64,000 bases of DNA, taken from positions 42,656,001 through 42,720,000 of the forward strand of contig NC_088860.1 in NCBI RefSeq assembly GCF_963853765.1, written 5' to 3'. Shown one piece after another: positions 1 through 64,000 of the stretch. Both the position numbers and the translations under genes were made by a program. Numbering within the stretch: position 1 is the first letter of the stretch; every line of letters begins with the position of its first letter. The notes below the pieces were generated by a model. That model was not told where the DNA came from. It made no database searches and saw only the letters and a program-made list of their open reading frames with translations. This DNA comes from Magallana gigas (Eukaryota).

Positions 1-30
1 AGATGATGATGATGATGATGATGATGATGA
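1..30. repeat. (GAT)n microsatellite, truncated by window start
   Basis: Direct reading of GAT repeats. Confidence 0.95.
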
Positions 31-351
31 CTTAAACGAAGAAACTGTTTGAATAAGTTCAATTATATCTGGAATACGAAGATGAAAAATAATCCGGTTT
101 AACGTTGTTTGTCTAGGAACAGCCAATCTAGATAAATGGGATTACAGCAAACAGTTATGCTCCATCACTGTCACTGCGCCAGTCTATTAATAGTAACAAA
201 CGTTCGATGCTTTATTTTGAGCTCGACAGTTGCATTAGTCAACACTCCAAGTTCTTAAAGAGTCAGATAAAGAATGGCTTGTAGCGGAAGATCACAAAGC
301 GATGCGTCTTGGATGTTGATGGCAGAATTATGTTGACAAAACATATCTATC

Positions 352-355
<4 letters not shown>

Positions 356-424
<69 letters not shown>
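356..424. repeat. (CT)n microsatellite
   Basis: About 34 perfect dinucleotide units; source of the ERERER ORF at 255-461. Confidence 0.97.
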
Positions 425-426
<2 letters not shown>

Positions 427-3063
427 CCACAAATGGCATTGAGCTCGAAGTTCAATAACATATGCCTCGTTTCTCTAAATTTATTCTACGACGAATTTGA
501 CGGTGCATTATTCGACCAGCAAGGTTGCCTTAATAATTTCTTATTCGGATGCGACTCCCTCGGGGAAAAAAAACCAACATTATTGACAAATAGATCAGCG
601 AAAAAGTGCCCACTCAGCGAAGTAATGCGATCATTTAAAGTATACTAAGCTACAAGATTAATACGAAGATATAGTCTTTACATGTACAGAAGTAGGCAAT
701 TTCAAAAGCCCATTCTCTAAGAAGAATAACAAGATTCGTCATTTTTTCCAAAGAGGAATTGTAGAGTAATTGATATTACTGTACAAAAGATTTTTTTCCC
801 ATTCTCAATGCAAAACCCGTGTTGCGATTTTAAGTGCAACAACATTTATTCAAATTTAATGGTGATGCATGGGAGTTTTGCATGCCACTCCACTTCGCAA
901 AAGCGGCTCCATTGATTTGTTATTCAAGGTCAATCGAGCTGATACATCATGATAAAGTCATGTGCACTGCAATGTAGGTTTTGTTTTCTTCGTGCAATAA
1001 TTATAGACCGAACAAGGACAAAACCGCCAGTCGTCTGTCAAAATAAATCATTCCGCATCATAATTTAAGATAGTCGGATGTTTTTGGCCATTTTTGGACT
1101 ATATCTTTCTTCTGAAGACAAAGAGCAGTTCATGTAATGGATATAAAATATAATATAACGTATTTGAGTCTAAAAACTACAAACTGAGGTCGTTCCTCTA
1201 CTACATTGTAGATATTAGCTATGGTTCATGGTCAACGAAATCATGCTTCAATTTTCTTTTACATTTTTTAAACTTAACAGCCCTTGAACCAAAACGAAAG
1301 GTGTATGAATACAATGTACTTATAAAGCCACAAAAATGTAAAACCTTCAACTTGAATATCTCAGTTTTTGTTGGTGATCAATTTGTTTTTGATAATTTCA
1401 TTACATTGTATATAGCGTACTTATGATAATTACATGTACAATAACAGGATGTGAAGAGTGCCCATATTTCATAATATTTACGTTTGCACCCTGTAGACTT
1501 TACACAGCCCTAGCACACTGACCTACTGACTGAGTGATGTGTCGGCGGAGGACGCACTACTTTCGTATAACAACTCGTTCATTCGAAAGTACATCGCTGT
1601 ACGCAAAGACATTTTGTTGTAGCAGCACGTTTACCCTTAAGCTTGTAACATTGAACTAGAGTTATGTATTTTAATAATGGCTATTTCATTACACATAAGC
1701 CCCACAGCTAAGTAATACGATCTTTTCTTTATCAGACTTTCATGCAGTTATCGCCAACAAAGAATTGATGCAGACAATTTGTTTATAATATGATGTTTTC
1801 TGCTTTGAAATTATTTCTTTTTATTTGTTGGTTACTTGGTAACCTTTTCATATTTATTTGGGAAGTGAGCATTGTTGACATTTTTTGTTGTGTTTTTGTT
1901 TATACTTTTTTTTTATTTTTATTTTTTGTGCTGTGTGTGTTTTTTTTTTTTTTTTTGCTTTTTTATTCTTTGTTTGGGGGTTGGGGGTTGGGCGTTGGGA
2001 GGGGAGCTTATTAGTTTCTTTTTGAGAATAATATGCTTTTGCTTAAAATCTTGATTTCTTGTTTCAGTTAGTTTAAATACAAAGTGTGCTCTTTAGGTGA
2101 TTTTAATGCAGCTCAAAATGACCTTTGTAAGGCCAATAACTAGTGTGACCCCTGACCTAGTTTTACGGTCACATCCTGGTGACATGTATCGATGCCCCGA
2201 CGGTGGGAACCCAACAACGAAGTCTTGACAGTAAGTCATTTTTCTCTTATCATTTATAAGGCTTATCAAACTAACACGTGTTAAAAATTTGTAGATTTCT
2301 CTTTTGTTCTCTGTACCATCACATACACATGACAGAGGTTAGGGAGAATGGTGTGTGTGTGTGTGGGGTGGGGGGGGGGGGCATAAACAAGAAGACAACT
2401 GATTATTCAGAATTAGGGGGGGGGCATAAACAAGAAGACAAATGATTATGCAAAATTAATCAATTCTACGTTCAGATTTGCGGTTATTGATGAAGCTTTA
2501 TCATTACTTATTTATAAAACAATACATTGCGATATATAGCCCGCATAACATGCTAACGATTTAAGAGCACGGGGAATAATATCGACATCAATTACACTAC
2601 AGAATGGCTACGTAAAATATTAATGAGATGTCATCTTATTAAGAAGGTTTTTATCTTTTATAGGTGGAACTACAGTTTGATGGGTTTATAATTGTTTTCC
2701 CGATATTTCAGAGGAATGTATTTAATCTTTTTTTATTTATTGATTTGTTTTTTATTACTTTTCCCCCATTATTTTTGAATATCCTTTAATTAACCACAGA
2801 AATCAATTGAACTCTCCAGAAGCACGGCAAATATACGTCAGAGCGCCAGACGGTCTAATTAATTTATTCCTCCTTTTAATTAATCACTTATTTTCTCATC
2901 TAAACACTTTAGAATCAGATAATTCACCATTAATACATTAGAAGTATGTGTAATTGCAATATATGATTTATAAATAGATTGCGTTTTGTAACTGTAGGAG
3001 AGGCATATGCAAAAGCTCAACGATTGGATTTTAAAAGAGATTACAAACCCTTTGGGTGTTGAA

Positions 3064-3065
<2 letters not shown>

Positions 3066-3125
<60 letters not shown>
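3066..3125. repeat. (GA)n microsatellite
   Basis: About 30 perfect units. Confidence 0.97.
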
Positions 3126-3127
<2 letters not shown>

Positions 3128-6082
3128 ATGTTCCTACTTGTGTATCATTCTTTATTCATTTTCCAACCCTTGTTGCGTTAACGGACAGACAGTTGGATGT
3201 ATTTACAGTATGGGATTGGCGATTTTTGTTGACGTTAAAGGATTATCAAACTATTTTTTTCTAAGGTATCAACATTGCATGTACAAAATAAACTTTCTTA
3301 TACTGTTAGGAATTCACTAATTGCTTTTTTGGTATTTGATGTAATGACAGTGCTACATAGACCCTGTGTGTCGCTCACAGCTAGTACAGACTCGCAACAG
3401 AGTCCTTGAAATCAAACACAGCTTCAGACCATTTCAGATGACATAATCTGTACGGGGAGAAGAAAAGCAATACACTTTGAACAGAGACAATCATAAGTGC
3501 ATTATCCAAGCAAACAACAAGAATCCATTTTTAAACCCTGCGACATGTTGGAATAACCGCCAGATCTCAGCGGAGTCAATTCGTCTGGGCCAAGTTTCCG
3601 CCGCCTTCCCGCCATTTTTTTCCGCCATGTTTCCGCTGGGTATTGGGTGATACACCGACGTTCTGATCAAGGGGAAGTAATTAAGATTCTTTACACCCGA
3701 TAGCATTTAATCCCCGGGATCTGATAACAGATATTGCCCGAGCGTTTCTTCTGTTACCATATCGGTAAATGGGCCGGAACGTCCTACATATTCCAGAAGT
3801 CCGGAATACGACCACAGTAATACCCAGGCCGTGGCGGGGATATACGCCGCGTTATTTACACGGCGACACAATACAGCGGAACAGTGTTAGGAACCAGGAG
3901 ACTGTTTACTTAATCTATCAAAATAATAGAATTACTTAAAAATATACTCTCATGTTTAAATATTCATTCAGCAGGTATTAACATTGAGGTCTATCAACGG
4001 ATACTTTTATCAATTTGTAGATCACAGCAAAAGGTGCAAGATTTAATAAATTAGTTCGCTGTTACATCAAGTAAATTAAACTTGAATGATTTGCTTATAA
4101 ATAAGCTCTAAGATACGGCCATTATGGCAAATCTCTTTAACGAATAAGTCTTAATTACAAAGCCAAAAATGTACAATATTATTCTAAACATAACCAAACA
4201 TAATCGCTCTCCAGCTAATTTGGGACACAATATTTATTATTACATGGACATGTTTTCGAGCTGTCAGATTTAAGCTATGAGCAATGCCGTTTCAAGGAAA
4301 ACGATTTAAATATTCATGTCGTACGGGTGAATGCACTAAATTGTTCTCAAATAGGACAATAAGTAAGATGGTGTCCACTGCCCCTACCTAAGGAGGAAGT
4401 AGAAAGACTCTAATGAGAGCTATTTCAGTGCAGCCGTCAACAGCCGATCTATTTAATCGATCGAATTAGCGACAGTTTGGAAATAAATACTGATATGTGA
4501 GAAGGCCGGGCTATAGAATCAAATTCAATGAAATACTTCCATTATTGATAAACGTTCTATAAAGAGATTCATAATACATACAGCTGAAACACAAAAAGGG
4601 GGGGGGGTTACTATTATTCAAAAACAATCATCAATGAAAAAAAAACCCACTTTGGTTATCTCGTTTTCCTTATAAATCTAACAATTCATAATTAAAAAAG
4701 CAAAGTGCAGAATTTCTTGTTTGAAATGAAGTATTTATTTACCCAATTTTCTACATCGTTTGAACTATCTAAAAACCACAGTTGATTTTCGAACCCGATT
4801 AAAAAGATTTATCGCTGTAGTGCGACTTTCAAAGAGAGATTTTTTTTAATTACGCAGGAATTTTCAATATATGCTAAGAACATGTGACCATGATACAATG
4901 AAGTAAATTTAATTAGAACACGAATAAAATAAATGAGTTATCGAAAGTTTAAATATAAACAACATAAAAAACACAATCACAAGTACCTACTTTGTCAAAC
5001 CGGAAGCCTTGAAACATTGAAGAGAGCTGGTTGGTTGTGCTGATTTTTAAAACTGTATTAATCGAAGAACAGCTCTGTATATATTATAAGATATAAACAA
5101 AAATATTCATATTTTAAACCTTTGATATTTGGATTTTTGTTGTTTTCAAAAAAAAAAAATAGTCAAAAATATAATATCTAAAAAAATAATGTTGCAGATC
5201 TGATTGGTGACCATTCAGCCTCTTTAATAAAACCTAACTTTTTTGGTCTTTTCTTGGTTTTTCTACAATTTAATTTTTATTAATTTTTTTATTATTATTT
5301 TTTTTTGCTTTTCTAACCTAAACGAACAAGCCAATCCAAATAAACAGAACACCCATTTATTAATATATATTTATTTAACATTTATTCTTTACGAACTTGT
5401 GAACAAACCGTCCAACCAATACCAAAGAATGTAGATGCTAGGGGCGCAGACATATCCGAACCTATTAACCTGTCATTGTATTAATAATACTGAAACCAAG
5501 GGTCGTTACCCTAGCTCAAACAATCCCGGCTCCGGTTAAATGATGGGGCTGCTGTTTGCAAAGGCCGAGGACTTTGTTACTTACACAATAGAAATCAAAT
5601 GAGATAACGAAAGCTTTAGTGGAAGGAAGATGTCAACAGGTGCATGAGATCGGCGAGAATGGAAGGCTGCGGTACCAAAGAGTTTAGCATTCTTCAGCCA
5701 TTAAAGAAACAGAACGTGAAAATCGTCCTAATCTCTCTATCAAACCATCGATTTTCCCCTAGGGTGCTATGTAAGTACAAGGAACCTAACTGGATCGACA
5801 ACAGCTTACAAAAAGAAAGGTTGTTTTTTGTTGTTTTTTTTGGATGTAGATTATTTTTCCGTTTGAATTTTCTTTCTAGGCCAAGGTCATTATAATTTTC
5901 GGTCCAAAACTTGAATTTATGTTTTATTATATGTACAAGTGTATTTTTGGAAAGATTAATTAGATAAAGAGAAAATTCATAGATATAGTGCATTTTGTTG
6001 TCCATTTCTGTTGTCCTGGAGCTTTGCTGGTTTTGCTATTGCTTCTGTTTCTACTGCTGCTGATGATGATGTAATAATGATG

Positions 6083-6237
6083 NNNNNNNNNNNNNNNNNN
6101 NNNNNNNNNNNNNNNNNNNNNNNNNNNNNNNNNNNNNNNNNNNNNNNNNNNNNNNNNNNNNNNNNNNNNNNNNNNNNNNNNNNNNNNNNNNNNNNNNNNN
6201 NNNNNNNNNNNNNNNNNNNNNNNNNNNNNNNNNNNNN
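6083..6237. other. Assembly gap (155 N) inside a degenerate (GAT/AAT)-rich tract
   Basis: Run of N flanked by GATGAT-like sequence on both sides. Confidence 0.98.
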
Positions 6238-8590
6238 TAATGATGATGGTGACAGTAATAATTAAGGTGATAATGATTGAACTTTGCTGTTACTAAAGAC
6301 CATTATGATAAGTACGGGGGGAGTTGCCGCTATTGATGATTCTCATGATGAAAAAAGATGGTTAGGGATGATAATGATACGGATCTTCTCGTCGTTATAA
6401 TGATGATGGTGTGATGCTAGTAATAATTCAAGATAATGTGGATATCTATTCTTTCCTCGTTTCAAGTACAGTCGCAATTATAGATTTTTTGTTAATTAGT
6501 CACGCGTTCACCTCATACTAAAAATGATAAGATTGTCTTGTTTTTCCCTTAAACTAAGAAGAAGGCATAGGGCATTGTCATTATGATTCAAAAGGAAGTA
6601 CATCCACAAACGAGAAAATAATTACCTTTCTTTTATACCATATGGGAATTGGGTTTTTTTCAATCACAATGTGTATCCTGAAGCTAAACAGTTGGATAGC
6701 CAGATTTGTGAATTCTGTCTAATTTTCTTTGTGATTTTCTTTCTCTCGATTAATTGCTTATTTATGGGTTTTTGCAGGATAAAAAAACTACCCGTTCCAT
6801 TGAAAATAAATATTATTAGTTTGTGTGCTTATTGTTTTCTACATAATAAAAAAAGTTTGGTTATCATACATTCTTAGGGGGGACATTTTTAATCATGACT
6901 AAATGTACCTGACAAGGACATAGTTCCTGCTTAACTTGCAAAGTATGCATCCATTTTGTGAATGGTTAATATTGAAATTGAGTGCACAGAAAACCTAAGT
7001 ACACGAAACTAGAGAAGCCGAGCCAGTGCAACAGTACTACATCGTTTGACCAAAAATCTCACTTCTTGAAATCATTGAAATCAGACCACTTCAGTATTCA
7101 TCCAGAAATAATTGAAAATATACTTTAATGAAAAGAAAATCAAATCTTTCAGCACCCAGTGAGTCTAGCTAGATTCTTCACATCAAATGTTCTTTAAATA
7201 ATGTTTATATGACCGAGTACACTTTTTCTATATAGATATACCACTGTAGGGCAACTCTAGAAATAACCCGTCCCAGATAACACATGTTACATAAATAGAT
7301 AATACTTAATCTAATCAATGTTGTTTTCTAACTCTTTTACGTAGGAGTCGCGTTCTGTACTGAACGTCTTTTTTCCCCCTTTAATTCATTCAATCTTGGC
7401 TGGAAACGCCACGGCCAAGGGCGTAGTTATTCGACTCAACTGGTCTGCAATACCGAACGAATTCGGATCAAATAAATTCCTGCAAGACCATTTTTTGAGA
7501 AGGGAATTCAATGGAACCCGATGTCAGTTGACGTGTAGAAATACCTGGTATTAATTCTATTGTCGGTTATTAATTCTATCGTCGTTTGCCTGTACCAAGA
7601 AATTAATAAGCCAGTTTGGTTGTTTTGGTCACATATACCATCGCATCACTTGCTTTCTTTCCAGTGGTCGTTTTAATACCATAGATAAATCGCTTTCGGT
7701 TTAACAATATTATTTGTATACGAGATATATTGTTTACCATCTGTCCTTTCTCGATACTAGCGGTACTCTGCATGAAAACTGCATGTCCTTATGTGAGGGT
7801 TGTATATGAAGGTATTAATTCTTAGAATTGAACAGTTCTTGTCAAATAATTTAAATGATAAGTTAGTATACTAAGACCTTACGAGTCATAAATTCCAAAT
7901 ATTACAGCATCTGCGTAAATAAAAATGGAAAAGACATCAATAAGGAATTTAATGAAACTTGCATTATTCAGCATTATGCATTGGCTTTCCTATCGGTACG
8001 TCTAACCGAGGACTGTATGGAGTACCCTTTAATACTGAAAGGTCTGTAGACAGATGCTAGTAGAAGACAAATTACACTGATAGCCAAGAAAAGCGTGAAG
8101 ATCAAATAAAAGTGTACCTGGGTTAGCATCTGATTTTACATTAAGTGTTTCTTTCTTATACTTATTGTAAATTTTTGTGAAAGATTCGGGCATTTCATTT
8201 TTATTTCCTTTTGAACCGTCGGTCCGTCAGACCTCTTTACTGTCACTAGAACTTTATCTACAGTTGCCGAATCATTTTGTAGGATTTGATTTGAGATTAA
8301 TCCTGCTGTAAGGATTATGAATTTTCATGTTACCGTTACAAAAATAACATTCAACGTCATATAGACGGGTATACATGTATTACTTAGTGTCTAAAAATAG
8401 TCGTAAGTATTTTTTACAAAACCCTAATCACATTATGAACGCGCGTCCGATATCTTTGAGATTAAAAACTCTTAACAGTTAACTTTTAACATTATACCGT
8501 TGTTGCTGGACAAGACATGCAAACTAATCTGTACTTTAAACGATTCCATTACCATATTATTTTATCGATTTTCAATGCAATGATGGAATC

Positions 8591-8755
8591 NNNNNNNNNN
8601 NNNNNNNNNNNNNNNNNNNNNNNNNNNNNNNNNNNNNNNNNNNNNNNNNNNNNNNNNNNNNNNNNNNNNNNNNNNNNNNNNNNNNNNNNNNNNNNNNNNN
8701 NNNNNNNNNNNNNNNNNNNNNNNNNNNNNNNNNNNNNNNNNNNNNNNNNNNNNNN
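8591..8755. other. Assembly gap (165 N)
   Basis: Run of N. Confidence 0.98.
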
Positions 8756-10799
8756 ATGCTTTAATGTTCTTTTTTTGAAATTGTGAAAAATTTGGTAGCC
8801 TCTGAAAAATATCTCGAACATTGCGAGACTTTGATAATAAATCTCTATATAGTTTGGAAGTCGCAGATGTATTGTCCTTCCGGATTAACAATGCAAGATT
8901 TATTTTTTGTGACAGAAATAGACAATACACTCACAGTGCGAAACCCATCATCACGCCAATCAAAACCCGCCATCGTCTCCCAGAATGCATATTACAACAC
9001 CCCGGATTGACGATAATGCGGAGAAGAAGAAATATAGTGCCATGAAAGATATCGTAACGCCAACGTCTAAGGATGCCCACGTCAAAACACAAAGAGCTTA
9101 TCGTACATCAATTGATATTTGGTACTACAAGAAATAGTAGAAGGACAATTCAGATAGACAGAAAGAGGACAGATAAAATGAATTCGCCGACACATGCAAT
9201 CACTTATTCCTAGATTTATACTTGATTAAAAAGCCATTGTTGAACCTTTACAGTGAAATGAACACTGTAGATAACGGGTTTTTATTTTGGAAAAAGTACC
9301 AATGTCCTTCAAGTTAGTTAATCATGATCAAATATGTAAGCTCTAGGCTATAAGCGTTGGTGTGACATTGGCTCTGTCCTTTTCTTTTCAATTTTTTTTC
9401 TTGGGGGGGGGGGGGGGGGCTTTTCATCTATCTATACTTACAAATTTACACATTTTGCTAATAAACTACGAAACGCCTACACCAGAGTAACTGCTTACAC
9501 CTTTATTATTTCAACACGTGTGAGATGATGTCCGTATGCTATAAGTGAATTTTGACTCATAATTAATTTTGTGATATTAATCAAAAACCTACTTTCATTT
9601 TCGATAAACAAGCCCGAAATAGCAAAAATGAGAGAAAGATGGTGTACACGCTTTGGCGGATCCAAATCAGTTGGAGTTCGCATCAAAATATATACTTGTA
9701 ATGAAATGATATTTAATGATTACGTAACCAGTGAATGTATTTACTAGGAACTTACTTTTAGATTACATATAGAAGTTAAGATTTGACAAATGTTGAAGAA
9801 AAGAAATAAGGCAATTCGTTTCTTGAATGCGTGATTTAAGTTTGATAGATAGAAGCTAGCGAAGCGCGATCTCTCGCGAGAGTGGAATAGAACATAATGA
9901 TTCCAGAACGAGGTAACAAAGAATGCGGTTTGACTAATTAACGTCATGGTAAAAAGTGTAGGACTAGTTCATCTTGCATCGTATGCAGATAGCTTTGCCT
10001 TGGATGTGACATAAATAAAATGGAACAAATTAATGCGATTACAATTTTGATGGTAAGAATTTTCCAGATTGGTGCGCCCAGGAACGCGGTTTGACTAATT
10101 TTACATCATGTGGAAAGTGAAGGGCGAGTTAACCATCGGTCAGATACTTTGGATATGACAACTTTCATTTAAAATTTGCAAATAGGTATGCAAACACTGA
10201 TATTTTTTAATTTCATACACTTTTATCATTTTTATACCACGACAGATTGGTAGTAAACCATTAATTTGTAAACAATGAACAGATTGTGTTCAAAGTCTAT
10301 AAAATGATGATAAAATGATGTCTATGATATGATGCATGCATTAAACGGGGAAGTTAGTGGGGGGGGGGGGGGGGGTGACCACCCTCTCCAAATGTGGTTT
10401 TTTAAACGGTCTTTTATCTGAAATTCTCATTTGTGGCAGTGATAAAAATTATAGTGAAACTTGACCTAAAGTACAAAATTAATAGAGATACGACGTCCTA
10501 TATACGCATTCAGTGGTTTTAAAAAGTTTTAATTGTTATAATTTCTACTCAGCTGCATCAAGATGAGTTCAGGTCACGTACATGTATATACATCATTTAA
10601 TTCAGTTAAGATGTTTTATCCCTGGTCGCTTATCTAAATATTCAGCGCCTTGAAGTTGTTGGGTTTTTTTTAGTTTTAAAGAATATGTTAAAAAGCATCT
10701 GAGAAACAATTCGGACACAGTACATACGAAAATGAAAAAAATATTTATATAATGGCTCAACATTTTAGCATTGTGTCATTTATGTGTAAAGTGTTAATT

Positions 10800-10826
10800 C
10801 CCGCACTTGCGCGGGATATCATCTAG
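10800..10826 (+). mobile_element. Helitron-type 3' terminus
   Basis: GC hairpin CCCGC-acttgc-GCGGG, then 7 nt, then CTAG followed by T. This is the canonical Helitron 3' signature. The 5' end was not located. Confidence 0.6.
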
Positions 10827-11051
10827 TTAGAGAGACTAATCTTATACTGCATAGGGCATGATGTGAAAATCAAATCCTTATATATTCCCAAACGTATTTA
10901 CAGACTTTTAGTTGATTTAATGTGTAAATCACCTTACATCTCAAGGATTACGTTTATTCAAAATTAAAAAAAAAAAAACCCTTGAAGAGAATGAAAAACC
11001 ATCTATTGCGTGTTATAGACCTTGTATTGTAGTGTTATTTTTCACGTTCAA

Positions 11052-11076
11052 AAAAGTAGGTCAATGACCTACTTTT
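11052..11076. repeat. Perfect 12+1+12 palindrome
   Basis: AAAAGTAGGTCA-A-TGACCTACTTTT; probably an internal part of an AT-rich non-autonomous element. Confidence 0.8.
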
Positions 11077-13107
11077 GGAGTTAATGGCCATTGGATATTT
11101 TTTGAAAATTTATGTAAATTCCCTTAAAAAATTTACACTATGACTAAGATTTTCTTATTTGTGAAAATAATGCAAATTGCTAAACTCTTTAAAAATGAAA
11201 TAGAGTTTATGAATGACAGTGGCACTAAATAGATACAAAGCATTGAGTTTTCATTTACAATTTTTATAAATATTCCGACCCGAATTTCTTCTATCAGTTT
11301 TCAAATCTGCACCCTCTTTTGATTCAATTTAACAAAAAATTGAGTGATGATAAAACATAAACATTTATATTGACCTTATTCTGTTTGCATAAAATTTATA
11401 TGGGATCAAAGGTCAAAATACCAGGTATTGAGATATGGTGGCTTTTATCGTTTATAAGCATTTTTCAATATTTTTGTAGCGTGTGCCATACGTTTATCTT
11501 AATGAAAAAGTGAGATAAAACCAACAGAAAATATGCAAAATTATGTTGACTAACAAATAAAATTTTAACTTTGATATTTTTGTAATATCAAAATTATTTC
11601 AGTGAAAAACAAATTAAATCTGAAAAATTTAGTCAGAATTTCCACTTTTTTGCTATAAGCCCAATTTCGTTTAATTCCATAATAAAGTAAAAAGTATTGA
11701 ATGTTATGTCAATAATAATTCATTTAATTAACTTTCCGTGTTTAGAAAAAATATTCCTTAAGTTATGACATTGAACTTTCTAACAATCCGAATTTGAGAA
11801 CTCAAACCCTGAGTAAACAACATCCTTAAACCTTACAACGCCCTGTCTTATGTTATGAATAATTGTAAAAGGTGTTTGCATATCATTCTTTACAAAGATT
11901 GTAATTTTATCAATATATTTAAATGGACAAATAACATTTAAATATAGCAGATTAAAAAAAAAGATTGTGATTAATACAAAAATAGATTGGACCTTTCTAT
12001 TTACAAAATTACTGTCAGTCGAAACAGATTCTATATATAGTAATATTTGATCATTTATATTGTATTAAATCACAAATCACAGAGCGCAGTTTATCCTATG
12101 AAAATAAAAACAAATGATAACCATTATCAATTTCTCAACATCATTACTTAATACTTAATATTGTTATCAAGGAAATAAAGAAAAACATGCACTGCTAAAT
12201 TCAGATGTATAATCCCCTTCCGGCGGAAGTATACAGATGAAGAAGCGCATCTACAAAGAAGTGAACTTCATACTAACGATGTTGTTGTACATGTAGTAAA
12301 AGAGGTGATTGATTTCACAAAATTTGACACTAAAAAGCAAAATTATATAAAATGCAAAATCAAATTTTAACTGAAGAATGCTTTTGAACACTTAATGTCT
12401 AGGTGCGTTTATGTGTGATCAACACCAACATTACCTATGTTAAAAAAGTTAGTGTTAATTCTGATAATGAAAATTAATAATAATTGTGTTTGCTACTTTC
12501 ACTTAATTCACTGGTTACCTTTTAACGTGCATTTGTTTAATATATAGATAAATATGATTTTCAAGTATTTTATAGATTTTAGAAAAGAAACCGAGCTCGC
12601 TGACAACAACCTCTCTCTCTCTTCCTTCCAATTTAAGTAAACTATCGCGAAAAGGTTACACAAAAGATGGGTACTATTCAAACCCCCCTGTATTTACCTT
12701 TCAAACCAAACAAGAGCGTTGGCAAAAGCAATTAATAAAATGTGTTTAAAATGAATGGATTGGTCGCCAGTAGTGTGGATCTTTATACTCGTAAAGCTCC
12801 GTATTTTGTCATATTAATGATGAACAAACAGTTTGATTAAAATAAAACTAATACCTCGTTCATTGATTGACAATTAATCAGGAACGCTACGAATTAAAAA
12901 ATCGGTTCCGGACGAGCGATTCGAGCCATTCTCCTCAAACTCTCTGTTTTTAGAACTCATAAATACAATTATGTACCAAATTATCGTGACGGCTATTACG
13001 TTAAAAACCAAACTGCGTTGTTTCTTCTCACCTTTGCTTCGTATAATCGGAATAGAGTAAAATTGACATCTTATTAAAACAACTTATACGGGTTTTCTTT
13101 CTTTTTA

Positions 13108-13434
13108 TTAAGGTGGTATGGGACATTTGTCGATATTAATGTGGATTAAAGTACATTAAATCAAAAAACTTTCACCGGTTTAGAATTTTCAAATTTTACA
13201 CTATTTAACAAAAAAAAATAGTTTTTTTGAAATTTTTTGGAGAGGTTGAAAATGTAAAACCCCCAGCGGGATTCGAACTCATGACTTACAGATTCGTACT
13301 AAACCCTCTAACCCACTGTGCCACGCTGTTAGGTGATAATATTGAGAAAGAAACTACTTATATGATTAGACTTCATTGTATTGTTTATTTCGATAAACAT
13401 ATAACGTCACAACATGGAGGTGTCCCATACCACA
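13108..13434. mobile_element. Short TIR element (MITE) with TTAA at its left end (Kolobok/piggyBac-like target site)
   Basis: TTAA at 13108-13111; left TIR (G)GTGGTATGGGACA 13112-13125; right TIR TGTCCCATACCAC 13421-13433. The right TTAA is degenerate. Superfamily is inferred from TTAA only. Confidence 0.7.
13260..13327 (-). pseudogene. tRNA-derived sequence (Pol III A and B boxes) inside the MITE
   Basis: Minus strand reads AGCGTGGCACAGTGGGTTAGAGGG...GAGTTCGAATCCCGCTGGGGG: A box TGGCACAGTGG and B box GTTCGAATCC. Acceptor and anticodon stems do not pair, so it is not an intact tRNA. Confidence 0.65.
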
Positions 13435-14565
13435 TTTATTCTTCATAAGCAAAAATTACAGTTAAAAAAAATACTTATCAAAGATCTTTGTGTGTGTACT
13501 GAAAAACCGCCACTTGGACGAGAACCCCCCAGATTTTATTATATACCCTCCGGCCATTTTATGTGCAAGAATGCCCCTTTTGTCAGAAAGCGACTTGACT
13601 GTATTTAAAGCTCCGGCGCTCACGTCTTGATTGGAGCGGTACCAATCTAATTTCATTGAACTGAATAGCAAACATGCAATATATTTTATTTCCAGGAGAT
13701 AAGTGACGACGATTAACCCTCCGTTTGGAATTAAAACGCATATTCCTCCGCGGGCGACCGCGCTGCGAAAAAAAACCAGAAATCGACCGGGAATTTGATC
13801 GATCGGATAAAAACGGGTTACGAAGTCGAAAATTCCATAAGAACCCAAGCATTGCAAATGGTTGTCCAAATAAATTGCTGTCAGAAGCGACATCAAGATG
13901 ATATATATGTGACTGTAGAACCAGATCATTATTTTAGGAAACAACGAAATTACAACACACGGGAGAAATATTCATCGGATTTTCCAATACACGTACCGTT
14001 GTCAACCGCGTTCGATGTTTAGTCGTAATCTTTTCCCGTCTGCGGCTGTCTGATATCTTGTTTTTATGTGTAATGGTATAACTTTTATAAAATCCTTTCA
14101 AATCGATGGTCCATTGTTATGGGGTTGATTAGGGATAGAAATACCCCGTTTACCTAAATTTCCACCGAGTTTAATTTTGTAACAATGCAAATTCATGGTC
14201 TATATTTGAACATATCACTTGGAATATTCTTGGGACTAATTTCACCAACAAAGCAAGGTATTTAGCCCCATTCCTTTAATGGTCTTACTTGTTTACCTAA
14301 ATTCAAGCATGGAAAATAGCGGCATAAAATTAATCTTAGGAATTTTACCAAATTCTCCATACTGACAAATGTTTGCTATATATATATATATATATACCAC
14401 ATCCCTACTTCTTATCAATCAGTGATAGGAAATGTGCACTCGATTGAGATGAACAATACTGAGACTTTTATTGTTGTTTTAATTTATTATAGCTTATTGG
14501 AGGAGGGGTGATTTCGGATGGAAATTATACATTTGAGATTCGAAGGGTTAATATTTCAGGATAAA

Positions 14566-15172
14566 AGTATTGTATTGTTTATTAGTCAACAGCTGTACAG
14601 CTCATAGACATATACAATTAATATACACATGTTATAATACATATACTGGTCACTTGAAAAAGGCAAGTTTATACATGAAGTTTTCTGATTACAAAAGCAT
14701 TCTTAATATATTTACCTAAATTGCACAAATCCTTTACATTTTGTGTTGACAATAATAGAATTAATTTAAAGACAGAGGGTTTAATATAATAAAACTTCTT
14801 AAGGAATTTTTCTCTTAAGTTACAGTAATAGGGACATTTCAATATAAAATGATATTCATCTTCTATATCTAAAGTACATAGAGGACATAAACGTCTTTGT
14901 AATGGAACATTGTTATATCTGCCAGTTTCGATGGTAAGACAATGGGATGATAATCTTAATTTACATATAAGTTTCTTATATTGTAAAGGACTTCTTTTTG
15001 TTAGATATGACTGCAAGGTACAATGATCAACTAAATATCTATAGATTGTACATTTGGAAGAGGCATTTATGTCAGCTAGTAAAGACATATTATTTAAGAT
15101 GCGATACAGATTGATCAAACACTTGAGCATGTAGCTAAATTTAGACTGTTTGTAAATCGTACGAAAGAGCAC
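14566..15172 (-). mobile_element. 5'-truncated non-LTR retrotransposon (CR1/L2-group LINE), ORF2 C-terminus plus 3' tail
   Basis: ORF 14669-15172 contains KLRLSSHCLTIETGRY...RLCPLC...IEDEYHFILKCPYY, the Cys-rich C-terminal motif of CR1/L2-group ORF2. The 3' end reads AATAAACAATACAATAC on the minus strand. Confidence 0.85.
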
Positions 15173-15397
15173 CCAATTTCAGTCTGTCGTGAAGTAAAAA
15201 TGGCGCAGTTGAATATTATCGATATCCCCCGGGCAATATATAATCAACATCAGTGTCCCCTCGGGGATTATTGCAAGCTGTTTAGCAATTGATGCGCGTC
15301 ATTCTTTCGCCACTTCCCTTCAGCACAATACGTTCAGAAAAAGAAGGAAGAAGGGAGGGCAGTCGACATCTGCTTTTAGGGCCTTTTTTATTGGTTG

Positions 15398-15404
<7 letters not shown>

Positions 15405-15464
<60 letters not shown>
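15405..15464. repeat. (CT)n(CA)n compound microsatellite
   Basis: Direct reading. Confidence 0.95.
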
Positions 15465-16596
15465 TACCAGAATACATTGTAATGAAATTTTGTAAGTAAA
15501 CCGCTTTGGACAATTTTATTCTCTCATTAGCATAAATGTTACAATATTGATTAAGACAAATGTGACTAACCCAATATTTGCCCTAAATAACTGTTAACAC
15601 CATGTTTATGATAACTGAGCGAACAACGAAATGAACCGCATTTATAAGAATACAATATTTAACCAATAAGATTTTTTTTAATTCTACAGTGCTACCTTTA
15701 TATTCGAGTTCATGGTTACATGAAATTCAATCTTTTTTCTATTTTTTTTGTGTCGAAAATATATACCAATAATCCGTTTCCGCAATCATTGTACACATTC
15801 GAGTTTTACATGCAGTAACAATACTGGTTTTAATTTAGGTTTTAATCAAAATTCTTTTGAACGAACATTCAATCCCACATTAAACACACCGTTATAATGG
15901 TGTCGATTCTCCCAATTTTATTAAAGCCCACCTCTTACTTTTCTATCTGAAATACAGTGATCGCTGTAATCTAATTTAATATAAATTATATAGAACGAAG
16001 GAAAGAAAAAAGAAATTCTGAAAGTTGCCGCAGAACTTCCGCGTCTAAAGAGCATTCGTGGACTCGATTCCTCAATTACCTTCATTACACCACAACAATT
16101 CAGCTATATTCTTATCCCCAATTTTTTTTCCTTGAGGATCTAGGGGCACACAAGTCATCAACAGGGCGCTAATTCTGATTCACTTTGCCACAGAATCCTT
16201 TGCGTGCTTTACTTGATGACAGGCAACTTCGAAAATCGTGACCATAGATTGCAGCAAACCCGCAGGGGTATTTCGAGAAAGCGAATCGAACGCGCCGAAG
16301 GGGTTAACAATAGACACTTTGTTAGAATGTTCTGTGCATCTAGGCAAGTCATTTCCTCGGAGGGTTGGAGTCTGGTGTGCAGCACGAGAGGGAAGCGGGG
16401 TCGATCTTAAGCTATTACCATTTCAGCATTAATAGGAAATAAGAAACTGTAAAAGGTCTGACGCTCTGGTGAGCTCCATATAAATGATAATTTACATTAT
16501 TTCTATTGTTTTGGCCACCAGACAAGATGTAAATTGGGCGAAACGAGAATTACAACAAGTTTTGGGAATACGGTATCTAATTGATTGTATGGCGAC

Positions 16597-16826
16597 TACT
16601 GTGGAATCATTAAATTTCATTGGGGGGGGGGGGGCAATTTTCGTGGATTGCTTAAATTTCACAGGTTCATGGGGACGTAACTTCGTGTATTCTCTAAAAC
16701 CTACAAAGGAAATATCACTTTAATACCCTAATTTATTAATTCGTGGAGGATGTTAATTCGTGGATGAGAGGTAACCACGAATTCCACGAAAATTGAGCCA
16801 CCACGAAATCTAATGATTCCACAGTA
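16597..16826. mobile_element. TA-flanked MITE (Tc1/mariner-type TSD)
   Basis: TA + CTGTGGAATCATTAAATTTC ... GAAATCTAATGATTCCACAG + TA; 20-bp TIR with 1 mismatch. Confidence 0.85.
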
Positions 16827-17318
16827 AATTGTCAGAATGCTATGCCAAAATCTCTATTTCCTGTATTCTTTAAACGTTTACCGGTATACATATATATACA
16901 GTGTACATGTATTTATACATGTCCACGTGTATTTCTAATTGTATTTCATAACAATTTCTTATCTTTGCATTTCCATATACATTTCTTGAAGCGTAATTTA
17001 AAAATCATATACGGCAGAGAGAGAGAGATGGGGAGAGAGAGAGAAAGAGAGAGAGAGAGACTTTGCAAAACACATACTGTAAAAAATACAATCATTATCC
17101 AATGCCTTTAGGCCGCGTGACTGGGAAATCATTGTGGGAATTGTCCGTAGTGGTGGGGAAATCGCCTTCAGAGTATGAACCGACTAAAAGAGAGATCGAT
17201 GGTTCAAGAATTCAACTCCCTTAGTAATGTAACGAAACTCTCCAGAAAATGTCAAGACCTAAACTATCTTAACGCATCCACATTTTATAACCAAGTGTAA
17301 TGGTAACATTTGGGATAG

Positions 17319-17727
17319 CAGTGGCGTCGGAAGCAAATTGAAAGTGGGGGGCTAAACTAACCTTCAAAAATCTTGACAAAACCTAATTCCCAAAATCATG
17401 AAAATCCTAATCCGTGGGGGGAGGGGGGGGATACCATAGTACCAAAAAAATAATTCTTATCTTCCACAATTTTTTTCCCCAAATCATGAAATTCCTAATC
17501 CGTGGTGGGGGGGGGGGGGGGGGGGCTAGGTATACCTATAACTCCAACTTCTCAGTATTTCAATCTTTTCAAGGTAAATTTCAGATCAATTATGCTTGCT
17601 GCGAGAAAAAGTGGGGGGCTGAACCCTCTATTATGCTATGTGTCTAATGGTACGTCTAACTTTACAAAAAAAGTGGGGGGGCCAAGCCCCCCTAGCCCCC
17701 CCCCCCCCCCCGGTTCTGATGCCTATG
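17319..17727 (+). mobile_element. Poly-G-rich MITE (CA...TG ends, about 5-bp TSD)
   Basis: Ends CAGTGGCGTCGGAA and TTCTGATGCCTATG (imperfect TIR); flanks GATAG/GAGAG. The same family occurs inverted at 51180-51409. Confidence 0.75.
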
Positions 17728-20659
17728 GAGAGGGGAAAGGGACTTAGGTAGATATCATATCATATTCTCTATTGCATTCAATCCATGTTACATAACCAGT
17801 CTACAGTTAGCTCGATTGCAAAGTCAGCTTTAAGACAAACACGTAAAGTAAACTAGTCATCTACATTTTGAAGTTGTTTTTATAAAATCAAATGTAGATA
17901 ACTTAGAAAAATCTTCTAAACAGTTAACCGTGTCACATACATGTACATATGTCGCTTTTTCTTATAATCAGGAATATGTGTGAGAGAGAGAGAGAGAGAG
18001 AGAACTGTAACAACGCATGACAGACATGTTTTGTCGATGTCTGCTGATGGTACAATAGTACTAGTTTACTTACAATAGGTATGAGTTACGACTGATGGTG
18101 TGGCATTGTTCATAATATCGGAAAAGTGACGTTAGTGATACATTTGATGCCCATACCGGGATGAAATGACTAGGGAACAGATGTTTGAGCTATAGATTAT
18201 CGCGGGAAGCAGCTCGCCATTGTTGCAGCCATCCGGTGTATTGCCGGTGTCATCTCGGTTCGGGTCAATAGCGATTAACACTCAATACTGATCTGTTTAC
18301 TTTGTAAAAGATCAAGACGTCCCCCTGTGTTAATGATGCACAGTGGATTTGATATCAAGACGCTATCTTAACGTCAAATACAGGTAGATGCCAAATGACA
18401 GCTACATTTTGTCTGTTCATTTACATTAAAAACTTCGCTATTTGCACGAACTTTCATTGATAACATTTATCATACAAAAAAAGGTGCGATAGTGAAGTAC
18501 AGTCCATTGAAGTAATTCAATCATGAATCGTTTTTCGAAGCATTAAAAAAAATCATCATGAAAAAGCCGAAATCAAATTTGAAATAATGAAAAGTATCGA
18601 CGCCATTGGTTTGATTAAAATGAAGTGAAGAATGGTTTGAAATCTTGATGCACTCTTTTCTCCTGTAGGGCTGACTTATTGAGCCAATATCTTCGATACC
18701 GAGACTTACATACTGTTTTGTTATTTTTGTATTTGTTTATTTTTTTTTTAAAAATGTTGTGCACTAAAAACCTTATATTCATCTATACCGTACGCACTCC
18801 GTAATCCACTACCATTTCCTTTGAGGGATTTTCTCATTAAAAAAAATCAGCAGAAGAAAAAAATCCTTGATGAAATTAAATAAATGAATATTGTATTTCA
18901 GGTTTAATAATCAACAGTCTTCATATTTCTAATGGTTTTCAAATGAGCTTTATTCTCTTGAGAGTCAATATACGGAATCTGAATGTTAAACCCGCTCAAT
19001 TCTAATGACCGCCTCAAAACAAGAGCGATCATAATCAGAATACACAGATAGAAGGGTTTTATTATTGCATTCTATTTCATCGATATTGTTTATTCCTTTC
19101 ACCCTAGTCTTTATCTTATTTTGAGAGCTCGGGATCGATATTCCATACTATTCGGAGTGCGGGAATGAATTAAAACCTCATCATCGTTAGCATACAATAA
19201 CCAAGCAAGCCGCCGAGGACAGAAGTCGAGGCAAGACGACAGCAAAGCCAGAAAAATTAAATGTACAGCATTATCGCCTAGAGAAGGAGATGCCCTTATG
19301 TGCTGGCGTATTTGCATTCTTATTACACAAACACCCAAAGATAAATTCCGGAAATACATTTGCTGTGCTGTCGCTAAAAAGGAACGGAATTGGTTCTATA
19401 TTTAGATCTTTATTGGAAATGCTTGCTCTTCAGACGCGGCTTATCTTCAACAGGGCAAAATCAAGATAGCTTGTGATGTAAAGTCGTCAGTTAAAACTGA
19501 GTGCGTATACGTCTGCAGGTCTGTCGTTTAGATAGCGGCCCGCCACAGGGGGCAAATATCAAACCAAGACAGGGAGAAGTCGTCCACATATTCCCTTATA
19601 AAAAAAATTATAGACTTTATTTATCAAAATCTTAGCGATATGTACCCAAATTTTCTTCTCAAAGACTGTCAATTTAGGTAGTACACATTTAGTAAAGCGG
19701 ATTTTAGTCAAGAATTTCATTTCTTTTTCCATTCCTTCCATAAAGTGATCCATTTTGTAGTATATTTCCTCGTTTTGGCTGAATTCTGAACTCATAATTC
19801 AATTTGACGAGGTCCGTAAGCCGACGAGACTTATCGACTGGATGAACCCCCCAAGGTGCCGGAAATACGGTCAGCATGACCTAATATAGCACCATTTAGA
19901 AGCTGTGAACCATCACATTAATTAACCATATGGCCATAAAACCTGATGAATTTATGCCGAAATATTATTAGTTGTTACTCCATAAAACCTGTCTGTCGAA
20001 AACCTGAATAAAAACACATGCCATCCCCAACTAAGAGAGAATGCATGCTACATTACCAAATCTAAGGTCAATGTATTTAAAAAGACAATGATGACACTAT
20101 TATAACAAAAATATTAAAAGAATATCTACTTTAGAATACCTACGACTAGAAAGGGAAGATTAATATATACTTTGGAAGACGAGTACAATTCTTTTTCATA
20201 AGTTCTTTTGATAAAAAATACTGGTAATTATTAAAATGTAATTTGTTATGTCTGGTAAGCCTGTGACAATAAATAAAATCTAACTAAAACTCAATATCAA
20301 TATAATTTCTGTCTGCCCTCTCCAGCAGATTGGCTTGTTTTTTTCAGAACTCTATTTTATATCAAAACATTTTTTTTCATAATTAGATAAGGGTTGTTTA
20401 CGAAACCTTCTTCGATTCGCGATCAGAAATACTGTAGCACTAATGCTGAAATGAAGTCGCTGAATGCGGATGTATTTTAAGTAGTGTATGGAGTAAACTG
20501 ATCAATAAGTCAAACTCCGGCGTATATATGCACCAACATTACGTCAGATGTGTGGGAATCCTACCCTAGCGTCAAGTACAAGCGCTACATTTCAACAGAC
20601 GATAAACACTTATACCGGACAACTTCACGTACTTTAACCAGACGATAGCATCACACCGC

Positions 20660-21260
20660 ATCATTAAACCGTCCACCGCCATCTCAACCAACCAGAAATT
20701 ATCTGCTAACATTTCAACAATCAACTACATTACAAATAGAAAATTATCCGGTTACATTTTAGCATAACAACAACATCATAACCAGAATGTTTCTGCTTAC
20801 GTTTCAATAAAACAAATGCATAACAAACATGATTTATCTGCGAACATTTCAATAAATCAACTGCATAACAAATAGAAAATTATCCGGTTACATTTTAGCA
20901 GAACAACAACAATATAACAAGACATGAAATTTTCAACTCCATCTCAACCAACCAGAAATTATCTGCTAACATTTTAACAGAACACCAGCATAAAACCGTC
21001 AGAAAACAGTTCAACACCATTTTAACCAACCAGAAAACCAGCATAAAACCGCCTAAACCATTCACCGCCATCTCAACCAATCAGAAAACCAGCATAAAAC
21101 CGTCTAAATCATTCACCGCCATCTTAAACAACCAGAAATTATATGCTAGCATTTCAACAAATAAACTGCATTACGAATAGAAAATTATTCAGTTACATTT
21201 CAAGATATCAAAACATTACAATCAGAAATTATCTACTACTATTTCAACAGAGCAATATTA
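20660..21260. repeat. Old composite tandem repeat
   Basis: Recurring blocks AACCAGAAATTATCTGCTAACATTT, AAATAGAAAATTATCCGGTTACATTTT and CACCGCCATCTCAACCAA in irregular order. Confidence 0.75.
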
Positions 21261-21894
21261 TTATGGTATTTCAAAGAGAGAATGTCTGCTAAAAATGTCA
21301 TCAAAACCAAAGCAGTTACAGTGTATTACAAACACTCGTCTAACTCATTCCATGCAGAAATTCGTTTTTGATTAATTTAAATCTTTCATATTTAAGGTAA
21401 TCTTTCAGACAATGGCATTTTTATATTGACAAATCTTGAGATTCAGTCTTAACGAGTCAGCACTGTCACAAACAGAACACATATTGAATCCTCAAACCTC
21501 TTCGAAACTCGCGCAAGATTTACCACAAACCAGAGTTCCCAGTTATAAAACTGTAAGGAATGAAAATATTATTTTTCTAGTCTTGTGCTGCAGATAAATA
21601 GTTTTAATGCAGTAGCTTTTGAGTGTCTAAACATTAAATTTTGATTTTAATTTTAAATTACCATGTATTTTTTTCAATGTCTTAAACGACCTGAAATAAA
21701 GTATATTGTTTTTATCTGTATAGGTACCCGGAATTTGGATAAATTGATAATATGGTGGTAAAATAATTTGTGTAAGAAGATATTTATGGTTGTATAGATA
21801 TCATTGTTGAAGGATGCAAGATGTCGAGGATGTTAACGATGTCTGTAATATTGATAATGCTATTATGACGACGAGAACAGGGTGATGAATAATG

Positions 21895-21896
<2 letters not shown>

Positions 21897-21938
<42 letters not shown>
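21897..21938. repeat. (GAT)n microsatellite in a wider ATN-rich tract
   Basis: About 14 perfect units; degenerate triplets extend from about 21820 to 22110. Confidence 0.92.
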
Positions 21939-22189
21939 CATTAATGATGATGTCATGACAATGGTAAGGGCTGTGGTTGATGATGTTAGTCGAACTTAGG
22001 CCCATTGTAATATCTCAGATTCTTCGGAGTTCTAGATAATAATCGTGATGGTAATAATGGTAATAATAATTGGAGTTGTGGCAATGATAGCTATATACAT
22101 GTAGGTATGTTGGATAAAAAAGGTTGAAGTGGTGGTCATCTTTGTAACACAGGTACAGGAAAGGGGAATATGACTGAAGTCCCACTTAC

Positions 22190-23546
22190 CTTGAAAGTCC
22201 TTCCTGGCTGCACTAATATTGGTAACGATATTGGCAATATGTCCCAAAACAGTGGCAAACAGCAGGAGACCAAACATCATTTCGAATATTATGAAAACGT
22301 ATTGCTGATTGGTTGCTGGCGTTGGCAGGTTGCCAATCGTCGTGAGCGTTAGTGTACTCCAGTAGAGTCCATGCAGGTACGTCCGGAAGACGTCATCCGT
22401 GTCTTTGGGTATCTCCCACGTCCTGGAATCTCGGTCAAGTTTCGTTGCAACGATATAATACAGACACGCATTCCAATGAAATAAAGCCAACAAATAATGC
22501 ATTAACGTCGCAGTCCTCATAAGGTTCGGATAATTAGTATGTCGTTCAGTTCGGTCTAGAAATGCCCAGAATCTATAAACTTTAACAAGTCGAAAACAAC
22601 GCAAAATTGAGCAAAATCCAATGGAGAGATAAAGGAAATCCAGTGGCAACAGACACAAGCAGTCAATGTAAAAGATAGTGCTATTGGTATAATGTATACG
22701 GAGTTTAGTCGTGTCTGTTTGTAACACCCCGTCTTCAAGGTAACCCGTGCGGAAGTGGAAAGCCACGTCCAAAATGTACAGCAAATCAGCCGTATAGTCC
22801 AGAATAAACCAGAACGCCAAATTCTCACTACTTATTTCTCGGAATGCAAATCGGTAAATGATCACCCAAAAGTTGTACAGGAATGCAATACTGACGATGG
22901 AGGACCACCAGTAGGCGAGCCGCCCTGAGGGGTCAAACACAAAGGTCCAGTTACACCCATCCCGGTCCGTGGAGTTCGTGAGGGTCTCGAATTTGTCTGT
23001 TCGGTGACTCTTTTTGCCGAACTTCTCTTCGATATCCTTTTTTCGCTGTTTGCGCAGTTCCCTTGGCGTTATTATATCCCCTGAACGAACTTTTTTCAAC
23101 AGTTGCAAATCTCCGCGTGCTGCGAAACTCTTTGAGCGCGCCTTTCTGTCTATGCGCGTACCGAACAGATCTAGGAGGCTATTTTTGGACGTAGACCGTG
23201 ATTTTTGCTCAACTGTTTTGTTGGAGTATGCGGGGGAAGATAAACTGATTCTCCCTGTTAAACTGGAAGAACTCATTCGATCTCCCACAATCCTCCATCT
23301 AGAATGAGGATTGTTAAAAACCCCGGAGTTGGAAGGAAGATGGCGCGGTCCATTTGCTGTTTGGTTGGCCATCTTTTCGTTTTTGTAATCATCGTTCGGT
23401 AACGGTTTCTTTTCTTTATTTATGACGGCTATTTCCTCTTCCACATTGTCCTCGTCTGTATGCTCGTCTGTTTTTGCACAGGGTGTGTATTTCACGGTGA
23501 CACCAGAATCACTAGCGCGCTTGCGTGCATTCAACGTAATAGACAT
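22190..23546 (-). CDS. Cyclic-nucleotide-gated channel alpha-type subunit: exon encoding N-terminus, S1-S6 and pore (partial gene)
   Basis: Translation has FVFDPSG (pre-S1), FRTGYLEDG, S4 ILRCFRLVK, TNYPN, pore YWSTLTLTTIGNLPTP, and S6/post-S6 LFATVLGHIANIVTNISAARKDFQ. Acceptor TTTTTTTTCTCGAATTGCAG directly precedes the ATG at 23546; phase-1 donor AAG|GTAAGT at 22190/22189. From memory it resembles the Drosophila CG42260-type CNG subfamily. Confidence 0.93.
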
Positions 23547-25685
23547 CTGCAATTCGAGAAAAAAAATGTTCGTGTCTTCTCCTGATTATTTGTTTTGCAT
23601 TCCGTCGCTATTTGCTTAGCATAGTTATCATATTTGATGCATCCAAAGCGTATTGAGTAATTTACTGATTAAAACAAGGACGACAATATTTTTATTTCTT
23701 CCCCCGAATGATAGTTGTAAAACAAAAACAACAATATATCAGCCCAGCTAAGCTGCAAGCTTTGTTTTCTGATGACTGTCAACTTGGATAAGGAAATAAT
23801 AAGCGCCGCAGCACCGATGACAATTAAGTCAGCAGCCGATTTCCGAATCACAGGCCAGATTTTAGAGGAATTCCATGAGGAATTCACCAGTCTCAGCCTG
23901 GATTGGCATTTGAGGTAAAGGCGCTAAATTTTCCGGACGACTCTGTGCTTTGGAAGTATTTGAAACGCACACAATAGCCTGGAGACATATTCTTTTATCA
24001 GATCATGGTGAATAATCCCTGTAAAAGAGCTTGTTTGCACGCAATTCTGTCACACGCGCGAGTTTGTCGTTGAACTGAAGGGAGTCTTCGGTGGGAAGTT
24101 GCACACTTCGTGTAGTAACGTAAATTCAGTGTCCGCTTCCTCGGCAACATATGGTGTTTTCTGAACTAAGTCGGTCGCTCTTTTATCGACAAAACCTGCA
24201 AGTCTTACTGGAAAGGCTAAGTTCTCCATTCAAAACACCATCGCATATCGGCAGTGCGCCGGTCATTATTACTCGATAGTCCAATAAGTTCTGTAGCTGT
24301 GTTTGTATCTCTGTATCTCTGCATAAAAAAAGGTTAAAGGATTGAGAATTAATGGGAGGTTTGTGCATATACTTGAGGTAAAACGATCGGTGATTGTTGT
24401 ACGAGCGGATTGAACACACCACGTCTATTAATTGTCAATATAACAGCGATGTCACACGCTTGTTTGCCGAGTTGAAGTATCGACAAAAATTTGATATACG
24501 ATAAAAGCCGGCCCATTGATATATACCTATGCAGTTTTTTCCCCTCCGGATTAAAATTCACTATACGGTATGGGTTTTAACTTCTATAAAACGGTGGTTT
24601 GCTTATGTCCTATACTTGGAAAATTTTGCGGATTTATTACTTATTTATAGATTAGAGACACAATATTAGAGTGGCTTTTGTTCTTCAGCTATGCCGTCCA
24701 CAACAATGAAATTATTACATCTTTTCAACCTACTCAAAATATTCACAATATGTACGAAATGACGCCCAACTTTGTAGATGAATAGGGAAGATATATATCT
24801 AATAGAAATCTACCCACATATGCAACACAGACTTTAACTAACTAACGCCCGTATATGTTTTATCGCTGGGAGCCATTTCTAATTATAATCGAAACTTTAA
24901 TACAGACGATCAAATTTAATGATATATCGGGGTAACAGATGGTTCGCCATCACTCTGTTCTATATTGTGAGCTCAATCCCATTCTAGAACTTCCTTATTT
25001 ACCTTAATATAAACAAAAAAACCAACAACAAAAAATATAAGAAGACCGCAAATTATTTTTCACATCCATACCCTACACCTGGTGTTCAGTAGGAAAATTC
25101 TGTGTTAAATTTGCTTAAATGTCGAGGTCATTTTTATAGGCTACATTATTAATCTCATTTAGAAAAATAGTTAGCTCTGTGATAAAGATAAAGAAAAATA
25201 TAAAATTAAAAAGTTTTGCAATTTTCATTTACCTAATAAAAGTTTACGACCAAAATTATGATATACCCAGAGCTGTAAATCAATTCTGACGGTAAGTGTG
25301 TTAACCATCCACAGTCCTATAGACCGCTGTAGTACGTGTGATTTAGTGGACCCGAACTGCACATTGCTGTTTAGATAACTGCATGCTTTAAAATTCTTTT
25401 TTATTTATATGTTTGTGTTGGAATGTGGGAGATGTTTTAGATATACCGGTAGTCATTTTGACAGAAATGCGTACATGTAAGTTTGTTGAAGATCGACATA
25501 GATAGATGTTTTATTTCAAATCAATACAACACCTGTAAGAATTTTTAAAAATATATATATGGAAGACCCCCTCCGAAAAAAATAGAGAGATAGAGCATGC
25601 TTTTTTATCATCTCTCGCTAAGGACACTGTAGTTGCTTCTTCTAGATATATTTCTCGTACATAAGCCCTCAGGATAGTAGAGTTC

Positions 25686-28461
25686 TGCTCACACTATTTT
25701 TGGACCGCTCGCAGTATTACGGGACCGCTTGTACTATTACTGGACCGCTCACACTATAACTGGACCGCTCACACTATCACTGGACCGCTCACACTATAAC
25801 TGGACCGCTCGTACTATCACTGGACCGTTCGGCCGCTCACACTATCACTGGACCGCTCGTACTATCACTGGATCGCTCGTACTATCACTGGACCGCTCAC
25901 ACTATCACTGGACCGTTCACACTATCACTGGACCGCTCACACTATAAGTGGACCGCTCACACTATCACTGGACCGCTCACACTATCACTGGACCGCTCAC
26001 ACTATAACTGGACCGCTCACACTATAAGTGGACCGCTCACACTATAACTGGACCGCTCACACTATCACTGGACCGCTCACACTATCACTGGACCGCTCAC
26101 ACTATAAGTGGACCGCTCACACTATAACTGGACCGCTCACACTATCACTGGACCGCTCACACTATCACTGGACCGCTCACACTATAAGTGGACCGCTCAC
26201 ACTATCACTGGACCGCTCACACTATCACTGCACCGCTCACACTATAACTGCACCGCTCACACTATAACTGGACCGCTCACACTATAACTGGACCGCTCAC
26301 ACTATCACTGGACCGCTCACACTATAACTGGACCGCTCACACTATCACTGGACCGCTCACACTATCACTGGACCGCTCACACTATAAGTGGACCGCTCAC
26401 ACTATAACTGGACCGCTCACACTATCACTGGACCGCTCACACTATAATTGGACCGCTCACACTATCACTGGACCGCTCACACTATAAGTGGACCGCTCAC
26501 ACTATAACTGGACCGCTCACACTATCACTGGACCGCTCACACTATCACTGGACCGCTCACACTATCACTGGACCGCTCACACTATAAGTGGACCGCTCAC
26601 ACTATCACTGGACCGCTCACACTATAAGTGGACCGCTCACACTATAACTGGACCGCTCACACTATAACTGGACCGCTCACACTATCACTGGACCGCTCAC
26701 ACTATAATTGGACCGCTCACACTATCACTGGACCGCTCATACTTTCATCACACTATCACTGGACCGTTCACACTATCACTGGACCGTTCACACTATCACT
26801 GGACCGCTCACACTATCACTGGACTGCTCACACTATCACTGGACCGCTCACACTATCACTGGACCGCTCACACTATAAGTGGACCGCTCACACTATAACT
26901 GGACCGCTCACACTATCACTGGACCGCTCACACTATCACTGGACCGCTCACACTATAAGTGGACCGCTCACACTATAACTGGACCGCTCACACTATCACT
27001 GGACCGCTCACACTATCACTGGACCGCTCACACTATAAGTGGACCGCTCACACTATCACTGGACCGCTCACACTATCACTGCACCGCTCACACTATAACT
27101 GCACCGCTCACACTATAACTGGACCGCTCACACTATAACTGGACCGCTCACACTATCACTGGACCGCTCACACTATAACTGGACCGCTCACACTATCACT
27201 GGACTGCTCACACTATCACTGGACCGCTCACACTATAAGTGGACCGCTCACACTATAACTGGACCGCTCACACTATCACTGGACCGCTCACACTATAATT
27301 GGACCGCTCACACTATCACTGGACCGCTCACACTATAAGTGGACCGCTCACACTATAACTGGACCGCTCACACTATCACTGGACCGCTCACACTATCACT
27401 GGACCGCTCACACTATCACTGGACCGCTCACACTATAAGTGGACCGCTCACACTATCACTGGACCGCTCACACTATAAGTGGACCGCTCACACTATAACT
27501 GGACCGCTCACACTATAACTGGACCGCTCACACTATCACTGGACCGCTCACACTATAATTGGACCGCTCACACTATCACTGGACCGCTCATACTTTCATC
27601 ACACTATCACTGGACCGTTCACACTATCACTGGACCGTTCACACTATCACTGGACCGCTCACACTATCACTGGACTGCTCACACTATCACTGGACCGCTC
27701 ACACTATAAGTGGACCGCTCACACTATCACTGGACCGCTCACACTATAAGTGGACCGCTCACACTATAACTGGACCGCTCACACTATAACTGGACCGCTC
27801 ACACTATCACTGGACCGCTCACACTATAATTGGACCGCTCACACTATCACTGGACCGCTCATACTTTCATCACACTATCACTGGACCGTTCACACTATCA
27901 CTGGACCGTTCACACTATCACTGGACCGCTCACACTATCACTGGACCGCTCACACTATCACTGGACCGCTCACACTATAAGTGGACCGCTCACACTATCA
28001 CTGGACCGCTCACACTATAATTGGACCGCTCACACTATCACTGGACCGCTCACACTATTACTGGACCGTTCACACTATCACTGGACCGCTCACACTATCA
28101 CTGGACCGCTCACACTATCACTGGACCGCTCACACTATAAGTGGACCGCTCACACTATAACTGGACCGCTCACACTATAACTGGACCGCTCACACTATCA
28201 CTGGACCGCTCACACTATAATTGGACCGCTCACACTATCACTGGACCGCTCATACTTTCATCACACTATCACTGGACCGTTCACACTATCACTGGACCGC
28301 TCACACTATCACTGGACCGCTCACACTATCACTGGACCGCTCACACTATCACTGGACCGCTCACACTATCACTGGACCGCTCACACTATCGCTGGACCGC
28401 TCACACTATCACTGGACCACTCGCACTATCACTGGACCGCTCACACTGTTAAAGGACCGCT
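25686..28461. repeat. 20-bp minisatellite, about 136 units, with higher-order structure
   Basis: Unit TGGACCGCTCACACTAT + (CAC/AAC/AAG/AAT). An 11-nt insertion TACTTTCATCA occurs at 26740, 27591, 27862 and 28253. Both ends are degenerate. Confidence 0.98.
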
Positions 28462-28699
28462 ATGTTTTATTGATATTTTCCGCAGTTTCTGACTTCCCTT
28501 GATAAAACTGCGTCGGAGGTATGAGGATCGAGATAAAAGAAGATCTAAAATATGTAATGCACTTTGTATTGGAATATAATACTTTCATGGTAGTAAACCT
28601 AATAGGTAATTTGCTATTTGATAGCGACTATTTGTAGATGATAATTTATTAGAGGGGATTATGAGACTAAAAGTTCGTCATTGTTAATAAATTGATTTA

Positions 28700-28709
28700 T
28701 CTCTCTCTC

Positions 28710-28766
<57 letters not shown>
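28700..28766. repeat. (CT)n microsatellite
   Basis: Direct reading, one interruption. Confidence 0.95.
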
Positions 28767-28770
<4 letters not shown>

Positions 28771-29058
28771 AAAGCAATAACCTGCATCTAATACCCAGCT
28801 TAGTCCGCGTTTGAATTTTATGGAGGCATTAAACACAATTACTATCTTTATATTTGTACATTATTTTTTTCTCTGCCTATAACGAAAGTCCCAGGTGTAT
28901 GTCATAAAAAAATTACCATGCCAATACGTTTAGTAAAACAAGACTATTATCTGGTGGTTACACGAAAGGAAAATGTCCCGGGGGAACCCCAACCCAAGTT
29001 TATAAATACTATGCCTTTGGATTATTGCCAGACTTTAATTTTTTAAGGGGTGGACTCA

Positions 29059-29094
<36 letters not shown>

Positions 29095-30499
29095 TTCTCT
29101 CTCTCTCTGAGATACAGGGATCCCCGACTTTGTTTCGTCAAATGACAGTCAGAAACTAGAATAATGACGTTGCAAATCTGGAATTGCAACTGTCATCCGG
29201 CATTTTGAAACGGAAGCTGGCAAAATGCCAAAAAATTGGACTTGATCTTGATAATTGCATTTCTTGTCTTGTTTAATAAAAGGATCCCGAGATAACTAGA
29301 GGGCGTGTACATTGTTCAAGTAAATGGATTTCTAGGAGCCGTTCACACAAGACAGATTGTATATTAAACCAAATTCCCTCTCTTTAAACTGTCAATTGAG
29401 ATCATGCTATAGTTATTGACCATAAAATCAATTTTACACTTTTGGAGGGAAAAAAATCCTTTCCTCGGGAGGGCTGGATAGTCAATGCGGTTTTTTTTTT
29501 ATATATTAATCAATTATTTTTAAAACTTTCAGTTCATTTGTAAGGTAATATATAAACCATTCAGTATCCCTAAACATTTTTTTCCATTTCGATTATGATA
29601 ACAATAATTGTTGATAATAATTATTAAATAAAGACGAAAAGTTGATTCATGAAATTTCCAATATCAGTGTACATATACGTGTAATGTATTTGACATTTCA
29701 ATTGGCTTTAAAATAATAAATCTACCGGTGACCTCTATCTAGCATCTACCTTAAATATAGAAATAACATCAACTTTGAAAGTATAACTGAAGTAAATAAA
29801 ACATAAAAGTCTTGGTTTGTACCAAAACTTCATGTTAAAGCAATATGAGCTGTATTTTTTAGAATTTTATTTTGCTGGAAAAACCTGCTAGTATGCTTAG
29901 TCTGCGTGTAACTTAACTTGTATAAAAAATACATGTATCAAGATTTTTTTAAAAAAATCTTTAATTTTTGTCAGAAGAAAGATTTTTCTTCTAAGGAATA
30001 TTATATATAACAATTCAATTTTTGTACAGAACGACAAAAATTCAATTTTGCTTCAATTATGGTTTATTAACGGCTTTTCCAACAAAACTTAGGGCAACAG
30101 AGGTTCAAAAACCATGATATTTTTGTCATTGCATGTATAACATTTTCATAAAAAATTAAAGCTAATATTGCTTTAAAAAACAATTGCTCAATAATTCCAT
30201 ACACTCACTTGTAAACATACAATAAAACATTCATTTCCTCTGTAAATATGGAATAAGACCATTTTCTATCATATGTCATTTTAGTTTCACTGTGCGTACT
30301 TTCATTTATGCGTTGGTCTTTCCAATATATTGACGAATTCACTGCTGAAAATTTCCGCCGCTTAAATGAATTACTGTCAACGCTAACAAGAGCTTCCTCT
30401 AATATTATAATATGTAAAAGTTTCCATCGTGTTTTTTTTATAATGACCATTTCATGAAGCCTTCCCTGGTTCCAAAACTCGTGGCGAGATAAATAATTA

Positions 30500-30502
<3 letters not shown>

Positions 30503-30562
<60 letters not shown>
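30503..30562. repeat. (CT)n microsatellite
   Basis: Direct reading. Confidence 0.95.
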
Positions 30563-30565
<3 letters not shown>

Positions 30566-30763
30566 AATTATATGTATGTTTATCTACTGTCAAAATTTCA
30601 ACCACTTTTTATGCGGACATGTATTTCTTGACCTTTGATACTTTTGTGTTCACAAGTTAACATCACTACTTATGTACGAAAGCGTGTTCTAAGTTTTCAG
30701 AACTTGTGCCTACTCCTTTTGTTTTCACCATCAAATAATCAAGTACATGTATGATCATACCAC

Positions 30764-30813
<50 letters not shown>

Positions 30814-31737
30814 TTAGACGCAATTCATTTTCTTGTTTGATTTTCAAATTAAAAGCGTAGAGCACCTGGTGTTTGATTCACTTCCGTTGTATTGATTGCT
30901 GGCTGAATTTATTCCTCTCTTTATAAATTCGTCGAGTTAATTAGACAAAATGAGCGAAATCCCATCAGACCAATTTAGTTCAATGGAATTTTATGTCAGT
31001 TTGGCTGAAACGCCCTTCAAATAACCTTTTTGCATAATGAAATATATTTGCGTTTTGTCCTTGTGTTTCTTTCTCTCCATTTAGTTCTTTCACTCTCAAG
31101 AACAATGGGAATAAAACTGTTATTTATTTTGTGTATATCTCCTCGTTAGTTTGACACTATATTAATTAATAATATTAATTGCTTTTTTTGTTTTTTTTTG
31201 TTTGAGATCATTCATCTCTTGTAAGTACCTCGATTTAAAAGCATCGATAGTTCTACAAATCAATATATAAAATTGATTACTATGAGGTCTCTATAAGAGA
31301 ACGGCATTCGTCTTCATGCCTGACTTTTGACAGACGGGAATTCTAATAAGCAGAAAGCTTTAATTTCGTCACCGGAAAAATTGCCAGAAAAGGGCGTCGA
31401 TGTAGTAAAATTCCGCTTAATTTTCACATTTATTTTTGCTTTTACGCTAAAATCGATTTTTGCTCGCCATCACATACACAGGCGGCAGTCTTAACAAAGT
31501 TAATAAAGCCCTTAACAAGCCAAATACGGCGTCTATCTCGTCTCAGTTTAATTAATATTTTAAGTACAATGAAACAACACTTCATTTAATTTAAACGCGT
31601 ATTAACGACTTACTTGTTTAATCCTTGAACTATGTTGAAAACACTTTGTAGATGATTCTATCAACAGTGTTAGCGACAATTTCCTCCTCGTTATTACAAC
31701 TTCCTTTTTAATCCATTGCAATTCCTCCCGAACCTAC

Positions 31738-32298
31738 CACAGCATAAGGGACGTATGGAGATCTATGAATTCACAGAGCCATCTTGGTCAATACTTCCTA
31801 TTTTGTCCGCGTCGACAATCACTCCAATAGGAAAGTAGAGAGAGATGGTTAGAGAGAAAAAGAGAAGAAAAAAATCAGTTCTCGTGACTCCGAAAATAAA
31901 TCCAGCGTGATTAGACCCGGCGCACGCGGTCCAGAGAGTCCAGCACCCAACCCGCAGACGATCGACCAAGAATGGCGCCAAATATCGCCCGAGAATTGCG
32001 TCCCCCGCTCCGCTGTCGCCGGATTCTCTTGGTCCGATTTTTATTATTCACGGAGTCTGATTGGGACTTTCTGCATTCATCATACAAACCTACAAAGAAT
32101 CTTGCCTGTGTGTAGAATCTGGGATAAGTTTGTTATTTTTGATATCGATTTTTGACGAGATCATTGGGGGGCCGACTCTCTTCCAGCTTCTATCGATTCC
32201 ACGGGCCTTCTATCATCTTTGTTTAAGCCTTTTTTCTTCTTTTGGGAACATACTCTGGTCCGGTGTTGGGATATTTTGGTAGTTTACTCCTTTATATA
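31738..32298 (-). promoter_or_regulatory. Candidate promoter and non-coding first exon, possibly of the CNG gene
   Basis: CpG-rich island in AT-rich surroundings; minus-strand TATATAAA at 32291-32298; possible donor TG|GTAGGT at 31738/31737; no convincing ORF. Assignment to CNG is inference from orientation only. Confidence 0.3.
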
Positions 32299-32987
32299 CA
32301 CGCGTCCGAGTTCCGTGTGTCCGGCCGGCGGTTTTCCGTGGAATCTAGGCACACAGCTAGGACGCCAGGACTCGGGGTAAAACCGACCCTCCCCTGGGTA
32401 TTTCGTGGTATCGGAAATCTAGTAATTACCGGTTTAATTATAGATGCGTACATTGGGAGACACGGTTGCCGTTAAACACTAATACATGGACCAGCGTAGT
32501 GAAACAGTGCATGGATTGTGTATGACCTTGGCTGATTGAGGCCCGGGCCGCTATGTGGTCGCATTGTCGCTCTCGATATCTTGATGCTTCCGATGAATAT
32601 ATCAGCAACTTAATCTCCATTGTTGATCAAAGAAATTGAATTCTAAACTACCCTCGGAATGATGGAAAAATCGTTAGTGCACCCGAAAATTTCCAATATG
32701 GAAGGTGTCATCTCATCTTTATGCCCGTCATTATTCCGATTTTTAACGGTATTCCAGATTGCCATCAACGATCGGGGGCATCTATTGTTGTTTGGCGTAT
32801 ATGTGAGAGATTTATGGGTATCAGTTTTTACAAATTTCTGATATAGATTGATGTAGTCTTGATTTATATTCAATAATAATCTGTATAATGATAGGCCAGT
32901 AATTTCGAATAAAATAGAATTTTATATTCCCTCTCGGCTGCATGGTTCCTCTTTTGAATTTGCAGATATTAAAACTTTCGTAGATTG

Positions 32988-32991
<4 letters not shown>

Positions 32992-33043
<52 letters not shown>
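32992..33043. repeat. (GA)n microsatellite
   Basis: Direct reading. Confidence 0.95.
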
Positions 33044-33046
<3 letters not shown>

Positions 33047-33913
33047 GCTTTTTATATCGTACACATTTATGTTACCAAGTTATATATTTTAATGCTTTAA
33101 AAAAATATTATTAAAATATCTGATGTCACACATTGCCAGTAGAATGTATCACTTTAATATTAGTAACGATTTTATCAAATGCCTGAAAAAGTCTAGCTAT
33201 ACTAAACAAACACAATACTAAGTCCCTGTGGGTTTCTTTTTTCAGGAGATTTTGAAACATTTTCCTCTAATTGAAACACATTAGTAGACAAGCTGTAAAA
33301 AAGAAAAAAAATAATTCAATATTTTGATATACTCGTTGCATCAGTTTTAAAAACAATTTTAATTTTACGTCGTTTTTGCATACTGTTTTTGTCAATAACA
33401 TATAAAAGAATGTCTAAATATAAACTTTTATAGGTTTTAATAAAAAGTTAATTTATGTTCTGAGTTGGGTAGTCTTATTTTTAATGCAACGTATGTATAT
33501 CGTTTTTAAAGCATATATATATTTACATTTTAATATACATTTCTAAGTATAACTACATCTGTATCATATTAAAACCCATTTCTCGTTTGACATTGTACGT
33601 TATGCAAGGCAATGTATAAAACTTTTTTTGCTCTCAATATATTTGGCACTATAAAAAATAATTTGAAAAATAATATACTAGTAATACAAAGCAATAAAAA
33701 TATTTCATCGAATTAACAATATTTGATCCTATGTTAAACTCCTCAGCTGTTAAACAGGACATCAGGGAATCCCATTCTACGTTCCTTTCTTAGGATTAAA
33801 GGTGTTGAAATATCCAAATCTGTATTTGTATCTTTAAATAACATATTCGCCGCTTTCGATGTGTCGCACACATTTTAAAATTTTACCGATATTTTTAAGA
33901 GTACATGTATTTA

Positions 33914-34062
33914 AGAATATTGTTAAATAAAAATGATGCATTTTTCTACAGCCACATATAAATTGGGGTAAATATTGAAAATTGTATTTTAGAATATTGT
34001 TAAATAAAAATGATGCATTTTTCTACAGCCATATATAAATTGGGGTAAATATTGAAAATTGT
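33914..34062. repeat. 77-bp tandem duplication
   Basis: AGAATATTGTTAAATAAAAATGATGC...GAAAATTGT occurs at 33914 and 33991, differing by a single internal substitution. Confidence 0.92.
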
Positions 34063-34947
34063 CTAAATTTGAAATTAAAGCGCTTTATTGAAGACCCCAT
34101 CTTGCACTCAGAGCTACACATTAATTTTTATTTTCGTAGGTTCGTCACAGTGCATTTAGTTGAAATCATCGAGGTGATTGTGTCTGCAAACTTACTTTTC
34201 ACACCGAGGGTAACAATTGTAGAAGGTTTGAAAATTTTAACTGAATGCCATCATTTTGTTTCTGAAAACAGTTCTAACAACGCCAGAGGGATTCACAGCA
34301 AAGTCCAGCAAGGAAATAGGTCTGCGGTGCTTTTTTTTTTTTTTACAAAATAAATCACGACTATTTTGATCAGACCGCGCAGAGAGCTAAAGACCTGCAG
34401 CTACTTGAAGACTAGCTGGATCGTGCATCTTCCAAGTCCCTGATAGTCATGCAATTGCTTCTTAGTACGCAAAGTTTATCAAAAAAAAAACTTTGAAATA
34501 AAAAAAAAAAACCTTGAAAATTAAAAAGAACGTTGAAATTTTCAAAACATTCCAGTCTCTAAATATATAATCGTATTTTGCTGGTTTTAAGTGGATATTT
34601 ATGGTAACTGTCATTTTTATCATTTATATTTTGGTCGTAAGTCGCATTTTTTTTCTTTTTGTGAGAGGTTAGCGTTATACATGTAGACTCTGTCTGAGCT
34701 GCCTATAGTATAACGTACTGAGACGGAGGAATGACGTCACTGAGCCCAGCTTCTGTAGCAGTGAGTAAAGTCATCGAACTGTTTATGATGTAATATTTAC
34801 ATTTAAGTAGGTCATGGCCAACTTGTCACGTGATTGCAACTGCAAGATAAGTAGAGAAGACTTGGCGACAATCTAGGTGGGAATCAGAGATGTATGATAT
34901 ACAGAATGAACAGCCCTGTCATCTCTGAATCTGATGTTTATTACAAT

Positions 34948-34979
34948 CAGGGACGTATATACTAATATATACGTCCCTG
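34948..34979. repeat. Perfect 14-bp-arm hairpin
   Basis: CAGGGACGTATATA-CTAA-TATATACGTCCCTG, with TACAATC direct repeats on either side. Confidence 0.85.
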
Positions 34980-35371
34980 GTACAATCAACTGTATATTTT
35001 TATTAATCGATCAAAGCATAAAAACTATTAATAATAAAACATTTACAAAGCCTTGAAAAAGAGGTTTGTTTTGCATAATGAAACATGTAATGTGTCGAGT
35101 TTAGCTATATAATTCACGAAAAACTAACCTTACCTTTTTAATGATAGTGAAAATTATATTAGAAAATTGATAAATTCGGGTGTTCATGCTTCTTAATCAC
35201 AGAATAATCACAGAATATTTTCTGTTTTGACCTTGATTGTTGAGATATACCATGATAACAAAAAGCTATGATACAAAATAAAATTAATATTAAGGTCATT
35301 CAATAAACACAATTATGGCTTGCATAAGTTGGCAATACATCTACCGTGGTCATTTAGACCCGTCAACTTAC

Positions 35372-35454
35372 ACATCTATGTCTGTCACTCGATGCACATT
35401 TTCCAATGTAATGACAATTTAATTGACTGCTGGAACCCAAACATTCGTCACAGT
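35372..35454 (-). CDS. Candidate orphan Cys-rich exon (Ly6/three-finger-like Cys spacing)
   Basis: Acceptor TTTTATGTTAATTTTTCAG and donor TGT|GTAAGT. The 83 nt encode (D)CDECLGSSSQLNCHYIGKCASSDRHRC, i.e. C-x2-C-x8-C-x5-C-x7-C. Partner exons were not identified. Confidence 0.4.
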
Positions 35455-36469
35455 CTGAAAAATTAACATAAAAGTTAAAACCAATATAAAAAAGTATTTT
35501 ATTATTTTTTTTGAGGGGGGGGGGGGGGGGGGGGGTGATAATAATATGAATACTCCCAAAAACCAAATGAATGATTAGTTTATAGTTTAGATAAAAGAAG
35601 TTTGAAAGCATTTGCTAGAGAAGATGTAGATATAATTGTTGTTACAAATAATAAATTAATCAAATATATCGTTATTTGTACATGTAATTTCAGTGTTTGT
35701 TATAAAATCCTTTTTAAAAATATTGCATTTTAATTACAGTAATGTTCTAGTCGGTGGTTTACCAACATAATTTTATGAAACCTTTATTGGGTTACTTTTC
35801 GTTCAAAATTATGCCAAATTGATATATATTTCTTCAAATTAATATTTTGATACATGAGAGAAGAAATAACAAAATGAATGTTTTCGACTAAATCACACTT
35901 ATATGTCCCATGAAATGGTTACTTTTTGATTTTTCTTTTATTTACATGTACTTGTTGAAGGAAGCTGCCCACTAAATATTCTTAGTCCAGAACCCCAAAA
36001 ACGTATTAAGGATGTTGTGATATTTTAATTTAAATATTAGACATCACAAATCTTAGTTTCTTTGGCAACACATGACTAAAGAACCATACAATGCGCTCCT
36101 TCTGGTTAATTGTTCATTCATTTACCACATCAGTTGATTAATTACCATCTTTAAAATGTTTAAATTTCTTTGCAGATGTGCTCAACAATTTTACCGAATG
36201 GCTAGCAATGATGACTTTGGAAGTATCTGTGTACATATTTATTTCGTATCAGCCTTAAACCGAAGAATAATTGCAACCTTTTAAATTAAATTTATACTTC
36301 TGGTAATCAAAATAACGGTGCATCCTTACTAGCATACAGTCAATGTGCGTAGTGGTACTTGAAGCCTGTATTATAGCCTCTAGGATTGGGTTAATGTGAA
36401 GGGTCATAGCTGAACATTAAAATGTCTAAATGAAGCTTTGTCAACTTTAAACATTGCAAAATAATATTC

Positions 36470-36915
36470 AAGGCCAAAGTTTTAAGAAATGGTTGGGCGA
36501 AAACTGGGGATGGTATGATGCTTAATTATCCCAATTCATTGAATTAAATAAAACTTTAATCTTATCATTTTAATTATCATTAATATATAACAGTGAAATT
36601 TGTAAAAAGATCTGCCCCAGAGGTTTGCCTGTTCAAAAGAGAAATGTACATGCTTACCTAAAGTGGTTTGGTATTTTCATTTTGGATGAATCTACTAAAG
36701 TGCGGTACTCTAGTACGTTTTAGAATGTCCAAACCTATATATACTGACAAGAAATGCATTATTCATTATACTTCCAAAAGAAGAACAACTCACGTTTTTT
36801 TCGGGTTTTTTTCGTATTCAGTGTGTCAGAAGAATCAATACTGACATGAGGTTAGTGAGCGTTAATTAGATAATGTGGGTAATCTTGACTGCTGAGCATT
36901 ATACAGTTTAAATCA
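36470..36915. repeat. Diverged duplicated segment, copy 1
   Basis: Shares anchors AACTTTAATCTTATCATTT, AAAGTGGTTTGGTATT, CCAAAAGAAGAACAACTCAC, CAGAAGAATCAATACTGAC and GTTAATTAGATAATGTGG with 39115-39560 (offset about 2.64 kb). Confidence 0.8.
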
Positions 36916-36947
36916 AACATGACTTGAAACACCTATTTTATCAATCG

Positions 36948-36950
<3 letters not shown>

Positions 36951-37014
<64 letters not shown>
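36951..37014. repeat. (TA)n microsatellite
   Basis: Direct reading. Confidence 0.95.
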
Positions 37015-37015
<1 letters not shown>

Positions 37016-38226
37016 CTTTTCATCAAACTATCTATCTATTCATCTTTATTTTGAATTTAAACAGGAGGTAACTGTGATGTATTTTTTGATGAATACTACT
37101 TTTTAAATACAAACTGCTCATATACATATAAGTCTTGTTCTTTAAGGGGGATATCGCGGCCATCTTGTACATTTGAGGATAAGAATGTAAACATTTTTTG
37201 AACTGGCTTGTTTCTGCCAGAAACTGGCCAAAAATGTTGCCAAAGATATAAAAGCAATAAATATGAAGTCGAACAAGTCACTTTGTTTGAAAAGTATGCA
37301 TACAAGAATAGGACAATGCCTTTTTAATCACTCAAAACAGCCGTCGAACTGCGCAGATACAGACTTATTTTCAAGATTTAAAAATCTGAAAAAATATGAA
37401 TGGGGTTCATTTGAGTCCTTTCTACAACCATTTGTTGAGAAAAAGTTTGAATTTTGCTCATTTATGAAGGTCGTGTTTTATAATTTGTTGTGGATTTGAA
37501 ATCCTGGGAAGCGTTAATCCACAACAATTGTGCTATAACGTATATGATATTTCCATTGATAGTAACGTTAACATTCTTATTATCAAACGCCACAGATATA
37601 ACAGAAATAGTTCAAATTGTTATTAAATTATTATGCAGATTACAAATGACATTGAAGACAACTCAAAGTCCAATTCAAAGTTTACAAAGTTATGTACAGT
37701 AAAACTAAGTTAAAAAAAGCCCTTGCAACCATTTTTATACACTTTGCAATATCTTTAGTTCAATTTGTCCATGTTAAAACAATATCACAAAGATTTCATC
37801 AAAAATTTCAGAGTCAAAATTTGCTTACGCCAAGTTGTTAACATTGTAATGAGGTATCGTAAGTAGAAACAAAGAAAAATAATTGCATATATTAATTGGA
37901 CGTCATCAATCCATGTGATTGGATACATTGTAAAACAACGCAGAACGCTATAAAAGGTTTTTTTTTTTAAATATAAATATCTTCTTATTACATATTAGAA
38001 ATACACGTTTTCCATTATATACTTTGTTTATCTACTTATTTATAATTGCTTTCAGAATATTCCAAAGTGTAGCAGAACACAACAATATCACGTTTGATAT
38101 GAAATTTCAGTAATGTAAGTTTGATAGCGAAGCGCCAAGTGCAAAATGTTTGAAGTTCTTTGTTTGTATAATTATATGCTTGACAATAGTAATTGCTTGC
38201 AATAATGATCTGGTGGTATTTGTGTA

Positions 38227-38859
38227 TACAGTAAAACCTGTTAAGTATGTACACGGATAGAGCGAAATCTCGGATGTTTTATGGAGTCCCCGGCAAAATT
38301 CTTAACATGCAAACCGTTACAGTTACAAGAAATTCAGTTTTAAAGAATTTACGGTTATAACGAACTGATTTTAAGTCCCAAAGAGGTGAAAATTAACAAA
38401 ATTTACAATTTTTATAACGAATTGTTTTGAAGTTTCAAAACTTAGAAATACTGAAAGACAAAATTATTTTAATGAATTTGATTTTAAAAATCCATATGTC
38501 TACCATCAAATTATTTAACGTTTCTGGGGAAGGTATTTTATTTCATGCCTTAGATAACCACAAATGGTGGTCATCGTGGGGTAACATGTATAGCGAGTTA
38601 TTGCGAATTCGTTACACGATGGATTTATCAAATTTCGGATACATAATATTCCATATTTGTTAAAGAAATATTAGCTTGATTTGTTTAGATTTCTCTACTC
38701 TTACTTACTTGACCTTACATGTGTATATTTGTTCATATTTATATTTTGTACCTCATGTTCCATTGATATATATCGTTTGAGAGAAATAAACATTCTGGGC
38801 GGGATATAGGGGTAAATTTACTGGTTCTTAGGGTTTCGTTAGAACCAAGTTTTACTGTA
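38227..38859. mobile_element. TA-flanked non-autonomous DNA transposon (Tc1/mariner-pogo-like ends)
   Basis: TA + CAGTAAAACCTG ... CAAGTTTTACTG + TA. Confidence 0.75.
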
Positions 38860-39114
38860 TATTTATTTCTTATCAGCAATTAACAGAATTGGCCAGAATT
38901 GATGCATCACTTTAAATAAAAAATAATACTTCTGGTAAATAAAATTCCTTCCAGTGTTCAGTCATTTTGTGTAGGGTGCGTATTATAGAGCCTTTATTTC
39001 TGGGAGATAATTTAAAGGGTCGTGGTTGTACATTATAATGCCAAAGAGAAACTTTGAAAACATTAAACATCACAAAATAATAGTTTTAAAAAAATAGTTC
39101 AGTCAACGGGAACA

Positions 39115-39560
39115 GAGCCGCAAAACTTTGAGGAATTGCTGGGCGAATAAATGGGTTAGCTAATGTTACTTGATAGTTATCTCAATTTAAAAAATTGAAT
39201 AACTTTAATCTTATCATTTACATCAGTATTATAATAGCGAAATGTGTACAAGTAGAGATCTTTATCAGGAGGCTTATTCTTTCAACAGAGATATGTACAT
39301 GTTTTCTTAAAGTGGTTTGGTATTTCCATTTTGGAAGAAATTACTAATGTGTAATACTGATAAGTGTAATTTTAGACTTCCATAACAATGAATCGCATTA
39401 TTTATTATCATACCAAAAGAAGAACAACTCACTTTTCCCCCTTTCGAGTCTGTGCCAGAAGAATCAATACTGACTTCTCTTGACGTTGACGTAAGTGAGA
39501 GTTAATTAGATAATGTGGTGAACATCGACTATAGAGCATTACAGTGAAATTAAACCACAG
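39115..39560. repeat. Diverged duplicated segment, copy 2
   Basis: See copy 1; ends just before the LTR element insertion. Confidence 0.8.
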
Positions 39561-39595
39561 TGTAATAAGTAAAGTATATCTGTCTTTGAATATAT

Positions 39596-40098
39596 TGTAA
39601 CGTGTTTTGTCCTGGGTTCTCAGGGATAATATATGCAATAAATTTAAACTCTACCTGAGTTAATAATGATTAGTACAATGATTTTTCTCTAATTGGGTAA
39701 CGTTTAAATCACTATCAATCATAAATGGGGATAATGTGTGAGGTGGGCTTTCAGTACTGTGTGTCTATACCCGGTTCCTATTGAGAGAGAGATACTTGGT
39801 GTCTCAATCTTCTTCAGATTTACTACACCAAGCACCTCACCTCAATTCCCAGGGTTTCTTGCCACTAGTTTCTATTCAACCCTACCTCTTAACTCTTCTA
39901 TCTTTCTTCTTTCTATTTTCTTTCTATCTATCTTGTCCTTTCTACTCCGCTGTTCACAGACGACTCCCCCACACTCTACAGCACAGCTGTTTATATAACC
40001 TTGGAGTAGTCCACTCCAAGGGTAGTCAGGTTATTCCATTTCCCCCACCCAAATCTAATTCATCACAACGTTTATTATAATAAGGCATAATCATTACA
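39596..40098 (-). repeat. 3' LTR (503 bp)
   Basis: Matches 43105-43612 except for one substitution and one net 5-nt indel. Confidence 0.95.
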
Positions 40099-40115
40099 TT
40101 ACCCACGCCTCTTTT
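40099..40115 (-). other. Polypurine tract candidate
   Basis: Minus strand AAAAGAGGCGTGGGTAA (14 of 17 purines) immediately upstream of the 3' LTR. Confidence 0.6.
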
Positions 40116-40300
40116 ACCATGCGTCCCGCATGTCTACTGATTTTTATTTTTAACCAAATTTTTTTTTCAAAGGTATTTAAAATATTTATTTTTCAAATAT
40201 AAATTACAAAACTAACATAACTTTCTGTTATTGGCTGAAATAAGACAACTAGTCTCGCCATAAATCAATTACTGTTCTTTGAGAGTTTGTTTCCTTTGAA

Positions 40301-40764
40301 TTAATCAAACCAAGTGTCCTCTTCAAATTTCTCAATATTTTCACCATTCTCTTGATATTTTCTAATTACTCTGATAATCTTCTGGTGGCCTCTCTTCTTT
40401 TGATCATCGACCTTAAAGTTGGTCTGCGTTCCAACGTCTACTTTTTCCCTCCCAACAGCCCTACAACAAGAGCAATGACTCGCTTTCAGGGGTCCTTCTT
40501 GGGACGTCGTTTCACAGATCTCTATTTCTACCTCAGGTTCTTTACCCTGTCCCTCTGACAATACTGGCTCTTCTTTTACAGCTTTGCGTTTGACACCTGG
40601 CAATCTTGGGGTGGTTCTCTTTCGGTATGTTCTTCCGACCTCCACTTCGTCAAATATCAACTCTCCAGGGTCTTTATCCCAATCTTCATCTTCTCCAACA
40701 CTCTTTGGTGTAGACTGAATCTGGTCTTTGGTGGCTGTTTTCACTTGGTCGTCACCGTGGACTC
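40301..40764 (-). CDS. Acidic/charged tail of the element's accessory zinc-finger ORF, separated from ORF1 by a 1-nt frameshift
   Basis: Open frame ...VHGDDQVKTAT...EDEDWDKDPGEL...GRTYRKRTTP...DVGTQT...EEDTWFD*. It joins ORF1 if one A is added near 40765. Confidence 0.75.
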
Positions 40765-42825
40765 TTTGATGTGCCTGGTTAAAATTGTCTTTTTCCCAAA
40801 GGCCTGATCACAAAACTCGCATTCAAACTTCCTTTTGGACATGTCTTCCAAACCACAAGCTAACAAATGTTTACTCCACTCATCTTTTGACTGAAGTCGA
40901 AACAAGCATCTAGTACTCAGATATTCTGGTTTTCTAGCTGTCGATTTTTCATTATTTTCTGTCAATCTAATATGGGAACACCCAATGTGGCCTTGTAACT
41001 GTAATTCATGCTCCACCCCTTGTATATACATTTTACTTTGAGATACGTCTATTACACAATGGCTTGATTTCAGAAATTCAAGCCCTAAAATTCCGTCGGC
41101 TTTAATGTTGGCAACAACAGCTGTACATTCAAACTTATACTCCCCTAGTTGGATTTTAAAATTTCCTTTTCCTTTCACTGACAAAGGAGTTCCATCTGCA
41201 CTAACTATGTTTTGTGCAACTGTTTCCAAAGTAATAGGACCAGCCTTTTCCATGCTCTCAAATATTCTATCGGCTAGAATTGTCAATGTTGCGCCGGTAT
41301 CAACAAGCAAATTGCATGGAACCATGTCTACAAGCGCGTTAATAAACAAACCAGATTCTGTACTGACTGAAGCATTCTTAACAGTGGCTGTGTTCGACTT
41401 TGTATCATGGCTTTTATTCTTGAACTGAGTTTCACAATGTTCACCTGGTTTAGATTTAGCAGCTTTCTTTTGAGCGTGTTCTTGGTTTAACTTAATAAAG
41501 CAATCTTTGATTTTATGTCCACGCCTTCCGCAGTGATGGCATTTAAAAGGGAAGTGATCGACATGCACTGCATCGGTATCATTTGATTTGTCTGCTTCCT
41601 TACTTGCAGATAATTTTGATATTTTATTCTCCAGATCTCTCATGGACTGTTGAATTTCCTGACGAAGCTTCATAATTTCTTCATTTACATCAATGCTACT
41701 CTGTGGAGAAGACGTATTTGTATCTACCACGTCCATTGTAGCACCACGAGCAAATCCGACGTCATGTCTACGTTGACGCTCGGCTCTACAGAACGCTTCT
41801 ATTTCGACTGCTAATCTGATGGCATCATTCAGAGATTTAGGACGGGACTGTTGAATACGCAGTCGCATGTCAAAATTCGACAGCGCATCAATGAACTGAT
41901 CTTTGGCAATCATTTCAGTTACATCCCTTGGTGCCGTAGGGTATGCAAGATGAGTCAAGCGACGTATGCTTTCCCCTAGCTCTGGTAAAGTCTCTGTCGC
42001 TTTTTGGCGTTTTTCCCTAAGCATTGCTCGGTACAACTCGGTCTGATTAACAGGTGCAAACCTTGCCTCTAATGCATCACATAAATCCTCATATGTGAAA
42101 ACTGTGCCTGTTTTTATGTTTCCGAGTACAGTCTGTGCTTGTCCTCTTAAAGATGCTGCCAAGTATAAACTCTTCTGTCGAGGATTCCACAAGTTAATAC
42201 TACAGCAGGCTTCGAAATGAGCTTTATAGTCTATCCATGAGGAAGTGCCATCAAATGTTGCCGGTTTCATGATAGTTTTACCCATATTATTATCTACAAG
42301 ATTGTTTTCAGTGTTACCTTGTGAGTTAACACTCCGATTAAAGACCTGGTTTGAATGTGGTATATCATTCCATGCACCATGTCTTGATGTCCAAGTAACA
42401 CTTGTTGTCGTTGATGTGGCACCGAGACTGTGTGTACTATGTGGAAAACTACCTGCGAGTAGCGTTTCCGAAAAATGTGGTTGTTCAATTGATCGAGGGT
42501 TTAAGTAATCACTATTCGCTTTGTACGTTTCTTGACTTGTTTCCCCTCGATAAATAGAGAAATCTGACTTTGGATATTTTGAATAACCAAAATTCTCCGC
42601 TGTGTCCGATTTAACATTTGCACTTGCAGTGTTTGCATACTGAGATGATCTATCATCCATACTTGCATCATATTTTGGTCTTACATCTACCCCGGAATCT
42701 GGTATCATAGAAGGATTAGATGTATATGGCGTAGACCTCAATCTATCCAATGTCTCTTTTAGCTTCTCACGTCTAGCATCTATTACGCTAAGATCAGCCC
42801 AAAGTTCAGCTTCTTTGTCATTCAT
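40741..42825 (-). CDS. gag-pro: Gag (capsid + CCHC knuckle)-aspartic protease-zinc finger polyprotein, 694 aa
   Basis: Capsid-like KPATFDG...W...L.G.A...RF...Q...E.L...AYP...QFIDAL (about 42270-41790); knuckle CHHCGRRGHKIKDC (41500-41541); protease LVDTGA (DTG at 41293-41301) with ILGLEFL; then S-x2-C-x12-H-x3-C and C-x2-C-x12-H fingers. Confidence 0.93.
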   Translation of the reverse strand: MNDKEAELWADLSVIDARREKLKETLDRLRSTPYTSNPSMIPDSGVDVRPKYDASMDDRSSQYANTASANVKSDTAENFGYSKYPKSDFSIYRGETSQETYKANSDYLNPRSIEQPHFSETLLAGSFPHSTHSLGATSTTTSVTWTSRHGAWNDIPHSNQVFNRSVNSQGNTENNLVDNNMGKTIMKPATFDGTSSWIDYKAHFEACCSINLWNPRQKSLYLAASLRGQAQTVLGNIKTGTVFTYEDLCDALEARFAPVNQTELYRAMLREKRQKATETLPELGESIRRLTHLAYPTAPRDVTEMIAKDQFIDALSNFDMRLRIQQSRPKSLNDAIRLAVEIEAFCRAERQRRHDVGFARGATMDVVDTNTSSPQSSIDVNEEIMKLRQEIQQSMRDLENKISKLSASKEADKSNDTDAVHVDHFPFKCHHCGRRGHKIKDCFIKLNQEHAQKKAAKSKPGEHCETQFKNKSHDTKSNTATVKNASVSTESGLFINALVDMVPCNLLVDTGATLTILADRIFESMEKAGPITLETVAQNIVSADGTPLSVKGKGNFKIQLGEYKFECTAVVANIKADGILGLEFLKSSHCVIDVSQSKMYIQGVEHELQLQGHIGCSHIRLTENNEKSTARKPEYLSTRCLFRLQSKDEWSKHLLACGLEDMSKRKFECEFCDQAFGKKTILTRHIKESTVTTK

Positions 42826-43091
42826 TTTAAATTTTCTATTTCTACACTAATACAAAAATACTACACAATTTTCTAATTCTTTTATTCTTATCGTTCACAA
42901 ATTCAAAATTCAGATACACGGTTTCTTTGAACCTGGTACACACTACCCGGTAACACTTCACTTGGTTCAAAGCACCCGGTAACAATGCACTCGGTATCCA
43001 GTTCCTAATACAAACGCTATATGATGATTCAAGAACAACAAAATTAAATTTATTAAATCAACGAAATCACTGATATTTTATCCCCGAACCG

Positions 43092-43101
43092 GCTGCCACC
43101 A
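43092..43101 (-). other. Primer-binding site, probably tRNA-Leu
   Basis: Minus strand TGGTGGCAGC, 3 nt after the 5' LTR; complementary to the ...GCUGCCACCA 3' end of metazoan tRNA-Leu(AAG/UAG), recalled from known sequences. Confidence 0.8.
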
Positions 43102-43104
43102 AAA

Positions 43105-43612
43105 TGTAACGTGTTTTGTCCTGGGTTCTCAGGGATAATATATGAAATAAATTTTCCTCTAACTCTACCTGAGTTAATAATGATTAGTACAATGATTTTT
43201 CTCTAATTGGGTAACGTTTAAATCACTATCAATCATAAATGGGGATAATGTGTGAGGTGGGCTTTCAGTACTGTGTGTCTATACCCGGTTCCTATTGAGA
43301 GAGAGATACTTGGTGTCTCAATCTTCTTCAGATTTACTACACCAAGCACCTCACCTCAATTCCCAGGGTTTCTTGCCACTAGTTTCTATTCAACCCTACC
43401 TCTTAACTCTTCTATCTTTCTTCTTTCTATTTTCTTTCTATCTATCTTGTCCTTTCTACTCCGCTGTTCACAGACGACTCCCCCACACTCTACAGCACAG
43501 CTGTTTATATAACCTTGGAGTAGTCCACTCCAAGGGTAGTCAGGTTATTCCATTTCCCCCACCCAAATCTAATTCATCACAACGTTTATTATAATAAGGC
43601 ATAATCATTACA
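43105..43612 (-). repeat. 5' LTR (508 bp)
   Basis: TGTAAC...ATTACA; minus-strand TATATAAA about 110 nt into the LTR. Confidence 0.95.
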
Positions 43613-44691
43613 ATATCTATCAATTTATCTAGATATTTTGAGGTATTTGTTGATGTATACTACCTTTTAAATAGACACTGTTCATATACGTTAGCTTCTT
43701 AAACATAGTGTTTATGTAACTGATAGGGGCATCGTATTTTTATTTAACATATAGGGATATAAAAAAATATCATGATTATGATGTTACCAAAACGATATAC
43801 TATTAACTGTTTTGTTCCGTTATATATGTGAGTGCTTATGTACTAAATTCTTGTAGAAAAATGAAATTTCACCTTTAACGTTATATTGTATCACACAATT
43901 CTAAACAAATATCGCTTTCCTTTTCAAAACATTTTAAACAATTGATAATCACTTGTCAGCCTCATTATTTTTTATTGGTCGTCATTATGGGTAGTTCATA
44001 AGGACGTACGTTAACTTTGTTTTATTAATGCACAGGCAAATAAGATTGTTGTGTAACGGTGGGAGGACATGCTCATCCAAAAATAAATACAAGCAAAAGA
44101 AAAATAGACATCATAAACTATTTTCGATCCTTTCATGCCAATTATTTAAAAGCTCCCCAAAAGTAGACAGTCAAACTCCATGTAAATTCACTTTTATACG
44201 TTATTTTTTTTATAATGTACATGTAGGCTGCGAGAAAGAGTGCCCCCACCCCCCAACTGATGCTACGCGCCTGATCAACATTTAAATGTTCCGGCGAATC
44301 AACAAATCCAGTAAAACTTCAATTATTATGATTGAATTAGCAATTCAACTCATAGAAAATTCTACAGCAGTGTTTAATAATTTAATAATTGTTTTTGTTG
44401 TCATTTTATTGATGCAAATTACAATTTGAACAGTAGCGATGCACCGCCATTAAGTTTTGTTTCATGTTAGAAATGAATCTAAAGATTAAACTTATTCAGA
44501 TTAACATACGAACATGTGTCCTTTTTTATTTACAAAATATGTTGTAATAAATTCCTCACAGTATAAACTTTTTACTGTAGATTTGAATGAAATAGATTTA
44601 GACAATTGCAAACTTCGCCGCCCTCCCTCTTGATCCGCCGATGCATTTAATGCAAAACAAAAGTACACTTTCTTTCTGGATAAAACCCACG

Positions 44692-46788
44692 ATGGCGACC
44701 GGAAGAAAACCAGTCAACAAACACGTTGTTTTCAACTGTACAATCTGTTTGCAGCAGATAGTTAAACCCAGATGTCTACCCTGTTCACATACTTTCTGTG
44801 AAGAATGTCTGCAGCATTTCATATCCAGGGAAGCAATTGGGAAAGAAGAGTCGAGTTTTGAGTTTAAATGTCCGATATGTCGCCGTGTATCTAGGTGTCC
44901 CGAGCAGGGAGTTCCCGTAGAGGAATGGGCGAAACATTTTCCAGCCAATCTATTACTTAATTCTCTGACCACATCTGTGGAGGAGCAATCTCAGGATAAA
45001 TTGTGTGCAATGTGTGTACGTGATAACAAACACGTAAAAGCAGAGTATTTGTGTAACGATTGCCGCGAGTTGATATGTGCGGCTTGTAAAGGTATTCACA
45101 AAATTAATGTCATTCTACAAAAGCACAAAATATCAGCAATTAATATGAAAGATCTAGATGACGACCTGCAGTTTCCAGACGTGGACGAACCTTGCCATAT
45201 ACATCAAGGTAAATTCGTGGAGGTATTTTGTCTGGATCATGACACGTTATGCTGCAGCATCTGCTTTGCTACCAAGCATAGACATTGTGAGCGTGTAGAA
45301 GCAATTGATGAAATCGTTAAAAGAATAGAGAAGTCAAACGTTGACAGGAACATTCAGGTTCTATCTAAAATAGCCCAGGTAACTAAAGAAATAGTAGAAA
45401 ACAAGGAACGCACGATTAGAGAATCTAATGCGAGAAAGGAAACAATCCTATCAAACGTTTCTTATGAAATTGAGAACCTAAAAACCAAGCTTGATGAATG
45501 TCAACAACAGTTTGAGAAAAATTTCTTAAAATTACACGAAGAAAATGAAGAAAGACAGAAGGAATGCGTCCTGGATTTAAAACACTTCTTGCTGACCATC
45601 AGAAATGGAGAGTCACTTTTATCTGCAGTTCAAGGGAAGGGTTCCACAAAGCAGACCTTTATAACGGCCATGAAAATAATTACTGATTTAGAAGAACAGT
45701 TCCAACAACACAAAGCCAACTACTTAGAAGATGAAGAGGTTCAGTACGAACATGACCACACAATCATACTCAAACAAGTGTGTGAGCAAGACAAAATAGA
45801 AGATGTCACCATGGTGAGAAGACCATCAGGGATCATCTGGAATCTATCAATGCATTTGTCATCTTTTGGAATCCTTGAGAATATAGAACAGAGACAATTC
45901 ACGGCATTTTATCAAAGCGTCACTAATCCTGCAAAACTGAAGGCGAAGAAAGAGTCCGAGTTTCAGATTTCGGGATCAGCACATCAAGGGGTTTTTGTTG
46001 ATAACGAAACACTTGTATTAGCCTTCTCATCTCCAGCTTCTCTGAAAGTATTTAATTCCAATTACACTGAGATGTCATTTGATTCTCCAATTGAACTGAA
46101 TGGGAAAATAAGCCTTTATGCAAGCCCTACCAAAACTATGTTGTATGTTGGGTGTATGTCGTCAGTTTATAAACTGAAGATTGTAAAGAAAAACGTGAGT
46201 GCTATTGGAGCCACGTGTAAGACTGAATTCAATGTGAAAGAATTTTTTGACATTTTTTGCGTGGATGAAGAGCAAAATAGGATTGTGGTTGCAACACGGG
46301 CTAAAATTACAATTATCACACTTTTGCCTATTTGTAATGTTCAAACAGTAGTAGTTCCGAGTCCTGAAACAGTTGCTTTACCACTACTTTGTTTAACTCA
46401 AGACCGATTAGCTTGCGTGAGTGGACAAACGGTAATTTGTTTTTCACTGTCTGGTCAGAAATTGTTCCAATTTCAAATTCCTAAGGTCCAAAGCATCAGA
46501 TGTATTACCTTTGATCCTTTAAAAAACGTGTATTGTGGGTATAGAAGCTATCAGGGATGCAAAAAGTACTGCGACAATTTAGGTTGGGGTGAATGTAACA
46601 ATTGTTTCAAGCCTCAGTGTGATCACAAGGACTTAAATGGAGTGTTTCAGATTCAGAGTGATGGCATTAACGGGCGATCTTTTATTACAGAGTACCCGGA
46701 TGCCCAGTGTTTAATCTTTGATGAGTATTCCGAACAATTTGTGGTCTCTAATGGAAATAAATGTACTGTCTACAGGCTCTGTATTTGA
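44692..46788 (+). CDS. Intronless TRIM E3 ligase (RING-HC, B-box 1, B-box 2, coiled coil, degenerate beta-propeller/NHL-like C-terminus), about 698 aa
   Basis: RING CTIC...CSH.FC..C...CPIC (44737-44880); B-box 1 CAMC...C.DC...IC..C...H...H; B-box 2 C..H...FC..H...CC..C...H; helical coiled-coil region; beta-rich tail. ATG at 44692 has a strong context (ACG ATG G); in-frame upstream ATGs exist from 44641. Confidence 0.92.
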   Translation: MATGRKPVNKHVVFNCTICLQQIVKPRCLPCSHTFCEECLQHFISREAIGKEESSFEFKCPICRRVSRCPEQGVPVEEWAKHFPANLLLNSLTTSVEEQSQDKLCAMCVRDNKHVKAEYLCNDCRELICAACKGIHKINVILQKHKISAINMKDLDDDLQFPDVDEPCHIHQGKFVEVFCLDHDTLCCSICFATKHRHCERVEAIDEIVKRIEKSNVDRNIQVLSKIAQVTKEIVENKERTIRESNARKETILSNVSYEIENLKTKLDECQQQFEKNFLKLHEENEERQKECVLDLKHFLLTIRNGESLLSAVQGKGSTKQTFITAMKIITDLEEQFQQHKANYLEDEEVQYEHDHTIILKQVCEQDKIEDVTMVRRPSGIIWNLSMHLSSFGILENIEQRQFTAFYQSVTNPAKLKAKKESEFQISGSAHQGVFVDNETLVLAFSSPASLKVFNSNYTEMSFDSPIELNGKISLYASPTKTMLYVGCMSSVYKLKIVKKNVSAIGATCKTEFNVKEFFDIFCVDEEQNRIVVATRAKITIITLLPICNVQTVVVPSPETVALPLLCLTQDRLACVSGQTVICFSLSGQKLFQFQIPKVQSIRCITFDPLKNVYCGYRSYQGCKKYCDNLGWGECNNCFKPQCDHKDLNGVFQIQSDGINGRSFITEYPDAQCLIFDEYSEQFVVSNGNKCTVYRLCI

Positions 46789-47578
46789 AGTTGCTGGGCT
46801 AAAGTTTTCTTAAAATCTTATGTCACATGTTTTATTTAACAGATGTGCATTTGTTTTGAGAAATTGTTCATCCTTGGCCCAGACAGCTGATTTCATTTAT
46901 ATTGATAATTCTACAGTGCTTTGTATAATTCATGTTCTAAAGTGGTGCAATTCATGCATGATGTTTTTTTTCGCAATGTGTATTCTTAAGATCCTCTACG
47001 GACATTCTTGACGTGTATCAATGTTTTAATTTGCTTTGTACAAATACGTATTGTATATTGTCTATATTGTAATGATATCAAGAAGCTTATAAGATCGTTA
47101 CTGAAGATAATTCATTACTAGGGACAGGAATAAGTTCGCTGTTATATCCGTTATTTGTTTTTGTCTTTATATTGTCGTATGCCATTGTTCAGAATGTTTT
47201 AATGTCCTTTGAAGAAAAAAAAGTTTTTCAATAGAAAGTAAACTAGGATCATGGAACGAAAAAAGTCTTAATACGTATATATACGGTTGATATATCATCA
47301 AAATTAAAGTTCATTTTTAATCAAATGGCTACCAGGGGCCTTGACACCTGCTCCATTCTTCGACCTTGATCCTTTCATCTTATTAAAAATTGTTCAAGGT
47401 TATTGCACACCACTCAGTGGGCGTAATTTGATATCGGTATCAACGGGAATTATGATTCGGACAATTATTTTAACACAGAAAGGTTATTTGACTTTCTATT
47501 GAAAAACGGACAACTTCAATGGGACGGACAATCGGACAAGGTTTATTGCACATCCTCTACCCACAGTTCAGTGAAGCA

Positions 47579-47789
47579 TACTGTAAACGTATTATAATTG
47601 GCGTGTACAATATTTGGCGGTAATTAGTTTTTGAACAAGTTGGCGTATATTTGAATTAGCGTATTCCTGAATGCGCCTTTTCTTATACATATACGCATAG
47701 CATTTAGCGATTTACTTGATTTAGCGGAAGCCGTATTCCGCCAAAAGCGCTTAATAGAATACACAGCCAAATGTAGTACGTTTACAGTA
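47579..47789. mobile_element. TA-flanked MITE
   Basis: TA + CTGTAAACGTATTA ... TAGTACGTTTACAG + TA (1 mismatch). Confidence 0.8.
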
Positions 47790-47941
47790 TGCTACAGGCA
47801 ATGATTTCACACAGAGGGGATTTTTTAATTTGATTGAGAGAAGGGCTGTCACTATTCTATATGTAATGTTCACGTGTTCCCTTCCCTGTCTTGTAAAAAA
47901 AAGTATTTGTTGATTTAACCTACAGATCTACGGATCCATGT

Positions 47942-48295
47942 AACCATGGATTCCCAATAGAAACAGGTAGATGGCATAATATTGATAAAAATATAAGAAA
48001 ATGTAGAATGTGTGACTCTAATAGTATTGGGGGTGAATTTCATTATATTTTAGAATGTACACATTTTGCAAACGATAGAAAAATGTTTTTGTCCAAGATA
48101 TATGATGAAAACCCAAATAGTAAAACAATTAACGAGCTGATAAATACTATTAATGCAGCAAAAATTAAAATGTTGTCAAGATTCATTAAGAAAACGTTCA
48201 ATCAAAGTCTGCTCTTCCAAAAACAAACCTATACAACCTACTGTATTGTAAACTCAACTTTCATATATTTATTACTACATGTACTGTACATGTGA
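47942..48295 (+). mobile_element. CR1/L2-group LINE ORF2 3' remnant
   Basis: In-frame NHGFPIETGRW...RKCRMC...IGGEFHYILECTHF, the same motif as the fragment at 14.7-15.2 kb. Confidence 0.8.
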
Positions 48296-50031
48296 TCCTT
48301 GACTGTACATGTATTTTGTGTTCAGTTCTATATCACCCCTGCGAATGTTATTGTCATTTAAATTTTAGATCACGTGGTTTTATTTGACCCTTTCAGTTTC
48401 GCAGTAAAAATCGTGCCTCGTGTTTATAGTCTATTTTAGTGAATCTGGGTACTTGTAGTCAAATATAAATTCTAGAGGTTTATTGATTTTAAAATTTATC
48501 TTCATTAATTGGTGGATAAAATGTGTTCTAGAAATAAATGTGACAATACAAAAAATAGTTTTTTTTCTGCTGTTGCGACAATTAACATGCGTTGTAGAGA
48601 ATTAATTTTCGATCCGCGCCTGACCTAGTAATAACATCAATAGTGAAACAGGCTGTACTATTTTATGCAGAATGTTCCTTAAAAATGGCTCAATATACTA
48701 AGTTTTTATGCAAAACGTTCACCCATTATTTTTTATAAAAGATGGTATTGCACACCAAGCATCAAACATGACTATGATTTTATTAAGGTAGCAAGGGACA
48801 GTTTCGAATAAAGTACCCGTCAATATTTTTGTAAAATTGAGAGTTGCTGTACTTGAAGGCTTATGAGTGTTGCTAAAATTCATGAAATGATTTTTAATGA
48901 ATATCATTAGTTAGAGGGGTGTCTCTTGTTGAAATTGATATGCAATATGTAGGCCCCTTATGTTAGGTACAAGAGAATCAGAAGTAAAATGCGAAACCTG
49001 CGGCTTTGACTGTTGTGCTGACTTTACACAGTGAAATTGCAAGTTACAGACGGGAGGTAAAATAACACGAAAAGTAGGTGGATGGGACATTGTAAACTAT
49101 ACACCGGTAAGTTTCTGACATGTGATAGTGCAGCATGCACGCGGTACGGAAGGTCAACCCTCTGCAGGGAATTAGCTGGGGGAGGTCTAAAAAGCTGAAA
49201 TATCATGAAAAATTAGCAAAATATGAAAGGGTTAAAATCTCATAAAAACCAGTATGTAGAGAATTTTACAGGTTTTGATTAGCAATTTTCTTCAGAAATT
49301 GGTGATTGGCCTTATAAAGAGCGAATTAAAGGTATTTGTGCTGAATGGGAACTGAGGAAACTCTAGTTACAGAGTTCCGAAGACATGCATCCCTTGGCTA
49401 CAATGAATTGGATAAAAAAAACTGTCCCCTGCCACCTAAGCAACCCAATGTTTATATTATCAACCACTCTACACGTGGTTGAACACGAACGATAACTCTG
49501 TTCTGAATACCATCGTTTAATTTTAAAAACCGCTGGATGGAGAAATAAGGCATACATCTTAAAAGATGTTGATGTTTTAACATAAATCAAAGTAGGATAT
49601 GATAAGAAAATCGACCAGTACTTACGTATTTTTAGAATATTATCCGAACACTTATACTTTCGCTCGAAATTTCACAGGAACTGAACAAATCTCGGTGATG
49701 TCTCGTGAACTTTCATTCGAGCACCTCTGGATTTATTACATACTTAGCAAAGATAAAGAAAACATTCTGAACACATTCGCAGGGGTGTGTATACTCATGT
49801 GGAACCTCAAATATCAGTGAACTGGTCTTGAATGAATGAATAAACAATTTGAATTGCTTAGAATATTATATCGTACATGTATATATAGAGAATGCTGCCT
49901 GCGTCACAGTACATATAAAAGTGCCATAGTATTTAACCAAAATAAAGTCACAGTATTAGAATTAGACAATAATTTATGTACTTAAAATTCTTATCAAAGC
50001 AAAAGAGTTTATCCCCAGCTTGTTTCTAGCT

Positions 50032-50347
50032 CATGCGCGGATCCAGAAAATGTTTCCAGGGGTGGAGTTTGAGGGGGTCCGAATTTGAAGTCGGAGGGGG
50101 CGGGGGGCTACAATAATCATCAGAAATCCTGACAAGCCAAAAAAAACCAATTCCCAAAATCATTAAATTCCTTATCCGTGGGGATGAGGTGGGGGTGGGG
50201 GGGGGGACGTAGTATACCTATAAAAGTTTGCCCCCCGGGGGGGGGGGGGGGGGGGTCCGAGGCATATTTGCGATAATTTTACAATGTAAATTTAATAAAT
50301 TTTCATTTCCCAGGGGGTGTCGGACCCCTCCCCCCGATCCGCGCATG
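50032..50347. mobile_element. Poly-G-rich MITE
   Basis: 12-bp perfect TIR CATGCGCGGATC / GATCCGCGCATG; internal sequence resembles 17319-17727; no TSD seen. Confidence 0.75.
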
Positions 50348-51179
50348 CAACACATGACATTCATGATGCTTCCATCTACTGCGTGACCCAGCTGGACAAC
50401 ATAAATTATGTAGCGCCAACTGTACATATAGAACCATTTAACAAGAGCTTGGACTTTGGGTAGTTGAGTCAAACGGCAATGTGACGTAGGCATGTCTATT
50501 TCTATGTAGGCCTCTCAGCCATGGCTCTTTGAAATCAACAGGATTTGTCTGGCGAAGAGTACGCAATCGGTGTATATTTCGCTTCTAACCAGCGTCATCT
50601 TAACTTGTTTTGACGCAAGAAATAGATAGTTACATCCTACTGAAAGTCCAAGTACGTGTTTGCCTTTGGGATGAATTTACCGTAGAAACAGAAACTAGGG
50701 CAGGGGTTGGGGTTTCTAATCTTATGTAACAAATTGATTTATTTTCATTATGCAGTTTGCATTATTCATAAAGTTTTTACAGTTTAAACAGTTTATTGTC
50801 ATTCTTAAGGTTCAAATACTTACGATTGATCATTTAATTCTCTCTACTCTCACATTTTGAACAAGTTAAAATTTATCCTATCTATAGTTACAACTCTACA
50901 GCAAATAGTATTCATGTTTTCACTTTAGCCTAAGTTATAAAGTTAACCTGGGCTGCGTTCAATATCGTAACAGCTAGCCTAGCCGCTAGGTCGTATATAT
51001 CTAGGTCTGTTGAACGGACCGCTAGATTAGCCGCTAGGTCTCAGATTTAAAGTTTGTAATAAATTCGACTAAAGACTTATTACATTCACATAATTTGTTA
51101 ATTTCAAGCGGAAAATATACATGGTAAAACTCATTATACCTAACGTTAGACCTAACCATTAGGAACATAGCTTTATAGA

Positions 51180-51409
51180 GGGTTCAGCCCCCCCCCCCCC
51201 CCCATTTTCTCGCAGGAAAGATAATTGTTCCTAAATTTACCTTGAAAGATTGAGAAGTTGGAGTCATAGGCATAGTAGCCCCCCCCCCCCCCCCCCCCCC
51301 ATGGATTAGGATTTCCATGATTTTGGGAATTTTTTTTTCCCTCAATATATTTCTGAGGATTAGTCTAGCCCCCCCCCCCCCCACTTTCAATTTGCTTCCG
51401 ACGCCAGTG
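51180..51409 (-). mobile_element. Partial inverted copy of the 17319-17727 MITE family
   Basis: Minus strand starts CACTGGCGTCGGAAGCAAATTGAAAGTGGGGG, matching 17319 onward. Confidence 0.8.
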
Positions 51410-51580
51410 AGAGCTATGAATAGATTAGAGTTAGGTTAACCGTTTAGCATGATAAAGCATGATTTATGTAGAGTTAGGATTTAGTTCATTTTTGTAGGGT
51501 TTAAACTTTAAAGCATTTTTATGCAACCTTCAAAATTTGGTTCAGCTGCCCAAATAAGGAGATAAGGGACTGGCCCTTCA

Positions 51581-51792
51581 CAGGCACGTAGCATCGGGGG
51601 GGGGGGGGGGGCAGGGGGCGCCTGCCCCCCCCCCCCCCCACCACTTTTTCTCGCAGGAAGGAATTTTTTAAAATTTACAGATAAAAAATGGAATAAAAAT
51701 GGAGTTGGCCCCCACACTTTTTTGGGAGTATGTAAAAAATTGATATGAAAATAAGGAAATGAGGAGTGAAATTGAAATTATATAGTTCGCCA

Positions 51793-51823
<31 letters not shown>

Positions 51824-51955
51824 CGGATTAGGATTTTGAAGATTTTGGGAAACTTATTACTTTCCCTTTTTTTTTTTTTTTGCTTGTCAAGATTTTTTTG
51901 ATGAGTCTGCCCCCCCCCCCCCCCCCCCACTTTCAAAAACGATGCTACGTGCCTG
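51581..51955. mobile_element. Poly-G/C-rich MITE with perfect TIR and 5-bp TSD
   Basis: 16-bp TIR CAGGCACGTAGCATCG / CGATGCTACGTGCCTG, flanked by CTTCA on both sides. Confidence 0.9.
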
Positions 51956-52153
51956 CTTCAAACATTCTTTCTCAGATTTTTTAAGAATGGTAACGAATTT
52001 CTAAACACGTGTTGAACAAAAATCTTACACCTGAAAGAAAATAGTATCTGGTCCTTATAATGTAGACCATGTTTTTCTGTTTTAAATCATTTAGCAAAAT
52101 TAAGGTCGAACATAAATCTCAAATTCTAAAATCAGACAGAAGGACCTCCTCCG

Positions 52154-52182
52154 GTTGCTCGCAACGAGATCGTGTCTATAGT
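52154..52182 (+). mobile_element. Possible degenerate Helitron-like 3' end
   Basis: Hairpin GTTGC-TC-GCAAC followed about 10 nt later by CTATAGT (CTAG-like). Confidence 0.3.
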
Positions 52183-53637
52183 TATAGAATTCTTATTGCT
52201 ACAATGTATCTCTGACTTAAATCAACTCTATAAATATTATTAAATTGTGTTAAATCTTACTGGTGTTTTCATTTCAAGTGTTGACTATTGTTCAGGAATC
52301 CACTTGGGTTGATTTTTAACTAAGTCAGCATTCGATCACAAGAGTTATTGCCCTTGTCGTACTGGTTTTGTTTTTTTGGTGTTTTTTTATTATTATTATA
52401 ATTTTTACAGAGGTATTTGACTTATTTGAGCCCTGTTTATATAATAGGTTTTGCATTTCTTATTTTTCCGGATTTCAATTCCGGAAGACTTTAATTTTAG
52501 TAGGCAAGAAATGTTTCCTACCTGCGTACATCAGTGAAACGAAAACGTAAATTCATAGTAAGTTAACTGGTAGTCGTAAATTATTTCAGAGCTTAATTGA
52601 CCCTTTTTGGTACAGGGTCCTGTACCCTTTCAATTGGGAATTTTTTGTCGAAATATTGCTGTTTTGAGAAAAAATTTAACATATATGGCTCAATGCAATT
52701 TAGCAAAAAACGAAAATCCTATACAGTTTTCTTGATTTTCATTTGCATAATATGTTTTACGGTGTGACCGTTGGGGCGAGCGCAGAAGGAACCACGCATC
52801 TGTCATCATTGTTAGATGCAACCCGTGGACTTGCCCTGACCAAAAAACTTTGGCTTTGTCTCGAAAACTTTTACTACCGCAAGAAACCCGAAATTATCAA
52901 ACTTTTATTCCAATGGCCCCTTCCTAGTCTTATACACTTAAACAAACTTCCACTGAGCATTAATAAAATGTTAATACAGACTTACATTGTATTAAAATAT
53001 TTTGATAAACACAACGCCGTTTTTTTTATGTAGATACAATTATGTTTTATCTTTTCTTTACCTTTTAATAATGATCATTAAAATCAGTAAAAATAAATTT
53101 TGTCTGTTATTTCTCATTTTGTTCCTTGTTGTAACCCGTGTTTTAATTATTTTCCTCAGTGACATTAATTTTGTTTTAAATCTTTTTAATTTTTGTACGC
53201 TATATAAGCGTTGTAGACATGTGCCCTCACCCCTTTCTTAGTGTGTGATATCCAATATTATTTGACCACATATGCAACTATAAAACAAATACATGTACCG
53301 GTAGATATTTTAACAGTTTAATTCTTTTCATTTATCTATTCATTACAAAATGACGTGGCTGCACGTAGATCTAATAATGATTAGACTTTTCTTTCTTAAT
53401 AATTTTTTGTCACCTACCTAACGTATGCATACTAGTATATGATTGGATCAATATGACAATAAATTTAGCATGGAACTTGCATGTGTATTTACTAAGCAAA
53501 AAAAAAATCATCAAAACAAAACTAATCAGCCAAAGAGTCACCGTTAACACTGATACTGAGTACTTCCTACATGATCCAGTACATATGCTTGATCCACCTC
53601 TAAATGTATCGCGGGAAATTAAAACGCGAGATCTTTG

Positions 53638-53751
53638 TGACGTCATAGTTAACATTCTTTTGCGCTCGACAGTTTTCGTAAATTGTCGGACAAATTCGGA
53701 GAAGGAAATGACGTCATATGTCAGCAAAAGTTCATTTTTTTTTACGTAAGC
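53638..53751 (+). promoter_or_regulatory. Candidate NKAP promoter / non-coding exon 1 with two perfect CRE palindromes
   Basis: TGACGTCA at 53638-53645 and 53709-53716 in a CpG-rich patch; donor-like AC|GTAAGC at 53746; the first coding exon has an acceptor at 55724-55725, so an upstream UTR exon is required. Confidence 0.45.
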
Positions 53752-53922
53752 TTATGTGTTGTTTACTGTAATGTTTTTAGAAGGATTTTTTTTAATTTTT
53801 AAATGAAAATGATGTATGCGATGTAGAGGTAAGAATTTTCCGTAGAAACACTTTCTGTTCCACCATGTTGCTATGCACCGCAAAGGATCACTGGGATAGT
53901 AGAATGTTTTCACGTGGCCTCA

Positions 53923-54045
<123 letters not shown>

Positions 54046-54555
54046 TTACTAATTAAATTAATGCTTTAATCATGGTAAATTATAAGTAACAGAACACTCT
54101 GATATTTTAATTGACATATATAAGGATGTGTCACTCAGTTTAGCATCAAAAACAGCATCCTTTCTTTTATAAAACAATACGAAACATATTTTGGGAATTT
54201 TTCAATTAGATTTTGGAATAAAAGCAGTCAATTTTCTATTGGTAGTGGGTTCTTTTACAGGACAGGCATGCAAGGAATATTATGCCCTGTATTCTCTCTA
54301 TAATTCATGACATCAAATATTTTAATGCATCACTGTTTATGCCACACAATACTACGTGTGCAAAATTCCTTACCACATGTTTATATACTATTTTTAGAGA
54401 AAAATATTACCCAACTCTAACTCCTTTACCCCTTTTGATCTGATACCAATCAATAGGAAAAAATTAAAATATATCTATTAATTTGCTCTTCCTATGACGT
54501 TATTCGTGGATCAGGAATTTTTCTCAGGGGGTCCAATGGATATTTTTTGTTTGAG

Positions 54556-55056
54556 CAGAGACATAAATATTAACAGAGATTGGCAACTCTGCCATTAGTG
54601 TGTTTTGTTGTTAAAATTATGGTGCGAGACCAACCTTACTTTGAGAACTACATTTTAATAAACTGAGATAATGCATGATCTTATTAATAAACCAAAAGTA
54701 TATTGTTTTAATGAAAAGTGTGCATAGGTTTTAGACATTTTTTAAACGAAAAATGAGATTAATATATAGAAAATATATTGGCCAGCTATAAAACATCGGT
54801 GAAATCTCGGACGATGGGTAGCCAACTACCTCCTAAAACTCCTCTTTTAATATTGTTTATATGACATAAAATCATGAAAATATAATATTTTGAATGTTTT
54901 GGTAATAGGTTTTGGTAATAGGTTTTAGCTGTTATATTTCAATATAATTGTTTATTAGAAAGATATACTGATTTAAACTGGGAACACTTTACAATGGGGA
55001 CCGCGGGATTTCACGAGATTTCGATCAATTGCCAATCTCTGTTATTTCTGTCTCTG
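54556..55056. mobile_element. 501-bp TIR element with about 7-bp TSD
   Basis: TIR CAGAGACA(T/G)AAAT..AACAGAGATTGGCAA at both ends; flanks GTTTGAG / ATTTGAG. Confidence 0.75.
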
Positions 55057-55753
55057 ATTTGAGGCATCTTTTGTTAACTTTACTTCATGAATCAAAGGGG
55101 CGTTTGTCAAGACCATAGGTCAACAATTAGTAGTAAAATTCATAACTTTTTTATCTTCAGAGGGCCCTAGTGGTGCATATTTAGAAAGATCTTGAATTTA
55201 AGCTCAAAATTTTAGACTTCATAGTCCTCATTGCTAGATCTAAGACAAGGTAGTAGGGAGATCCCTATCAAATTATATAAATGTATAGTTTTGACCTTTG
55301 AGGCTAGGTTTTGACTTCAGAATGAAGCTTTAAAAATGCGTTTACAAGATTCCCTGATAACTGTACAGCCTGTGGGACTCTTGAGCAGATTTCATTTTGT
55401 TCCAGGTTACTTACCTGTGTCTGTTAACTTAATGGATTTCTTACCGACTCAGATTAAAAAAATCTTTAATAATTTTACTTTTGAGATTGACTATCTTACT
55501 TTGAGACTGCCCCAACAACATGCACAACCTTGTCTTACTCTCACAATCAGATTTAATGTAAACATGTTGATGTTTACACAATTGAACACACTCAGTGTTA
55601 GATTCTGAATTCTTCTATTCTCAATGTTGAAGAAATTGAGAGGTTTTAAAAATTAATAAGAGTTTTCAAAATTTATTTTCTTATTTATGAATTACTTATC
55701 ATGCATGAAAAATTATTTTTATTAGATATACCTGTAAGCCTTTTACGCACATT

Positions 55754-59873
<4,120 letters not shown>

Positions 59874-59897
59874 ATATCAGCAGATATCCACAGATAT

Positions 59898-59984
59898 CAA
59901 GAGAGAGAAGAAGATCCTTATGCAGAATATCCTTATGCAGAAGAAGACGATTCAGAAGAAGACAGAAAATAAACAGTCTAGATA
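59898..59984 (+). repeat. Degenerate duplicate of the NKAP CDS end in the 3' UTR
   Basis: CAAGAGAGAGAAGAAGATCCT...GAAAATAAACA..TAGATA mirrors 59804-59878. Confidence 0.85.
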
Positions 59985-60260
59985 AATATCATAAAATGTC
60001 TGTAGATATCACCAGATATCCCAAGATAACAATGCTGAGTGTGATTCATGAAATAGGTGCATTTAAATCTGATCTTTATTTTTTTTAAATTGGAAGTTTT
60101 AGCGAAAAATTTCACCAAACTCTGTTCCACGTTGTTAACTTGAAAGGAAAATTACACAAATAATTTTGAATCTACCAATAGACCTTAGAACTACAATGTA
60201 AGCACTGTATTAAAGAAAAAATATACTTCTTGGAAAACATCATTTGTATGTAAATATGAA

Positions 60261-60266
60261 AATAAA
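60261..60266 (+). terminator. Candidate NKAP polyadenylation signal
   Basis: AATAAA about 390 nt after the stop. Other AATAAA occur at the CDS end and in its duplicate. Confidence 0.45.
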
Positions 60267-61202
60267 GTTATTAAAATAATATTATTACAAGAACACTGTT
60301 GATAATTCTTTTATTTGGGACTCACAAAAATTAGTGTCTTTGTAATCATTCTATTAAAATACAGCAGCTTGAGATTCATGTATCACGTGTGTTGTGTGGA
60401 TCCATGATCAAAGAAACCATATACACCAGTAGTAAAAAACCATTGGATTTTGAGGATATTATTTTATTTGTAACGTTTTTTGGTTGTTAGAAGAATCTCT
60501 TTGTTGGTTAGTGCTAATGGTTTATATACAATTGCAATCTATGAACAAACAGTGAACATGATTCAAGTTATGTACATGAAATGAATTTAAAAATCTATTG
60601 CAGTAGCTTCACAAATAATTATGTATAGCACTTCGTGCGTTCAATCCCATTTCCTTTTCAGAATTGTGTTTCCGCTATGCTTCCTTCGCTTGCGTAACTA
60701 ACCTTCTTGCAAGAGAATGGTTCCAATGTATCCATTGTTCATAAATTTTCCGAGTTATTTCCCTTTGAGAATTTACCTCACGGACAAACCTTACCTAATT
60801 TAAACGCAGATAAAGAGCGTTTCTGTAAATATCAAATGATGCTCTAACAAGAGCTTGTAAAATAGCCCAGTGTGCCTGAAGGTAACTATTAGTACATCTA
60901 TAAAACATTTTACTAAATGTATTCTCATCAAAATAATTCCTATCAAGAAATTTGAAATGCTTGCACTTGTTTGTTGTCGTACCCTATAGACACTAGTCCT
61001 CTTGCCAAGACGATTTAGAAAGGACATTCTTATAGAACATGCCTTCACACCATAATGAAATTGTAAAAGACTTGTACATGTCTAGAAAACGTCATTTTCA
61101 TTATTGGATATCAAAATATTCACACATGTTGTATAATTATGATAATTGTGCATGACAAAGTCTTGCACTACACAAGAAAGAACAGGTACTGCTTGTTAAA
61201 TG

Positions 61203-63971
61203 TTAGTCTTCTAGCCAATCATTGGTAGTCCTTCGGAGAAATTGTAACTGGGGGTTTTTCATTAGCGTGTAGACCAGATGCCAGCGGTGTCTAGCTAAGG
61301 CCTTCTTTGACATTTGGTTGTCCTTCCAGAATGCATTTCCTGAAAAAAAAAAGATCTTTGAATTTTTTGATGGGGATCAATAATTTATTTTTCCAGGGTA
61401 AATGATCTTGGAGATAATTTGAATAACATTCTCTGATTCAGCAAATTAGGGTTGTTGCAGTATACTTTGTAAACATTGTAAAATGCATTTGTAATATATG
61501 AGCCTTTCTCACCAAGTTCTGCAATATGAACTTCTCCCTGAGCAACGGATGCTTTTAAGCTCAATTTCATTTTTCTCCATTTTGGTTCGAATCCACTGGG
61601 TCTGGCAAGGAGCAGACGCACAAAAGTTAACAGAACCGGATGTGACGTCACATTTTCAAAATGAAGAAATCCCACATAAGCTCGAAAACCTTTTTAAAGC
61701 AAAAAAAATAAAACAAAAACAAAAGAAAACCTACTAGTTATTAACAGATTATCAAATAACTATGTATTTAATGACCTTTGAGCTTCAAGAAGTTTGCTGG
61801 CATTAATATTGATAACAGGGAACGTTCATTCAAAGTTAAGATGTATTGTATACTTTGGTTGAAGAGTAAAAATGGATCAAAAACTTGATATAATTCCTGC
61901 TATTTGTTATCAATGTTTCTTTTTGCATGTCAACTGATTTTAAAAAAGTTAAAGAAGAAATTATGTCAAAATGTTTAAAAACAAGGCTGCATGTTAATTG
62001 ATTTCTCTGTCGAAGTGTATTTATTGTTGGTTCTGTTGTTTATACCTGTATCCAGAGTCTCGAACTCCCGGGACAGAGAGCTGTGGTCCAGTCTGGCCAG
62101 GGTCAGTGCCCCCAGGGTGACGGCCTTCAGGAGGCGGTAGGGACATCGCATGGACCCGATAATGATGTCCAGGATAAACGTAAAGTACAGGAACAAATGG
62201 TAGCCTTGTCTGTTATAATGAAGAGTAAACTTAGAAAAAGATGGTAAGCTCGTTCTACATAGCAGAATACACTAGGTGGTAACTAGCCTTTTCCAATAAA
62301 ATGCACATTAAGGAGTAGATGGTAGCCTTGTTTGAATTGAAAAAAAATAGACTATGGAACATTAATTTATTATGAATGTCGCATAAAAAAGAACTGACTT
62401 GTTTTGTATGGCCATAACTCTGCCCCTATTCTGCAGGAAGACGAATCTGGCTGTCAGGATCTGTAGAATCCGGACCAGGAACGAGAATACGATCATAGGC
62501 CTGAAAACCGAAAGTGTTCCGTTAACATACTGTATACGTGGAAATATTCGCTCCGTTTTATTTTCGCCCCATTTGCCCTCACAGTCGTCGGGCGAATTTA
62601 AGACTGATCGAATTCCTTGGTTTCAATATACATGTAATTATATCTTTTATAACAAAATTGTGTCTGGGCGATTTCAAGACAGGAAGAAACTGTGTAAGTG
62701 TATAAAAGGGCGAAAATTATACTGGGCGAAAATTACCCTGTATACAGTGACAAAATTACTATGTAACAGCAGGGTGTTATTTATTCAGAGAGTACTATTA
62801 GGATTGACGGCCAAAGTTTTGATACAATTTATATAATTTTTTTTTATTAACTAGTGTTTAACTTAATACGAGTAAGTCATGATACATATGTACTAAGTCT
62901 TGTAATGTACTAACGTACATGTATGACCTTTGACAAAATAAAGCTTTGTTTATGGTTAAATATGAACATAAACCAATCCCTGGTTTTGTAGTCCCGTAAC
63001 CTCTAACATAATCCTAGTCGGACTGATTGGACTGTTACCTTGTCCCGAAATATAAAAGAAATATCCTTGAATTATAGTAACGTGACCTTGACCTACACAT
63101 ACGAACTTTATCCTTCGCCCTTTATGACCTCTCGTTTAGGTGTTTAAACATTACTATATAAATAGTGCCTGTTTGGGAGGGTAACAGTTGAAATTGACAC
63201 CCCGAGAAAACCATTGTCAACCGACGCGAAGCGGAGGTTGACAATGGTTTTCGAGGGGTGTCAATTTCAACTGTTATCCTCCCAAACAGGCACTATTTAT
63301 TTTGTTATACTGAATGTCTTTTTTAAAATTTTTAAGAAAATTTTACTGCTTTTATATAGGAATAACGTGAATTCTACAGCGAACCGTACGCGCATAATTT
63401 TCGCGCATGTAACATTTTTTAATGTTACCCGTTGCCAAGTGCGTTGCTAACGCTGAGGGTAATAGTAAATATTATTAACTGCGTCTTAACCAATCAGATT
63501 TCAGTATTTAACATGAAAGTATAACAAAAATAATATATCAACTTTTAAATATGCATACAAGAAAAAATAGAAAATTAAACTTTTAAATCAAATTCTTTTT
63601 TGCTTTCCACAGAGATGGATTTAAGAAATGAAAGTCGATGAGTCGTCCATCAAAAAACTGTCAGCGGGTTTGAGCATACGTACCATATCTTTTTCAAGAT
63701 GGCGATAAATGGGCCCTCACGTTTGTACTTTATTATGATGAACACCAAGGATATTCCGAAGGAAGAAAGAAACAAAAGCGTAATCTGCATCATGTACGCT
63801 GAAATTTTCAAAGTTCAGTATTACAGAGGTATCAAATTTGATATATAGTTGTTTCTTATTTTTTTCTGACCGTTTCGTCTAGGATTTGTTTAATTAAGCT
63901 TTGAGAATAATACTAAAATTACCAAAAATTATGAATCCTATCTGGTACCCTGCAAACCGCATGCTACCAAC
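61203..63971 (-). CDS. STRA6-like: STRA6/RBPR2-like receptor, last six exons (C-terminal 247 aa; 5' part lies beyond the window)
   Basis: Exons 63923-63971, 63684-63798, 62399-62500, 62046-62209, 61513-61689, 61203-61339; GT-AG with consistent phases. The protein VGSMRFAGYQIG...WPM...ARFVFLQ...YHLFLYF...RLL...LARLD...LDTGFRAYVGFLHFE...HPVLLTF...ARHRWHLVYTLMKNPQL.FLRR follows STRA6/RBPR2 motifs (AYQ, WPF, VFL, LDPGY, HP..F, RW.L.YTL..NP.L). Confidence 0.9.
62528..62749. mobile_element. Degenerate TA-type MITE in a STRA6-like intron
   Basis: TA + CTGTATAC ... GTATACAG + TG; internal GGCGAAAAT repeats. Confidence 0.6.
63158..63300. repeat. 143-bp palindrome (65-bp arms, 3 mismatches, 13-nt loop)
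   Basis: Left arm 63158-63222, loop GACGCGAAGCGGA, right arm 63236-63300. Confidence 0.95.
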
Positions 63972-64000
63972 CTAAAAATATATACAGTTTTAAATAAGAT

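What the first reader, a model, noticed from the sequence alone, without database searches (positions are those of the whole stretch)
39596..43612. Young LTR retroelement with complete cis signals and Gag-protease but no RT, RNase H or integrase
Seen: near-identical LTRs, intact ATAT TSD, tRNA PBS, PPT and an uninterrupted 694-codon ORF in only 3.0 kb of internal sequence, with no YxDD, RNase H or integrase motifs. Knowledge: LTRs are identical at insertion and integration creates the TSD; Gag-retaining non-autonomous elements (TR-GAG) are described in plants. Inference: either this short form was itself mobilised in trans, i.e. a capsid-supplying parasite of an autonomous partner, or pol was deleted soon after insertion.
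Basis: partly seen in the sequence, partly recalled or inferred. Interest (0 to 1): 0.8.

Follow-up and report, generated by a model that had tools for sequence, protein, structure and literature searches.

The report
Pol-less oyster retrotransposon keeping Gag, protease, zinc-finger
This is a recently inserted copy of a parasitic oyster retrotransposon that has lost its copying enzymes but keeps its capsid, protease and a zinc-finger accessory gene fused into one reading frame, and similar stripped-down forms have arisen repeatedly in bivalves.

Summary
A 4,017-bp LTR element lies on the minus strand at 39596-43612. Its LTRs match at 501/503 bases plus one 5-bp indel. It has TG..CA ends, an ATAT target-site duplication, a PBS, a PPT and a 694-codon Gag-CCHC-protease ORF. 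No RT, RNase H or integrase similarity occurs anywhere in the window.

- The last ~70 codons plus the next 147-codon ORF are not junk. They are a two-zinc-finger "ORF3", which in autonomous Ty3/gypsy relatives (L003, L012) sits after integrase.
- The window ORF is cut short by one frame break at about 40765-40768. Other copies carry an intact 841-codon Gag-PR-ORF3 fusion.

Other copies that are 4-9% diverged share the same junction. They show dN/dS of about 0.26 in both Gag-PR and ORF3. The window's own LTRs differ by only 0.4%. The deletion is therefore much older than this insertion, so the copy was mobilised as a short form and was not deleted in place.

Pol-less Gag-PR-ORF3 fusions with different junctions occur in several bivalve lineages. 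One origin is rejected (AU p = 2e-42).

An autonomous family with near-identical PBS, PPT and LTR tips is present in C. gigas and is a candidate helper. That role is not proven. I class this as a new variant of a known kind.

The parts
39592..39595 (.). Target-site duplication ATAT (left copy)
   Evidence: Read directly from the sequence. It is identical to 43613-43616.
39596..40098 (-). 3' LTR (503 bp), with TG..CA ends
   Evidence: 501/503 identity to the other LTR plus one 5-bp indel.
40099..40115 (-). Polypurine tract AAAAGAGGCGTGGGTAA abutting the 3' LTR
   Evidence: The same block occurs in L001, L002, L005, L006, L010 and L012.
40118..40132 (-). Conserved palindrome CATGCG-GGA-CGCATG just upstream of the PPT
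   Evidence: Present in L002. L012 has CGTGCG-GGA-CGCACG, a change on both sides that keeps the pairing. The fold on its own is not significant (z = -1.9).
40301..40744 (-). Second piece of the ORF3-derived module (147 codons): an acidic stretch, the GRTxRKRTxPxxPGVKRK basic motif, HCSCC, and the C-terminal IIRVIRKYQE..EEDTWFD
   Evidence: It is 94% identical to residues 687-841 of the intact P0274. It is homologous to the free-standing ORF3 of L003, L012, P0259 and P0263.
40765..40768 (-). Frame break inside the second (C2H2) zinc finger. The window copy differs in length by one base from L001, L005 and L006 at this point.
40741..42825 (-). 694-codon ORF: Gag, CCHC knuckle, retropepsin and the N-terminal part of ORF3
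40945..40953 (-). Deletion junction, resolved to within about 10 nt. The end of the protease region is joined to about codon 4-5 of ORF3, and RT, RNase H and integrase are absent.
   Evidence: the left arm aligns to L010 up to 8133 and the right arm from L010 10012.
41056..41340 (-). Retropepsin domain (residues 496-590, with the DTG motif at about 41293-41301)
   Evidence: PF13975 and PF13650 score above their cut-offs.
41500..41544 (-). CCHC zinc knuckle of the nucleocapsid (residues 428-442)
   Evidence: The Cys and His residues are invariant in the alignment.
41953..42156 (-). Capsid-like Gag core (PF03732, residues 224-291)
   Evidence: This is the most conserved block.
43088..43101 (-). 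Primer-binding site TGGTGGCAGCCGGT, after a TTT spacer
   Evidence: The same 14 nt occur in L002, L004 and L010, and with one mismatch in L012. L011 and L013 share the first ten bases and then read TGGTGGCAGCGGTGGGAT.
43105..43612 (-). 5' LTR (508 bp)
   Evidence: The junction between the LTR end and the flank is also present in contigs L008 and L009 from other sequencing runs.
43613..43616 (.). Target-site duplication ATAT (right copy)

Best explanation
The feature is a non-autonomous Ty3/gypsy (Metaviridae) LTR retrotransposon of an oyster. It belongs to a 'short-form' lineage in which an internal deletion removed RT, RNase H and integrase. The deletion fused Gag-nucleocapsid-protease in frame to the element's 3'-terminal accessory gene, ORF3. 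ORF3 has two classical zinc fingers, an acidic/basic linker and a conserved C-terminal hairpin.

Shown:
- The deletion long predates this insertion.
- The short form has diversified under purifying selection on both Gag-PR and ORF3.
- This copy therefore entered its site as a short form, by reverse transcription and integration (near-identical LTRs, 4-bp TSD).
- After insertion, or in its immediate parent, the fusion ORF acquired one frame break.

Inferred:
- The short form makes its own Gag-PR-ORF3 protein, which acts preferentially on the RNA that encodes it (packaging, particle formation, and perhaps nuclear or target functions through the fingers).
- It borrows RT, RNase H and integrase from an autonomous relative that recognises the same PBS, PPT and LTR tips.
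- The L012/P0006-type family present in C. gigas is the candidate helper.
- The deletions most likely arose by template switching at short homologies. Only in-frame Gag-PR-ORF3 fusions survived.
For: Structure:
- LTRs, TSD, PBS, PPT and domains are all present.
- There is no Pol similarity in the window.

The 3' module is ORF3 of autonomous relatives:
- L003 has Gag-PR, RT-RH-IN, then a 221-aa ORF3.
- L012 has an intact 1045-aa Pol and a 225-aa ORF3.
- Free-standing ORF3 proteins occur in O. edulis, Saccostrea and M. gigas.
- The fingers match solved tandem C2H2 fingers with E down to 6e-13.

The short form is older than the insertion:
- L001 (95.7%) and L005/L006 (about 91%) are colinear through the junction, against 0.4% divergence between the window's own LTRs.
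- An intact 841-aa fusion ORF (P0274) exists in the same 90% cluster. There are about 10, 6 and 6 distinct cluster members.

Selection after the deletion (window versus L005):
- Gag-PR: dN/dS 0.26, dS 0.205, Fisher p = 1e-14.
- Tail: dN/dS 0.27, p = 5e-4.

Same LTR family with RT-RH: L010 in O. edulis.

Candidate helper:
- L012 has PBS TGGTGGCAGCTGGTT, the same 12-nt LTR end and the same PPT.
- C. gigas protein P0006 is 92-93% identical to L012's Gag-PR and RT.

Recurrence:
- Junctions differ between lineages.
- The tree needs at least 8 changes, and the AU test rejects a single clade at p = 2e-42.
- A Mytilus edulis genomic copy has a 782-bp LTR segment at 99.5% identity (a second, 554-bp segment at 97.1%), a 744-aa contiguous ORF and no Pol.

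Microhomology at junctions is seen.
Against: - No second locus with a different TSD could be fetched from the same genome. The tools cannot scan an oyster assembly.
- The other copies are short-read contigs of unknown species.
- Helper dependence, particle formation and cis action are untested.
- The nearest intact Pol found belongs to a family whose Gag is only 49% identical to this one. Co-assembly with that helper is therefore uncertain. The same-family Pol-bearing copy (L010) is degenerate and lacks the integrase core.
- This particular copy can no longer make the full fusion protein.
- Non-monophyly on a Gag-PR tree could partly reflect recombination rather than new deletions. The differing junctions argue against that.
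Confidence: 0.8

Rival explanations
1. A full-length element inserted here and lost pol by a deletion at this locus soon afterwards.
For: A single copy cannot by itself distinguish the two alternatives. Internal deletions are common in this family: L010 lacks only the integrase core.
Against: The same junction occurs in copies 4-9% diverged in both internal sequence and LTR. This copy's LTRs differ by only 0.4%. Coding constraint has acted across that divergence.
Confidence: 0.02
2. Assembly artefact: pol was collapsed out of the assembly.
For: Repeats are prone to collapse.
Against: At least three distinct contig sequences from four sequencing runs reproduce the same 3.0-kb internal structure. 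Two further contigs reproduce the junction between the LTR and the flank.
Confidence: 0.01
3. The short form began as a reverse-transcribed spliced subgenomic RNA (the mRNA for ORF3) rather than by a deletion or template switch.
For: Autonomous relatives keep a pyrimidine tract plus AG 13-20 nt upstream of the ORF3 start: L003, L010 and L012. ORF3 has its own conserved start, MPLTK.TPRKPG. A spliced ORF3 message is therefore plausible.
Against: The window junction falls about 4-5 codons inside ORF3, not at that AG. The short form L011 retains the pyrimidine tract and AG. L002's junction sits at a TATGTTC microhomology. No conserved GT occurs at the left breakpoints: L003 and L012 lack it.
Confidence: 0.1
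4. The Gag-PR-zinc-finger gene is a host-domesticated retroelement gene (PEG10-like, or a restriction factor), not a mobile parasite.
For: There is purifying selection on the ORF. Gag-PR domestications are known in mammals.
Against: It is flanked by near-identical LTRs with a TSD, PBS and PPT. It occurs in many diverged copies with their own LTRs. This copy is frame-broken, and other copies carry different breaks.
Confidence: 0.03

Closest known systems
TR-GAG and GAG/PROT-only non-autonomous LTR retrotransposons of plants (Coffea, Arabidopsis, sugar beet)
   Same: These have LTRs, a PBS and a PPT with an internal ORF for Gag (sometimes Gag plus protease). They lack RT, RNase H and integrase, and are regarded as semi-autonomous and mobilised in trans (PMC13570524, sections 32 and 42).
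   Different: This element is from an animal (a bivalve). It also keeps a third, non-Gag module (the zinc-finger ORF3) fused in frame. Here there is direct evidence of purifying selection after the deletion and of repeated independent origin.
Mouse IAP 1-delta-1 proviruses
   Same: An internal in-frame deletion creates a novel fusion protein. The element is non-autonomous and needs proteins in trans. The fusion protein acts in cis, and this subtype causes most new insertions (PMC6466679, section 8).
   Different: The IAP deletion removes parts of gag and pol and leaves the rest of pol. Here the whole RT-RH-IN region is missing and Gag-PR is joined to an accessory ORF. Cis action is only inferred here.
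BARE-2/BARE-1 (barley) and ETn/MusD (mouse) parasite-helper pairs
   Same: Non-autonomous LTR elements share LTR, PBS and PPT signals with an autonomous partner (PMC13570524 section 37; PMC6466679 section 11).
   Different: BARE-2 lacks functional Gag and ETn has no coding capacity. This element keeps Gag, protease and ORF3 under selection.
Three-ORF Ty3/gypsy elements (errantiviruses with env; rotifer LTR elements with captured extra ORFs, PMC5408684, seen only as a search hit)
   Same: The autonomous relatives (L003, L012) carry a separate third ORF after integrase, probably expressed from its own message.
   Different: ORF3 here is a soluble two-zinc-finger protein, not an envelope protein. 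No transmembrane or signal features were seen. Pfam gives only zf-C2H2.

Membership tests
LTR retrotransposon, Ty3/gypsy (Metaviridae) | Direct LTRs with TG..CA ends, flanked by a 4-6 bp target-site duplication | tested here: met
   503/508-bp LTRs, 99.6% identical, with an ATAT TSD.
LTR retrotransposon, Ty3/gypsy (Metaviridae) | A PBS next to the 5' LTR and a PPT next to the 3' LTR | tested here: met
   Both are conserved in diverged relatives. The identity of the tRNA was not tested.
LTR retrotransposon, Ty3/gypsy (Metaviridae) | Gag with a CCHC knuckle, followed by retropepsin | tested here: met
LTR retrotransposon, Ty3/gypsy (Metaviridae) | Pol domain order PR-RT-RNase H-integrase, with the RT grouping with Ty3/gypsy | tested here: inconclusive
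   The element itself has no RT. Its Gag-PR relatives L003 and L012 have RVT_1, RT_RNaseH, Integrase_H2C2 and rve in that order. No RT phylogeny against reference clades was made.
Non-autonomous Gag-retaining LTR element (TR-GAG sense) | No RT, RNase H or integrase coding sequence between the LTRs | tested here: met
   tblastn with the 1045-aa Pol gives no hit in the window. Pfam agrees.
Non-autonomous Gag-retaining LTR element (TR-GAG sense) | The internal region codes for Gag only | tested here: not met
   It also codes for protease and the zinc-finger ORF3 module.
Non-autonomous Gag-retaining LTR element (TR-GAG sense) | The short form itself is amplified (several copies share the deletion) | tested here: met
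   L001, L005 and L006, plus cluster members, share the junction. Genomic copy number and TSDs in this genome were not obtainable.
Non-autonomous Gag-retaining LTR element (TR-GAG sense) | Mobilised by an autonomous partner sharing its cis signals | not testable with these tools
   Candidates were found: L012/P0006-type in C. gigas and L010 of the same LTR family in O. edulis. Dependence needs an experiment.
Domesticated Gag-PR host gene (PEG10-like) | Single-copy, without LTRs, at a conserved syntenic position | tested here: not met
   LTRs and a TSD are present, and there are many diverged copies with their own LTRs.
Errantivirus-like element with env | The third ORF encodes a membrane glycoprotein | tested here: not met
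   ORF3 matches only C2H2 fingers. The AF2 model shows two fingers, disorder and a beta hairpin.

The most novel reading that the evidence does not exclude
In one ORF3-bearing Ty3/gypsy clade of bivalves, pol-less derivatives that fuse Gag-PR in frame to the zinc-finger ORF3 have arisen many times (at least 8 on the tree). They persist under purifying selection. If so, Gag, protease and ORF3 are cis-acting 'private goods' that a retroelement cannot outsource, while RT, RNase H and integrase are 'public goods' that cheaters exploit. ORF3 would then be a previously unrecognised essential accessory factor of metaviruses.
Probability: 0.35. Interest if true: 0.75.

Novelty: new variant of a known kind. 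Interest (0 to 1): 0.55.

Why it matters
Non-autonomous LTR elements that keep Gag are documented mainly in plants. The best-studied animal case is the mouse IAP 1-delta-1. This oyster element adds an animal example with an unusual three-part fusion: Gag, protease and a zinc-finger accessory protein.

Three points make it useful:
- There is sequence evidence that the fusion has been maintained by selection after pol was lost.
- Comparable fusions with different breakpoints have arisen independently in oysters, mussels and other bivalves.
- This forms a natural replicated experiment on which retroelement functions must be supplied in cis and which can be borrowed.

It also flags a conserved, uncharacterised ORF3 as a likely functional component of a large bivalve retrotransposon clade. 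In practice, such elements will be mis-annotated as host 'CCHC-type' or 'zinc finger protein 407-like' genes, as several database names found here show.

Tried and rejected
- An exact-protein look-up of the window ORF found nothing.
- tRNA scans of the window and five loci found no tRNA gene, so the primer tRNA is unidentified. From memory, the 18-nt PBS of the distant relatives L011 and L013 matches the 3' end of metazoan tRNA-Leu(AAG). The oyster PBS shares only the first 10 nt. This is not a tool result.
- A literature search for the PBS string was uninformative.
- Four literature searches for this architecture in bivalves found no description.
- The RNA fold of the region upstream of the PPT was not significant.
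- The AF2 model of ORF3 was too weak overall (pLDDT 60, pTM 0.24) to justify a fold search.
- A TSD for the Mytilus copy L013 could not be fixed, because the LTR start is ambiguous.
- Host-gene capture as the origin of the finger was considered first. It was rejected once ORF3 was found downstream of integrase in L003 and L012.
- A splicing origin was examined and is disfavoured.
- No intact Pol of the window's own LTR family was found. The only Pol more than 58% identical to L003's was P0284, at 88%.
Full report
**1. Observation**

The window carries direct repeats at 39596-40098 and 43105-43612. They match at 501 of 503 aligned bases, plus one 5-bp indel. They begin with TG and end with CA. 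ATAT flanks them on both sides.

The only long ORF between them is on the minus strand (42825..40741, 694 codons). The element is therefore in minus orientation. In that orientation:
- The 5' LTR is followed by TTT and then TGGTGGCAGCCGGT.
- The 3' LTR is preceded by AAAAGAGGCGTGGGTAA.

Pfam finds a retrotransposon Gag core, a CCHC knuckle and a retropepsin domain in the ORF. tblastn with an intact 1045-residue RT-RNase H-integrase protein of a relative finds nothing anywhere in the 64 kb.

**2. Host and locus**

The window is identical to GCA_963853765.1, record OY970752.1, positions about 42.69-42.71 Mb (L007). To my memory this accession is the Pacific oyster Magallana (Crassostrea) gigas. 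UniRef M. gigas proteins 91-92% identical to the element's tail fit that.

The element lies 1.08 kb upstream of an intronless RING/B-box gene (44692-46785), in the opposite orientation. Two contigs from other sequencing runs (L008, L009) contain the same junction between the LTR end and the flank. That boundary is therefore not an assembly artefact.

**3. What lies 3' of the protease**

The ORF does not end with the protease. Its last ~70 codons contain a C2H2 finger that stops halfway through. The next frame continues as a 147-codon ORF (40744..40301).

Close relatives read straight through:
- P0001 has 783 aa and P0274 has 841 aa.
- Against P0274, the window matches residues 1-687 at 42825-40765 and residues 687-841 at 40768-40304.
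- Contigs L001, L005 and L006 all differ in length by one base at that point.

The window copy therefore carries a single frame break inside the second finger. The family's real product is a fusion protein of about 841 residues.

The key to the 3' module came from an 8.4-kb cDNA contig (L003, with SMART adapters at both ends). It has Gag-PR, then RT, RNase H and integrase, then a separate 221-codon ORF3.

ORF3 has these features, in order:
- An N-terminus MPLTKVTPRKPG.
- A C2HC finger and a C2H2 finger.
- An acidic stretch ending in WxxDPGEL.
- A basic GRTxRKxTxPxxPGVKRK motif.
- HCxCC.
- A C-terminal ..IIRVxRKxQxxGExVExxEEDIWND.

The window's finger and tail are homologous to this ORF3 along its whole length.

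The same ORF3 follows an intact 1045-residue Pol in L012. It also occurs as annotated stand-alone proteins in Ostrea edulis, Saccostrea and M. gigas.

A profile of 14 ORF3 sequences matches solved tandem C2H2 fingers (INSM1, ZNF568, CTCF) with E down to 6e-13. AlphaFold gives two finger units, a long disordered linker and a C-terminal beta hairpin, at modest confidence.

The missing segment therefore runs from just after the protease to about codon 4-5 of ORF3.

**4. Was the short form itself mobilised?**

Three short-read contigs from other samples consist of 'internal region plus one LTR'. L001 is 95.7% identical to the window element, and L005 and L006 about 91%. All are colinear through the junction in a single alignment. 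Their LTRs are 92-95% identical to the window's.

The window's own two LTRs differ by only 0.4%. The junction is therefore far older than this insertion, and the copy must have been reverse-transcribed and integrated as a short form. The 'deleted after insertion' reading and the mis-assembly reading are rejected.

The protein clusters hold about 10, 6 and 6 distinct members. These include M. gigas proteins with different lesions, so the family is multi-copy.

I could not retrieve a second locus with its TSD from the same genome. None of the tools scans an oyster assembly.

**5. Selection**

Between the window lineage and the L005 lineage, which share the junction:

| Region | Codons | dN/dS | dS | Fisher p |
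|---|---|---|---|---|
| Gag-PR | 623 | 0.26 | 0.205 | 1e-14 |
| ORF3 up to the finger | 49 | 0.30 | - | 0.011 |
| Tail | 147 | 0.27 | - | 5e-4 |

These values include neutral decay after each insertion, so constraint on the active lineage was stronger than they suggest. Both Gag-PR and ORF3 have therefore been needed by the short form during its spread. That is the basis for inferring that its protein acts on its own RNA. No experiment supports this yet.

**6. Relatives with pol, and a candidate helper**

L010 (O. edulis chromosome OX387705.1) belongs to the same LTR family:
- Its LTR is 79% identical to the window's, with the same PBS, spacer and PPT.
- Its Gag is 77-87% identical to P0274.
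- It carries RT and RNase H plus ORF3, but lacks the integrase core and is riddled with stops.

L012 is a complete autonomous element:
- It has a near-identical PBS (one mismatch), the same 12-nt LTR end and the same PPT.
- Its Gag is only 49% identical to the window's.
- C. gigas protein P0006 is 92-93% identical to L012's Gag-PR and RT, so this family is present in the Pacific oyster.

L012's family is the best available candidate supplier of RT and integrase. A closer, unsampled partner remains possible. No intact Pol of the window's own LTR family was found.

**7. Recurrence**

Fusions of Gag-PR to ORF3 without RT also occur in more distant lineages at 35-50% identity: P0005/L002, P0018/L011, P0039, P0038, P0122, P0121, P0013/L013, P0049 and P0088.

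The junctions differ:
- L002 keeps about 12 more post-protease codons and starts ORF3 near codon 17, at a TATGTTC microhomology.
- L011 joins 27 nt upstream of the ORF3 start and keeps the pyrimidine-AG motif.
- P0039 joins at the start codon.
- P0122 keeps about 50 post-protease codons.

On a 95-sequence Gag-PR tree the short forms are scattered among RT-bearing forms. At least 8 changes are forced by well-supported branches. The AU test rejects a single clade (delta lnL 391, p = 2e-42).

L013 is a Mytilus edulis genomic copy with these features:
- Its LTRs align as two segments, 782 bp at 99.5% and 554 bp at 97.1% identity.
- Its PBS is TGGTGGCAGCGGTGGGAT.
- It has a contiguous 744-codon ORF.
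- It has no Pol.

A caveat applies: some database proteins are gene models, and recombination could move Gag-PR between lineages. The differing breakpoints are the stronger argument for independent events.

**8. Origin mechanism**

Autonomous relatives keep a pyrimidine tract plus AG 13-20 nt upstream of the ORF3 start. This suggests ORF3 is normally expressed from a spliced message.

The short-form junctions do not coincide with that site, and no conserved GT marks the left breakpoints. Template switching or microhomology-mediated deletion, followed by selection for in-frame fusions, therefore fits better than retrotransposition of a spliced RNA. I put the splicing origin at about 0.1.

**9. 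Comparison with known elements**

Functionally the element resembles:
- Plant TR-GAG and GAG/PROT-only non-autonomous families (PMC13570524).
- The mouse IAP 1-delta-1, whose in-frame deletion product acts in cis and which causes most new IAP insertions (PMC6466679).

It is not a TR-GAG in the strict sense, because it also encodes protease and ORF3 and is from an animal. It is not a domesticated gene, because it has LTRs and a TSD and occurs in many diverged copies. ORF3 is not an env.

Four full-text searches found no description of this architecture in bivalves. Curated repeat libraries could not be consulted.

**10. Verdict**

The element is a new variant of a known kind: a recently inserted, now frame-broken member of a selected Gag-PR-zinc-finger short-form lineage. 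Its independent counterparts across bivalves make it moderately interesting (0.55).

Noticed in passing
window 25687-28447: A 20-bp satellite array of about 139 copies (unit GCTCACACTATCACTGGACC). It has locally high G+C (0.52) and a strongly negative GC skew.
   Followed up: no
window 57904-58810: Complex purine-rich tandem repeats with nested periods of 42 to 265 bp and a strong positive GC and AT skew. The region produces spurious repetitive ORFs.
   Followed up: no
window 44692-46785 (+): An intronless 698-aa RING/B-box (TRIM-like) gene lies 1.08 kb from the element's 5' LTR, in divergent orientation. The exact protein is on record in the NCBI assembly and in Logan contigs.
   Followed up: partly
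window 22032-23552 (-): A 506-codon ORF whose second half looks, by eye, like the transmembrane part of a cyclic-nucleotide-gated or ion-channel exon. It was not checked with any tool.
   Followed up: no
window 14669-15172 (-): A 167-codon ORF containing a CPLC...HFILKCP motif. By eye this is reminiscent of the C-terminal region of non-LTR retrotransposon ORF2 proteins. It was not checked.
   Followed up: no
window 6083-6237 and 8591-8755: Two runs of N (155 and 165 bases). They were left as they are.
   Followed up: no
window 40118-40132; L012 about 7041-7060; L002 about 3259-3275: A palindrome just upstream of the PPT is conserved. The L012 version shows a change on both sides that preserves pairing (CATGCG..CGCATG versus CGTGCG..CGCACG). 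This may be a structured element near the PPT. The single-sequence fold is not significant.
   Followed up: partly
L003 about 6338-6352; L012 about 6078-6092; L010 about 9965-9980: A pyrimidine tract followed by AG lies 13-20 nt upstream of the ORF3 start codon in three pol-bearing relatives. It looks like a splice acceptor for a subgenomic ORF3 message.
   Followed up: partly
L010 4141-11335 (O. edulis OX387705.1): A third architecture in the same LTR family: Gag-PR-RT-RNase H joined to ORF3, with the integrase core missing and about 1.5 kb of extra sequence in the leader. The copy is heavily degenerate.
   Followed up: partly
window about 40870-40935 (residues about 630-652); P0005: The first (C2HC) finger of ORF3 is intact in free-standing ORF3 proteins and in distant short forms. 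It has lost a zinc ligand in the window family, and two in the L002 family. The second finger is invariant in all 14 sequences.
   Followed up: partly
P0180, P0258 (UniRef M. gigas): P0180 joins the CCHC region directly to the ORF3 tail. P0258 lacks the acidic middle of ORF3. These are either further deletion variants or gene-model artefacts. Several copies are named in databases as host 'CCHC-type' or 'zinc finger protein 407-like' proteins.
   Followed up: no
L003 1990-1992; L012 2885-2887: Each autonomous relative has one in-frame stop between Gag-PR and Pol, but at different positions, and L010 has none there. These are more likely individual lesions than programmed read-through.
   Followed up: partly

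What the first reader, a model, noticed from the sequence alone, without database searches (positions are those of the whole stretch)
40855..41000. Protease is fused in frame to a zinc-finger module where RT should start
Seen: after ...LQLQGHIGCSHIRLTE the frame continues without a stop into Y-L-S-T-R-C-x12-H-x3-C (first ligand AGT, one base from TGT; 40855-40917) and then F-E-C-x2-C-x12-H. Knowledge: classical C2H2/C2HC fingers are nucleic-acid or protein binding and are not part of Ty3/gypsy Gag-Pol. Inference: loss of pol joined Gag-PR to a 3' accessory ZnF ORF, creating a new capsid-protease-zinc finger polyprotein that could be processed by its own protease.
Basis: partly seen in the sequence, partly recalled or inferred. 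Interest (0 to 1): 0.75.

Follow-up and report, generated by a model that had tools for sequence, protein, structure and literature searches.

The report
Pol-less oyster retrotransposon: Gag-protease-zinc-finger fusion
This is a young copy of a 4-kb oyster LTR retrotransposon that has lost its reverse transcriptase and integrase, so that capsid and protease are joined in frame to the zinc-finger accessory gene normally found after integrase; such fusions arose at least three times, but this copy's fused gene is broken by a frameshift.

Summary
On the minus strand, one ORF (42825..40741, 694 aa) runs from Gag (capsid-like domain, CCHC knuckle) through a retropepsin straight into S-T-R-C-x12-H-x3-C (40855-40917) and F-E-C-x2-C-x12-H (40771-40827).

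Full-length 7.6-kb relatives in Ostrea and Saccostrea carry a separate ~220-aa ORF after integrase, here called ORF3. It has a C2HC finger, a C2H2 finger, an acidic stretch, an NLS, CxCC and a C-terminal beta-hairpin, and it matches the window's tail end to end.

The window element (39596-43612) has 503/508-bp LTRs, a 4-bp target duplication, and the PBS, PPT and LTR termini of those relatives, but no RT, RNase H or integrase. It is therefore non-autonomous.

The rest of the tail lies in another frame (40744..40301). Intact 841-aa relatives exist.

Between sublineages the tail has dN/dS about 0.31, against 0.26 for Gag-PR. Three different junctions, nested among different standalone ORF3s, show independent fusions. 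The function of ORF3 and self-cleavage of the fusion are untested.

The parts
43613..43616 (.). Target-site duplication ATAT, upstream side in element sense
   Evidence: Same 4 bases flank the other LTR at 39592-39595. Full-length relatives also have 4-bp duplications: GTAC, CTAT, GTAG.
43105..43612 (-). 5' LTR (508 bp; TGTAATG...ACACGTTACA in element sense)
   Evidence: 98.4-98.6% identical to the other LTR, differing by one substitution and a 5-bp indel. Termini are shared with L006-L008.
43084..43101 (-). Primer-binding site (TGGTGGCAGCCGGTTCGG), 3 nt after the 5' LTR
   Evidence: TTTTGGTGGCAG follows the 5' LTR identically in L006, L007 and L008; the next bases are similar, with small differences.
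40741..42825 (-). ORF1, 694 aa: Gag, protease, finger 1 remnant and truncated finger 2
   Evidence: It is 93% identical to P0001 and 93% to the intact 841-aa P0299.
41761..42273 (-). Capsid-like helical domain of Gag (residues about 185-355)
   Evidence: Pfam Retrotrans_gag. AF2 of the intact relative gives pLDDT 86-98 here. Foldseek hits PNMA2 capsid at E 4.8e-5.
41500..41541 (-). CCHC zinc knuckle (nucleocapsid)
   Evidence: CHHCGRRGHKIKDC; Pfam zf-CCHC, 16.1 bits, below its 20.8-bit cut-off.
40990..41358 (-). Retropepsin, with active-site LLVDTGAT at 41287-41310
   Evidence: Pfam gag-asp_proteas and Asp_protease_2 above cut-off. Foldseek hits DDI1 RVP and retroviral proteases at E down to 2.9e-9.
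40939..40962 (-). Deletion junction (T-E-N-N-E-K-S-T). To the 5' side is the end of protease; to the 3' side is homology to ORF3 from about codon 4-5.
   Evidence: Alignment to full-length Pol (...GCFRVSLxETISIPPRSEM...) and to ORF3 (MPLTKVTPRKPG...). It lies in a predicted disordered linker in P0299.
40855..40917 (-). Finger 1 remnant, S-x2-C-x12-H-x3-C. This is a C2HC finger in standalone ORF3; the first Cys is replaced by Ser here.
   Evidence: The first Cys is Ser in every window-type copy.
40771..40827 (-). Finger 2, classical C2H2, truncated: C-x2-C-x12-H, with the second His lost to the frame change
40768..40770 (-). Site of the one-base length difference from sister copies that shifts the frame
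   Evidence: DNA alignment of the window with L003, L004 and L005.
40301..40744 (-). ORF2, 147 aa: the rest of the ORF3-derived tail in another frame (acidic DPGE block, GRTxRKRTTPxLPGVKRK NLS-like block, HCSCC, C-terminal beta-hairpin)
   Evidence: Colinear with standalone ORF3 and with the in-frame tails of P0299 and P0298.
40099..40132 (-). Polypurine tract (40099-40115) preceded by a conserved small hairpin CATGCG-GGA-CGCATG (40118-40132)
   Evidence: Closely similar in L006-L008, with a few substitutions.
39596..40098 (-). 3' LTR (503 bp)
39592..39595 (.). Target-site duplication ATAT, downstream side in element sense

Best explanation
The feature is the internal deletion junction of a non-autonomous Ty3/gypsy-type LTR retrotransposon of an oyster (element 39596-43612, minus strand). 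Its autonomous relatives are laid out as LTR, Gag-PR-linker-RT-RNaseH-IN in one ORF, a separate ~220-aa accessory ORF3, then LTR. ORF3 has a C2HC finger, a C2H2 finger, an acidic block, a basic NLS-like block, CxCC and a C-terminal beta-hairpin. It is preceded by a splice-acceptor-like site.

In the window's family, everything from just after the protease to about codon 4 of ORF3 is gone. Gag-PR therefore reads straight into ORF3 as one 841-aa polyprotein in intact copies.

Shown: the homology, the breakpoints, the intact cis signals (LTR ends, PBS, PPT, 4-bp TSD), purifying selection on the fused tail, and at least three independent fusions of this kind.

Inferred: the deletion arose by a template jump of reverse transcriptase or by a DNA deletion. 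The element is copied and inserted by RT and IN supplied in trans by autonomous relatives, while it supplies its own Gag-PR. The ORF3 part is kept because a nucleic-acid-binding accessory domain made in cis, as part of the particle protein, favours the element's own RNA or its expression, as reported for the gag-pol fusion protein of mouse IAP 1-delta-1.

This window copy inserted recently but is defective. A one-base frame change inside finger 2 cuts the protein at 694 aa.
For: - **Anatomy:**
- **Gag and PR domains:**
- **Tail matches a post-integrase ORF3 in full-length elements:** L002, L006, L007 and L008 have young LTR pairs (98-99% identical) and the layout Gag-PR / linker / RT-IN / p58C / ORF3. 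The alignment is colinear over all ~220 residues.
- **ORF3 is a separate gene:** it is in a different frame from IN in L006-L008. It has a conserved MPLTK start and a polypyrimidine tract plus YAG lying 1-35 nt upstream of the ATG. There are 14 full-coverage standalone homologues of 211-229 aa in Ostrea, Saccostrea and Magallana, and homologues in scallops.
- **No host-gene homologue:** beyond the generic C2H2 finger, nothing matched in an exhaustive search of 1.84 billion representatives.
- **Cis signals:** TTTTGGTGGCAG after the 5' LTR is identical in the autonomous elements, and the rest of the PBS, the PPT region and the LTR termini are closely similar.
- **Intact fused ORFs exist:** P0299 at 841 aa and P0310 at 820 aa; P0298 has an intact tail.
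- **Selection:** dN/dS of the tail is 0.31-0.32 against 0.26 for Gag-PR at dS about 0.2.
- **Independent fusions:** there are three different junctions, in the window type, in P0005/L001 and in P0142. P0005's tail is sister to standalone P0131 at 93% nucleotide identity. An AU test rejects a single clade of fused tails, with a log-likelihood difference of 168.6 and p about 1e-62.
- **Precedent:** the IAP 1-delta-1 fusion protein acting in cis is described in PMC6466679.
Against: - This copy is frameshifted. Several sampled sister copies carry their own tail lesions (L003, L004/L005, P0306, P0297). The closest pair (window against L003) shows 2 synonymous and 17 non-synonymous tail changes, so constraint on the tail may be weak or recently relaxed.
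- L001 against L009 gives a tail dN/dS of 0.53.
- Finger 1 has lost ligands in all three fused lineages.
- My sampling found fusions through long called ORFs, so out-of-frame deletion derivatives would have been missed. In-frame recurrence may therefore be partly an ascertainment effect.
- No autonomous partner with closely matching LTRs was found. The window-type tail sits on a long stem branch (0.95 changes per site).
- Trans-mobilisation, expression, self-cleavage and any function of ORF3 are untested.
Confidence: 0.8

Rival explanations
1. It is a deletion derivative as above, but the in-frame join to ORF3 is an accident with no function. The tail is a passenger that stays open only because the copies are young.
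For: Tail lesions occur in the window, L003, L004/L005, P0306 and P0297. The closest pair shows 2 synonymous against 17 non-synonymous changes in the tail. Finger 1 is degenerate in all fused lineages. Discovery was biased towards long ORFs.
Against: Across the deeper split (dS about 0.2) the tail has dN/dS 0.31-0.32, like Gag-PR. Intact 841-aa and 820-aa ORFs exist. Three independent in-frame fusions all retain finger 2 and the C-terminal hairpin.
Confidence: 0.13
2. The fused element is a retrotransposed copy of a spliced subgenomic RNA. A donor near the end of protease was joined to the acceptor in front of ORF3, rather than the join arising from a template-switch or DNA deletion.
For: All four full-length elements (and L009) have a splice-acceptor-like tract just upstream of the ORF3 ATG. 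Donor-like GTAAGT or GTGAGT strings occur in the R-V-S codons at the end of PR in L007 and L002. The window-type 3' breakpoint lies within a few codons of the ORF3 start. Cer1 makes a Gag-N-terminus to 3'-ORF protein by splicing (PMC10309623).
Against: The window type keeps 5-6 codons beyond the donor-like site and does not keep the ORF3 ATG or MPLT. The other two fusions break inside ORF3, at about codon 22 and about codon 33, and inside the Pol linker, not at the acceptor. L006 and L008 lack a good donor at that site.
Confidence: 0.05
3. The fingers come from a host zinc-finger gene captured by the element, or the locus is a domesticated Gag-derived host gene rather than a mobile element.
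For: RefSeq annotates ORF3 homologues as 'uncharacterized protein LOC...' host genes. C2H2 fingers are typical host domains.
Against: Those annotated genes sit as the last ORF inside complete LTR elements. ORF3 is conserved in that position from oysters to a scallop-related contig. Beyond the single C2H2 finger, the exhaustive search found only short ORF3-like proteins. The window locus has near-identical LTRs, a TSD, PBS and PPT, and there are multiple diverged copies.
Confidence: 0.02

Closest known systems
Mouse IAP 1-delta-1 elements (internally deleted ERV with a gag-pol fusion ORF)
   Same: An in-frame internal deletion of an LTR retroelement creates a new fusion protein. The element is non-autonomous and needs proteins in trans. 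The fusion protein is reported to help its own element in cis (PMC6466679).
   Different: There, part of gag is fused to part of pol. Here all of RT, RNase H and IN is lost and Gag-PR is fused to a zinc-finger accessory gene. Here the fusion arose at least three times. Cis action has not been tested here.
Cer1 (C. elegans Ty3/gypsy) CERV protein
   Same: A non-env accessory ORF lies after pol in a Ty3/gypsy element. It has a Cys-rich putative zinc-binding loop and an NLS, and it is expressed as a fusion of Gag N-terminal exons to the 3' ORF. It is needed for nuclear export of unspliced genomic RNA (PMC10309623).
   Different: In Cer1 the fusion is made by RNA splicing within an autonomous element. 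Here it is fixed in DNA by deletion of pol and includes all of Gag and the protease. There is no sequence similarity. CERV has a C4-type loop, whereas ORF3 has C2HC and C2H2 fingers.
Env-type third ORFs of errantiviruses and retroviruses (spliced subgenomic mRNA)
   Same: A separate ORF lies between IN and the 3' LTR, preceded by a splice-acceptor-like site.
   Different: No Pfam family other than zinc fingers matched ORF3, and the AF2 model shows two small fingers, long disordered stretches and a hairpin. This suggests a soluble nucleic-acid-binding protein rather than an envelope protein.
Gag-derived host genes (PEG10, RTL1, PNMA, SCAN-domain zinc-finger proteins)
   Same: A capsid-like Gag domain, with or without protease, is combined with other modules. 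SCAN-ZnF proteins pair a Gag-capsid-derived domain with C2H2 fingers (my own knowledge). Foldseek hits the PNMA2 capsid.
   Different: The window locus is still a mobile element with LTRs, TSD, PBS and PPT and with multiple diverged copies. It is not a single-copy host gene.

Membership tests
Ty3/gypsy-type LTR retrotransposon | Paired LTRs ending TG...CA, flanked by a short target-site duplication | tested here: met
   LTRs are 39596-40098 and 43105-43612, 98.4-98.6% identical. The TSD is ATAT.
Ty3/gypsy-type LTR retrotransposon | PBS next to the 5' LTR and a polypurine tract next to the 3' LTR | tested here: met
   Both are present, and both are conserved in the autonomous relatives L006-L008 (TTTTGGTGGCAG identical; remainder closely similar). 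tRNA identity was not determined.
Ty3/gypsy-type LTR retrotransposon | Gag with a capsid domain and CCHC knuckle, and a retropepsin with D-T/S-G | tested here: met
   Pfam hits (the knuckle is below its cut-off), AF2 model, Foldseek.
Ty3/gypsy-type LTR retrotransposon | RT, RNase H and integrase in that order | tested here: not met
   They are absent from the window element and present in relatives L002 and L006-L008. The window element is therefore a non-autonomous derivative, not an autonomous member.
Non-autonomous deletion derivative with a fusion ORF (IAP 1-delta-1-like) | Internal deletion relative to full-length relatives, joining two coding regions in frame | tested here: met
   The junction is at 40939-40962, and intact 841-aa ORFs occur in sister copies. 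The window copy itself is broken further downstream.
Non-autonomous deletion derivative with a fusion ORF (IAP 1-delta-1-like) | Mobilised in trans by proteins of autonomous elements, with the fusion protein acting in cis | not testable with these tools
   Only indirect evidence: shared cis signals and 4-bp TSDs, and multiple diverged copies.
Classical C2H2 zinc finger (Pfam PF00096) | C-x2-4-C-x12-H-x3-5-H, scoring above the Pfam gathering cut-off | tested here: not met
   The window's finger 2 scores 11.8 bits against a 25.2 cut-off, and the second His is lost to the frame change. It is met in relatives: L002 ORF3 at 28.2 bits, the P0005 tail at 25.7 bits, with H-x4-H.
Spliced accessory or regulatory gene of a retroelement (env position; Rev/CERV-like) | Separate ORF between IN and the 3' LTR, with an upstream splice acceptor | tested here: met
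   This holds in the full-length relatives only. The acceptor is a sequence motif and its use was not tested. The window type has lost it.
Spliced accessory or regulatory gene of a retroelement (env position; Rev/CERV-like) | Demonstrated role in RNA export, transcription or targeting | not testable with these tools
   There is no sequence or fold match beyond generic two-finger DNA-binding modules (E >= 0.12).
Domesticated Gag-derived host gene | No LTRs, with a single-copy orthologous locus under host-level selection | tested here: not met
   LTRs, TSD, PBS and PPT are all present, and several diverged copies lie on different contigs.

The most novel reading that the evidence does not exclude
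Gag-PR-ORF3 fusions may be a repeatedly selected strategy of parasites of retrotransposons. By building the lineage's nucleic-acid-binding accessory protein into its own capsid polyprotein, a pol-less element could gain preferential packaging, nuclear delivery or LTR-directed expression of its own RNA at the expense of the autonomous helper. The same step, a capsid joined to a sequence-reading finger, could be a route to host genes of the Gag-ZnF type.
Probability: 0.25. Interest if true: 0.7.

Novelty: new variant of a known kind. Interest (0 to 1): 0.55.

Why it matters
There are two points of interest beyond this one broken copy.

First, a lineage of Ty3/gypsy elements in oysters and scallops carries a conserved two-finger accessory gene after integrase. 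My four full-text searches found no paper describing it. RefSeq currently lists its copies as anonymous host genes.

Second, pol-less derivatives that fuse Gag-protease to this gene arose at least three separate times. In at least one lineage the fused tail stayed under purifying selection.

That makes a natural, repeated experiment on what an accessory protein gains from being tied to the capsid protein. It is testable with ordinary expression and binding assays. It also bears on how non-autonomous LTR elements compete with their helpers, and on how capsid-plus-finger host genes may begin. For genome annotation, it flags a class of 'uncharacterized protein' models in bivalves as transposon genes.

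Tried and rejected
- **Word search restricted to P0005's tail** returned only P0005 itself, so it was too insensitive to count fusions.
- **Exhaustive profile search with ORF3** was swamped by generic multi-C2H2 proteins. It served only to show that the non-finger part matches short ORF3-like proteins alone. The library has no names or context.
- **Foldseek of the ORF3 model** gave only non-significant two-finger hits. The model is mostly disordered (pLDDT 53.6).
- **L010** (O. edulis, 79% identical) is truncated inside PR and says nothing about the junction.
- **Species of the window:** the neighbouring TRIM-like protein is not in the collection as an exact sequence. The closest named relatives are Ostrea edulis proteins.
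- **Programmed frameshift from ORF1 to ORF2:** rejected, because sister copies are in frame there and break at other places.
- **In-frame stop after PR in L002 as a readthrough signal:** rejected, because L006-L008 have one continuous Gag-Pol ORF.
- **Exact breakpoint of the window type:** it could not be narrowed below about 5 codons, because no close autonomous relative was found.
- **Literature:** four full-text searches found no description of this ORF3.
- No contig that I took for human was met, and the N runs at 6083-6237 and 8591-8755 were left as they are.
Full report
**1. What is at the coordinates**

The feature lies on the minus strand. A single ORF runs from 42825 down to 40741 (694 aa). 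Pfam finds Retrotrans_gag (residues 224-291), a CCHC knuckle (428-442; 16.1 bits, below its 20.8-bit cut-off) and retropepsin models (about 496-590, active site LLVDTGAT); the Gag and two retropepsin hits are above their curated cut-offs.

After ...LQLQGHIGCSHIRLTE (40957-41004) the frame continues without a stop. It runs into STRCLFRLQSKDEWSKHLLAC (40855-40917) and FECEFCDQAFGKKTILTRH (40771-40827).

Three codons after the first His the frame departs from that of sister copies, and ORF1 stops at 40741. The remainder of the same protein continues in another frame as a 147-aa ORF (40744..40301).

**2. The element around it**

The ORF sits inside a complete LTR element, 39596-43612, read on the minus strand.
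- The LTRs are 39596-40098 and 43105-43612. They differ by one substitution and one 5-bp indel.
- In element sense the LTRs start TGTAATG and end ACACGTTACA.
- The element is flanked by a 4-bp duplication, ATAT.
- A primer-binding site (TGGTGGCAGCCGG...) follows the 5' LTR.
- A polypurine tract, preceded by a small hairpin (CATGCG-GGA-CGCATG), precedes the 3' LTR.
- The internal region is only 3.0 kb and holds no RT, RNase H or integrase.
- No second copy lies in the window.

**3. Relatives**

A protein search places the Gag-PR part among bivalve retroelement proteins from Ostrea, Crassostrea/Magallana, Saccostrea, Mytilus and Pecten. Four hits share the whole architecture:
- P0001 (783 aa, 93% identical)
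- P0002 (682 aa, 88%)
- P0005 (819 aa, 46%)
- P0299 (841 aa), found through the cluster look-up

P0299 reads from the Gag start to ...EEDTWFD without interruption.

P0004 (52%) lies on an 8.4-kb contig, L002. That contig carries Gag-PR, a Pol linker, RT-RNaseH-IN, the integrase p58 C-terminal domain and then a separate 221-aa ORF with a C2H2 finger. This ORF, called ORF3 here, aligns with the window's tail over its whole length. The aligned parts are:
- a C2HC finger (LCSICL-x-H-x3-C)
- a C2H2 finger (FEC-x2-C-x12-H-x4-H)
- an acidic W-x-x-DPGEL block
- GRTxRK(K/R)TxPxLPGVKRK
- HCxCC
- TQT
- a C-terminal HQKxIRVxRKYQxxGExxExxEEDxW segment

**4. ORF3 is a separate accessory gene of the lineage**

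Searching with ORF3 gave 20 proteins. Fourteen of them, 211-229 aa long, cover it fully. They come from Ostrea edulis, Saccostrea echinata, S. cucullata and Magallana gigas, and most are annotated as 'uncharacterized protein LOC...'.

I fetched three of these 'genes' with 10 kb of flank. Each is the last ORF of a complete element of about 7.6 kb, with 98-99% identical LTRs and the order Gag-PR, linker, RT-IN, p58C, ORF3.

In these three, Gag to IN is one continuous ORF. The stop after PR in L002 is specific to that copy. ORF3 is in a different frame from IN and starts with a conserved MPLTK. It is preceded, 1-35 nt upstream of the ATG, by a polypyrimidine tract ending in CAG or TAG, as an env-type spliced gene would be.

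More distant ORF3 homologues with the same layout occur in the scallops Pecten maximus and Argopecten irradians. One of that cluster (CI610_02658) is listed on a 6.9-kb contig; a Gag homologue with a neighbouring locus tag (CI610_02661) is listed on a contig of the same length, probably the same one.

An exhaustive profile search of 1.84 billion representatives found only short ORF3-like proteins matching the part beyond the finger. Every long hit matched through generic C2H2 repeats alone. I therefore see no evidence that the tail was captured from a host gene.

**5. The junction**

In full-length Pol the protease ends ...GCFRVSLxETISIPPRSEM.... In the window type it reads ...GCSHIRLTENNEK(S/L)T(A/P)RKPE(Y/F)LS.... 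From the K onward this matches ORF3's MPLTKVTPRKPGFLCS.

The window type therefore lost everything from 1-3 codons after L-x-E at the end of PR to about codon 4 of ORF3. That includes the splice-acceptor-like site and the ORF3 start codon. Without a close autonomous relative, the breakpoint cannot be narrowed below about five codons.

**6. Is the fused frame maintained?**

Each of the four window-type DNA copies compared has its own separate lesion in or near the tail:
- Window: a one-base length difference near 40768.
- L004/L005: a one-base difference about 30 nt upstream of that.
- L003: a nonsense codon after HCSCC, plus a 15-nt in-frame gap at the end of PR.

Two cluster members also have truncated or frameshifted tails (P0297, P0306). 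Gag-PR is open in all of them. P0299 is fully intact and P0298 has an intact tail.

| Comparison | Region | dN/dS (Nei-Gojobori) | Note |
|---|---|---|---|
| Window/L003 lineage vs L004 lineage | Gag-PR | 0.26 | dS about 0.2 |
| Window/L003 lineage vs L004 lineage | Tail | 0.31-0.32 | dS about 0.2 |
| Window vs L003 (closest pair) | Tail | about 2.1 (few counts) | 2 synonymous, 17 non-synonymous changes |
| L001 vs standalone ORF3 on L009 | Tail | 0.53 | P0005 type |

For most of its history the fused tail was under purifying selection, like Gag-PR. The closest pair suggests decay after insertion.

Finger 1 has lost its first Cys (to Ser) in every window-type copy, and has lost further ligands in some. 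The four ligands of finger 2 are kept wherever the frame is intact.

**7. Recurrence**

P0005 (contig L001) has a different junction. It keeps the first residues of the Pol linker (PPPSSEMIC, matching IPPRSEMIC). It joins ORF3 at about codon 22, which removes the CxxC of finger 1. From that point its DNA is 93% identical to a standalone ORF3 on contig L009, which still has its MPLTK start and non-coding upstream sequence.

P0142 (Saccostrea cucullata LOC134271478) shows a third junction. The end of PR and the linker TIPPRNRKICPKQF are joined to ORF3 at about residue 33, removing finger 1 altogether.

In an ORF3 tree the three fused types sit in three places, each next to standalone ORF3s. Forcing them into one clade costs 168.6 log-likelihood units, with p-AU about 1e-62. 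One caveat is that the group was named after I had seen a first tree.

A second caveat is that I found fusions through long called ORFs, so out-of-frame deletions would have escaped notice.

**8. Structure**

- **ORF3 alone (AF2):** mostly disordered, mean pLDDT 53.6. It has two ordered parts: the two-finger module (residues about 20-70, pLDDT 71-90) and a C-terminal beta-hairpin (195-220). Foldseek gives only non-significant matches to two-finger DNA-binding modules such as ADR1 and CTCF (E >= 0.12).
- **Intact fused P0299 (AF2):** mean pLDDT 65. It shows an N-terminal helix, a long disordered stretch, a helical capsid-like domain (185-355), a knuckle and the protease (490-612). A disordered 19-residue linker containing the junction (615-633) follows, then the fingers (634-690), more disorder and the hairpin (815-840).
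- **Foldseek of P0299:** confirms the retropepsin fold (DDI1 RVP and EIAV/HIV proteases, E down to 2.9e-9) and a capsid fold (PNMA2 capsid, E 4.8e-5).

An exposed linker is compatible with cleavage by the element's protease, but it does not show it.

**9. How it most likely works**

*Shown.* This is a pol-less derivative that keeps the LTR termini, PBS, PPT region and 4-bp target duplication of autonomous relatives, with only small sequence differences. It encodes, in intact copies, a Gag-PR-ORF3 polyprotein.

*Inferred.*
- RT and IN come in trans from autonomous elements.
- The deletion arose by a template jump during reverse transcription or by a DNA deletion.
- The ORF3 part is retained because a nuclear, nucleic-acid-binding accessory domain, translated in cis as part of the particle protein, benefits the element's own RNA. 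The mouse IAP 1-delta-1 element is a documented precedent for a deletion-born fusion protein that acts in cis (PMC6466679). Cer1 CERV is a precedent for a Gag-N-terminus to 3'-ORF protein that handles genomic RNA (PMC10309623).

What ORF3 does in the autonomous elements is open. RNA export, LTR transactivation and targeting are all possible.

**10. Verdict**

This copy is a recent but defective insertion.

The kind of thing is known: a non-autonomous LTR element with a deletion-born fusion ORF. What appears new is the zinc-finger accessory gene of this bivalve lineage and the repeated, selected fusion of it to Gag-protease. My four literature searches found no description of either.

Noticed in passing
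L006:10001-10648, L007:10001-10660, L008:10001-10675 (and the proteins): RefSeq 'uncharacterized protein LOC...' genes of Ostrea edulis and Saccostrea echinata are the last ORF of complete LTR retrotransposons, so they are transposon genes annotated as host genes. Homologous models in S. cucullata, Pecten maximus and Argopecten irradians probably are too.
   Followed up: yes
L002:6320-6365, L006:9955-10000, L007:9955-10000, L008:9955-10000, L009:126-171: A polypyrimidine tract ending in CAG or TAG lies 1-35 nt upstream of the ORF3 start in every full-length element (and in L009). This suggests ORF3 is expressed from a spliced subgenomic RNA. Use of the site could not be tested.
   Followed up: partly
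window 40118-40132; the same motif in L006-L008 just upstream of the PPT: A small hairpin, CATGCG-GGA-CGCATG, sits immediately upstream of the polypurine tract. It is conserved, with single-base variants, between the window element and the autonomous relatives, although the flanking sequence has diverged. Its role is unknown.
   Followed up: no
L002:1990-1992 and L002:2307-3298: The full-length contig L002 has a copy-specific in-frame stop right after the protease. It also has a stretch of about 1 kb without ORFs between the Pol linker and RT, while both flanks stay in the same frame. This may be an insertion or an intron-like segment.
   Followed up: no
window 44641-46788 (+): An intronless 715-aa ORF with a RING finger and a B-box (TRIM-like) starts about 1 kb from the element's 5' LTR. 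Its exact sequence is not in the protein collection.
   Followed up: partly
window 22032-23552 (-): A 506-aa single-exon ORF has an Ion_trans domain (E 2.5e-30) and looks like a voltage-gated cation channel gene or exon.
   Followed up: no
window 25687-28447: A minisatellite of about 139 copies of a 20-bp unit (GCTCACACTATCACTGGACC), 90% matches.
   Followed up: no
window 57904-58810: A GA-rich complex tandem array with nested periods of 57-265 bp, overlapping a 150-aa ORF on the minus strand.
   Followed up: no
L010:6682-9250 (Ostrea edulis OX387710.1): A 79%-identical relative of the window element, from the 5' LTR through Gag into PR, is truncated inside the protease. RefSeq annotates its Gag part as LOC130048651.
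   Followed up: partly
one search hit list (for example P0015, P0019, P0020, P0023): Many Mytilus proteins of about 900 aa combine Gag-PR with integrase C-terminal domains but lack RT. They could be gene-model artefacts, or another class of internally deleted elements.
   Followed up: no
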